From Klebsormidium nitens (Eukaryota; Plantae; Klebsormidiophyceae), in assembly GCA_000708835.1 (NCBI GenBank), contig DF237137.1, forward strand, positions 85,574 to 149,573: a stretch of DNA of 64,000 nt. The letters are read 5' to 3'. Of this stretch, positions 1 through 64,000 are shown one piece after another (position 1 is the stretch's first letter; every line of letters begins with the position of its first letter). The notes below the pieces were generated by a model. The model saw only the letters and a list, made by a program, of their open reading frames with translations. It did no database searches and was not told the DNA's origin. The translations under genes and the position numbers were made by a program.

Positions 1-109
1 TTGATTCTGTATTCGAGGTTGGAAGCCGCAGTTAAAAAACGTACCACCCTAGCAGCAGTTAAACCACCATAGCACTTATGACCATCACTCTTGTGTACAA
101 CGCAGGAAG

Positions 110-3100
110 ATGCTACCACTCGAGACCCACCCCAACTTCGCCGTTGACATCAAGCTTTTGACCGGAGAGCGCTTCAACGACACCCAGCGATCATGTCACG
201 GCTGTGGACAGAGGCTCTGGGCGGCAGTGGAGCGAGACGGCAGGCTAGTTCCCCATGGGATCCCCAAGCGCGAGACGGTCCTTAAAGAGGGGTTCATGGT
301 CTGTAGAGCAGATGCCTGTAAGTCCAAAACGACGGCGAAGCCTCGGAAGATCTTCTGTCTGGAGTGCCTCAGGGTTCGCGAGAGGGGGGGTGGCAGCATC
401 CCCTTTGAAGCTTGCTTCAAAACCCGACCCGACAAGAGCCTTGAGCAGCTCCTTCGGGAGTGTCTCCATTGCAAGCTGGGGCAGGGTGCGCAGTGCAAGA
501 TCCGGGAATCAGACGACCTTTCATGCCCAAGCGCCGTCTAGAACAGAGACCACCGCAGGGGCTCCAAGAAGCGCAAGAAAGATGATTCCCAGCGCGAGCT
601 CACCCCATGGCTCGGCGCTTGGAGGCATACTTTCGCCTGGCGAGACCAGTTTCTGACGAACCTCGTCCACCTCCCAAACCCCCATCAATACCTCTTCTTC
701 TACCCTGGGTCAGCCCCTCGCGATGCCGTCTTCCACACCATGCGGCTCAGCTCCCCAAGAATTGTGTACGAGTGGGCGTACCTCTGGCCTCTGCCGGAGT
801 TGCCCGCGCTCGAATCCATCTTCTTCATCCAGCCCGGGGGGGCGCACCAACCAAGGAAGTTGGCTTGTGATCCGATGCCGCCCCATCCAGTTAGGTTCTC
901 GTACCGCACTCAGCCCCCTTTTCACGGCGGCGTGCTCTTCTTCGCTCGAGCCCCCTGTCTGTACGCTTACTACGAAAAGGCTGCCGACCTGGTCCCGGAA
1001 GACGCACCACTCTCGCAGAAGCAGCGCCTGGCCGAAGACACGGTAAGCCTGCCACGTCAGCGAATGACTTGTAGGAGAAATGAAGGCATTTTTCCTGAGC
1101 AGATTCCCTGTTGGCACTATCGACAAGACAATCTTTGAGCATAGAAAAATACCGGTGAGATGACAAGAACTGCCATGTCGGTGCTTGATTGTTCACTCTG
1201 CCGAGGATCACCCCAAGGTGCTGGATGGTATGGTCATCTAGATTGTTTGAAAAGCATGCACGCAATGGGCGTGCCACTCACGAGCGCTGCTATCAGCCAC
1301 GCTGCTTGTCAAGGTCACATGGAGTGTGTGTTGTGGCTTCTAGATAACAATTGCCCAATGGAAGCAAATGCATGCACGATGGCTACGTCTGGGGGTCAAT
1401 TCCAAGTGCTTAAGTTGCTACGACGACACGGATGCCCTTGGGATCATTTGGCATTAAAAGAAGCCCTGTCCCGCAACAATTTTAAGATCCTGTATTGGGC
1501 GCTAGATAATGGATGTCCTTGGGACCCATGGTGTTGCCCACCGAACGTAACAGGATAAGATAAGGTTGCCTCTTATGCGGATAAGGCAGGGTCCGCGTCG
1601 TGTTCTTCTCGAAGTAAGTAGTTCTCTTCCTCCCTCTCTCCAGGTGAAAATCACGCGCGAGATCCCCGCAGAGGTGTACGAACGCGAGCTGCCCCTCCTC
1701 ATCGAGCAGTTTCGAGCGCATGCCCAACGAAAGACGCCGTTGCACACGGGGCGCCTGCCCGGGAACTTCATGCTCATCGCCAACATCCGACAGGACTGGC
1801 GTCGGGAAGAGTCGGGTCGGATTTTGAGGGCACGCGTGGTAGAGCCCGATCTCAGGGCGAAGAAGCACGGGGCGACAGCCAAGCGGCCCGACTGGCCGGT
1901 CCTCGTGCGCGTTGTGCCAGGGGCGGAGGCGACGCTTGACTGCTCGTGCGAGATGAAAGCGTCGGGTGGGCGGTGTTACCACAAGGGCGTCTTGGAGGCC
2001 CTGCACTCCGAGCTGCGCGACCTGCCCGTGTACTGTTCCGAGGACGCGCTGGTGCGTATCGGCGGCTCTGTCCGCAAGCCGACTTTCAAGGATCTGGACG
2101 GCACCGCGACGAAGGCGCTCGAGTGGAAGGTCAAAGACGCCGAGGGGGGCGGTTCTGCGGAGACCGTCACCTTCTACATCCATCACGCTGGGGCCTCTGG
2201 GACGCTCATCGCCGAACGGAAGGAGAGGAAAGGGGGGGCTGCTCTGGAGTGGGCGTGCGCCAAGTGCCCACTGGGCAAGACGGACCTGGAGGGGCGCTGC
2301 GTGCATTCCTATCGGAAGGCGGGGTTGACCAGCTTCGTGCAGCAGGGGGATGGGGTGGACGAGCCGTCGAGTCCCGAAGAGGTCTGGGGGCAAGACTATG
2401 GGGTCAAGCCGTACCCGAAGCTCGGCACGGCGACGGCGGTCGTCTGCACCGCCTGCCCGCGCGGCTACCGCAACCTGGCGGAGGACGCGAGCGAGACCCG
2501 GAGGCACGCCTGCCGCCACCTGGCCGAGTTTCCCCTTGCACAGCCCCCTCCGGAGCGCACGGCAGAGCAACTGCGCGAGCGGCCGATCCTGTACGGGCCG
2601 CACCTGCGGGTCGCGCACGTTTGCACCACGGCCTGCGACCTGAGGCCCTGCGGCCAGCTACCGCCCCGGCACGACAAGGTGAATCAGACCGCCGAGCACG
2701 ACGCGAGCGTGCAGGATATCTCAAGGTGGTGCGCCCTGGGCACATTCTGCCAGGACCGCCCTGCCAGCCCTCCCCCTTGCGGCGGGGGTTGGAAGCTAGG
2801 GTGGAAAAAGAAGGGGACGGGCAAGGCCCGGCTGTTGCGCCTCAACTCGCTGCAGGAGATCTCCCTTGGCACCTGGAAGTGCTACCCACGATGCCCGTCA
2901 AAGTGCGCGCTCAAGTTCGACGCTGCCAGCCTCGGGCTCTACTTCCTCTCTCCCAAGGTCCTGTGCACCCAGCCGGTGCTGAAGGCCCTCGAAGACGCCG
3001 TGTACAACAAGCACCAGTCATTCAAACAAGCTGCGCAGACGTGGGACGCAACCGCTCGCCGCACCTCTTCGCGTAAGTGCTCAACTCCCTAACCCACAGC

Positions 3101-3870
3101 CAATCAGAGCGCGCCACGTGGCATGGATGGAGGTTTGGCTTTCGCACGCTGCCGCTTAGGATGGAAGCGGAATAGGATGAAGTTGAATCTGTTCGAGTTG
3201 TTTCATGCGATTCGCCGCTGTCCTGATCTGACGCAGCTCCGTGCTTTGGCAGCTTGCAACGAGCGGAGGCTCGAGATTTCGACCAAGTGCGAGTCCAAGC
3301 CCATGCCGACGGGAGAGCCCAAGGGGGACGAGGAGACTGGGACGAAAGACTCAGGGACAGCAGCTTGGGGTGAGGTTCTTGCTCAGGTGTCTTTATTCCA
3401 ACACAAGAACAACCAAACGGTCGATCGCTCTGCCTAAGCCTAAGCAACGTAGCGGGATGCAGCGAAACTTGCACGATGTCTTAACGCCAAGTCGTCTGTG
3501 TCATGCAGATGCAATCCTGGGGGTGAGCGGCGTACGGTCGCTCTGCGAGGGAAGGGCACGTGACGCCATCATGCGATACATCCAGCACCTCGACGACCAC
3601 TCGGTCGAGCAGAAGATGCGCGAGCGCGAGGGTGCAGTGGAGGCCATGGCGTTGCCGCCTGTCCCACGCCGACAGCCCGACTTCGTGCCTGCAACGGGGA
3701 ACGAGAAGACGCCTTCCTTTGTACTCTTCGTGCCGCCCGCCGAACCCACTGAGGACCTGGTGGGGGCAAAGGTACAAAAGTACTTCCGGGAGAACCAGGC
3801 CAAACGGACGAAAGGTCGGACGTACCTGGGTGTGGTGACGGAGTATGTCTACGAAAAGCTCCAGTGGCGG
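110..3870 (+). CDS. Multi-exon Zn-finger protein: Cys-rich N-terminus, three SWIM-like CxC/CxxC...CxH motifs, CxC cluster like KDZ/HMGXB3 transposase N-termini, partial Tudor-like C-terminus; 3' end missing
   Basis: One frame runs 110-1042 with a single TAG at 539-541 (SCHGCGQR, FCLECL, CLHC). Phase-compatible splices 1042/1645, 3071/~3160, ~3370/~3510; last donor at 3871. Motifs DCSCEMKASGGRCYH, CAKCPLGKTDLEGRCVH, CTACPRG...ACRH, FDAASLGLYFLSPKVLCTQPVL, LVGAKVQKYF...YLGVVTEY. Domain names come from motif recognition only. Confidence 0.55.
1160..1558 (+). CDS. Short ankyrin-repeat ORF (GCPWD type) inside a predicted intron
   Basis: Four repeats: GHLDCLKSMHAMGVPL, GHMECVLWLLDNNCPM, GQFQVLKLLRRHGCPWD, NNFKILYWALDNGCPWD. 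Visibly lower GC than the flanking exons. Confidence 0.7.
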   Translation: MTRTAMSVLDCSLCRGSPQGAGWYGHLDCLKSMHAMGVPLTSAAISHAACQGHMECVLWLLDNNCPMEANACTMATSGGQFQVLKLLRRHGCPWDHLALKEALSRNNFKILYWALDNGCPWDPWCCPPNVTG

Positions 3871-3954
3871 GTAAGTTACTCTTGCTCACCTTGTATCGAA
3901 GCTTTTCTGGAGAAAGTACCAATGGGCTTGTAATAAATACATGATTACTAGTAT

Positions 3955-4992
3955 TCATGATTTTCCTCCTCATTATTATTCCGTTTTCCCCCCCGGTTAC
4001 CCCCCCTCCTCCGCCTCTTTTCCCTCATCCTCCCCGGGGCCCCCCTTTACCCCCCCCTTCATCCCCCTCCTCCGCCTCTTTTCCCTCATCCTCCCCGGGG
4101 CCCCCCTTTACCCCNNNNNNNNNNNNNNNNNNNNNNNNNNNNNNNNNNNNNNNNNNNNNNNNNNNNNNNNNNNNNNNNNNNNNNNNNNNNNNNNNNNNNN
4201 NNNNNNNNNNNNNNNNNNNNNNNNNNNNNNNNNNNNNNNNNNNNNNNNNNNNNNNNNNNNNNNNNNNNNNNNNNNNNNNNNNNNNNNNNNNNNNNNNNNN
4301 NNNNNNNNNNNNNNNNNNNNNNNNNNNNNNNNNNNNNNNNNNNNNNNNNNNNNNNNNNNNNNNNNNNNNNNNNNNNNNNNNNNNNNNNNNNNNNNNNNNN
4401 NNNNNNNNNNNNNNNNNNNNNNNNNNNNNNNNNNNNNNNNNNNNNNNNNNNNNNNNNNNNNNNNNNNNNNNNNNNNNNNNNNNNNNNNNNNNNNNNNNNN
4501 NNNNNNNNNNNNNNNNNNNNNNNNNNNNNNNNNNNNNNNNNNNNNNNNNNNNNNNNNNNNNNNNNNNNNNNNNNNNNNNNNNNNNNNNNNNNNNNNNNNN
4601 NNNNNNNNNNNNNNNNNNNNNNNNNNNNNNNNNNNNNNNNNNNNNNNNNNNNNNNNNNNNNNNNNNNNNNNNNNNNNNNNNNNNNNNNNNNNNNNNNNNN
4701 NNNNNNNNNNNNNNNNNNNNNNNNNNNNNNNNNNNNNNNNNNNNNNNNNNNNNNNNNNNNNNNNNNNNNNNNNNNNNNNNNNNNNNNNNNNNNNNNNNNN
4801 NNNNNNNNNNNNNNNNNNNNNNNNNNNNNNNNNNNNNNNNCCCTCATCCTCCCCGGGGGGGCCTATACCCCGGCCCTCATCCCCCTCCTCCGCCTCATTT
4901 TGTTCATCCACCGGGGAGGGCCTATAACCCCGGCCCTCACCGGTCTCCTCCGCCTCATTCCGCTCACTGAGAGAAAAGAGGAGGATGAGCAT
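3955..4992. repeat. Left subterminal tandem array (~61-bp C-rich unit, CCCTCATCCTCCCCGGGG...CTCCTCCGCCTC), containing an N gap
   Basis: Unit starts at 4022 and 4083 and resumes at 4841 after the gap. Its reverse complement matches the 19525-20592 array. Confidence 0.85.
4115..4840. other. Assembly gap (N run)
   Basis: Run of N. Confidence 1.
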
Positions 4993-5435
4993 GAAGAGAT
5001 GCATGCGACATGGTTTGTGCATAGGTAGCCTTCAGGGAGGACACTAGAGGCGCGGGGAAGACAGCATTGCCTTTGAGGAGCCATTTGGCAGCCCCTCTTC
5101 ATCATGGTTGCACTCTAGGATGTACTCAGACATTGTCATTCCGCGGCGCCCTGACGAAAGCCACCCCCCCCCCGGCCCCCCAGTCGCCGCAGCCATGTAG
5201 CTCAAGCACACAGCCAAGCGTGTGTGCATGTACAGTCACAACTTCAGCAAAAGCGGGACAGCATTCTGCATTGGGTCTTGGCGCAGTCAGGAGGGCCATT
5301 TGGCAGCCTCCATTATAAGCGTTGCAGTCTAGGTATCACGCAAAGCTTGTTAGTTTGCGGCGCCCTAACGAAAGCCACCCCCCCCCCGGCCCCCCAGTTG
5401 CCCAGGCCATGTAGCTCAAGGACCCAGCCCCGAAG

Positions 5436-8400
5436 ATGTCCAGCAAGAAACAGAAGCGCGGAGATCTGGGCGCGTCAGATCCGATGGGCAAGATCGACGC
5501 CCTTGCAGCGCCCCTGTGCCTGATGAGCTTCGTGCTTCTCCTGGACTGCCTGAAGCTTTTTCCGCAGCCCTTTCCAACCAGGACAGAGCTCATTGCCTCC
5601 ATTGTAAACATCACCCTGCCGCCGCACAGCAAGATAGATAGGGTCGCTGTTAAAGAACGTGATCGACAAGCTGAAGGGTGCTTCCGGGGACCTGTCACTT
5701 CTGAGCGGGCGCAAAGCGCCCAGCGGTCAGGGAGATTGCGCAGAATCAGTGCTTGCTCTTTGTTGCATTTCCGAAGCCCACAACATGCTTCCTGTGCTCC
5801 GAGCAATTGAGATGGGTGGACGAGTCAAAGGCCAGAAAGCCATTCTTTTTTCCGCACGACGGCCCGCCTGGCAAAGGGATCGTGCACGAGAAGTTCTGCC
5901 CTGCATGCAATGCTTTCTTTTCGAGAAGCTACTACTGTTCACCAGACTCTGAGGTGCGCCGGCCATACCCTGCTGCCCACGACAATGACACGTGGCTGGA
6001 GCTGACGGGGGAGACGCTGATCGGCAAGGAGCTGCTCCGGCGCCATGATGAACACCTGTGAGTGATCGGTCTCTCTGCGGTTATGCTGAGGCTTCAGGAT
6101 TACATTCGAAATTCAAGAAACATTCTGGTTTCCACAATCTTTCAGATTGTTGCTGGCTCTTCTCTCTAGTTCGAGTTTGAAAGGAAAGAGTGCTCATCCA
6201 TTGCTGCCAACTTGTGGCTGACTATTTGGGGACCATAAAGAAAGTGGCTTACAAGACGCAGCATCAGCCGTTGTTTCTGGCCTCAGTTGAGGACTCCAAG
6301 CAAATGCTAACATTGCTCCACAGCAGCATTCTGCCCAACAAGCGTTGATTCACTTGCATTCTCAGGTTTTGCAGGTTTGCATTGCTTCTTCGCTTTGAAG
6401 AAATGAAAAGGGATCAATCTTTCTGAAGGATGTGCCCGGAACAGAAACAGGGTGGTTCTCAGCAGATTATGCCATCGAGGCTGAGCGTTCGAACTATGAA
6501 GGTTGATCAGATCAGAAAGTTTGCCAGGATCTTGGACACGGTGCTTCCAGGGTTTCTGAAGTTTGAAAGTGTGTTTTGCAACTGCATGCGGGCACCCGTC
6601 AGTCTCCCGGTCAGCTTGTGTGGCTCAGGCTTGGCCTCCTCAATCTCTGCAGGTACTATATGCACGCCAGCTTCGTCTCTGCAGTTCGTGCTCACAATGC
6701 GTCCTTCGACCTTGACCGTTTCTCAGAAGAGCCTGCGGCAGCTCTCCAGCGGGTGCAGCGAAAACGGTCTCTAAGGGGGAGTCTAAACAGGCAACGATTC
6801 GAGCACGCATACTTTCAGTTCTGGGCCGTCCGATTCTGCCAGGAGCACAGCCCCAGCTTGCTAGAGGAACTAGATTTGCGTGACCCGATCGACAGCATCC
6901 TCAGCTGTCTCAACGATCCGTTCTGGTGCCACCTGCGAGACGAGGCTCTCGAGCACAGCAAGCGCTGCGAGAATGAGCTCTGCGGGAGGTATTGCCACTT
7001 CGACGGCAATGCCAAGGTCTTTCGGGCATGCTGTGCAAACAAGGAGGATGAGCTTTTCCAGACCGCAATCGGCCGGGTTGTGAAGGGTTGTCCCAGGACC
7101 CCACTCAAGAGCAAGAAGTACTGCCGCGTGCACCACGCAGGAGTGCCGGCCGGAAGTGCGGCAGTGCCGGGCGATGCGGGGGGCCAGCCGGGACAGCTGG
7201 GGCAGCCGGGACAGCTGGAAGCAATCCTGGGGCTAGGGGACGGTCAGATCGCCGAGGTCGGGGCGGGCGATGTGGAGGAGATCGATCTCCGGGACCTCGA
7301 CAGCGACGGCGAGTACGATGAGGGGGACGACGAGTCGGACGTTGAGGGAGGGGCCGAGGAAGAGCGAGGCGGTGCGGCGGGCGGGGGGGGTTCGGAAATC
7401 GAGGGTGCTGCTGCGTCCGCTGAGAAGTGGGACATGGATGCTGGGCCGGTGTCGCTGCGGACGCGGAGGAACAGGAAGCTGCTGCAGGAGGACGAGTCGC
7501 TGTACGAGGCGGAACGAATCGAGATGAGCATGCTCAAAAACGGGGTGAGCCTGCACAAGTTTGGACTACGTAACTTACCTGCTCAAGGTGCCTTCTTCTT
7601 AAATTCCTAGTGTAAAGAACCGTCAGGTTGCACGCATCTGCCTGAGAATTGAAACCGCACTTGGATGGGCAAGTGTTACAGTTTCTTTGGCAGTGAAGTA
7701 GGTTTCGTCCGTACAATCTATCACAGTCCTGGACGCCGTTGTCTGATGAGTTTGAGCTTAACTTAAGTTTCAGCTTAGCTGAAGTTTGTGGTCGCTTCAT
7801 CCGACCAGTAAGATACTTGGTATCAGGACGATAATCTCTAAGCAGAAGAGGCCAAAATTATTTGTGCTTCTGTGTTGGAAACTCTTGCGCTGAATCTTCC
7901 GAGGGGAGGTTCCAACGTAGAAGCTGTCAGCGCCTCTGCAGATCTTGCTATCTTGCAGGTTTAGGGTCTGCAAGGGTCTTTTCCTTTTCGCAGTAGTAAC
8001 TCGTCACGAACAGCTGAATCCCTTTAAAAATCTGCATGGTTCCAGGGCCTTTTTGGGTGAAGTACGTCCAACTTGCGTAGGCCTGCATATTGCAAACGTT
8101 AGTTTAGGGCAGGCATTTAGGGTTTCAGGGGTTCTCACGTGGGTCTGCAGATCGCCGTCATTGATTTAGTTTAACTTTTCAAGATTTTGAGGCACCTGCG
8201 AGCTACCCCGCTCTCTTCAGGTACCGATTTACCTGGTGAAGTGGAAAGGTTGCTCGGCCATGGAGAACACGTGGGAGCCAGAGGAGAACGTCACCGTCTT
8301 TGGCCGGGACCTGTTGGACGAGTACCTTCGCTCGCAGCCGCAAGGTAAAGCTGCCGGCATCGCGTCTGCAGGGCCTCCAAATGGGAGGGCTTCCCGTGCT

Positions 8401-11286
8401 CGGAACTTGCACGGCAGGAGAGATGTGGCTTGTAATCCTCCTCTCGAGTCGTGGATACAAACTCCCCCTTTCGAAGCTGCATGTTCTAGTTCTGCATCGA
8501 TGATTCTCCGCTAACTCGTGCTGCGAATTTTGCTCCGAGAAGCGCTGCATCCTGCGGCTCTGACGCGCTGCAAGCACTATGCTGCAGGCGACTTCTACAC
8601 CCGCGACCGCGAGGACCAGGTCCCGGATCCCGCGCCGGAGGCGGCTGCCGACAAGCCGCGCCGGCAGACCAAGCTGACAGCCTGCACCCCACGTACCGGC
8701 TCCGACGGTCGCGGCGTGACCGCCGGCACACTGGTCGCCTTCTGGGTGTGCGGGTACATGTTCCCCCCGCTAGAGCTCATCCTCTCGGAGTCCACCACCA
8801 TGGTGAGCAACGGGCAGAGGTTGCCGCCCCTGCCAGACTGGCGGCCCTTTGCTGCTTCCGGATTTTGAGCCCCGCTGTGCTCCCATGAGCCCCAAGACAT
8901 CTCCGTGTCCACACTTGTACACACCGGTTTCACCGTTCATAGTCTCGGTTTTTGATTCTTTACGAAGGGCAACGCACTACCTCCCCTTTCAACCGAGCCT
9001 GCTCTGAGTGCTGTACGGGTCAGTCAAGCCATCCCGCTCTACTAGTTGTTCCGCTCATGCTGTTTGCTTTGTGACTTTGCACAAAAAGGGGGACGCACCA
9101 CTGTCCTTTTCTCTCGAAATCGCCCCGAGCACAGCAAGGGCGAGTGAAGCGATCGGCGGTAAAATCCCGCTCTAGTTGTTCCGCTTCTAGTTTGTGCTTT
9201 CTGCTAAGTTTGCTTTCTTGGTTCCTCTCCGGTTGTCGTGCTCCTGCTTGCTCAATTCAGTTACTATGTGAGAGGAGACACGTTGCCACCCTGCCAGTTG
9301 AACCCGTTCTGAGCGCTGCCTTGGTCAGTCGAAACACCTCGCTCTAGTTGTTCCGCTTAGAGTTTTTTGTTCCGATCACAGCAAGGGCGAGTCAACCGAC
9401 TGGCGCTGAACTTTCCGCTCTGGTCGCTCAGCTTTAACTTTAACTTCCTGGTTTCTCGTAAGCTTGGGTCAATGTGGCACGGCACAAGTTATGCGGCAGC
9501 TTTCCGACCCATCATGGGCCGGCCAGTCTTTTGTGTCCGTCACTCTCCCCCGTTGCGCCCGGGTCTCAGGCTTGAACGTCCGTGTTGGCTTGGACAGCAG
9601 TCAACGTCCGATCCAATGACCCGTGCATGCCGCCCCCCTCCAGGTGCACCACTACATGACGCTCCTGTTTGCGCACGTGCGGCTGCCCGAGTTCATAGGC
9701 ATGGACGACATGTGCCACTGGGCACGGTTTGCGGCAAGCGGCGGGCGGACCGCGATGCATGACAAGACGCGCGAGTTCCACGAGGAGACGAAAAAAGTCG
9801 GTAAGGCACTCGACGAAACTTTTGTGCACTACTAGCTTTCAAAGATGCTACAAGTTCGTATCAATGTGTAGAGCAAGGTCGATCAGGTTTTGAGTCAGAA
9901 AGTGACCGCAGAAAGTCGGGTAAGGGTTAAACAGAAATGGGTTTTCGAGGCGTGGCACTGCCATGCCTGGTAAATCCGGGTTTAAAAGCAGCCGTTTCGC
10001 CTGACTTCAGAGCGAATGGAGCGAAACGAGGCGGGGGGTGAGTGGAGGGAACCTATAAGGGTAGGCAGAAGCCTTCAAGAAACTGTCCTTGTTGGAAGCA
10101 GAGACCCTGACGCGGGCACAAACAAAGCGTGTTTTAAAAGGTCGAGAAAAGACCACTAGAAAAGACCAGTAGCGCAATTCACGGAAATGACGGAAATTCG
10201 ATTCTAAGCTTGTACACGTCTGGTATGAAGGGTCCTGGATACGAGTGTCGAGTTTCGGAACCAAAAAGTCCGAAATCGGGTTAGAAAACCGGTTTGCGCA
10301 GAGGGTTGGTTTGTTGGGATGTTTGGCTCGGGGGTGCAATTTGGGGTTTTCAAACCAGGTTTGCAGCGCGAAAAACGCGCGGTCAAGGGTTCTGGGTGTG
10401 CGAACGCATTTGAGGGGTTTGAAATAATGGGGAAGGTGCGCTTTATGGCTCGGAAAGCTGTGTGGTTAGGTAATGCGAGCAGCGAAAAAGAAGGAAAGTA
10501 AAGTATCGAAACCAGGGTTTTCAAGGCCGGTTAAGCGCAGGTTAAGGGGAGGTTTTGGTATCGGTCAGATAGCGATAGTAGTACATACCTTCTGTTGGCA
10601 GCAGTCGCTGGCCATCGTCGTGGGGGCGCACGGACTGCCGGTGCGCCGTGCTCATGCGCCATCGAACCAAAGTGATATATATCTGCACTCGTTGCATTCA
10701 TTATGCATCGCTGACATCATCTTCCGTCTTCCCCCCCGCAGTGGACAAGTTCCACTTCAAGAAGAACCATGTGGGCCGGTGGTGCGCAGAACACACAAAC
10801 CCGTACAAGCATCCCGAGCTGGAGTCGGCGAACATGTCGGTGTGCGAACAGCGCTTTAAATGGTGGGGCCAGTTCCGAACATCTCTGAGGTGAGAACACT
10901 GTTCATGCGTCATTCGCTGGAGCAACTGGACAATGTTGTTTCATGCAAAGTGCTAGGAAAGTCGTACCAGAAAAGTCACATCAAGTATAGTCTGCCGCAG
11001 TGCGACAAACTTGCAGCTCCAAAGTGCCTATCGACCGTTCTTGCCGAGTCAAACTCGTACATCTAGAGAGCTGTTTATGTTCCGGTCTAGGTACATGTCC
11101 GAGCACCGCTTCCGCTTCATGATCCTGGTGATCACAAAGCTGGATCACATGAAGCGAAACGCGGAGCAAGACAGGCAGCTGCGGGCCCTCGCTGCGGCCC
11201 ACGCCGCCACCAGGACCACCAAGGACAGACAAGCTACCACTGCGACACCTACACTAGCGAATCAGGTGATCGAACTCTCGGTCTAG
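5436..11286 (+). CDS. KDZ (Kyakuja-Dileera-Zisupton)-type transposase with CxC Zn clusters and an inserted chromodomain
   Basis: Approximate exons 5436-5725, 5811-6058, 6653-7544, 8221-8344, 8589-8801, 9644-9800, 10742-10889, 11090-11286; the junctions from 6058 onward are phase-compatible. Motifs KFCPACNAFFSRSYY (CxC5-like), HFDGNAKVFRACC (D at 7002), GCPRTPLKSKKYCRVH, TAGTLVAFWVCG...LSES, GMDDMCH (9704), VDKFHFKKNH...WC, NMSVCEQRFKW (E at 10846). Confidence 0.88.
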
Positions 11287-11529
11287 TCTAGTCCATGTCC
11301 ATCTCCCGGCCATTTGAAGCGGATGCTGACTTGTTGCTCTTGTCAGAGTTGTCGGAGTCCGATTCGTCTTGCTGCACAGCAACCAAGCAAGAAGGTATCA
11401 GTGACTCGCGGTAGAAGGGATTCGGATCCGTAATCTTGACGTAAGCAGGCCCGCAGGAGATTCTAGATAAGTTGCACCGACTTCCGATTCACTTTCAAGG
11501 ACTTTGCTTAGGCCAGCAGCTTTCGCAAC

Positions 11530-14456
11530 TTACGCGCGCTTGCGGGAGCGCGCCGGAAGGAACGTGTCCAGAGTCATGCCGATCCGGTTCAGGTTGTTGA
11601 TCAGCATGATGTTCTCGTCCTCGGTCTTCGGAATCATCTTGATGAAGACCTCTTGTTTTTGTTTGCTCGACGACAGCTTGACCATCTCCTTGACGGACCC
11701 GAAGCAGTGCACAGAATCGTCGTCATGCGACGAGATGTAGTCAAACACACTCTTGATCTGTGCATTGTTGCCCTGCGTCCTCTTCTTGGAGACCTCGATT
11801 CTTCCGATGGTCTCGTCAGGGAAGGCCCGAAAGAGTCGCCTTGCCTTCTGGTCCAGGGGGGTCTGCAAGAGGCAAAAGGGTTTTCTTTGAGAGCCGCATG
11901 CCAGCTTCCAAAACTCTCAACACGGATGCAGCCGCACAAGAGGTTGCAATAATACATGCACGCCTGTACATGATTTGAGAAGGAGGAACTTTCAGACTGT
12001 AGAATCGATAAATGTCGAGTATGCTTACCAACTCGTTGGCAACGTCATCTTCTTCTTCGAGATCCTCGTCATCGTCTTCGTTCGCATCCTCGTCAGGGTA
12101 ACCGAGCTGCTTCCAGCCAAGGACCTTACTGCACACCTTGATCACGTCCTGGTCGTTCTCAAACTCAATCCGTTGCCTCGTGGTCAGGTTGACAAAGTTC
12201 CAAGCCTGCCGCACGTCTTCGTCGGTGATCAAGAAAGCCTCAGGATGATCGAGCAGAGCCGGGTAAGACGGATCCAGAACGAGGTTCATTGCTCTGAAGA
12301 TAGCTGAGATTTGGAGCACCTCGCCCTTGGCCTTTGAGATGATCCCTGCACGAAAAGCGCGTCCTTGAGTCCTTCGCCTTTCTGATCTGCTTCCTGGTGT
12401 CCGCGACTGTAAATACTCATACATCCCGTCTGCTGGGAGCAATTATCTTCAGAGAGCCGTGAAGATTCTCTGCTTTCAAAAGCCGTGCTCACCTGCTTTA
12501 TGGAGGAGGTCCTTGAGGTACAGCTCACGCAGCACTTTCTGGATGCTGTCAAAGCCCTGGCCAAAAACGTCACGGGCACTCCCTGCCAGCTTGAAGATCG
12601 TGACATCCTTGTCGTCGTCCAGACTATGCGTCAACCAGTAAAGCCGGTACATCAGCTGCACATCAAGAAACAGGAAACAATCAACAGCGAGACAATGGAG
12701 GAAGCAATTCCTAAGTCTGTCTAAGGAGTTTTGTCGATTTCGAATTCTGCGAACCAACTGCTGAGCACGAGTTGCTCATTCGTCACCAGAAGCATCAGGG
12801 TCTTACCTTCTGCATGAGGTCGTTGTCCTGATCGATGATTTGCTGCTCTTCTTCACCGATGCACAACTGGCCTGCACAGTGGTTTCATTATGATCAGATT
12901 CGACTCGCCTTGCAGGAACGCACAACCTGACATCCCAAGGACCAATTCCAGGATCGGAGACCATCAAACAGCTGAGAGAGTCCAAACCAAATACTTACTG
13001 AAGTCGGGGAACTCCGGGGGGGGGAAAGCCATTTGGTAGCGGTTCATCAATCCATCATTCGGAGTCTTGCTCAGCTCCCTCTGGAGAGGCTCCGGCTGCG
13101 TGAACCTGCCAATGCACACGTGTGTATACTCGCAGGTTTTGCTCTCATTGTTGTCATTGACCAGCTCTCGCGTCCAGCTGCTTCCCCCTTTAAGTTGCAA
13201 GGCTCGAACCCTGTCGTTGTTCCCCTTCTTGTACGCATCCAACATCTCGAAGAACTGGTGAGCCTCTTCGAAGAGAAGCATCCCTGAATGATCTCGAGCC
13301 TTGAGGAGCATCTGGAACAGTCTTTCGAAATTGACCTGCGCAAACATTACATCTTTTTATGCAGGTGTACACCAGTGCTCGTTGATTGATACCAAGCCTG
13401 CTTCAGGATTGAAACCAGCTGTACTCGCAGTCTTGATTGATTCGTCTACATCTGGCCTGCGTAGATTGACAACCATTTTGCCAATGATCAAGAATAGAAT
13501 CCTTGTATCCTGCCTTTGAATCATATTCCTCACGCATGAAACCGGAAACATGCACCAAATGATCGGATCAGACAAGAGAGTCGCATGCAGATTCGAATCT
13601 GGCAATGCTCCAAGATGATGCCCTACAAAATGATCAGTAGCTGCAGACGTGTAATTTGAGCAACTTGACGGAATGATCTATAAATATACAAATGATCAGA
13701 CTATTCATGAGACTATGACAGTCGTTCAATATGCACATGACAATCTATTTCGAGCTGAGAGATTGGATTGAGCAGATATTGATGCACGCGCAATCATCAA
13801 TCTCGACAAGACGAACTCAAGCAATCAAACTGAAAGATTCGACTCACCGCCCCGTCGCACTTCACTTTCAGAAAGCTGATTTCAGACAGGAGCTTTTCGA
13901 GCTCAGCAGATCCTTCTCTGTATACCTCGCGATCGACGCTCTTCAATACATGTTCCATAATCTCGTCGTTGATGAGGCGCTCCACCACATCAATGTTAGT
14001 GCTGATTTTGTGGTACGCCTGGAACTTGCCAAAACCGCTAGGGCCGACACAAAACCCCCAGTGAATGAGATTACTCTTCCATTCCAATCCCTCAACCTCA
14101 ACACGAGAGTTTGGTCCCAGAAAGTATGAAGCACAAGACGTTAGTGGTACCATCAGCATCCAGGAGCTAACACCAATTCGCTTTCCCATTCTCTGGAGCA
14201 TATTCAGCGCCTCACTTGGAAACGATGTCTTTGCGTTTTCTTCATTGATGATCAAGCAGACCGCTCGACTCTGGTTAGCAATGGAGCTTTGGTCTCCAAA
14301 GCTTGATCGTTTTGGAGGCATCCTGTCAGCTGCTAGGTCCTGCGGTTTGGAATGAACGTAGTTGCGAAACAGAAGAAGCGCCTCGGAAAAAGATCTCCAG
14401 CTGATCAGCACATTCAAATATACCCTGGCAAGCTCTCGGCCGTCCAAACCAGACAA
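11530..14456 (-). CDS. DUF3987/YfjI-like P-loop ATPase (putative replicative helicase), multi-exon; start may lie upstream at 15041
   Basis: FPSEALNML...EWKSNLIHWGFCVGPSGFGKFQA (Walker A ~14025-14045), LLFEEAHQFF (Walker B), LQLKGGSSWTR, FTQPEPL, DGLMNRY (Arg-finger-like), GIISKAKGEVLQISAIF, ITDEDVRQAWNFV. This order of blocks is typical of DUF3987. Confidence 0.75.
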
Positions 14457-15260
14457 AACCTGATCAAAGTAGAAATCAAATGCGAAACTATTGAAAAGGC
14501 GCCACTAGATGCTCTTTAGCTTGCAATGCAAATAGATTGTCTCCCCTCACAAGTGTTTCCTTGGAACAAATTCCAATTGTGATCACCACGGTCTCACCTA
14601 GGAGTCAAATGATAGCTAGCTCGAAATGAGTCGACGCAATTTATCTTGAGAAAGCTTTATCTGAGCTTCACTGACTCAGCTTGCCTTTGAATTTGAATTT
14701 TCGATTGCAAAACCCCCGAGGTATGAGCGAGCGACCGCCGGCCGCACCGCGGTGCCCGGTACGTTACACTGGCTCGATCACTGAGCCGAGCCTATAGACT
14801 AGAGTAGCTATCAGCTAGGCTATACCGTCCGGCTACTGGCCGGCGGCCGCGCGACCCGTCCTGTCGCGACCGACGATTTGAAACTGTATATATCATTTAG
14901 ATCGGCAATGCGTCGGGAAGCCACGGTGCGTTGTTGACGCAAGTCGTTGGCCAAAGTGGTCAGTCGACTGCAAGCGTCGTCCCGTGGCGGTTTGCTCGAG
15001 TTCGAATCCTCGACCGGACAGTTTTTTTTCCCCCAATCCACATGATTAATTGGTTGATCCTCATATTTTTCAGCCCTAGGTCCTAGGAACCATCAAGAAC
15101 ACCTTATTCGACATCCCCCTAGATCTTGGAAAAACTTCAGAGCTGTTTTGAGCAAGGCGAGACGCTTTGCATGTGTGCGCCTCTCACTAAAGCTACCGCG
15201 TTTCTTGCCATTTTCGAGTGACTGTGCTGCCATCATCTAGACCGTGACAAGAACAGAGAA

Positions 15261-18200
15261 ATGGAGCCAGGTCGAAAGCGGCCGGAGTCATGCGTCAGGC
15301 CGAGCATTCGTGAGGCGATGCGCAGGAATCGCGACCAGATCATATCAGACATGCCCGGCTTCGAGTTGCTCAGCGAGCCTCTCGTCATGAAATACTTCAA
15401 GACGTTGGCCGAGTTGTTCAACTTTGCAGGCTCCTACTTCGATTCGGAAAGGCTGTTGCTTTTGGCTAGACAAGACCCAGAATTTGGGAACTACAGCTAC
15501 TACGCGGTCACGATTGATGCTTTTCTCAAAAGGTGAGCCTGCAACAAGCCAGTGCAATTCGTTGTGGTTGAGACACGTGATGAAGAACACCTCGAACCTG
15601 ATCTTTGAGCCAATCGATTGTCAATGTAGTTTTAGGACTCTAAATCAGTATCACAGCTCAGGCTTCCATTATCACGATCATCCATCAATCGAGTTGCGCA
15701 TACTAATCAGTGACGATGATCAGCTGACAGTACCAAATGCCTATTTCAACGCAGCTTCCAGGCCAATAGGCTTCAATGGCAACACACTTACGAAATCTTC
15801 CAAACGGTGAGCCCTCAATATGCTCTGAATCTTTCATGGCAGGTCCTAAACCTTGCAGAATCTATCTTCCAAGCCGCGTATCAATCCCATGTTGAAAGAT
15901 TTTCGAACGCGACTCTTTCCTTTCTGCGATCTCGCTGACTTTCCTCTTCGAAATTGCAGGGGCGGCGATGTCACTTGTTTTTTGACCTGGAGTACCGCAA
16001 GGCTTGCAACCCCAACCTGTCGGCACATGATCTGGTGGATACAGTGCTCTTGATCACCGAAGAGATCTGTCGAGAAACATATGGAACGGGGATCTGGAGA
16101 GAACGCATCGTTGAATTAGACGCCTCGTATGCCAGTAAGCATACCTGAACCATCACTGAATCATTCAAAATGTGGAAGAGTAGAGTCGTCACTTTCAATC
16201 TGGATGTTCGCAAACAAGATGGATTCGCTGGTGAATACATTGGTTCGACATGCACTTCATTGGCAAGGATCATCATTGAACGCTCTCGTTTTTTGCAGGC
16301 AAGTTCAGCCGGCACATCATAGTTCCCGTTTACGGCAGGTGCTTCGCAAACGTCCATGAAGACATGAAGTGCTTCGTTGACAAGGTCAGTAGACATCGCC
16401 ATACGTTTCAAGCTTATGCTGAAGGTTGAATCTCATTCACCCTCAGTCACTTGTCTGCAGATTGAAGTCGATTCTTTTTTAACGAAACACCTGCCTTTTG
16501 CTGCTTTCTAGATATGCGCAAAGATCTACCAGCTGGCGCAATCAGGGGACGAGTCTGCGAAGCGACTACTGGTAAACCAAGGACCGAATCTGCCTCAGAC
16601 TCTGGTCATTGACCATTCAGTTTACACAAAGACAAGACACTTCCGAACCATCTTCTCCACCAAACAGCAAGGCCCAGACGTTCCGTTCACCCCGACCTGC
16701 AGATTGTTCACCGAACAGGTAAGGTCTATACATGGAAGAGCCGGGCTAACTCTGCTGGTTTCCCAGGCCTCAGGAAACGACACGAACGAAAGATCCAACG
16801 TAACTTGCTTTTGGAAGCAGCTTGCGGAAACAATTTGTCCATCGACTCACATGTATCTTACTGTCTCCGTCTTGCAGAACCTGACTCATCAAATCACGCA
16901 CTCGTTCGCCTCTCTGGTGCCTTTGTCTAGTACACCACTTCCCTCACTTCAAACGCCGGAGGTGACCCCGACACCCTTCTCCAATTCCAGATCGTCTCCC
17001 AATAAGCAGAGTAGCAAAATCAATCTAGGCTTAGTTCTGAAGTCTGAAGAGCAGTATGACGCGTCTGGATATCATTACTTACAATAATTCGGCTGCTCTG
17101 CAGGACCATTCTGCTCAAAGTGACAAGGCGACACCAACCGGAACATCTGCAGTGAGCACAAACGGGTCAATTCACATCAGAAGCCTGGAGGACTTCGTGA
17201 CGGCGTCCGTTCGAGTTTTCTCACGATCACTATCACGATCACGAGGTTCGGCCAAAAAAGTCCACTGCACTGTCATCTCTTAATGCTTCCAGTTTTCATG
17301 CATCCCATCCTCCTACGCAATCTGCACACACAAGCTTAACTCGAAGAATTTAGGTTCACCTCTCAGCCAGCCTTTTTAAACACGCAGGCGCGAGCATAAC
17401 GTCCAGAATCATCATCAACAAGGCTTTTCTATCGTACTCGTTTAAAGGCTTCAAGTTCTGCCAAAACGTCAACCGAAACCATACGCAGAACAACGGTGAG
17501 CCCCAAGAACAAAACACTCCTCGCACATAAGCTTCGGCTTTCCTGTACCTGAAAACCCCCGGCTTGCTTCTTTATTCTCGCAGTCATTGAGCCCCATCCC
17601 ACGAGTCTCCTTCAGACAACAAACTCCGCGTTTAAAACACTCTTCTTGCAGTCTACATGGTAGTGGACCTGGTTCAAGGAGTATTCTACCAAAAATGCCA
17701 CGCCCCTGCATGCCAAGGTGAGATCATCAGCTGCTAGCAGCAACGCAATAAACGTGCAAAGCATTTAAACATAAGAATGCCTTGATCTAGTGCTGAGCAC
17801 ATTATTCAGAACTGAAAAGACACTAAACAACTTTTGCCTTGCAGCAATAGGATACAGGTCTCCGTTCAAGTCGCTGCCAAACAGTCTGGTCGAAGAAGCG
17901 AGGGCGGCGGTTTGCAAAGCTCTGGGGCAAAGCTCACCTGCGAAGTCTCCTGCGTGGGGGGAGCTCGAGGAAGTAGACCCAGCTTTTACTTCCGCCGTGA
18001 GTTGAAACGATCCACGAATTGAATCAGTTCTTGATTTCTTACGATTTCCATTCTTATTCGTCGGTACACAACAGGCGAGTTGCATCGAACTGTGTTTTAG
18101 TACTTTTCGTGAGTTGAGCAAATCTTGTCTTTTCCCATGCAGGCCCTGCAAGTTCTACACGCGCTCGAAGATCGCCCCACGAAAAAGGCGAAGGCAGAGC

Positions 18201-19090
18201 AAGCCCCGGAGACACAGGTGGGAAATCCGGTTCCCGCCATACTCGATCGTGTGATTCAGCTTCTTTCAAGAACATACAAGTCACACGCATCGAAAACAAG
18301 TTTCCCAGGTGCTCGCGCTGAGGCCAAACATGATTTGCAGACAAGGCCACTCCCCGCCGAGCTGGAAGTCCAAAATGCGGCCGCTTCAACCCCAAGCAGA
18401 TTGATGCCCCGAACTCCGGACGAAATCAGCTTTCCTGCATATCTCACGGTGAGCGGTGCCAATTCATGTTATCTGACCAAACATTGAAGTACAGAGAGTC
18501 TATTCTTTTCCGGGTGGAAAACCTTTGAATCTGGTTAATGCACATTGGGTTAAATCTAAACCATATTTCACACCGCGACTTCATAGAGTTTCGGATACGA
18601 CGCTTCAGACTAACAATGCCCTTTCTTTACTGACAATGCCCATCTTTCAAACGGCTCGTCCCCTGCTGACGTCAGCGCCTGGAACGCTGACAGCGGAGCC
18701 TCTCAGATCCAGAAAGCGGCATCAAAAGTTTCTCGTGGTACAGCTTGAAACACGTATGGAGCACAAGACCAACAGCCTTTCGCAACCTTTCAGGTGGACA
18801 GGGCACGCGCGAATGTCGACTCGGAGGCGGCCGGGGGAGGGCCAGCGGAATGGGGCGCTGATGCGCGGCCGCTCGAGACGGCCCCGGGCGACGCTGACGT
18901 CAGCGAGCAGTTGTTGAACGAGACCGGGCAGGGAAACGGGCACGCGGTCGGGGGAGAGCCCTCGGGGTGGGGCGCCGATGCGCGCGAGCAGCCCACGCAG
19001 CCGCTGACGGACGCCGCAGCGGAGGAGGGCGGCGACACGCAGCCCCTCGAGCCGGCCCTGGACGAAGCTAATGCGAGCGTATTGGGCTAA
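15261..19090 (+). CDS. PRIMPOL: PrimPol-type archaeo-eukaryotic primase-polymerase with C-terminal UL52-like Zn finger
   Basis: Spliced frame gives HTYEIFQT|GRRCHLFFDLEY (motif I DxE, 15984-15992), LDASYA|SKFSRHII (motif II SxH, ~16300), IDHSVYTKTRHFRTIFSTK (motif III), FKFCQNVNRNHTQNN and VYMVVDLVQGVFYQKCHAPAC (C-H-C-C finger, ~17450-17715), then GYRSPFKSLP. The 3' exons after ~18000 are uncertain. Confidence 0.9.
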
Positions 19091-19524
19091 TTGCCAATTG
19101 CAGATGGGTAGTTCGAGCGTTGATGATGTCGGCGAATGTGGTTACATCTTTGTCAGGACCTATTGAGACACAGAGTTGAGATTCAGGTCAGCGGCGCTCT
19201 ACAGTTGCAGTCTTTCTATACGTGGGAAACATTTCCGACGCCTTGCTATAAGTCCGCCTTGACGCCTGTGCGACCTGTGTAGAACTCGCTGGAAGATATA
19301 TACCAAGCCTGTTAACGTTCCGATTCGATCAGAGTGTGGAAAATATATGTACATGCTTTAAAGAGACGCTTCCAGAGCGAAACAGTATTCTGTCTTTGGT
19401 TACTGGAAACACATGAGAAGACCGTACCCAGAATCCGGCATGATCATGAATAAGTCACGATGAATCAAAGCTGTGCTTGGCCAACAAACGCAAGAATGAA
19501 GCTTGTCAGGATATATGCAAGTCA

Positions 19525-20592
19525 ATCTCATCATTCTCCTCGTTCTCCTCAATGAGAAGAATGAGGCGGAGGAGAACGATGAGGGCCGGGGTAAAGGCGC
19601 CCCCGAAGGATGAGGATGTGAGGCATAATGAACGGGAAAGCATTTGCACCCGTACTCATCCTCCTCCTCATTCTCCTCAATGAGAAGAATGAGGCGGAGG
19701 AGAGCGATGAGGGCGGGGGTAGAGGCGACCCCGAGGATGAGAATGAGTGCGCAAAATGAACGGAAGAATATTCTTACCCGCCCTCATCGTCCTCCTCATT
19801 CCCCTNNNNNNNNNNNNNNNNNNNNNNNNNNNNNNNNNNNNNNNNNNNNNNNNNNNNNNNNNNNNNNNNNNNNNNNNNNNNNNNNNNNNNNNNNNNNNNN
19901 NNNNNNNNNNNNNNNNNNNNNNNNNNNNNNNNNNNNNNNNNNNNNNNNNNNNNNNNNNNNNNNNNNNNNNNNNNNNNNNNNNNNNNNNNNNNNNNNNNNN
20001 NNNNNNNNNNNNNNNNNNNNNNNNNNNNNNNNNNNNNNNNNNNNNNNNNNNNNNNNNNNNNNNNNNNNNNNNNNNNNNNNNNNNNNNNNNNNNNNNNNNN
20101 NNNNNNNNNNNNNNNNNNNNNNNNNNNNNNNNNNNNNNNNNNNNNNNNNNNNNNNNNNNNNNNNNNNNNNNNNNNNNNNNNNNNNNNNNNNNNNNNNNNN
20201 NNNNNNNNNNNNNNNNNNNNNNNNNNNNNNNNNNNNNNNNNNNNNNNNNNNNNNNNNNNNNNNNNNNNNNNNNNNNNNNNNNNNNNNNNNNNNNNNNNNN
20301 NCTTACCCGCCCTCATCGTCCTCCTCATTCCCCTCAATGAGAAGAATGAGGCGGAGGAGGACGATGAGGGCGGGGGTAGAGGCGCCCCCAAGAATGAGCA
20401 AAGTGAGACGGATGAGAAAGATGAGTATGAGGCCTACAATGAAAAGGTGAACGGAAGGATGAGGAAAGTGAATCTTTCCGTCTCACTGGATGAGAGAAAT
20501 GAGGAGTTCAGTGAGGAGAATGAGAAAATTCATCCCGGCTCCGGGTGAGTTCACCCGGGACTAGGATGAAAGGAGGAGGATGAGGATGAGAC
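19525..20592. repeat. Right subterminal tandem array (~128-bp unit with internal inverted repeat), containing an N gap
   Basis: CTCAATGAGAAGAATGAGGCGG recurs at 19548 and 19676. Perfect 21-bp hairpin arms at 20306-20326 and 20354-20374. Inverted relative to the left array. Confidence 0.85.
19806..20301. other. Assembly gap (N run)
   Basis: Run of N. Confidence 1.
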
Positions 20593-20628
20593 CCGAATCA
20601 TGTAATTCTTACATCTCCATTGGTACTT

Positions 20629-20840
20629 CGTGCATTGTCAGGCAGCAAGACCGAGCTTCGCTTGGGTTCAATAACCACACTATGCGTCCTGCAAAACTCT
20701 GCCGTAACAAAGTTGTGAGTCGCGCCCGAATCAAAGAGAATGTTCGCTTCGGATCCTGCAGCTTTGCATCCAAAAAGCATGCGTAGAGAACTCGACTTTG
20801 CAGCAGCACTGATAACGTGAATTGCACCTCTCGTCAAAAC
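20629..20840 (-). pseudogene. Ty3/gypsy retrotransposon aspartic protease remnant
   Basis: MLFGCKAAGSEANILFDSGATHNFVTAEFC...VLLPDN carries the DSG catalytic motif. No RT, RNase H or integrase is seen. Confidence 0.7.
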
Positions 20841-21949
20841 CGCTTCCCTTGAGGCTCTGTTAGGACCTGGCCCGTTTACTGTCTAGACTCCCTTTGATCA
20901 CTTTGATTCGCGAATCTAACCTTTTTTCACGGCGGATACACCACTTTTTGCATGGCTGATTAATCGGCTCAGCTGCGCCGGGCAACTGCAGGTGAATGCA
21001 TCTTGACCCCCGGGGCGGGACCCCGGTTAGTAGGTTATGCAGTCCTCACAAAAATTGCAGCTGCGTGAGCCAAGCGCTGGTCGGTTCTTCGGAGGCCAGA
21101 TTGCATATTACTCAAAGTCCATCTAATAGTCGAAGTCATGTCAAGGTTTCATGTTTAGCGTATAAGGTTGCGCGTCGACCGAAAATCTACCACCCCCCAC
21201 TTTGATGTTGTCAGACCACGTGGTTCTGGAAACCCTGGTTTCGGCAATGGTTTGCAGCAAACCCTCCACATCTGTGCGCCCTATATTACCCATTTCTGCA
21301 CCAAAATGCTCTATCCAAAGCACCTGGGCAATGGCCATGAGTGGTGGCCATTGCCGGCAAGGCTTCTTTGAGCAAAGAAGATGCTCATTTGATACTTATA
21401 GGCGACACAATCACCCCAGTGTTGCAAACCTCTTACAAACCCATATTTATGAAAAACATGCCTCTGATTGGCTCAGAAACCTGGGATGACCTCGGAGGTT
21501 TTCGGTCGACGCGCAACCTGACCTTTGACAACCGACATAACGTCTCATCCACTTGTTCTTTGAAGTGACCGGCTTCCTTTTTTAGCTCAATTGCAGACGT
21601 ACGATCCCGAAGTCAATCACGAGGTTCATGTCTTCTCTTTGGGTGCATCGATTTGTGATGTATGTGCTGATTAAGCCATTTGGCTGAAGGTTGGCATATT
21701 TGTCGCAAATTTTGTCCTCGATCAGACGTCAAGTTCATTAAATTGTATAACCGGTTGACTCGATTATAAAACAAGCTTCCTTTGAGTTTCAAATTCACAT
21801 GTTACGCAGTCAATTGCAATTGCGCGAGCCGCAGAGCCAGCCCGAGTATCTCCCACCCCCTTCGAGCCCACATTTGGACTTACCACCAAATTAATATACT
21901 CAGAACTATATTCAGAACTACCCTCCGAGCGACTGTCCATGTTGGATGA

Positions 21950-24188
21950 TCAGCTTTTTGGAACCATGAGTGGCCCGATATTGTCTCCGCTTTCCTTGTT
22001 GTGCGCATTATGAGAACCATCACAATGAGGGAACTGCAAAGAAGAGGGAAAACGGCGTCAGGAGAGGTGAGCAAATGAATAGGTTTCTACATTTTGTTGC
22101 ATAACGATTCTCCCACGCAGATCTTGGAAGGCAAATGGTGCAAATGGAAGGCTACAATTCACATCGTCCGCAAGCAGAATGCGTCTAGAAAGTGCGCTCT
22201 GAGAATAAATCAGATCGACTGAAGGCGACGTTTCGTAATGGAATCGTCCCTTTCCCAAGTATGCCGGACAGCACCTATATAGGTCAGCAGGCTCAAAACC
22301 AGTCACAGCTGATTTGGCGGGTCGATATGCAAAGCCTCGATTGAAAGCTGAGCAACTGCCTCGAAACTACAGGTTCTAGCTCAAGCCTTGAAAAGGGACT
22401 CCCACGCGATCGCTTACCGTTTTCGACTTCCAGCACCGGCAATACGCCGTTTTGTCCTCCCTCTTTTCGGGTACGTAATCGACCACTTTAGCTAATGTCT
22501 GCAAGGGAGGCACGTGACACATCAGCCACGTAGAGGCACAACAAAACGTCGAATTGCAGGAAAGCGAAGTTCTCAGCTCCCGGCGTTGGCGTCTTGCGGC
22601 ATCCCTGAAGGGCAGTTCTTTTTCAATGAAACACAAGAAGGTTTTCTAACAAACTCTGCCCTTCTCACCAGGCGACCTAAAGAAGATGGTATATCAAAAG
22701 GCAAAACCCGAAAAAGGCAGGAAAACGTAAATTAAAGGCGAAGTAAAGATGGAGGCCACGATTCTCGGAGCGCTGGCTGCTTACCTTCTTGATATTGTGA
22801 TTGATCTGCACCTGGTTCGCCCCTCCTTTTGCAGCGATCACCCCGAGCAACTGGCTCAACGCAAACACGGATAAGAGGTGCACAACAATGAGCGTCCCTA
22901 GCAGGGGGGCAAGCTTCACCCAGTCGCCAGTGTCGAGGCCAAGGAAGCCCTGGGCCGTCTTGGGCAGGGGCAAACCCTGGGGTTGAGAAGTCAAACCATG
23001 TTTTAGTGTTCGCGAGATGGCAAGGAAGCGAAGGGGGGGAGTTCTTAGTTGGTGTAGAGTCTGCAGCGGCAGTGAAATCTTATACTGTGGCTAACTACTA
23101 GGAGGTCAGTTTATCTCAACAATAGGTTGGTTGCTGAGACAGTAGGAAGGAAAATGAATCGGCAGGACAGAACCGCACGGTTGAAGAAAGCGCGGCTGAC
23201 AGCGCTGGAGAAAGCATGAAAAAGGCACCGTCATTTCTGCCCCAACTGTGAGATTTAATTTATTCTGGGAACTACCTCAAAAATCTATATGGGGCGATGG
23301 TTTGTTATCAGAAAAAAGTCCAGCTTCAGGATAGCAACCGTTGACTGGACGAGTGAAGGACAACTCTCGGGGCAGAAAGCAGGTGTGATGACCTCCTGAG
23401 AGTTGCAGAAATGCTCAGTTGCCCTCTTTCCAAGCATTTGATTGGCGCCCGGTGTATAAAGACTTAATCACGGAGGGCCAAATGGTGGTAGCGCGACACA
23501 AGGCTTTTAGACCTTTGTTGCAGACCAAATGATAGATCAAAGCATGTGGGCCATGAATGCAACTAAAAGAATGGGTTGCGCTTCAACCTTCTCATCTGGA
23601 GTAGTTCTTCCAGATCAGATGCACAATGCAATTTACAGCGAGATATTTCCATGCCCTTCTCGTCTGTTGATGATGAGATTCGAGTATAAAATGGGCTCTG
23701 GAATCACAACGCCCACAGAGCACCCAACAGCTGACGGAGGGAGGCGGCATTCAGAGTTCACAATTTGTTCATATTCCACAAATCCACAAAAGCAAAAGTA
23801 AACAAGGAAACAAGGAAGCGGTGACACAACCAACACTGTGAGAGGCTTTCGCACACCAACAAGTATCTATTTGCTCACAACTCAAAAACCAATGAGTCCC
23901 ATTCAAGCTCCTCAAATCATCCAAATTCCAATCAGTTCTCCTTGAACACAATAGATGATGCACAGAGAGCTTCCAGTAGCTGTCAAGGAACTCTGGGTGG
24001 TTCCCATTACGCATTGCGTCTGACCACTGAAAGCTCCAGCCGATGCAAGCCTCGCCGAACTTGACTGGGCTAGATTGAACCAGCTCAGGGAGCTGGAATG
24101 CTGTAGATTTCACCTTCAGATAGGCAGGCACGTCTCTTGTGATGGCTACTTGCAGCCTCTCTACGGCAGCGTCCAGAAATGCGGCCAT
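21950..24188 (-). CDS. CISD2: CDGSH iron-sulfur (NEET) protein, CISD2/Miner1-like, 4 exons, 143 aa
   Basis: Exons 24188-24114, 22976-22785, 22498-22418, 22033-21950, all phase 0 with GT-AG ends. Sequence DVPAYLK|GLPLPKTAQGFLGLDTGDWVKLAPLLG...YCRCWKSKT|FPHCDGSHNAHN...DNIGPL. Confidence 0.92.
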
Positions 24189-24670
24189 GGCGCCTTAGAC
24201 AAGGAGAGAGAAGCGTGTGTTAAAAAGGTTTCAGCAACTGAGAAGGGAAAACTTTTCGGAAGATGCCAGGACTCTGACGACCATCATTCACAATACAATG
24301 CAATCCTGGCTGCAATACCAGCACTGGCCAGTGTCTTGAATTTAAAATTATGCTTTCTTCAGCTGCAGATGAACGGAGGGCATGCTTCAACGCGCGCGCG
24401 GCGCGGCTCGATTCTTCGAGGCTTAGTAAGTTAGTAGGCGGCAGGCTTCGACTAAACCACGGGCGAACGCGAAACCTGACGGTCCCTCCATGCCCGGGCG
24501 CGTGCTCGCGCTTGCTTGACCTGCAATGCAATGGCGAAGCGCGGGGTGGGCCGCAGCTAAAACATGGCAGCAATTGCCAGCGTTGGACGCAGAAGGCGCC
24601 TGCAGTCCACGTAAAACTCTTTGGTCCTAGCCAAAGCCCGTCTTGTGTGTCCTTTCTTCGATCCTCTCCA

Positions 24671-27600
24671 ATGCGCTGCAGTGAGTGCAGCAAGGAGGGC
24701 GCCGCATTGCGATGCTCCCGCTGCAAACGCGTCTTCTATTGCAGCAAGGCCTGTCAGCAAAGAGACTGGCCAACACACAAGCGAACCTGCAGTCCTGGGG
24801 CCCTGCCTGAAGCAGAGTCTGTTGTCAATCAAGCGGGCACCACTGGCGGGGGATCCCCTCAGAACTTGGAAGTGAGGCCAGTGGTGGTGAGGGAGAAGCG
24901 GGCGCCCATAAGGGAAGACTTTCCAGAGGGGCTGAGGGAGTATGTATATGAGAGGAGCGTTGATGGGGTGGAGGAGAACCTGCTGATCTTGTTGCATGGG
25001 CTGGGGGACACGTGCAAGCCGTGAGTAATGCTGACGATTCATGTTTCAATCCTAGCAATTCCACCAGTTTAAAGCCCCTTTCGAATGAGGATCTGTCCTT
25101 TTCTTCTGCTGCTTGCCGCTGATCAATTGATCAGCATGTCCTCCGAAACTCTACAGCTTTGAAATTCCCCTTGCTTTTTCAGATACACACATGGAGGAAG
25201 TTCCTGACAAGGACCGATTGTGAGCTGTTGTTCTTGAACGTATCTCACCACTTTTTTGACATCCTGCTGTGAATTCAGCTCAAGTCCTCTCCTGCTTTCA
25301 TCAGCCAGGGTCATGCGCACACAGGTTTACAGCGCTTTGCCTCTTTTTTCCCCCTCATCCGAGGATTTCTTTATATCTCACATCTCGAGATGGACTCATT
25401 CCTAGCATCATTGCATCGTTTTCTGCAGCTTCACCACCCTGGGAAAACGCATGAATCTGCCCCAGACATCCATCCTCGCTCTCTCGGGGCCTATTCAAAT
25501 CCCCGAAACCGACGGCGGTCGCGCCTGGTTCACCTCTTTTGATGAAAACTGGGATCTCATTGAGCCTTCCCCGAACGAGACTCAACGCTTGCACAGTTTA
25601 CGAGTAACCCGCTCTAAACTAAGCCGGTTACTGGATAACCTGGAAAGTCGGTGCGGTTGGAATAGGGGCCAGATACACTTGTTAGGCTTTTCTCAAGGGG
25701 GGCAAGTGGTACTCGACCTGGCGCTGAACTCGTGCGGTGCGAATAAGCTCGGGGGAGTGGTGAGTGGGCTGACACAGGAAGTGAGAGTGCCTATTTACAC
25801 CGTTGGTGTGTCATATTTCGGTAGCTCGGGTAGGCAGATCTCGTGGGGTGTAGAACGATGTGTAGAGTTGCAAGTAGGCTGGAGAGGAATCTCATTTTGA
25901 ATTGATAGGTTGAGAATCAATACTTGTGAAGTTTGAGGCAAGAGTTTAGATAGGAAAAAAAGGCTTCTGACCAGTTTTGTTGGGAGGCTTTTGAGTTTTT
26001 TCTGCTGGCAATCAGGAGCCGCCATCCGACAAAGTTTGGGATGAGGTAGGGCTCAGGGAGATGAAAAGGAGAAAGTAAGTGACAAGAAGCAAAATTTGGA
26101 GAGCTGAAAGGCAACTGGTAATCGGGAGTCCTTACAGCAGGATTGGTTGAAAGACACTGGTAATACTGAATGGATTGAAATCCAGCTTTGGACCTAGTTA
26201 TCGAGGGCGATTTCACGTCCATGACCATGCTTTGCAGGTCGCCCTGTCTGCAGCCGTTCTTCCAGAGGCGATCATACAAGCTTCGAAAAGCGATGTGAAG
26301 CCGTGTCAAACGGTGAGCGAACCAGTGACGCGTTTTTCGCAAGCCTTTTGCTTTTGTCAATGTGCGTCATGCACAAACCACGAACTTTCACCTGTAGCTC
26401 TATCAGAGTTCTATCGCTGCGAGTTGAGGGAGAATCAAGATAGAGTCTTTATGGAGCTCTCGTTTAGAGATCTCCTCTGTTTTGTGGGCCTCGTCTTCAA
26501 ATCATCCTGTTACCGTTCTGGCTGCTTTTTGCAACTTCGTTCGTTAGAATTCAACTTATGATCAGTCGCAGCCCGTTGGATGTAACTGGTGACGCCCTTG
26601 CTGCAGGCTTGTACGCCGGTCTTGGCTGTGCGGGGCACCGCCGACGACGTTCTCAGCAAAGCTGACTGGCAAAGGTAAGAGCAGTCTTCTGACTCTGAAC
26701 TGATTGCCGCTGCATTCGTGGCTCCTACATATACTGGGATGTCGGCTTTCAGTTGCACTTGCCGTTTTGACCAGATACGAACATCCTCAACTTCGGATGC
26801 TTAGCCGAGGATGAAGTTCATTTGTTGATATGGTTGTATTGCCTGCCTGCATCTCAAGTGTGAGTATGATTGCCTCGTTTGCCTTTACTTGAAAGCCGGG
26901 CAATTTTCTCAAGAGATATACGGGCTCCACTTCACTCTTACTCCCTTCCGAACGCGCAGGTCTAATGACTACTACCGTTCTTGCCATCCTGCGGCGGACG
27001 TACAGGCGACAGAAGTGCGCAAGGTAAAGTCGTGCTTCGTTGGTCCATCATGTCACTAGCCGAAAGATGGGTGCGCATCTGTTGATCGATTCTGCAAATT
27101 TTCGAGAGTTATCTTCTTCGGACGTAGCTCTGTCTCCGGTTGCTTTTGACCCCAAGCGGAGAGCTTCCTTTCAAGCGATAACTATGCTGGCTGAGCTTCC
27201 TGGATGTTTTTGCTCGTTGTTGCCTCTGTTACGGTGCGAAAGAGGACGCTGACGTGTGCCCTAACTACGCCGAAACTCGTTCCGCCGTCGTTCCGACAGG
27301 TGTCTGAGATCGTCCCCTTTTCCGTTCTGCCTAGTACGAACGTCTTGAGCTTTAACTTATGCTCTCGCTGTTGATCATAAATTCTTACTGTCGACCTGTT
27401 ATGCAGAAAAGCGGCCAGCTTTTCGCTTCATCTGATTCGAGTCGGCCGTCGCATGTACGTAAAATGGATTCCTCTCGCTCTCTGTACCATACATAAGCTG
27501 ACATTTCACATGTAGATGTTTAAGGAGTATCTCGCAAATGTTTTGACGGTACCTTGTTCTGCGACAACCTTTGGCTTCTCTTGCTCGATCCGCAGGGCCA

Positions 27601-27808
27601 TCAGATGGTGTCCAGCGAGGCGGAGATGCGCATTCTGATGGAGTTCTGGGCGAAGACCCTGACCCGGCGGTCCGCCCTGGAACGAACAGAAGGTCTTGTA
27701 GAAGTCACGGGGACCAACGCCACGGAAACCCTAGAGTCGCTTAGAAATAGGGGAAAACCGGATCGTTTGAGAACGGATATCGTAACCTTGGCTGATAGTC
27801 ATATTTAA
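24671..27808 (+). CDS. MYND zinc finger fused to phospholipase/carboxylesterase (alpha/beta hydrolase)
   Basis: CSECSK...CSRCKRVFYCSKACQQRDWPTHKRTC (MYND), LLILLHGLGD, LLGFSQGG (nucleophile elbow), AVRGTADD, GHQM (catalytic His). Approximate exons 24671-25021, 25430-25760, 26238-26311, 26608-26674, 26960-27024, 27596-27808. Confidence 0.85.
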
Positions 27809-28044
27809 CCCGCTGCGAGCTATTTGGGCATCCTCGGTAACGACTTCCATCAGTCACGACTCGGTCGCTGACTTCATCAGCATGTGCTTCACGAGGGTTT
27901 CTGTAGCGGTGAATGCGAGAGCAGCGTGTAGGCAGAGTATACGCACGAAGCTATGTGCATGATAGAGCAGTCTGGTTGCGAGCCACGTACATAGTGCACA
28001 TACAGGCCGGGTCAAAGTATGGCGGACGCGCACTTTCCGGTCGT

Positions 28045-28095
28045 TCCTTTCGTCCGCTCGTCCGCTCGTTCGTTCGTTCCGCGTTGACTTCCGTT
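28045..28095. repeat. Short (CGTT/CGTC)n microsatellite-like tract
   Basis: TTCGTCCGCTCGTCCGCTCGTTCGTTCGTTCCG. Confidence 0.6.
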
Positions 28096-28635
28096 CGAAC
28101 CGGTGCGTAAATCGTAAGATTGTGGAATCTGCACAGCCAGCGTCTGCCCATGCAAATTGCATGCTTGAGCGGATTTACATGCCTGACCATGATGCACTTG
28201 GATCGATGCGATCGAGCCTGGGGTCCAGCTGTGCAAAGCCATGCACTCAATGCGGCCTAGTGATCATGCATATGCGCATTGGTATGTGACGGTAGGTGCA
28301 TGTGACATTTGGCTGATTTGCATCAGGAATGGTTTGCACTATCTAATATTTAAGCTAGGATATATTTTGAAGGAAAACAGTTACTACGTAAATCCGCAAC
28401 GAGCACTGCATGAAAATACCGGCCGCCATGTTGATATACATGTGTGCATGAGATGCACCCAGATACACTGCAGGATCGATGAGACGGCGATCATTGCATT
28501 AAATTGGCATCGTCTATGTTTGGCAGCTCAATCTTAGCTCAATAACAACGTACGGCCACTTTAGAATGGAGAAGGCCACTAAAGTGCAAATGTCTAGAAA
28601 GTACGTTCGCTACTTAAGCTTCCCGTTCTAGGTCT

Positions 28636-29919
28636 TCAGCGCCCAGTGCATTCGACCGTCCCGATTGGCAGCTGATAGCTCGCGCAAGACAGCCGCAGGA
28701 CTTGACGACCCTCTGCAAACACAGACTCTTTCACGGGTAGCACCAGGGAGACCAAGAGCTTTCTTTTCAAACCAGGAAAGTTCCACTTCCTGGCATGATC
28801 GGGCGTTTTGCCAAACCAGTCGCAGGGCCCATAATTGCGGTAACTGGGAAGGATCCCTTGACAAAGAACGGAATCGATGGAGCTCATCTGGGTTCCGTGG
28901 AAGACGAGGGGAAGAGGCCGGAAGCGCTTGCTGCGGAACGGAATGAAACAGCAAGCGCATCTTTCGAAACAGGCACCTGCAGCCAGAAAGAATGATCGCG
29001 TCGAGTTTCAGGGTCCCGGGTGTGAAGACATGCAGGGCTCAGAGAAGTGTGACATGGATGTGAAACGAGAATGGCCTTTTGTTTAATAACGTACAGAAAA
29101 GACTAAGTGGGCTTCGTTTGATATACGCTTCGCTCAGGATGAAGGTAAGTATCAAAATCAGGTCACACCAGAAGTTCGTACCACGGTATTGAGACGGCCT
29201 TCATCCACGTCATGCTCCTTTCGTCAGGAAAGATCTCCGCACGAAAGGTAGTACTTTCCAAAGTCGCCTGATCAAGAATCATAATACGAGGTCAAACGGT
29301 GACATGTCATACTATGTCCATACTGCTTAGTAAGCGATGAGTATCAAATAGCAAATCGTCCTCCTCAGCACTGACCTGTGACTTTGTAGTGATGCTCGCA
29401 CAGGCGCGCGAGGAAACGATCGTAAAGGGGCCCGGACAGAGCGTACGGATTCAGAACAAAACTGGACGGGTCAATTTCTTCGGACCACCGGGACAGGCGC
29501 TCCCGGATGCTGTCTTCGGACAGGTGGCGCGCGAGTACTTCCTTCACTTCCTGCAAAATCAAGGCCGTTTCGCCGGTAGATAAATCCGTGCAAGGCAGCA
29601 CGATGACGTGGTTCTACTTTGTCTGGGTTGGCGCTGCTTTCTCCTGATGAAGACATGCAGGTTTCGCGGAGCATAAGATTCGGGCTCGCAAAGTCGTGCT
29701 GGCTAGCTGGGTTTGTTCAACGGAAGTGGATCCGCCGCCACTTTGAGACAAAGCTTCTCAGGGCAACGTAGGGGCCGGGGCAGGATAGCAATGCCTGGTC
29801 GTCCGATCAACTATAAGGTGAAAAGTGTCTACTCCCACCTCTTGTTCTTCATCATGTTGCTTCCTCTGGCACCCATTTCGCTCTGGCCCCTTGGTTAGCG
29901 GCCGGTGCCCCCGTCTCAT
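28636..29919 (-). CDS. PARP-catalytic-like ADP-ribosyltransferase, paralog 1 (3 exons)
   Basis: FVLNPYALSGPLYDRFLARL | LPLVFHGTQMSSIDSVLCQGI...CDWFG...LLVSLVLPVK...SYQLPIGTV. Confidence 0.7.
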
Positions 29920-30544
29920 TCAGACCCGTTACTTCGGGAATTGTCTTGTCCTTGGACATGCTGCTTTTGTTTAAGGAGACAACGGGGCAAGCGGCCGGTA
30001 AAAGAGTCCACACGAAAGTTTTGCAAACATTAGGACGCACTTGCCCACGTCATGAAAGAGTAGGCTTCCAATCTTTGGACTGGCCTCTTCTCGACAACGG
30101 GCAAACCTGACCGGAACCATGATTCCGGCACGGAAGAGCTACGACGCCTTCTGCTTTTGCCACGTGGCAAAGGATCGCAGCCGCTGGGAGCGCGCCCGAA
30201 ACCAGTCAAAAGGTATGTACCGTATAGTAGCATCGGGGCCAGGTCGAAGCGAAGTCGAAGCGCGACCTTTTCGCACCGTCTCTTAAAGCGCGAACTGAAC
30301 AAAAGTTTCTGCACTTCGCAGAAGAGCGTGCGTGTCAAGAAGGCGAGACGCCTTGCTAGAGCGCCTTGTTTTCAAGTTGTGCCTTATTGAAAGTCGGTTC
30401 TCCTGTGAATCCTTGCATTGCAGAGCTGGAAAATGACAGCAGTCTTCGGACGTCCTTGTCCTGCGTGAGGGTCTGGAAGTGAGCACCTTTGAACAAAGCC
30501 AGCTTGTCTGATGTCAGTCTCTTGAAATACATACGTATACAAGG

Positions 30545-32284
30545 ATGGGGCTAGTACCAGCTGGGAAAAAGAGATACGTGTGGCCATGGTGGAGCAAGAA
30601 GGCGGACCCGGAGCTGGAGGTGAGCAGGAAGCGGTTAAGATAGCCCTCCAACCGGTTTGGAAGTGGTCAAGCCTTTGGTTGCTAGCGATCTGCCCATGGT
30701 AGAGCAAGAAGGTGGAACCGGAGCTAGAGGTACTAGACAGGGGTCGTTTAAGATAACCTCCAACCGGTTTGGAAGTGGTCAAGCCGTTGGGTGCTACGCA
30801 GTCGAGTGGTCTGATTGAGATTGAAAGACTTGTAAGAGTTCAAAAGTTGCCCGAGACTGCTGTTGTTACTCCAAGATACTCGCTTTTATCTTCCAGATAT
30901 TGTCTACACGTGTCTGAACAAGCTGAAACTTCTTTCTACGCCAATTTTCGCAGATAGCGTCTCAGATAGTCTTGACCGTACTTCTTGATCTAGTGCACAT
31001 ATAGCTCTGTGAGTAGTAAGCCTTGCAACCAGAATCAAGACCTAAATAAAAGCTTTGCGCTCCGCACCCGAACCCACGCTAACCCCCTAGCCAACCCCAC
31101 CCGTTGTATGCTAGCACAAAACCCTTATTTTTCACTGAGCTTGCTGTCCATTTCTCGGTTAGAAACCGGGATCGTTTTCCGGCTTGCGCCTCTCAGGAAC
31201 TGAGGAAGAAACTCGCGGACATCTTGTCCGAGGAGAACGTCCGGGAGCAACTGTCCGGGTGGTCCAAATCCATCCAGCTGTCCTCCTTCGTTCCGAACCC
31301 GCACGCGCTTTCTGGGCGTCTCCACGAACGCTTCCTTGCCCGCCTTTACCAGCACCGCAAAAGAGAGAAAGGTACGTGCTGACCCAAAAGAGTGCCGTGT
31401 GATTTTAGAGTCTGTAGAAGATGCAATGCTCGGGCGTCGTCAGTTGTCGACTGGGGAAATCCTATACAAATTGGTCAAGACCGGAGTACAGCATGCTTTC
31501 ATACAGTCAGTTCGGGTTCGACCACCACAATTCTATCACCTCAAGCAGCCGTGGTGTGATTGGTTACAGACTCTACTTCTCGCACAATGGGAGCTTTGTT
31601 CTTGAGCGACATATATGAGCAGTGCGTTCATCGGAATTGTCCAGAAACTTCGAAGCACCTTGCACTCTCCACCAAAAATAATCATGTGATGGAGATCTGA
31701 CCTTCCGTTCCAGTCTCTTCCTCAGCTCACAGGGGTATTTGGCGGTCAATTACCATAGTCGGTTACGGGCTGGTTCGAAGCTGGTTAACTGTCCAATGAC
31801 CAGGATCGAGCCGTAACCAGGGCTTGAACATGGCTATTACGCGGTTATTGGTCAAAGGACCATACGGAAGACGGGTTAGCGAACATGGTTAGCAGCCAAA
31901 CCTTCCTGTGCAGGTAGCAGCGCGTCCTGCTTCTCCGGCTCCTCGAGCAACGAAGACAGCTTCTCCCTCCTTCGCTTCGTATTCCACGGGACCCACAAGC
32001 GTAACTTGGACTCGATTCTGCGCAACGGTATGATACGTTGGTATCAGACCAAAGGGTGCGACTGGTTTGGCCTTAACCCAGAGACGTCCAAACCCTACTG
32101 CCGCAATCGCTTTGAAGGCACGCTCCTGGTCTTCCTAGTTCTTCCGGTTAAGCGGGCTGTGAAGCGAGACGATACGGACGTTTTAACGATGAGGTATGCA
32201 AGCTACCAACTGCCAATCGGGACTGTCAAGTGGGTTTTAGACGCGAAGCGGCAGAATATACTGAAAATCGTACCATTTTTTTGA
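30545..32284 (+). CDS. PARP-catalytic-like ADP-ribosyltransferase, paralog 2 (3 exons)
   Basis: FVPNPHALSGRLHERFLARL | LRFVFHGTHKRNLDSILRNGM...CDWFG...SKPYC...LLVFLVLPVK...SYQLPIGTV. First exon 30545-30617 is inferred. Confidence 0.72.
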
Positions 32285-33410
32285 GACTTTGAGACTTTGC
32301 TGCGGCTGGGGTTGGATAGGGCCCCAATGGTTGTTTGGTTGCAGACACCAGACAGTGTGTCTTCAAAAGCTGTTCCAAAGTATACTGATAATCTGGATAC
32401 AGGCGGATCAAATTGCAATCTATGAGGAGAGACTCGGACCTTCAGACGTATCTACAGAATGATAAAACTTCTACTTATTCAAGAGCCTATGTCAGGGGTT
32501 TCGAATACCTGATGAGGAGCGATAAATATGGTCAGACTCGAATTGCACGGTACGGTCAGCTAGTCGTTTCACGTTGGATTCATCGACCTCATAGAAGACG
32601 ATGCATGTTCAACTTTCGCACAAGAAATGATGCATAGAAAAAGCTCGCGGAGAAGAGCCTTCGAAGGAAGAACAGCAAAGGATGATCCAATTACCATATC
32701 AGAAGGACAAACGCTTGGGGCTGCCAGCGTCTGGCGCATGATTGCAAGTCAAAATCGAACGCGCCTCATTCCGTGGCAATTATAAGCGGTTGCTTTGATT
32801 TGAGGTTAAAAAGCTTCCGGCTCCGATTTGTCATGAGTTCAAGTTATATCAAGACCGATATCAATGACACGTAAACCCTGAGATTTGCCAACTTCGAAGC
32901 TGTGCACACCCCAAATCATCTTGCTAACCTCACCCGTCCGAAACAAATCCTATAACACTAACTAATCTCGAGACCAATCTGGACCGAGCTTGGTCACATA
33001 AAGCTGTAAAGACGTCTTGACGAGTCGCTCCGTTGAAATGCTCCGTTCCGGTCCCCTGGACTCACAAGGTGCTCGTGAATACCGGTGGCTACGCGACGCG
33101 CCGGAACGGAACCGTGATCGTCCGTTCCGCTGTGATTTGTTCCATAGTGCCGCCGGAACCTGTCCCTGGAGCAATGCGAGGAATTATCGGCGACTCCCCC
33201 GACTCACATCACTTGGTAAATCGGCTTGAATGGCGGCTCTAGGCTCTATACAAATTATCTCCTCTTTTTTGCGAGTTTATAGCGCGAGTTTTGCTCTCTG
33301 CTTGCTAGCTTTGACGCGCTGATCATTTTCCACGTACTATCGTAAGCTTTACTTCCGAGTTGAACAAACCCAGCTGGCTAAAGTTTTGAGGCACCTCACG
33401 CGCGGGGGTG

Positions 33411-35074
33411 ATGGATCCAGAGGGGCAGGAAAAAGCGGAAGGACAAGAAGATACCAAGAGGCGCAAGAGCAAGGAGGAACGCCGGAAAGAGGTGCGCTAC
33501 TGCTTGCGCCCTCCAACGTCTTTTGTTTCGAGGTTCGATAGCTTCTTCGTATTATGTTGTACAGAACCCAAGACTTTGTTCAAGGTCCTCACCTTTTCAT
33601 TGGAGCCCACCAAGTTCAACAAGCCATGATATTGTGGTATGTTATTTAGCTGCCCAAAACTTGAAGAGGCCCAACATAATAAGAAGAACTGTACTATAGG
33701 ACCCAAATGATCTCTGTAGCCCCTGGGCACATGAGGCAGGAGCGCTAGCGTGTCTGTAGTTCGAAAAGCGTCTCTTTGCCATGAATGGACAAGTTTAAGC
33801 CTACTCACTACATTGATTCCTGTGTTGCCTTTTTTCCTTCTTAAAGAAGCTCCAGAAGATGCTCGCGCACATGCTGTCCGAAGAGAATGTCCGGGAACAG
33901 CTGTCCGCATGGCAGAACTGCATCGACCCGGCCTCGTTTGTCCTGAACGAATTCGCGTTCTCGGGGCCGCTCTACGGCCGCTTTCTCGAGCGCCTGTACG
34001 AGCACCGCCGAGCGATTAAAGGTGGGTGCTGACGTCAATTGTGACGTAGGAGCTTCTCGTTGCCATTATAGTAGCTGCACTGTGCCGACGCTAACGCGCC
34101 GCTTGCGTAACCTTCTGCTCATATAACGCTTATTTTTTCCAATCCTTCGAACACCATCAAGCCAGTTGTTTGTCTTCAGGTGAATTGCTACCGGAAAGCC
34201 TCTGAGCCTTAACGCAAGCATGCGGGTATGACTCACTATTCATGACATCATCAACAAGTCGCCGTGTTCTCTGAACGTGACTCAACCCTTTCAATCAACA
34301 TTCGTCCTTGAGGTAGAAAGAAGACGAGAATTTGCACTGTGACCTTTTGGGGCAATTCATTTGCAGTGAATGGGAAGGGCGGAGTCTATCGCGCCTAATC
34401 ACAAGTGTCACAATTTGGGGGAGCATCACATCCACTGTGTTAAAAGTCGAAAAGGGTTTGATACTGGACACATTTGAAACCCTGGTTGGAAAGTACTGCG
34501 AATATTGCCAACGGACTTTCTGCCCGGCACAAGCACCCAACTCTTGTGGAACTAACACTAGGCATCATATTACTTATCGCGAGTCTTGTCTGAAGTACGC
34601 ATCATATTAGTTATCGCGAGTCTTGTCTGATTTGGCTCAACACCTGGCACAGACGGCTGACAACCTCTCCGCTCTTCCTGCGCAACAGCTCCGATTGCAA
34701 AAAGGAGCATCTGGCGCTGCTTTGGGAGTCCCAGAAACGACGCGGCTCACCCCTCCTTGCTGCGCCTCGTTTTTCACGGGACTCCCGACCAGAACGTGGA
34801 GTCCATTCTGCTGCTCGGAATGCGCCCTTCTAAACGGCGCGCAGACCGACGGTGCGACTGGTTCGCTTACGAGCCGGCGTTTTCCAAAAGATTCACCGTT
34901 TGTAAAGAGACCAAGACTCGGGGAAAGAGGCTCCTGGTGTTCTTGGTGTTACCGGTCAAGAAAGCTGTGCTCCATAACAGCAATATGGAGGACGTACTCA
35001 CGATGAAACATGCGTCCTACCAACTGCCCGTCGGAACGGTTGAGTTTGTGCAAGCGCCCGCGGCGCAAACCTGA
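33411..35074 (+). CDS. PARP-catalytic-like ADP-ribosyltransferase, paralog 3 (3 exons)
   Basis: Exons ~33411-33491, 33847-34021, 34689-35074. FVLNEFAFSGPLYGRFLERL | LRLVFHGTPDQNVESILLLGM...CDWFA...LLVFLVLPVK...SYQLPVGTV. Confidence 0.72.
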
Positions 35075-36630
35075 TAGCGACTGCGATAAGCAAAGCTCTA
35101 TCAGCGATTCTGTGCAATCTCCAAGCACGAAAGGGATAAGGGGTTGGAACTTGAGACCGTTAAACGACAATGATCAGCTCATCACAAACAAGGGACGTGC
35201 CAGGCCGCCCCCCATTTACAAGACCGATATGAATGCCTTGGAACCAGAGGTCTTGTGAAAGCTAGGAGTGGCAGTAAGAGACCGCATAAAAGCGGACAGG
35301 GAGTGTTCAACATCACATGAAGTGCGGAACCGCAAACGCAAATCAAATGGTTGGTCCAGGAATCCGTGATATATGTGTATCGCACACCGGGTTGACGACG
35401 CGTCTGCGCGGACCCACTCAACAAACCGGCTCAAGAGCACGCCGGGTTCTCTTCGTATGAAAAATACCGCCCTTTGGCCGGGAGCTGGCAGATTAGGTGC
35501 ACCTGCTTCTTCTGTTCATTGAGGGAGTACGGATAGCGTATTCATGTGGGTCAAAACCCTGCCTTTCGCGGCTCTGCAAATGATCCACACTTTTGACGGT
35601 TCAATTTCGGTTGGGTCCCTCAGGTGAACTTTCGGGCACGATATGTTCGTTATCAGATCAACCGTGTCTGACATTGAAAAAATCACATACGTGATTGGGC
35701 ATACGCATCGTTGTACCAAGCACGGACTAATGAAGAGAATTCATAATGCTAACAGTCATTTCGGTCGGATGACGGCCTCGACTCATGCATGTTGCACATT
35801 CGCCCAGAGACTGCGGTGCGCACGTTGGATGACTTCGCATCTCGACGGAATGAAGGACTGTTAGATCGTTCCCGGCTCATGAACCCGAGGAATAACGGGA
35901 AAAAGGAACGTTGATTGAATGAGTAGGAAGTTCGGACTCCCACTTGTTGGGATCCATCCTATAATCGACGCGTCACGCAAGAGCTTCGTGCTCGAGACTA
36001 AAGTGTCAAGCCCTACTCCTACAATTTACAATCTCAGACGTCACTATTTCACAGGCTTATTACCCACTATAAATGCCCCTCTCTGGAGAGCGTGACCACC
36101 CTGCATACTGATCTCAAAGAGCCCGAACGTTACGCACACTTCCGAATATCCTTCTAGTCCACATCCCACGGCGTCGGCTTGAGGGAAGCCTTGATTTCAA
36201 TCTCTACACATCACTGTACCTATGTTGATAAAGCACAGGGGCGCAACGCGCCTTGCGTTCCCTGTACATTTGTACCTACTTTAAACCATCCACTTCCCTT
36301 CATCTAGTGGGACCAACCCGTTACTGTCAAAGCATTCCGTCGCCCTCACCACGGAATTCTATGCCTCATCATTAGCCCCCGGCCCGGAGGTAAGCCTGCT
36401 CAATTCCGCCCGGACGGACACTAATGCACGACCCTACGATCAGAATATCACTACAGTTGTAAGCTTTTGCTTTAGCAAACCCCTACCTCAGACACTACCC
36501 TCCTGCTCCGCAACCGTACCCAACCTAATCCACCCCCAAGCTGACCCACCCCTCCCAGGCTGGTGATCCTAGTAATTTTTCGCTTGCTTCTCTCGATCTG
36601 CAGTCTTATACATGAAACGGCGCGGCGCTT

Positions 36631-39600
36631 CTACTGCACGGCCCCCATGCCAAAGATCTTCCCCTGGGGGTGCGCGCGCACCGTCTCCGCCGAGGACGAA
36701 AGCCACAGCTTGGTACGCACCGCTTCAGCCGGTACAGCCGCCGAAGCGACCGGGGGATCCCCCACCAGCGGGCAGCCCGCCGTGATCCAGGCCTCGGCGA
36801 TATGGTGACCGGTCATACCGGTACCGGGCACAATGTTCTGCCAGAACTGGCCCATGGACCCGCCCCCCGGGGCGAGGTAGACGGTCAGGAAGGAGCTGGC
36901 GTCAGCATAGTGGGGCGTGACGTAACCGTTGGACGGGTCCGCGAGAGCCGCCATGAAGTCGTCCAGAGAACCCTTCAGCCATTCAGTAACCTCTTTTTCC
37001 TGCGGGTTACCCTGTACGTGGACGTACGCGAAGTTTGGGTCCTCGCTTTCAGTTGCAAACGATATCCTTAGGTGTAGAGACGGGAGGAACCCACGCCACT
37101 TTCGCAAACCGCCTTGGCTTTGAGGGGTACTTTAGGAACCCCTCATCCAAAATGAATGGATCAACCTTACACAGCCGATGCCACGCAAACGAGAAGGGCT
37201 TGGAAGCAGGCAGTTCTCTTAGGAAGCCGCCGTGTCCGGCTGCAACGTGGTATGCCCCAGAACTGGGCGGAGTGTCACAGACAGAACCGGATTGTGCGAG
37301 AGTGCATCGGGTCGACTTCGGACCGCAATCTCCCAACGATAGCAGCACCAACGAATTCAATACGATAAAACCCTCATCTGGATCCGATCCAAACTCGAAG
37401 TATGATTCGGACTTGGATCAGATCTCATCTTAATTGCTTTCGGACCATTTCGAGACCTTCCGGACGATCTGAACGGGGTCCGGCGCATCCAGACGCGTTT
37501 CCGGAGGGGGAAAGGCGTTCAGACTCAGGTGGGGCTAAGTTCTGGGTCAGAAGAAAGGGTTTCTCAAAAGCCAGTGAACTGGTGATCAATGTGAATCTTG
37601 AGATGCCTGCTCTCAAAAAAGCCCCACCTTTCCGTGCAGGAATTTCGTCGTATGAGCCTCCTCCCCCAGTGCCTGCTTCCGGAAGTACTCGAGCGCCTTC
37701 TTGAAGCTTTCCGCTGCGGAAGGCGGCGGAAGCGGATTCGGCTGGGGGCCTAGGCTGCTGATCCAGTCCGCCCAGAGCACTTGCTCCTGGTCGAAAGCGA
37801 GATTTGATGAGGATCGGATTGGCTGTTCCGGTAACGTCAGGTGTGTTGGACTTTTAGCGAGCAGAGAAGATTTTGGGAGCGTGAGCGTCTGATAGTCTAT
37901 GCCAAAAAGCGCTTACGAAAAGTTAGAGACGAAAGCTAAAAGCAAGCGAGATTTGCGAGATTCGAAAAGCTGAAGTGTGCTTTCAAATCTGTCTGTGGGA
38001 GACAAAGAAAAAGTGCGGTAACTCACGACGAAATTCTAGCCGACATCACTGCCATCGCAAAAGTAGACCAAGAGCAGTACTGAAGTAAACACCAACAAGT
38101 GTGCTTTACCTATCCGAGTCACCCCATGACGGTCAGTATTAAACGGTTGAAGTCGAAGCTGCCGTTGTCTTCTACACCCTTTGAGCACTATGATACTAGG
38201 CTTCAAAGCCGTTTTGTCCTATCTGCAAAGCAACAAGTAAGAGTGAAGCCGTCTCTTACAGCTGGTGTGAAAACCCCGAGCATCGGCCCCGTCTGGAAGT
38301 TCATCAGATCGAAGATGGAGCTGGTCTTGGGGCTTCCCGGGTCGACGAAGGGGCTGCTCGCGAGCTCATCGAGCAGCTTTCGGGGGTCTGTATTGTCGGG
38401 CGGCAGGACCCCCCGTTGATCTTGGTGAGCCCCAGCTTGGCGTCGCCGTGGTTCTGGCTCGCGTAAGGGGCCTTGTGCCTGGACACGCGGCGAACGTACA
38501 GAAATCAGCAGAAATACGTGCAGGAGCACGTGGTTCATTGGTCGAAGTGCCCGCTACAAGCAGAAAGGAGATGCTCTGATTGTACGCGCATTTGAGGGGA
38601 TTCCTGGTTTTGTTGCTTATCAGAGTGGAAACGTCTGAATCGGCCTTTTGAAAGTGGCCTGGAAGCAGGGAAGAGTTGGGAGGGCGCTTTGCCAGAGGTC
38701 TGACCTACAACGGAACTCAGGATCCATCAAGAGAAGAACTTTCAAGGTGCATCGATTATGTTAACGTCTTTTGGTGGTTCACAAGTTGTACGCTGCAGTT
38801 CCCAAACGGCAAATTTCGAACCACAAAGACGAACGATTGAACCATTGATAACCGACTCATCTGGATCGTTCGAAGCTTTCTGATGAAGGCGTTCCCAGCA
38901 AAGGCTTGCTCATGACGTCACTGGATTTAAAGGGTCATTTGCGCCGCTCGCGCCGCGCGGCGCTCAACAAACGAACAGCATGTCCGTGACGTCACGTGGC
39001 TTACGTGATCATTTGCGTCATCCGTGCGGCGGGGCTCAACGGGTGCAAGAGCTTGTTCTTCAAGTCTTCACCCAACGTACCGAGATTGGCTTGCGTCGTG
39101 TACCTGCCACGAGTTGAAGAAGGAAAGATTACGGGTCCAGCTTGACTGGGGGAACCGCAATCCATGGCAAGAATGAGATGCGTACAAGCACAAGAGTCTG
39201 AGCTGTCTCGCTTTCAACCGGCCGCCATCTGAGCGACGATTCTTTACATCTAGCCGCTTGTCGTTGTAGATCGCGTGAAAGTTACAGCAGGAAGATCCGT
39301 CCGAGGTGAGCGCTAAAGGACATGCTAAACGGCCCCAAATTCAGCGACTCACATTGCGCCTCTGCAAGCCTAAGCGGTTTTATATGAATTGTCATTCTCC
39401 CGGAAGCTCGACCATTCCGATCAAGACCGGTCTCCCCGATCGAGCGAGTCTTCAAAAGCGTACATTATGAAAGTCGCCCAATCTTGACTCCCCGCCTTCG
39501 CGACTGCCCCGCCCTCAAAGCGTTGACCTGAAGTGGGCGTATCTCGCAATTGCCCTTCAAACCCAGAAACCCATGTTTCAGTCACGCTTGACCCGGCAAC

Positions 39601-42600
39601 CGGTCTACCTTTCAGCTACTTTTCCAATCAGACGAAATTAAAGAGTCTCGCACAAGTCGCAAAGAGAGTCGCACCCATTCCAGATCCTTCTCCACGCCGC
39701 CTGCATGGCGTCATACCCGAGCTGTGCTTCGACCTGTTCCAGGTAAAGCTTCACCGCCTCGACCGCCCACGCGCCGTGGCCGTCCGAAGCGTTGTCGATC
39801 CCTGCTCAGAGTCCGTATGGTTTCGTTTCAAGAGTGTCTCAGCTCCGTCATGATTGAACGAGAGATTGAACTCAATGTACCGAACCCGGTTTGCTTTGGA
39901 AGACAGATCTCGTATACAAAAGGGAAGGGCATCTCATGCATTGGTGCGACAGACGTACTAAAGGCACTGTGACGTTCCGCAACAGGGTCTGGCTGCAGCC
40001 TATCCAACGGCAAGGCTCATGGGCGGTTGGAAAGAGAGGGAAAGACTCCTTAGAAATTGATGGTTCGCAAGTTGTCTGACGAGAAACGCATAGGCGACTT
40101 CAGCTCGAGTTAAAGTCAGTGGTGACCTTAGATTGCAACATCTCCGCAATTTATCATCTCCGGATATATTTCGAGGTCGCTTTCATTGGAAATATTGCAA
40201 TATCCAAGCTAAAACCTTAGAAAATGAGCCTGAAGCGGCCAGTAATTTCAAAGCGTCACGGGCGCCTCTGCGGAAAACAAATGCAAATCGAGTTCAAGCG
40301 AAGCAAGCAGTAAAGACTCACGAGGACCGGCTTCGCTCGATTCTCAAGAACGATAGAACATCCACCGTTGCCGTGCTTACGTCTCACCTTTGTGCATGAC
40401 ATAGAAATGAAAGTTGACGCCGTAGCAGTCGAGGAGCTCTTGCTTGCGTCTCACCGTTGTGCATGGTCTCAAAGTAGTGCGAGTTGGCACCGTATCATTT
40501 CAGGAGCTTGAGGCTCAACTCTCACCTTTGTGCATGACGTAAAAGTGCGAGTTGACGCCGTAGTAGTCAAGTAGCTTGATGGTGGTTGTCAGATCCGGCC
40601 CCGCGAACCACTCGAACTGCATCGTGATGCCCAGGATCTCCGGGAAGAACTCTGGCGTGTGGCGCGAGATGGACGCCTGCCACGTGGCGCAACTGACGTC
40701 AGCTCCGAAGAGAAAATCTGGCAGAGTGTTCACGGGTCTTCCCCAGATAAGGCTCCGAGAAAGGACAAGAAGGAAGCCTCAAAGTGACCAGTTTGACCCT
40801 TATGGGCTTTATATTACCATTACCCCTACCCCCCGAAAGAAGACTTTTCAGTCAGCTTGGAAGCTGCCAGTCTTTCCTTGTCAAGAAATTGAAGATTGCA
40901 CAGACTCTCGGCGGAAAGAGACGAGGTTGTTGTTAACGACGAGATGGACTTCCTTCCGAATCCCTATGGTTGCAACTATCATCATGCACAAAAGCCTGAC
41001 ATACTTGGAGCGCGCTGGCGAGTCCTCTGTAAGCAGATGCTCACACCCACTCACAGAGCGCGACACAGTACTTTCATCATGCTAAATTTGCCGAATCAAA
41101 ATGTCGTCATACAACAGAATCATATGAAAAGATGCCAACTCAACTCTCGCATTCTTACCTGGTATGCTGGCATCGTGAAAGCTGAGTCCAGGAAGCGGGG
41201 ATCGTTGGCGAACTCCTGGCTGGTGTGCGGGTAGGGGTAGAAGCCTTCCTGATGGCATAGGTCTTTCCAGATGTTGCAGTGGTTCTTAGTTGGGTCGCCG
41301 TTACCCAACTCGTCCTGGAGAATGTGAAGCAGCAGCGACTGGACTTGGTCGACCGGGCCGCCTGGCATAGCACGTTTGAAAGAGAAGTGATGATGAGAGC
41401 TCTTCGTTTCTCTTCGTACACTTCGTTGACTGAGAAGGGAAGATGAAGCGTGCAGTAGTGGCTGCAAGAAACTTGAGTCAAGCAATCATTGCAAAAGTCG
41501 ACCAGTCAAGAGTAAGCCAACCTGAACGAAGTTTTTGTAAAGCTCGAGAAGGCGCGTATTGAAAGAAACGTTTCTTGCGATCTGCATTCGCGAATCAAAG
41601 CGCAAGTTGCATGTACGTTACTGATCGGACATGGACTCAGCGAAGGAATGCGCTCGTCGAGGCTTGCCGCCCGATTCCACTAGAATGAGGACGTGAAAGC
41701 CATATAGTGTCTACTTAAGTAAGCGGTCAAACGTAAGGACTCGGTCTCATCCCAAAGTCAGACAGGCCACCACGACATGATCACGCCTTCGAATCAATTC
41801 TTTATCTCGCTGCAAAAGTGGCCGCTTCTCACTCGTGTTGTGGACACCCGAGAGCCAGATGCCGTCGGTGATGTTGAAGGGAGTGAACTGGACGATGCGC
41901 TCGTCACAGTCTGCTCGCGACTTGAAAACATTCAAGCCCGACCAATCGTTTGCCGGATGCGTTGCCGGATCGTACTCGTTGGCCTTCTCCATGTGGGTGG
42001 TGTAAATATCGGCCAGTCTTTGGTCCAGGGCCGCCTGGATAAGAAGACGGCAAGCGAGTTAGGGGGGGGCAAGTCGGATTTTAAGAGGATGTAAGAACTC
42101 GTCAAAGGAATGATCCAACGGAGTGAAAAGGTCAAGGATAGCTGGACCCTACGCAGTCTCGGCAACAGAGATTCGTAGGGATCAGGCAAAATCTGACGTG
42201 GTATCTAGTTACTTTGCAGCCTCCTAACGCCAAATTGAAAGCGGAAGCTCCTGTTTGATCAGGCTAATGGTTGTTCTATACCAAATGTTGATCACATGTA
42301 CAAAGAAGAAGGGCGTTTGATGCATTCACAAGCACCGGAACAAGATCATAGAGCTTTGCGATGGGCCATGCTCTTTCCCCTGTAATAAAAAAGCGACACA
42401 TAGTCCAACAGAAGCAGATGCCATTTCAGACTCGAGCCAGACTTTCGAACCCAGCAAGTGTTCCACATCGACTCACCTCAGAGTACACAAAGCGGCGGAA
42501 CTCTTCGTTACCTTCCAACCAGTCCTCATTTTCGAGCAGAGCCTCTGCGTATGCATGGCACTTGTGCACGAAAGCTTTAGCCTCAGCGAGCGCTCCTGGG

Positions 42601-43952
42601 TAGTCTTCCAAGTTGACGACTCTGTGGAAGAGCTGGCGATCGTAGCCCTGCATGGACAGTTCAGGCTTTGTCAGGTCAGAGGCAAGCAAAGCCGACCTTT
42701 CCAAGCTCCAGATACTTTGAAAGTGACAGATGAACACAAATCTGCGCTTGTTCCCTGCTTGTAGGAGTCAATGCATAATGCAGGGCATCTGAATTAGTTG
42801 ATGATGCTATGTAGGCAGTCATCGCCTGAGCTTGTAAAGCCAGGGTGTTGAGGCAGTTGAGATTCTTTCTCTGTCTCGCTCTGAACTATGCAAGCAAAGC
42901 CTGTGTATTATCCTTGCCTGTCTGACTTGCATATTTAGAGAGTATCGCCAGCAGCGATCAGAATTCAAGCAATGAAAACACTTAAGACCCAGCTTGATCC
43001 AACGCGCAGTGAAGAACCCTTCTTGACTGGGTCTTGCGATTAGCAAAGGGAAAATAAGTGAGGCTGTAGAGACACAACAAGAAAAGCAAAGTCTTTTCCT
43101 GATGCTAGAAAGGCTTGCAAGAATGACCGCCGAAAGTCCAATCATGCCAACTGCAGGCCAATGTGGGCGGTAGCTCTTAACAAACAACAAGAAGACAAGC
43201 GTAAGCCTTTTAGCTGAAATGAGACATAGTAGAGGACCAGAATTTTGCCTTTCTTGGGAGTCCTGAATGCACAAGGTTCTTCCCTGCACTGTCTATAAAA
43301 GCACGGAGCTTCTTCTTTGGGGGAGGCAATATTAACTCTGCGTATTGAATCCAGCTCCAGAAGGTTCACAGAAAATTCACATAGTTTGAGCTTGATGCAA
43401 CCGATCAGATGTTGTCAGAAAAGCTGCTTCAAGGGGAGTATAGACTTTTTCCAGTCCTTTAGTCAAGGAACCTACCGGTCGATCAGGGAAGACAGGCTGA
43501 GGTTCAAGAATTGCCCCAGCTTTTGACAGCGGAGGCTGCGCTTCGTTCAGAACAATCCTTGCAGGCGCTGTGTCCACCGTAGCCGTTGCAATTGCAGGCA
43601 TCGCCACCGATCCGTGGGGGTTACCATTGCTGGAAGCTGAGCCAGGCCCCGCTGCCCCCTGTTTTGGAGCAGAAACAACGGGAGACTTTGTATGCTCTGC
43701 TTGGTTGCGCCCGGCCGTGAGCATTGAGGGATACTTGAAGAAGGGGCAACCCCCTCCGGAGCCAGCGCCCTTGCTGGCGCTGCAATAGATTGGATTCTGG
43801 ATCAGATTGTAGCTGCGTTTGTTGTTAGGGATTGGTGAGTGCTGGAAAAGGATCCCTTCAGAGACAGAGGCGGAGCCATGGAGAAACGGTGCGGCTGGCA
43901 AAAGGGAGGGGCAGGTGGCTGCTGCGAGAATGGAGGCGGCGGCAGCCATCAT
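36631..43952 (-). CDS. Heme-oxygenase-like diiron oxidase (iron-containing redox enzyme family) with transit-peptide-like N-terminus and two C-terminal repeats
   Basis: About 10 phase-compatible exons. QFTPFNITDGIWL, ILQDELGNGDPTKNH, SISRHTPEFFPEILGITMQFEW, HFYVMHK|GIDNASDGHGAWAVEAVKLYL, AWRRIWNG|YTTQANLG give the E-H-E-H-D-H ligand set. N-terminus is Ala/Ser-rich (MMAAAASILAAATCPS...). One apparent frameshift in a G6 run near 38410. Confidence 0.82.
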
Positions 43953-45564
43953 TGCGTGAAGATCAAGAACGGAATCAGCAATATGAGCTGGCGTTGTGCG
44001 GAGGAAAAGATTGGGAGTTCTTGATTGTGGAAGCAAGCTTTATGCGAAGTAAACTGTAAAGTCGATTTCATGATCAAGCTAGCAACATCTGAAATGCATG
44101 GCTGCTCCATTATGGATTCAGAACGCCGAGCGGCATGCTCAGATAACTTGTAGCTCCTCGTTTTGTTTTCCGCAAACTTCATATTAGAACATATACACTT
44201 TTAAAGATGGAATTGAACCTGAAACACTTGCAGGCAGTGGGGCCTAGACAGCCTAGTACAGCTTTCCCCCAAGTCACAACCATGGGGTAATGGGACATTG
44301 GGAGTCGGGCTGCTCGGAACCGACTCACGTTGACAGCTGGGCTTCCCTCGCTGGTATTGATGGGTATATAATACGGGTAACGTTCGATGAAGGCAAGGCA
44401 GGCGCGTTATTACGCCGAGCGCCGCGTTACACGCAATAAATTGCGCTGATCAAGAAAGAAAGGTGCATTATGCAACTGGCAAATCCTGAGCTTTAAGCCT
44501 TTTTGGCATGCCATTTTCTTGCTATTTCGTGTGCGCCTCAAATGCGCGCGAGCGTACGCGTTCTTCAAAATGGCGAAAGCCTACGAAACCATGTCGTGCT
44601 ATGAATGCCGCAGCTAGTATGACGGCCACCGCGCTAGCCTCCTGAGGCTATTCACAGGCTCAGCTGATGAAGTGTGCCTCCAAACCACTCCAAACCCTTC
44701 CGGCTGTCGTGAGATCTAGAAATGCAACGCCCCTTTGTCTAAGCTGTCCCGTTACTAAGCGAGCATACGCTGTGCGGTGTTTGTTCACCACACAATAAAG
44801 AACGTGTGCCGCTGAAACATATAGATAGACTGTCAAAAGCATATAGCGAACAAAACGCGGGCACTCGATTTGAGTGCATGATGGGTTTTCTCCGCAGTAT
44901 ACATCGAAGGCTGATGATTGAGACATCAAAGCTCATGGGAGATCAGGACCGAGCACGAGAAGAGGAAGGGCGAGTTGCGGCGGACGGTCGCAAGCAGCAG
45001 CTAAGGATGTGCTACAGGCGGCTACCCCGGCCACTTGAGCTTCTAAACATCACTGTAAAAAGAAAATACTGGTTTATGATTCTTCAATCGGAACGTACCT
45101 TGTAGCACGTCGTACCATATGATATCATGAGGCGCTTGCACACGGAGACTTAGGCGGGACATATAAATGCAACGTCACTTGAACGCGCCCCTTCCGACAG
45201 TACGTCAAAACCTGATCGCACGGTGAGGGATCACTGCAATTGATAAGCGCATGAAGCGACTCCAGTGCGCATCGCCCAAAAATGCGTTACTGCACCCAGT
45301 GCCATAGCAGCGACGTTTACGGTTGACCGAAGTAACAGACCCCTGGCGAATTCGGTTCTCCATCTTCCGCTTCCATTGCGCTGACGCACATACAGATCGA
45401 CACAGAAGCCGTCAACGCCTCAGGTGTTGTTTGAAGGGATCCAACAGTAACCTCGCCCCCCTGCTCACTTCCGGAATGCAGATTCCTGCCATACCTTTTT
45501 TACAACCTCTTTTCAGGAAAGTTCCGCTTAGTACACGTATATTGAATCTCAATCAAGGGAGGAG

Positions 45565-48500
45565 TCATCTCGAAGAGATGTTCAAAGTCACAGGTCCGTC
45601 CGGTCGGAGAGTAATGACAGGCTGCGGCTGCGCGATCCGCCCTCCGGACGGAACGGCCAGTTTCCGTCGTCGGAAGATGGTCGCCAGAACCTGGCAGACG
45701 GGGAAGCGGGAACGCTTTATATTGCAAAACAGAGACAGGATGAACGTTTCGAATTCTCGAGTAAAGGGATTGACGACAAGGCAAACCCAGAAGGCCTAAA
45801 TGCAGCGAAGAGGAAAGGATTGTTGGGTCCGCTTAACGGTTCTGGCTTCAACACAAACAGAAGCAAAAGCGACTTTTATGGCGCTCTTGGAAAGAAAAGC
45901 AACGGTCAAAGCTCTCTGCAAAAGGCGTCTGCAAACATTCAGCGCAGCTAGCGCCCGCGGTGTCTTGGCCCGTCAACTTCTGAAAGTCAACTTAAAACTC
46001 AGATCGTACGAAATCCGCATCAGAAACTGAGACACACCATCCGCCACAGACTGTGTCCCGTAGCTCAAAGTTACTGCAGATCGGCTCCAAAGTGAAGTCC
46101 CTCTTCCCGTGTATTACTATCACAGTCGCAAGGTCACGGCAAGTTAGGACTTCCAGACTGTAACAGATGTCAACGGTATACCAGCCAAGCTCGATTCGAG
46201 GTCAATGTCGAGCAGATTGTAGCCAATTTTGTGAAAGTCCACGGCTTCACCAGTGATTGCTCAACAGACTGCCTTCCAGCATCGCGGAACTCTCGCAGTA
46301 CTGCGCTCCCAAAGCAACGCACTTCAGGCCTCCAACCACTGTCAGCGGGTAGAGTGGTTGTCGGTCTCGATCTAGGGTCAAAGACAAGCAATTCTTTGTG
46401 TGACACATTTGTGTCACATTGTGTAACATTGTATCACGGTTCTCAAGTTTGCTCACCAGAATGCCTTCCATCATCGCGAAGCCTTCCCCGATGCACACCC
46501 GGGGCCCCGCGCCGTAAGGCCAATACGACTCGTTGTCTTTGGGCGGCTTGGCGTCCCCGCCAGGGAGCCACCGATCCGGATCAAAGCTCTCCGCCCTGCG
46601 GAGCAGAAATGATGGATGTCAGCGGAACGGAACTAGGTGTCTGAAGTCTTGAGTTTTGGAGAAGGATCCCGGGTTTGGGCGGCTTAGTGTTTCCCCCGGG
46701 GAGCCACCGATCCGGGTCAAAGCTCTCCACCCTGCGGGGCAGACATGATCAGGATCACCGGTTTTCGAATTCGAGTATATTCTTCATCTTTTCGGGGTTT
46801 TGCTGGTCAAGATCGGACATTAGGAAAAACAGGTCTACCGACTTTTCTGAGAGCGAAGGGATCCCTCGAGCAACGTGGTCCGTGAGCAGGGCCAAAAGGA
46901 CCGACTGGATCCTCAGTGGCGATGAAGCACGGCGCGAAGAAGGAAACGGCAGGCCACTTTTCAGTGAGATGTGTTAAAGCCTAGATGGAGCAAGCACTGA
47001 CAGTGATTTGTGTTGCTTTTCAATGGAGCAAGCGCTGATCGAAGCGACTTTGACGATGAGAAGCGGACTGGCCCAAGTCTTGTCAAAAACGCCTTTCGAA
47101 GACGATAATTCCGAAGGGGCATGAGTCCGTTCTTTTCCTTGCAGCTCGGTAAACAAATTGATTTGGTGAACCAGTGCATGGATGATATCAATATCCTCCC
47201 CCACAGTGACGGGCCACCAGAGAACCAGTCCATCGTCAAAACCTTTCTTTGATCAGCCTGGAGAACCAAGACCGTCCTCAGCCCCGAACTCCCGCAACCA
47301 GAGCCTATTCTCACCGCCTAGGCCCATTCACACTGCCTGAACCTTTTCTCACCGGGGCCAGTGCTTGGGGTCTCGGTGCAAATTGTACAAACTGATGAGC
47401 GCCGTCGTTTTGGCCGGTAGATCGTACCCCCCCAGCCGCGTCGCCGCGCACGCGCACCGCCCGATAATCCAAGCGGGGGGCGTCAGCCGCATGGTCTCCA
47501 GAACTACGGCTTCCGTGTACCTGTAGGGAAAAAGGCGCTTGCTTGCAGAATTCCGACATTTGTGCAGTTCCATTATTGACTCAAGTTTGAACTTCTTCGA
47601 TCTTACAGGCAAGATGGCGGTCCAACAAGCTGGAGCGCGTCTGCCTCAAGGCTTCAGTGTTTCTTTGATGACAAGACGCAAGCGATGCACGTAAGTGATC
47701 GCAAAATCCTCCCTTTTTGTCCTGCAATATAGTCTCTTTCCTCTACAGACAACGAACCTGACAGCAAGCAGCGCCGTTTGCAGACGACCGATTTCCTTTA
47801 CTTTCCGCTAATCTGACAGTTGGGCCGTGGCTCCGCTTCTGAAGTGTTGAGACTGTACGATCCCGAGTATGTGTCCACCTGCTCCTACATCAGAACTTGA
47901 GCGAGCTCCTACGTCAAGTTTCAGCGAGCCCGTCCAGCCCGGTGGTCAGGTTCCAAGAGGAGGCGTCATCTCACTTGAGCTTCCCCGCGTGCGCACTGCT
48001 GACGTCAGCACCGCCAACCACGTCATCGACCTCCTTCGCGATGCGCTCCTGCATGTGCGGATGCTGCGCTAGGAACAGGCACGCCCAGCTCAGCAGGATT
48101 GCTGACGTCTCCTGGCCCTGCAGAGACGTCGGGGCCACGTCAGCGAGGGAGGCGACGCAACGTCAGCAAACAACAGAGAAGAGAGCCGCTTTCGGGTTGG
48201 AGAATTGACGGACTCACAATCGTCAAGCTGATCAGAGAATGAACGGAATCGAGGGTCGGATGGAGCGAGACATCCGTAACAGCCCCAGAGTGTGACAATT
48301 TGCTTCAAGAACCAACCGGCATACTGAAGTCAGCAATGGGCGGAGGAGACAGGTGCAACGTTGATCAAGGATCTGAAATTCGTTGCTCGACCAGGACAGC
48401 GCGAAAAGCTGGCGCTCCCGAGGCCGAATCCCGCGTGATGACGTCAGCAAGCTTCCTTTTTACGACGATCCCTCGCACGACGAGTCAACAAGGAAGCGTC

Positions 48501-51500
48501 GGATGACGTCAGCGCGCTCACCGCAATCATGAGCGTCATCAGTTCGTCGCGCAGGCTCTGGTCGTCCATGGCGGTGCCGTCGTCGTCTCGGACCTGAAAC
48601 AAAAACGATACTCTGCTGACTTCATTTTTAAGAACTCCTTACGTTCCTTTCATTGCGTAAAGTGCTTTCGTGGAACGAGCTTTTTGAGCTGCGAATCTAA
48701 ATCGAGCAGACGCAAAAAACGAGCCGTCCGGTTTCATCTACATATGACGAACTGCTGACGAAGAGACACTTCGGTTGCTCCTGCGAAGCTGGAGAATACA
48801 CCTCAATGCCCCTTTTATTAGTTGTGAAATCATCCAAGAGCAGGTTGCAGAAGAAGAGTCCAACCTTTGACAGCTGTTTCATTCGACAAACCGTACCAAG
48901 CACCGCGACAGAACGGAACAAAAGCAGAAGGAACGAAGCAGACCAAACCTGACGTTAGCACGGGGCTTACTTGCAGATACTGCGTCAGCAGATCTCGGAA
49001 CCTGCCTTCAGTCCCTGCATCCCCTTTGCTTGCGGACGCTAACAGCTTTCGCCGGTCGTTTATGAGCCGGTAGATCGCTCGGTCTAGTTTCTCCACGGAA
49101 AGAGTGTACTGGACGTTATCGGGGGTGGGGAACCATTCGGGAACTGCGTGAGGAGGCTTCCGCGTTTCTGAGTAACTTTTATTGGCTGAGAGATGAGAAG
49201 TTTAAACTGTTCAAACACTTTTACGGTTCGAAACCGGAAAGTCTCCAGGAAGTAAGTCAAGGTAATGGGAAGGGGCACAGTCGGTGAATCAAAGTTTTGA
49301 AGAAGTAAGTCATCTTGAAAGGGAGGAGCACAGTCAGTGAACATAAGACTTCGAATACAACACTCAGCGGACAGTAAGGAAACAAGCTGTCAATTTGCGC
49401 ATTGTTACGAGCTTGACAGACACGCAGAGTTATTGGTGACCACTGGAACATGCATGAAACCCACCGATGAGGTCAAAAGACGGTTTGTGCGTCAAAGGCT
49501 ACTGAAGTTGGACTGCAAGGCCGCCTTGCTTGATTTCGAAGGGAGATCCAACTGTGTGAAAGGTATTGAGGTACGGTGCAGATTAAATGACAGTAGCAAA
49601 AGAAATGAAGATGACAATGCTCATGGTTGAAGGCATCCGCCTTCGAATCTGCATTGGCAAGTGAGACGTTGCTTATGCAAATTTCCGAGCTTGGCTGATC
49701 ACATTGTATGAAAGGAGGTCTGTTAGCGAAAAATCTTTGGTGGAGGGCTCAATGGCAAAAGCATACTATTATTCGACTCGAAAGGAGGCCAATTTAATAA
49801 GGCCCGTCAGAGAGTAGGTCAAGCTGGCGGCACTCGCTTCGGAGGGCCAGCACAATTCTTTACTTCGTGCACCAAGAGCGACAAAGTCAAAGGCTCAAGT
49901 ACACCATGTGTTGCTTCCATCTACAGGTGAGTCGTTTTATTCTGCCCCAAGTCGATGTTCGAGCAAGTACAGCTCACCTATTAGCATGCTCGTCGCTCGC
50001 CGCTGAAAAAACTCAAATGCCGCAGTGATTGCCGGCACGACCTCCTCCATGCCCTCCTTTCCACTATTTCCAAACAGTGCGCTAACCACAATGCGAAGTG
50101 TCAGTAGCTTGAAGTCCTCGAACAGGTCCCGATTCGCTGGAGGCCGCCACTCGGAGTCGAGCATCTCGTTTGTAAGGTCGACCATAGCCTGCGAGGAGCA
50201 TCATATCTACATTCGTATCACTCTCTTCGATTTTTCCAGATCTCTACTTCAGCATCAGTTTTGGAGCATAAGGGATGAGGAATCAATGATAGGAGGTAGC
50301 AAAACGGGGGTCATATGATCCTAGAACGGCTGCCGATGGAGGGCGCACGAAAAAGGCGCAAAATTGGGTTTGCCTTAACCCGAAGGTTTGTGAGAAGACC
50401 GAAGTCTTGCTCTCGTCCTTGTCAAGGGAGTTGCTAAACATCTCTCCTCTCAACGTAACTCGACGAACACATAGGCTACAGACCTGGCAGGGCTATAAAC
50501 TGGGTCCGACCGGAATTACAAATCTGTGGGCGGGTACGGTCACGCGTACCGTCGATTGAATTCGATCGACGGTCGAAATTCCAGACGCCGAGTTAAATCG
50601 CAATTTACTACAAGAGACTGATCTTCGGCAGCCATTTGCACAAAACATTGCGCGCGAGTGCCTGCTTAGACTGCTGGTCACTTAACCCTTATAACCCTAG
50701 ACTGCGGGTCAGAAAGGCAGGTACCAATTTCGGGTACAAGGAAGCAACGCAGCCACATGCAACGTAGGGCCAAGTAACACGCTCTCAAGAGCCCCTCCTC
50801 CCAAAAAGGACCAACCAAACCTCCCTCGCAATTTTCATGCTGGACTAGTGTCTAAAAAACCCAAAGCTTCTGGGTATTGAATAGCGAAGAACTGATGTTG
50901 CGAGCAGACGGTAGCTGCTCTGAAGCGTTTCAAGCAGCGGCTTCTTGTTTCAAGCTCATAACCACAGCCACAGGCAATTTAGAAGCAAATGATGTGTTAA
51001 AGGTGGATCATGATGCGAATACTTTTGCAAAGTCGTTATAAAGCAAGAAGGTGCAGCAATTCTTGAGAGACAACTGGTCCTGACTGAATTTAAGGTGTTT
51101 GACTTGAATGCGTTGTCAAGCGGATCAAACGTAATTACAGGTACCAGCTGGCGCATCTTCCGCGTGTCAGTTAACTAAAGATGTTTCGTGACCGACGGGC
51201 CAGGTGCAGTCACTGAAACAGTTGTGCTATGAGAGGAGGAATGGTTCAGACCAAACACAATTGAGGACGAAGGGCCGAAGACACCATACACAATAAGCAG
51301 GCGAAGAAAAGGTCGAGCAACATATGAAACAGGGGAGAGCATAGTTGCTACTCCAAACAATTTTTAACGAAAAAAACCCAGCGAACAAACCGATAGGAGC
51401 CTTACTTTGCCATACGTGTCCACTGCGGCTCGTCGAAATGCGGGGTTGGACAGCCTCCGCTGCCGCTTCCAGACGTCGCCGTCGCTGACTAAGAGGCCAT

Positions 51501-54269
51501 TCCCGGCCAGGCTGCTCCCAGGGAACAGGGCCGTTCCGGACTGCGACATAGAAGCAACAGAAGTCTTCTTCAGCGGAAGCTCGCTTATAATGTTGGAACA
51601 CTGCTGTTGACATTAATGTTGGAGCAAGACCTAGCATGGACCAATTCTTTCAATAGGAAGGGGCCTCTGAAAGAATCGCAGGTAAGGGCCGAATCGGAAG
51701 AGCTCGCAGAGCCTTCGTTTTGAACCCGCCACACCGTATTTGTTTTGGCCACTGAACATTATTACCCTGATGTCAGCAAAAAGCAACGAACTGATGCTCT
51801 ATCATCGAGCTCAGAGTACGTAAAATCCAAGCGTAGTTCGAACCAAAGATTGAGACCCTGGTGCAGCATTGCAAGAAGCTCTCAACGGCTCTAGTAACTT
51901 TCCGGTTTGTAGTGGAGCCTTAGAGGCGGAGGCTTGACAGCATTGCTTTGGTGATGCCTTAGCAGCAATGAGGAATAAGCGCTGCTAATTGCAGCAAAGA
52001 GCGATCTCTAGGGCTTCGGCAGGAAGGATCGTGTCCTGCTTGTTGCTTTCCGCTTGTTTTTCGTTCTCAGCTCCTTCAATGATTGCAACTGTCTTGAAAT
52101 TGAAACTATTCGACCCTATTCCAGGGCTTTCAAGGTCTCACCTTGATGAAGATGGAGGACTGGTCGATCATAATCTCTTTAGCGAGCTTCCTGCGGGGCA
52201 AGTGTTGGGGACGTGTCAGTAGCGGTACGCATCAAGTGGAGCGCATTTGACTGAAGTGTAAAACAGACTGCCTATTGGGGAAAGCGACTTGTCAACAAAC
52301 GCTCAACCACTGCAGTGCAACTCAGAAGCTTTTCCTGGAGATCAGATTTGATGTTCTTCAAGGTCGGATACGAGACACAAAGGGAAGATCTATCCAAGTA
52401 GAGGATGTCAACGAAAGCTGAGGCGTACACTGCAAACAGTTTCAACACACCGATGGAGACTTGACTCTGTAATACCGATCTAAGAGGGTGCCACACCAAA
52501 GATTCACGAAGATACTCACGGGTCACTGACCAACACAACATTCTCCCCCGCCAACTTGAACCCCGCAAAGCCCCCGTACTGCCTCGTCGTGTCCTCGATA
52601 AACCTGAGGGGATCCCCCGCCATCGCTAGTGCTGCGTCCCCTGACGGTCCTGGGGGCAGCCCTGGGGCGACAGGTGTCAGCAGGTTTTGCACCCGGGTTG
52701 CCGCGTCCTGAGCCGTTTCGACAGCGTTTTGTAAGCTGCGGACCTGAGGTAAGATGGGGGAGGGGTTAGCCTGAACTTGATCTGGTTGAGACCAAGGTTA
52801 GCTGGACCAAACCTACAACCAAACCTCAGGAATAAATTTGAGAATTTTGGGAGAAGGTTAGATTGGACCAAACCTTGAACCACACCTCAATGACAAGTTT
52901 GAGAATAGTCTGGGGTCAGCCAAAAAATGGCTTTCGAACCAAGGGCACATATGGGAGTCATTATTTTGTTAGTAGAACTCGACCGGAGTATGTTGTTTAA
53001 GAATGCACCACCTTGGAAGTTTGGTTGGAGTTGACCAGGGTGAGGCGGCCCAAGCCTAGCGGTCCGCGAATGTCAATGAGCGCACGAGCACAGCAGCTTT
53101 AAATGTGGGCCGTCAACAGGCTCCTTTCCGAGACCTCCCCACTCTCAGAAAGGCAGGCAAACGAATCCTCAATTACTTTCTGGAAATGAATAATCCACAA
53201 TTTTGCAAACCTGTCCCTAGAAATCCGCGGGCGGCACCACCCTGTGTCCACGTTACAAAGAAGCCTTCTTCCTACACGGATTTGCCGTTTTATGTTGATT
53301 TGACATCATACCCACAGTCTCTGTGACTACCACCAACTACATTGCTCCCACCACCACTTGCAGCCCCTTTCAGCAGCCAAACACAAAATGCAATCTTTTC
53401 CTGAAGTCCCGCTAAGAACAGCTGATCAAAGTAAAACAGTCTTTGCCCAAAAAACTCCGCCAACATAGTAATAGACCACGAGAGACCAGGGAAGAGCTGG
53501 GACTGAGAACAGGCTGAGTCCAAAAAGAACTTCAGTCCAGCTTAAAATTGGATTCAAGTATAAGATCAGGAATAACCTAGGATTTGGGTGTAGTTAAGCC
53601 CCAGTTACTGACCTGCATCTTCCAGCTGACCGCCAGCAGCGCCTGGACCAGCTCAGTGTCCCCGGGACCAGGGCCGCTCACAAGCCCCGTCAGCGACTCC
53701 AGAGCGCGTCCAAGATTTGCCACGTCCGGCCACCACCCATCGCCCGAAACTGAAATGTTCTCCGCTGCAGCTCCATTTGTTTCCATTCGAACAGCCTCCG
53801 ATGGTTGATACGCTCTCGTGCTTTCCGTCCTGCTATTCCTGAGAGATTCTGCGTTTGCCTCTGAGACTTGCGTGTCTCTGACAGCTTGGCTGGGCGTGAC
53901 TGAGGGGGTTTCTTCCTCATCAAAAATAGGCTGCCGCCGCCGCCGCCGGCTGCCAAGGCCCGCCAATTGTGAGCTAAGAGTCGAGGTGTCGGCCAATTCT
54001 TCCGTCACCGGAATGCTTGCGTCGTCCCTGCGCTTACGCCCACCTCTCTCTGGGAGCGCCTGTGCGGTGATTGAATTCAATCTCTTGCTAGCGGCATTCT
54101 GCTGGCAGCTTTTATTGACGCGGTGGTCAAAGATACATTGCAATGCTGGATAGCAGCAACTTTGAGCAGAAATGATACATAAGGACTGTGATGGCCAATT
54201 AGTGGCCGAGTTGAAAGAAACAGCATTGGGAGCTGCTGCGGAACAGAAAGTGCCGATGTGACTTGTCAT
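45565..54269 (-). CDS. Cytochrome P450, bacterial-like, probably CYP746 family; long N-terminal transit-like extension
   Basis: LPPGPSGD...GDPLRFI, LFPGSSLAGNGLLVSDGDVWKRQRRLSNPAFRR, RDELMTLMIA|GQETS (I-helix), ETMR (ExxR), FDPDRW, YGAGPRVCIG (heme Cys ~46495). About 11 exons. Family assignment is from recalled similarity, not a search. Confidence 0.9.
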
Positions 54270-55471
54270 CTCTGCACCAGAATGTGCGCGCTGGCTCTGT
54301 CAAAAGCTTTCAGAGTTGGAGGCGTGTTGAGGTTGTATGCAGATAACCTTGTCAATGCTATTGGCTGCGTCCCCTTCCCAACCATATGAGAATGCTCTTC
54401 CAAAACTAGGTACCTCACACGGGTGCTCATCTGCAACTTTGCTTCGTTCACTGGCCGTCAGTGAAGGCAGAAACTGACAAGCGCGCCCGCCGCCCCACCA
54501 AAATCGACGGTGACGTGAGCCTTCTTGAACCCACAAGTACATTCTTTGCCCGTACGCAGGTTTATAGGGCCAAGTCTAACCCTGATTACGTTCTTCGGAA
54601 CACTCGATAAAATTGGAAAGATACAGAGAAGATTAGCATGGCCCCTGCGCAAGGATGACACGCACAAATCGAGAAATGGTCCAAATTTTTTAGCTGTTTC
54701 GCCAATCAAGGCCTTCTTCCATCCTGCTCCCTCGAGGTTTGTAGAAACTTTTGGCGAGCACTAGCATTTAAGTACGCCAACTGGGATGCCAACAATCGAG
54801 TTGTACCTACAAGCGGTCAAAACGGACATGGGGCAGCGTCGCACAATAGCGAAATTGAGCCTATTCATACAACGGCCCGGGGTCAAGGACGGTTGCTACA
54901 TCGAGGCAATATTAGAGCATCTATGATTGCTTTCCAAGCTACAGTAGTTTTCTTATCTTCGTCTGCGGAAAGCTTGTGCACCGGCAGCAGATTCAATCAA
55001 TCGTAGGCAGCGATCCGGTCAACATGTAACTTGAGAATTAGAATCGCAAAGCAGCATGAGAAGTACGAGCTTTGCAATAATTATAGTACGTTCAGAACAG
55101 TGGAGCATATATATACTGACATAGCAATCCATGTTTGTTTGATACAATATAAGCCAATTACTTAGCTTCTATATATCATCGCAGCGGTCACCCCATATGG
55201 CAAAGTTGGTCGTCATTTAGACATATCTTCGTGTGCTATATATTCGGATATTACGTCATCATCTTCATGCTATGATCGGATGCTCATATGTTACATGATC
55301 AACTTCATGCTATTCGATCAGATCATCAGATGATCATTGGCATGCGTCGAACTTCAAGTATATACCATGGTATAATCAATGTTTGTTAACATCGATGCTT
55401 CAGTTGAAACCGGAACCTTTAACTCTTTGATGGCTGCGGCACATCATATACACAGATCTTCTGTGACAAAT

Positions 55472-58201
55472 TTACGACGTCCTCGTTGACGCCCCTCTTC
55501 GTCGAGATCTCGTTGGGGCCATCTCCCACCCCTCCGCAACTTCTTCTTCGCTCAATTTCGGGAGCGGCTCCGCTGGTGGCCGACTGTCCACTGGCGCTTC
55601 TACCTCCATCCCGTCTGCTGACATCGCGCTACTAGTTCCAGACCGCTCTTGGTGCTGTTCGGACGGACCTGCGTCTTCCATCCCGTCGACGCCCTCTGCC
55701 GGTTCTAAGGGCTCTGCTAAGTCGAGCTGCAGATGAAGAATGGAGACTTCAGATAGAGAAGAGAAAGTTCAAGTTCGTAAGGAGTCGTCTGCCAGTCTCG
55801 GCAGAGGACAGCCGTCTACCAGTAACACTTAGATTGCCACCAAGCAAAGTACGATGACAATAATACGACTAAGCTTGGCTCCGAAGGGGTGGCCCTAACA
55901 GGCGGGACATACGTGCGATGGCCTGAACAGTTGCGGCCTCACCAACCTCTTTGAAAAGTACAATTAGGAACACAGATGCGACAGGATGATCTGCGCCTTG
56001 CCCCAATAGGAAACTATAGTTCACAGAAGGTGCACCCCACCTTGCACAACCCATTCCTCAGGCAGTCAAAACTCTTGTGATACCTCGAGCACCAACGCCT
56101 TTATAGTCCTACCAAGGATCGGTGACCGAGAACACCTTGACGAACCCGCTTCTTGTCGAAGTTCAAACCTCTCAAATTGGAGAGATACTATGTACTGGCC
56201 AGTCAAATTGGGGACTTAAACTTCGACTAAACCAAAGGAACTCGGAAGCGTATCAAGGCACCCTGGGCGCCCTGAAAACGATGCTACTGCTTCTCAACGG
56301 CAAACTTGGCTGCTATCTGCAGAGTGGAAACCCTTCTCGGAAAGAAAACAACTCTTGAACGCGCAATCAACCCCCAGATTCGGCTGCCCCAAGCGGGCGA
56401 GACGCCTTTGGAGAGCAAAAACTCTACCGAAAACAGTGTATCCGTCTGCTGCGAAATACTCTTATGAAGCTAAAAGCAGGCATGTGCCATATGTACTCGC
56501 TGCTCATCAATACAATTCCCCTCGCCTTTACTTTGCGGTCCGGGAAACAATGTTACGTTGCCGGTTCCTCACCTGGCTGCTCTGCGCCAGCGCCCCCCTC
56601 CCCTTTGCGGCAGTCGCCTGGAGCCGACGCACCTCATTGTAGTTGCCTTGCGCACAACCGGTGTACACACCCACCAGCAGCTCGGCGACCTGGGGCCAAT
56701 TCGAGCAACCTCAGGACTTCTTCTAAAGTTATTTCTTATAATAATAGAATCCTTCACTGTCCGAACGAGTCATGTCTTCTCCGAATCATGTCTTCCCCGA
56801 TCTCAAGAGGTGCAGACTCAAACGGGAGTTCGCTAACACATTCAAAGCGGAAACAAGATCAAAGTGTATGAAAGTGCAGAACAGTGGTTGCGCTGCCGCA
56901 AAGAATCTCTGGATGAAAGCACACTCCGATGGTTCACTCTGAGTTTGAACATGCTAGGGCCTCAGCTAACCATTCGCTTTCTAACCATTCGCTTTCATGC
57001 AGCACCCAACATCAGAGTTTGAAGAAGACTGCTAATGGGAAGTTTGTTCTTGACATTTCAGCCTTTGCTTTCCGAGCGGCCTTACCTCCAGTATGCTCCC
57101 ATCCTCTGCCTCCGTGTTGAAGCCTTGGACCAAGGCATCATCCAGCATAGGCTCCAAGTCATCAGAGTAGAATGGAGCTGCAAAAAGGGGGAACAAAGGG
57201 ATTTGACCTTGAGAAACTAACCAAATCTGTGGCCCAGATGTTCACAGAAAGTTGGGTGTCAGCTAAACATCGAAAAACGCACATATGAGATTCCTCGACT
57301 GCCTACAATCTTCACAAGAAGAAAAGAAATGGTAAATGTACGACAAGTGTGAGGTTTGACTGGTTTAGGGGGAAATGCGCATGCACCTAACTTCAGATTC
57401 GGGTTTGTAGGTTAATTTCAAGTTTGGGGCACAATTGCGCTTCAGAAAGCAATGCATGAGCAGGGCCTATGGAATCAAGGAAGGGGACCGCTAGATGATA
57501 GACGCTGCCCTCTTGATCTTGAGTTTCTGCAGCTCACCCTAGGGGGAAAAGGCCTGCGAATCACCTGATCATCATTCTAGTAGTTCCACCAACATTAAAA
57601 AAAGTTGATCAGAAGAAGGCAGACACTTCCGAGCAATAGATGATCACAACAAACCTGAAGACATGATTGAATTCACCACAGTCTACAAGTGTGATTTTGA
57701 CAGGACACCCTGCGGCCACATTATGCTGCTGCATATAGAGCTACTCTAGATGATTTGTTTTAGATAACCCTCGATAGACCCATATCTTGCAGGGTCATCA
57801 TTACCAAAAGGCATCAGCAGACAAACCCTGCATCATTTCTGGACAGTCCGCGCACACTAACAGCGAAACGGGCTCAACTACCCACTGCCAACTTGTGCGC
57901 TGAACGACGGCACTATCCACAAGGCATCTGTTGAAGTTTCAATCAAACGTGTGAATTATTCCAAGGCCCTTTCAGAAAAAACAACACGTCACCACTCACG
58001 CTTGCCCCGATAGAACCAGTTCACGACATCCCCCTCTAGTTGCTTCAGCCTCTCCCGGCTTCTTGGGCCCCCCCACTCGTTCTCCACTGCCAGCTGCAAT
58101 GCCGTCCAAGTACCCATGCACAAGCGAACGCCCTCCCGGAACCAGGCGTCCTGCTCTGCAGGAGTGGGTGGCGCAACCACCGTGCCGCTGCGCAGCTCCA
58201 T
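55472..58201 (-). CDS. TSR2: Pre-rRNA-processing protein TSR2 (WGG domain)
   Basis: WTALQLAVENEWGGPRSRE...VVNWF | FYSDDLEPMLDDALVQGFNTEAEDGSILE | VAELLVGVYTGCAQGNY, then an acidic tail ending EGWEMAPTRSRRR. Confidence 0.88.
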
Positions 58202-58831
58202 AACTGCGAGCTAGCTACAACCTTATCACTGTGAGCTGAGGAGCCGGTGGCAACACCCACTCTCCCTGGTTGCCTGCCTGCAGAACTAAAAGATGGCCGG
58301 CAGAAGCCAGAGACACACACACACGAGCCAGAGAGAACTTGGACTTGAAGGTTGAAGAGCTCTCGATCAGTTGTGCTCAGCACGATGCATGTGTAGGATA
58401 TGCTGCCATGGCAGGCTCTACACCGGTCGAGAGTGGTAACAGTCACACCATCTCGTCAGATAGAATCCGACTGTGAACGGTAATGGTTTCGCTATTTAAT
58501 GTACACTGCCAACAGGGCTATGACCTTGTTCTTCTTTCCCGAGCCCTGACTTTCCGTAGAACGCGGCGCTTGCATTACAAACTGAGTTGGCGAGAGTTCC
58601 ATCTTCAACCTGAGACACGAAGCTCGCACTCCTCGTTGGTGGTTCATGCATCTAGGACTAGCTTTCAAGTTTCAGATCGCTGCTTCAGAGCAGACCAACA
58701 CGTTCAGAGCAGAGAGCTGAGCAACTGCAAGGCGCCATTTGTGTGCCTTTTTGAGACCAGTACTTTCTCCAATCACAGGCTAATCTCTAAAAGGATCTTG
58801 TGAAGAAACCTACAAACTAGACTGGCCTTCT

Positions 58832-61800
58832 GTGCACACCATGGCCACGGCCCACGCTGCCTCTCGGGCAGCCCTTCTATCCCCCCCTCCTTGCAAAGCA
58901 CGTCGCACCTCCCACAACCCTCATCCCAATGCTGCCGCCGCCAGGTGTTTCTCAGGCCCAGGGCAAATATCTCAGAGCTTCGATGGCACGCAGAAGCAGT
59001 TCTTGGGGGTGAGGTGGGATTCGTCTTGGGTTTTGAGAAGAAGCGCAATGCCGCCAGCTTGTAAGAGAGCCGCTGTGAGAGCGATAGCAGCTCCAGAGCG
59101 GGCGGCGGCGACGGTCTCGGCCCCGGCGAAGTCGCTGGGAGACGAGACGCGGCCTGACTTTGCTATTCTACACCAGGTCGGTGATTAGTTTATGGTTCTG
59201 TGATTTGTTGCCCACTTGGACAGCGGTGATGAAGTGTGTGGGTGTGTCATGTTGAGGGCGTATGTCAATTCTCAGCTCCGTATTCCCCAGATGGGCTGAG
59301 ATCGTTACTTCCATACCCTCAAGTTATTGATGTACCGGAGCCCTGTTGTCTTTCAGTTATGTTGTTTTCAGGGTTCACTGAGTGGGTTGGTTCATAGCAT
59401 TGCTGGAAAGGTCCTCGAAAGCAGCAGAACAACTAAAAACCTCTTGTCAGGAATCTAAGGATTCGGAAGAATGATCCAAGAATGGATTCCTAGAATTGCG
59501 AAGACGTATGCATTGAAACTCTGACTGCACAAATTGAGGGGGCCATTCAGCTCCTCCCCCTTAACAAGGCTAACGGACAGAGGAGAGGAATTGGAAGTCG
59601 ACACCTGCCAACTCATACTTGTAAGAACTGACAGGCTCGAGTGAGCCACTGTTGAGTGACAATGTCACTTCAACTTGCTCTTCTTCATAGACCAAGGGCA
59701 GCCTGCACAAACAGAGGAGATAGAATTGCAGACACGAAAGGGTGGAGTTTGACAAAGAGTCAAGTCCTTTACCTAAAAGAAAGCGTTGTTGTTCGGCATA
59801 TGTACTTTATATACATAAAATACAGAATTTATCTTTATATTTATTGCAGGAGGTGGAGGGCAACCCACTCGTGTACCTCGACAATGCGGCGACGTCACAA
59901 AAGCCACGCCAAGTGCTCCAAGCGCTTGAAAACTACTACAAAGGGTACAACTCAAATGTGCACCGGGGAACGCACAAGCTGAGCGCGATGGCCACCGACG
60001 AGTACGAGAAGGCGCGGATCAAAGTTGCAAAGTTCGTGAACTCTCCAACCGACCGGCAGATTATCTTCACGCGGGGTGCGACGGAGGCGATCAATCTGGT
60101 GGCGTACAGTTGGGGGCTGAACAACCTGAAGGCGGGGGACGAGGTGAGATTTAACACATTGATCTTTTGAACGGTTCGCTGCAAAAGAAACTTTTTGAGA
60201 ATATCTCCAGTGGGAAATTTTCGGCAGGGTAGAGTTGGGGCTGATCAACACGAAGCCGGAGGACGAGGTGAGTGGTGACACCGTTAAGCTCTTGATCAAG
60301 TAGACCAAGCATTTTTCGTGTTGTGGTGTCAAGGCTGCTGACCTTCTCTCTGGGGCTGACAACTGGCAAGAAACAGGAGGAGGTGGCTTGACTTGACACC
60401 GTTCTGGCAAGAGTCGAATGGCCTTGCTTCAACGAGTCTTTTTCTTGCTGGCCGATGCTGCTCATGGTTACACACAAGTTACACATGCTGGAGGCCTTCT
60501 CCAGCCGGTGCCTCAGATCATCGTCAACGTCAGCCGAGAAAGGCCACTTGTTCACACATACTGGCTGTGGGGATTGGCTTTGGGGACCTGCCAGGCAAAA
60601 TATTCATTGTTGCGCAGATTTGACAGGCTAGTAAAGTTTCAGTGGCAGTCCCCGAACGGTGGGCTGGGAGATGTTGGTCAAGAGTTTCTCGGCCAACGCC
60701 GCCGTCAACGGCGGGCGAAAGTTGGCCGATCCGGCTGCTGAATGGAGCTCTTCCGGCATGTGTGACCAGTTTCAGGTTGTTTACATGGCTGTTCCCAAAA
60801 ACACCTCAGGCTGGCACCAACGCTGCCCACCTTGCTCTTCCAAGATTGTCGAACTCAATCGGAGGCTAAGCAGGAGCGACCGTCATCAGGACTCAAAAGA
60901 TGGCAAGGAGAAGGTTTGAGTTGTTTGGTGGGAAAATGAGTTCATTGTCACCTTGTTACGTACGAGACACTTCAATACGCCTGGACGAACCTAACCACTA
61001 GAGACCAAGTGAAAAGAAGCCTGGACAATGTCTATCCTGAAGATAGACTTTTCATAGCTTTTGCAGATTGTGCTGTCCTAGATGGAGCGACACAGCAATA
61101 TTTACTTTCATGCTCTCAAATTCCTCACCAGAGACCGAGCGAAAGGCTCCCCTAGGAGCACTGCACTAGAAAACGGCTTTTTCTTTCCTGCGCATATTGT
61201 GCTAACCGGAACGGAGCTTCACATCAGCGACCTTTCTCTGGCACATTGGAGACCAAAGGAGAGTAGAAACTCTTCAAATCACTGTTGATATTCCACCATC
61301 TCTGCAGATCGTGTTGTCCCCAACGGATAACCACTGCAAGATCCTAGTCTCACACTTGTCCGTACTCGCATCGAACGATCAAGTTTCATTTTGGACTACT
61401 TAGTCTCTCTATGTAAGAGACTGACTGATTACTTCTTTGCAGATCGTACTGTCCCAAATGGAGCACCACAGCAACATCGTGCCGTGGCAGCTGGTCGCTG
61501 AGAGGACGGGCGCACTCATCCGCTTTGTGGGCCTCACCGAGCACGAGCAACTAGACATGGAACAGTTTCGGAACGCGCTCAGCAACCGCACCAAGCTGGT
61601 GGCGGTCGTGCACGTCTCCAACACGCTCGGTGAGCGGCCGGCCGTAACGTCTGAATCCATTCGATGTCATGCATTGTTGGTTGAGTCTGCCTTGTCTACG
61701 AACTGCGTATTCCCTCAGGTTCCTCGTTCTCGTCTTCGTGGTTCCTGTGTTAGGCGCGGTCCGTGTGCGTCAGTTGTCTGTTTGAGGCCAGCAACGTGGC

Positions 61801-63441
61801 GGCTATTGGTTTCGCTTCACCAGCGTAGAACCAGAAGGAATTGCGGTTCAATTCTCGGACGCACACGCTTCTTAGGTTCTTTAGTATTCAGCCGAAGATA
61901 TGATCCGGCTTTCGGTCTGCCTTAGACGTCGAAACCTTTGCTAGACGCCTGCCGCAGCCCCTTAACGTCAACACATGATATCCAACTCTAAATCTCTGAC
62001 AGCTTGAAATTGGTAACCCTTATACTCTCAAGACTCAAATCGTTGAATCATTTCTGCGCAGGTTGCTTAAACCCTGCGGAGGAGATTGTGCGCCTATCGC
62101 ACTCCGTCGGCGCGAAGGTCCTGCTTGATGCGTGCCAGAGCGTGCCGCACATGCCGGTGGACGTCCAAGCGTTGGACGCGGACTGGCTCGTGGCGTCCGG
62201 ACACAAGGTGAGGACTGTAGAAATTGTCGCGGCTGCTTACGTCTCACGACGATAGTTCAGGTGTGTGAAAATTGAACCAGTCTGCTCGCTGGTCGTTTAC
62301 TGTGTCACCCGCTGACGTTATTTTGTTCCTCGCAGACATTCGGCTAGACCGACACCGTTGTCCTGTCCTTCTATGAAAAAAATGACGACAGGTTTTCCGC
62401 TGCCTGCCAGTCAGATCAGGACCGAAGGCTGACGCCTGCTAATATCGACTGCCCTTCCGCTGACCTCATCTCTTCGGCTGCTGACGTCACTCCCTCGATG
62501 CATGGGCCGACAGGCGTCACCTTTCTGTACGGCAGATTCGACGCAGTTTTGGGCATGCTGCCGTGGCAATGGACGCCGAGATGATCCGTGACGTGTTCTT
62601 CGCATTTCTCTGCTGCTGACGTCACCTCCTCTCTCCTCAGATGTGCGGGCCGACCGGCATCGGCTTCCTCTACGCCAAGTGGGACTTACTTCTAAGCATG
62701 CCGCCGTGGCAAGGCGGGGGCGAGATGATTCGTGACGTGTACTTTGACCATTCGACGTACCAGGAACCGCCGTCGCGGTTTGAGGCGGGGACGCCTGCGA
62801 TCGGGGAGGCGATTGGGCTGGGGGCCGCGTGCGACTACCTGAGCAGTGTTGGAATGGAGAGAATACATCAATATGAGGTCAGTCTGGCTTAAAACGTTGA
62901 GTTGCTTCCACGTCTGCCGCAATCTGAAGAGCGATCGTGTGAAGCGGGGACTGGACCGATGGTTTATGCGCGGAGTCCCTTTTGTGGGGCGGGGAATGCA
63001 TCGGCACTCGCCAACGCTGAGAGTTCATCGTCTCTTTCCTTACCGTTGAGAAGGAAATGATTCAATCCTCGGTCGCGGATGTGGGCTGATTCATTCGAGT
63101 AATGCAGCCTGCGGATCTTTGCGACACCATTTTCGGGAAATCTTTCATCAATCTGGAATTGGGAATATGGCAGGAGAAGGGAGTTCGGAGGCCGGGAACG
63201 GAACGCCATGGCAAGCAAAAGCCAAGTTCTTTACACAAAAATACGGGAAGAGCTCTTTGGACAATCTTTCCCCATTTTGCAGGTCGAGGTCGGGCGCTAC
63301 CTGTATGAAAAGCTGTCCGACATCCCGGAGATTCGGATCTATGGCCCGCCCCCCTCCCTGGCTGACCGGGCGTCCCTCTGCGCGTTCACAATAGAGGGCG
63401 TGCACGCAACCGACTTAGCTTCCCACCTGAACGACTTCCGG
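58832..63441 (+). CDS. sufS: Plastid cysteine desulfurase SufS/NFS2 (5' part; gene continues beyond the window)
   Basis: Exons ~58832-59176 (transit peptide, RPDFAILHQ), 59850-60143 ([30 protein letters not shown]), 61443-61629 ([10 protein letters not shown]), 62062-62207 (LLDACQS, ASGHK PLP lysine), 62641-62877 (FEAGTP), 63284-63441. The catalytic HHC segment is not in the window. Confidence 0.95.
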
Positions 63442-63969
63442 GTGAGTCTGGGGAAGCCTAGCGGATCGAGCAGCTGTTTGCAAGTTTTTTCTATTGAAAC
63501 AGATTGGGGGTACTGCTGTCAGTCCGACTCTGTGGCGACAGCAAGAGCGGGTCTGTGGCGACAGCAAGAGCGGGTCCCTTACAGAATCAGTTACTTCTGA
63601 GCTCTGTTTCGACATCTGTCGAAGCTCGCATGTAAAGTGTGCGACCGGGCCAACCGCTCGATTTGCAGTGACGGTATTTCTTCTAAATGCACTGGCTTTT
63701 TCGCACCAAGCTCCAACCGCGAGCACACTTTTCTAGGCTTATTCTCGAGCACTTCCTCCAAGCACTCGCTCTTCGCTTATATCTTCCAATCTGCCGGGCT
63801 CCCCAGCACGTTCTGAAGCGCGCTCCTTAGAATAGGCTTCTAAAGACCCGAGCACACTGAAGAAGTTATGCCAAAAGGAGTTACGCTTGTGAGCCAATTC
63901 CCGTACACTTATGCCAAAACTGTTAGGCTCTCGAGCACACTCGTCCGGCGCTTATGATATTGCTTTTCT

Positions 63970-64000
63970 CCTAAAACCCTAAAACCCTAAAACTCTAAAA
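63970..64000. repeat. Telomere-type repeat (CCCTAAAA)n, interstitial, running off the window end
   Basis: CCTAAAA CCCTAAAA CCCTAAAA CTCTAAAA. Confidence 0.7.

Follow-up and report, generated by a model that had tools for sequence, protein, structure and literature searches.

Eukaryotic cut-and-paste transposons are thought to depend on their hosts for replication and repair; to our knowledge, enzymes of their own for DNA synthesis or unwinding are carried only by Polintons (polymerase B) and Helitrons (Rep/helicase). A 16.7-kb stretch of Klebsormidium nitens scaffold DF237137.1, at 3914–20628 of the window (the whole 64-kb stretch of DNA that was analysed, scaffold positions 85571–149570), raises the question of whether a transposon with a DDE transposase carries such enzymes too, since a primase-polymerase (PrimPol) gene and a helicase-like ATPase gene lie beside the transposase gene between inverted termini. 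The original prediction took this stretch to be a KDZ transposon with its own replication genes and supposed the combination to be new. In agreement with this, no paper was found that describes such a gene set for a eukaryotic cut-and-paste transposon.

The stretch is bounded by terminal inverted repeats (TIRs) of 33 nt each, one on the transposase side (3914–3946, forward strand) and one on the PrimPol side (20596–20628, reverse strand), which are 85 % complementary (28/33). A terminal motif of 17 specified bases is present at only two sites in the 64 kb, both of them the ends of the element, against 0.11 expected, and a paralogous copy (L001) has the inner part of the TIR in the corresponding position (approximately 6744–6790). 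Inside the TIRs are subterminal tandem arrays, the left with units of approximately 61 nt (3985–4990) and the right with a period of 128 nt (19520–20398). The left units are inverted with respect to the right array and are 72–85 % complementary to it (pairs I1–I9). The genome annotation has three gene models within the element span, and all three genes contain introns, supporting the prediction that inverted termini and inverted arrays enclose three genes. Two 109-nt direct repeats (pair D3, 82 %; 5107–5429) are present 5′ of the transposase start. A search of the window found no second copy of the element, and Rfam and tRNA scans of positions 1–26000 gave no matches.

The transposase gene (5433–11289, forward strand, with the 3′ end as annotated) has a KDZ-like DDE layout interrupted by introns. 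Its cysteine-cluster exon (5705–6058) has four invariant cysteines, in two C-x2-C pairs, in six copies. The catalytic residues that had been predicted are present (D7002, D9704, and E10846, with an H-x4-H just upstream of the E), and these, together with the H-x4-H, are kept in every related copy that retains the segment; no stop was seen in the conserved exon segments. The gene is collinear with those at L001, L002, L004, L005, L007, and L010. Between the first and second catalytic D sits a split, conserved chromodomain (approximately 7500–8350; Pfam Chromo, E=3.5e-10), and this DNA transposon is likely to target chromatin when it inserts.

Assignment of this transposase to KDZ is supported in part. 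The D-D-E and H-x4-H layout stands, and it is from this motif layout that the tentative KDZ label is taken; the layout is not peculiar to KDZ, H(3-4)H being found in CMC elements too (PMC12730594). Support from domain models did not follow. Neither P0001 nor any of the transposase ORF pieces, the exons being short, matched Pfam KDZ even at E values as high as 10, and the Pfam CxC models did not match the transposase ORF pieces, the cysteine cluster included; Chromo was the one Pfam match of these pieces. Likewise, precomputed Pfam results for annotated paralogues of 502–682 aa contain Chromo only, with neither KDZ nor CxC. With exons this short, these negatives may be compatible with a divergent KDZ member. 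A weak CxC4-like cysteine cluster is encoded outside the element, in the left-flank gene (1551–3930, forward strand; Pfam CxC4, E=1.5e-4, below the cut-off), which the genome annotation fuses with the element transposase into a 1527-aa model. An hhalign comparison between the transposase cysteine cluster and this ORF was negative, and no homology of the left-flank gene to any related locus was found.

Convergent with the transposase gene is the ATPase gene (11533–14324, reverse strand), annotated as a 562-aa product (P0003, KFL_001880190). Its prediction as a DUF3987-like P-loop ATPase is borne out by the match of P0003 to Pfam PF13148 (E=1.4e-14; 54.5 bits, with a gathering cut-off of 27), and two other ATPases also exceed this cut-off, P0005 with 72.3 bits and P0002 with 39.5 bits. 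The Walker B motif and the core are in the exon at 12967–13356, and the DUF3987 core is conserved across lineages. Walker A is canonical in the relatives but has one non-canonical substitution in the window copy alone, therefore the ATPase of the window copy may be inactive. Walker A mutants of the bacterial DUF3987 protein AgaPH lose helicase activity (PMC11724360). Structure prediction gave a model of P0003 with a mean pLDDT of 70 (AlphaFold2), falling below 50 in the ATPase core, and with this low-confidence core a Foldseek search of the model against the PDB returned no match at E≤0.001. A profile of the ATPases against PDB sequences gave noise only. Among PHROGs, P0002 weakly matches ‘DNA helicase’ and nothing else. 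The Pfam PriCT domain was not found in the element.

The PrimPol gene (15258–19093, forward strand), also with introns, is annotated as a 391-aa model (approximately 15321–19093). From its N-terminal exon (15258–15533) it continues into open exon pieces with the archaeo-eukaryotic primase (AEP) motifs I (DxE; 15966–16139), II (SxH; 16295–16390), and III (16572–16670), followed by the Cys/His pieces of a C-terminal UL52-like zinc finger (17432–17500 and 17654–17725). Motifs I to III are also kept in L005 and L006. The sole significant PDB match of the motif I exon is human PRIMPOL (5l2x, 7jk1), with E=4.8e-4 against 5l2x for the single exon and E=9.4e-10 for a four-lineage profile. For the zinc finger, the 33-aa exon matches Pfam Herpes_UL52 with E=0.0018 and 18.6 bits, just below the cut-off of 21; the first half of the finger is conserved in L005 and both halves in L006, and a precomputed weak zinc-finger match is present on the L005 model. 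The prediction of a PrimPol with three AEP motifs and a zinc finger agrees with these matches. Judged by its sequence, the element PrimPol is of the eukaryotic type, in the AEP clade of NCLDVs and herpesviruses. A protein homologue search with a 191-aa PrimPol ORF, in which the exons are short and the search is limited to a length window, returned none.

The ATPase and PrimPol genes diverge from a shared upstream region (14325–15257), in which a block at 14886–15010 is 86 % identical to L002. Because the two genes are head to head, this region is a putative bidirectional promoter.

It had been suggested that other copies with the same gene order should be sought, and that the prediction would fail if the trio occurred nowhere else and this PrimPol were the sole, syntenic host copy. 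Neither is the case: genes of this kind recur with identical order and orientation at other loci of the K. nitens genome, and they are also found in environmental contigs. One of these lineages is L005, which has PrimPol, ATPase, and transposase in the window order and orientation at 37–43 % amino acid identity. L005 has inverted arrays of its own (5311–5872 and 17781–19117), unrelated to those of the window, and its flanks carry a direct repeat that agrees at 8/8 positions (null 1.15 %), at a boundary that is uncertain by a few bases. L002, the closest copy, is collinear with 5433–15555 of the window at 70–92 % nucleotide identity. The trio is partly present at L002, L004, L006, L007, L009, and L010, with the PrimPol and ATPase genes as a head-to-head pair at L006 and L009, and the ATPase and transposase genes convergent at L004, L007, and L010. 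In L004, L010, and L013 the ATPase has no adjoining PrimPol; at L006, L009, and L013 the copy is truncated or the contig ends, and the absence of a gene there is weak evidence. The flanks differ at every locus. A reading as a host gene cluster was rejected, the element being multi-copy.

Across these lineages the DDE triad and PrimPol motifs I to III with the zinc finger are conserved along with the DUF3987 core, and the extent of divergence is similar for all three genes. Between the window and L002, dN/dS is 0.16, 0.14, and 0.09 for the three genes, calculated on alignable exon pieces only and with dS near saturation. At the level of the aligned sequences, all three genes are under purifying selection. 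Recurrence, conserved motifs, and low dN/dS together suggest that PrimPol and ATPase are integral, selected parts of the element and not enclosed host genes. One stop is visible in the aligned pieces of each of L004 and L006. Near-identical copies were not seen, the closest having only 70–92 % nucleotide identity, so there is no sign of recent activity. Metagenome scans with the ATPase alignment and a transposase exon alignment gave no tblastn-confirmed match, and scans of viral contigs with the ATPase and a PrimPol exon, a method that reaches close relatives only, gave nothing. An insect protein match, P0024, was dropped, being repetitive and artefact-like.

It is very probable that the transposon family is real and that all three genes are integral to it. 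The stretch at 3914–20628 would be one copy of a DNA transposon family of approximately 14–17 kb, present in Klebsormidium and relatives, with a fixed layout of transposase, ATPase on the opposite strand, and PrimPol on the transposase strand, and with arrays just inside short TIRs. These subterminal arrays probably hold multiple transposase-binding sites. The transposase would cut at the ends and insert the element, with an 8-bp target duplication of the kind that L005 seems to have, and the chromodomain probably steers it to marked chromatin. PrimPol and ATPase, presumably transcribed head to head from their shared upstream region, would form the element's own primosome, with the ATPase as a helicase and PrimPol both priming and extending DNA. 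By analogy with bacterial PrimPol/DUF3987 pairs, a role in replication or repair may be proposed. The pair would copy the element around transposition, by replicating it in excised or nicked form, or alternatively it would mend the breaks left in the DNA by transposition, filling and rejoining them. A self-mobilising transposon family in which PrimPol and ATPase are the element's own primosome, for copying or for break repair, is the best explanation as a whole and a reasonably probable one. That the role is replicative, as against repair, is plausible by the same analogy yet has somewhat less than an even chance.

The pair might serve repair only, with microhomology-mediated synthesis bridging and filling either the break at the donor site or the 8-nt gaps at the target after the transposase has cut. 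This would involve no extrachromosomal replication and is modelled on the role proposed for the bacterial IS-excision enhancer (IEE); on the evidence it is rather unlikely. No processive polymerase was found among the element ORFs, as repair alone would have it, although end filling by itself would not need the priming-type zinc finger of PrimPol, and this finger is conserved in three lineages. A eukaryotic host is, moreover, already equipped with end-joining and gap-filling enzymes. The joining of 3′ overhangs by IEE depends on both its AEP domain and its helicase domain, and IEE has a functional coupling with transposases, but its helicase is of SF2 and not DUF3987, and it is not carried by the IS (PMC9943667). 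The DUF3987-associated PrimPol AgaPP has repair activities too (PMC11724360). It is less likely still that PrimPol and ATPase are passengers, either a captured host pair or a nested mobile module, without a role in transposition. PrimPol is of the cellular eukaryotic type, both genes have introns, and extra ORFs and TET/JBP cargo have been described for KDZ elements (PMC11343200, PMC12730594). The fixed order and orientation, however, with arrays outside all three genes, is found in two lineages that are 37–43 % identical, and similar divergence and low dN/dS are seen in all three genes. That L006 and L009 show the pair with no transposase, and that L004, L010, and L013 show an ATPase with no PrimPol, would suit passengers, but L006, L009, and L013 are the truncated copies or contig ends, and a repeat search of the element found no internal inverted repeats bracketing the pair.

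Assembly bears on the boundaries of the window copy. There are two runs of N, gap 1 of 726 nt (4115–4840) in the left array and gap 2 of 496 nt (19806–20301) in the right array; their lengths are estimates, both element ends lie beyond them, and no conserved exon is cut by either. Scaffolding may have joined two copies of the same family at these gaps, and on that account termini and arrays would come from different copies and the 16.7-kb unit would be absent from this site. No target-site duplication (TSD) was found at the flanks of the window copy (best 6/8), so its ends may derive from different copies. On the right flank, outside the element, is a fragment of a retroelement aspartyl protease (20601–20882, reverse strand; Pfam RVP_2, E=1.9e-6), with an ORF that overlaps the right TIR by 28 bases; its continuation was sought on the left flank without success, and the two flanks do not continue each other. 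The family is also multi-copy in the genome, and repeat units across gap 1 are only 64–68 % alike. Against this, the 61-nt family flanks gap 1 in one orientation (3985–4106 and 4864–4924), a 94/128-nt family flanks gap 2 in one orientation at 90 % likeness (19520–19805 and 20305–20398), and the TIRs match, so that the outer pieces share repeat family and orientation with the inner ones. The sequence across both gaps is consistent with continuity. L005 independently has the same end-to-end architecture. A partial artefact is improbable, and it would concern the boundaries of the window copy only and not the family or its gene set. By far the least probable account takes the stretch for a piece of an endogenous virus or Polinton-like element and not for a transposase-driven transposon. 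Large DNA viruses and herpesviruses do share the AEP clade of this PrimPol, the PrimPol zinc finger resembles Herpes_UL52, and small DNA viruses typically have primase-helicase modules; however, ORFs of the element and its surroundings have no match to a capsid, packaging ATPase, pPolB, or integrase, the viral-contig scans for close relatives were empty, and the conserved DDE transposase, TIRs, and arrays explain mobility.

That a DDE transposon lineage has retained PrimPol and ATPase under selection while diverging deeply suggests replication- or repair-coupled transposition of an undescribed kind. More speculatively, and with doubt, the family may be a third, independent kind of self-replicating eukaryotic DNA transposon, after Polintons and Helitrons, in which release by the transposase would be followed by loading of the primosome at the arrays, copying by the primosome together with host polymerases, and reinsertion. 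Were this true, a plasmid-like or virus-like replication stage would exist inside a cut-and-paste transposon. The family would also offer a route by which a PrimPol of cellular or viral type and a helicase of the type found in bacterial mobile elements could come to be paired in a streptophyte alga, and it is a sequence family in which to ask how primase-helicase modules move among viruses, plasmids, and transposons.

Among known systems, Polintons/Mavericks and casposons are likewise transposons with DNA-synthesis genes beside a recombinase. Theirs is a protein-primed family B polymerase, with a capsid (Polintons) or Cas1 (casposons), and these are absent here. In line with the predicted lack of pPolB, capsid, and HUH Rep, a Pfam run on 27 ORF pieces of the element gave no match to the Polinton/Maverick set (pPolB, retroviral-type integrase, capsid, and packaging) in ORFs of at least approximately 100 aa, nor to the HUH Rep endonuclease of Helitrons and Replitrons in the element ORFs. 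Helitrons (Rep/Hel, cited in PMC12730594) and AcademH are eukaryotic DNA transposons with a helicase-type ATPase of their own. Their helicases are of other superfamilies and are not known to be accompanied by a primase, and the Helitron HUH nuclease is absent here.

KDZ elements, such as fish Zisupton and Cryptococcus KDZ1-3 in the Kyakuja-Dileera-Zisupton superfamily, measure 9–11 kb and have TIRs, TSDs of 8 bp, and additional ORFs (PMC11343200, PMC12730594). The element described here resembles them in large size (14–17 kb), in its TIRs, in the putative 8-bp TSD of L005, in a cysteine cluster N-terminal to the DDE domain, and in having extra ORFs aboard, which in fungi are TET/JBP (PMC11343200, PMC12730594). 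It differs in the lack of a Pfam KDZ or CxC match, the internal chromodomain, the long subterminal tandem arrays, and the accessory PrimPol and DUF3987 ATPase, which no paper was found to report for KDZ. IEE of E. coli is similar in combining an AEP and a helicase with DDE transposases and in microhomology joining (PMC9943667), but it is bacterial and a single fused protein, its helicase is of SF2, and its gene is not part of the IS that it assists. The bacterial integrative elements with AgaPP/AgaPH (PrimPol and PriCT-DUF3987) have an integrase in place of the DDE transposase and an AEP that is BT4734-like in place of a eukaryotic PrimPol, whereas here there is no Pfam PriCT, the host is eukaryotic, and the genes have introns. 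The likeness is that a mobile element has an AEP beside a DUF3987 P-loop protein. In the bacterial case the latter is a 5′–3′ helicase and binds the neighbouring PrimPol, and the pair has been proposed as the replicase of the bacterial mobile element, with a role in repair as well (PMC11724360).

The element at window 3914–20628 represents a multi-copy DNA transposon family, bounded by terminal inverted repeats (TIRs) and arrays, in which a DDE transposase, a DUF3987 ATPase, and a primase-polymerase (PrimPol) form the conserved set. The original prediction of a KDZ transposon carrying its own primase-polymerase and putative helicase was largely right as to gene composition, the three-gene set being conserved in this multi-copy family. 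Its inverted termini and inverted arrays around the three genes were recovered, as were the named transposase triad codons, a DUF3987-like P-loop ATPase, and a PrimPol with AEP motifs and a zinc finger. The predicted absence of pPolB, capsid, and HUH Rep genes also holds, as a Pfam search of the element ORFs gave no match to domains of polymerase B, capsid, integrase, or HUH Rep. No stops were seen within the conserved exon pieces of the three window genes.

Like the other two genes, the intron-split transposase gene (window ~5433–11289, plus strand) was read as open pieces, unjoined. Its catalytic codons encode Asp at 7002 and 9704 and Glu at 10846, with an H-x4-H shortly before the Glu, and the DDE triad is kept in all copies retaining that segment. 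In the cysteine-cluster exon, four Cys are invariant in six copies. An intron-split chromodomain (window 7500–8350) separates the two catalytic Asp residues, with a Pfam Chromo match (E 3.5e-10) in ORF 8191–8511. This internal domain is kept in every lineage, being found also in the related loci L001, L002, L004, L005, L007, and L010 outside the window, and suggests that insertion of this DNA transposon is targeted to chromatin.

The DUF3987 ATPase gene (window 11533–14324, minus strand) is also intron-split. Its annotated product, P0003 (KFL_001880190, 562 aa), scores 54.5 bits against Pfam DUF3987, where the cut-off is 27, and the ATPase core is conserved among related copies. The Walker A motif of the window copy has one non-canonical substitution and is canonical in all relatives with that segment; given this change, the window copy may be dependent on other copies. 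The intron-split PrimPol gene (window ~15258–19093, plus strand) contains motifs I–III besides an N-terminal exon, and its Cys/His finger is in two parts. The motif I exon alone matches human PRIMPOL (E 4.8e-4), PRIMPOL is the only match to a four-lineage profile of this exon (E 9.4e-10), and the finger exon matches Pfam Herpes_UL52 (E 0.0018). The divergent starts of the ATPase and PrimPol genes enclose a non-coding block (14886–15010) that is 86 % identical to L002, better conserved in this comparison than the adjacent coding DNA, and might serve as a common promoter or other cis element.

The 33 nt TIR (window 3914–3946 and 20596–20628) is complementary at 28 of 33 positions, and its core, with 17 specified bases, occurs in the 64 kb window only twice, at the element ends (0.11 expected). 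Inside it, the left subterminal tandem array has 61 nt units (3985–4114 and 4844–4963) and the right array a 128 nt period (19520–19805, resuming at 20305–20398). Right-array units are 72–85 % complementary to left-array units, therefore the arrays are inverted relative to each other. Both assembly gaps, N runs at 4115–4840 and 19806–20301, fall inside these arrays, with one repeat family in one orientation on either side of each; repeat identity across the gap is 64–68 % for the first and 90 % for the second. As repeat copies flank each gap and no conserved exons cross them, the gaps look like collapsed repeats, although they may instead join two copies from one family. No target-site duplication was found at the window copy: within a ±12 grid, 8-mers agree at no more than 6/8, which chance would also give. 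The boundaries of this copy are provisional.

Related loci were located by protein searches and context look-ups. In one of them, L005 (DF237628.1), PrimPol, ATPase, and transposase have the order and orientation seen in the window, at only 39.5, 37.1, and 43.1 % identity, respectively. L005 also has terminal inverted repeats, and its inverted arrays (5311–5872 and 17781–19117), again with an assembly gap within, are unrelated in sequence to those of the window. A perfect 8/8 direct repeat surrounds ~5259–19214 of this locus; the same score arises in 1.15 % of trials with random position pairs. The 8.6 kb scaffold L002 (DF238230.1) is collinear with window 5433–15555 at 70–92 % nucleotide identity, and contains the transposase and an ATPase carrying a single internal deletion, breaking off after the first PrimPol exon. 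L006, with at least one stop, has a PrimPol/ATPase pair without the transposase, and both L005 and L006 keep PrimPol motifs I–III and the finger. Adjoining the PrimPol side of the L006 pair, a gene at 76–2017 has a Pfam Plavaka transposase match, and may lie there by chance or represent another carrier. L004 has a partial ATPase, the transposase, and a 122 nt array, without PrimPol and with at least one stop. In L001, also with at least one stop, the transposase is truncated and accompanied by an array and a terminus with the inner part of the window TIR; within the subterminal array of this copy is a MITE-like insertion of ~1.1 kb (6990–8140) with short inverted ends and inverted 21 nt tandem arrays. 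Further relatives lie beyond the reference genome: convergent ATPase and transposase genes occur on two contigs (L007 and L010) from JGI metagenome 3300060284. A Logan contig (L009, SRR23617210) has head-to-head PrimPol and ATPase at 32–36 % identity, and in an ENA contig (L013) no PrimPol lies upstream of the ATPase.

The comparison of the window with L002 gives a dN/dS of 0.16 for the transposase (908 codons), 0.14 for the ATPase (524), and 0.09 for PrimPol (93), scored on alignable pieces only and with dS of 1–2.5, near saturation. Within each copy-to-copy comparison the three genes are similarly diverged, which fits long co-inheritance better than recent capture.

The window lies on Klebsormidium nitens scaffold DF237137.1 (GCA_000708835.1), at 85571–149570. 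The left flank contains a gene (from window 1551) with a weak CxC4-like cluster, and the public annotation has a single 1527 aa model (1551–11289) that runs from this gene through the transposase, across the TIR and the gap at 4115–4840. As no related locus has similarity to window 1–3913, this model is probably chimeric. A retroelement aspartyl protease fragment (RVP_2; 20601–20882, minus strand) abuts the right TIR with a 28-base overlap; no continuation was found on the left side of the element. Ordinary host genes beside the element (21953–24191 and 24278–25900) include a mitoNEET-type zf-CDGSH gene, a MYND-finger ORF, and an Abhydrolase_2 ORF, therefore it sits in gene space and not in pure repeat desert. 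Further along, three paralogous coding segments on both strands (28639–35071; 40–59 % amino acid identity) are unrelated to the element, and short local tandem duplications of 64 and 76 nt occur at 40375–40576 and 46538–46749 (83–87 % identity).

In the proposed mechanism, the subterminal arrays would bind the transposase, its chromodomain would target chromatin, and the ATPase and PrimPol would work jointly as a primosome, this last role being proposed by analogy with a bacterial DUF3987/PrimPol element (PMC11724360) and the Escherichia coli IS-excision enhancer, IEE (PMC9943667). In the former, the DUF3987 protein, a 5′–3′ helicase, binds the PrimPol encoded beside it; together they are the proposed replicase of their element, with repair activities (PMC11724360). 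IEE, an AEP-helicase protein, aids IS excision through end joining (PMC9943667). That the pair here provides repair help only is rather unlikely; replication of the element around transposition is tentatively preferred, because the priming-type zinc finger is conserved.

Known KDZ elements are characterised by their size, TIRs, an 8 bp duplication, an N-terminal Cys cluster, and extra genes (PMC11343200, PMC12730594). The family resembles them in size, TIRs, and extra genes, and probably also in the duplication, seen at L005, and the Cys cluster. However, the window transposase has no match to the Pfam KDZ and CxC profiles, and the element is therefore not filed as a KDZ member: KDZ-like describes its layout, and the predicted superfamily label is provisional. 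Polinton, casposon, and Helitron are ruled out, as Pfam shows none of their defining genes among the element ORFs. The prediction also knew of no description of this gene combination; likewise, a full-text literature search found no paper that connects a primase-polymerase to KDZ, Zisupton, or any eukaryotic DDE transposon, and the 13 papers found to mention DUF3987 all concern bacteria, archaea, or their viruses. The new aspect is the accessory module, PrimPol with a DUF3987 ATPase, on a DDE transposon.
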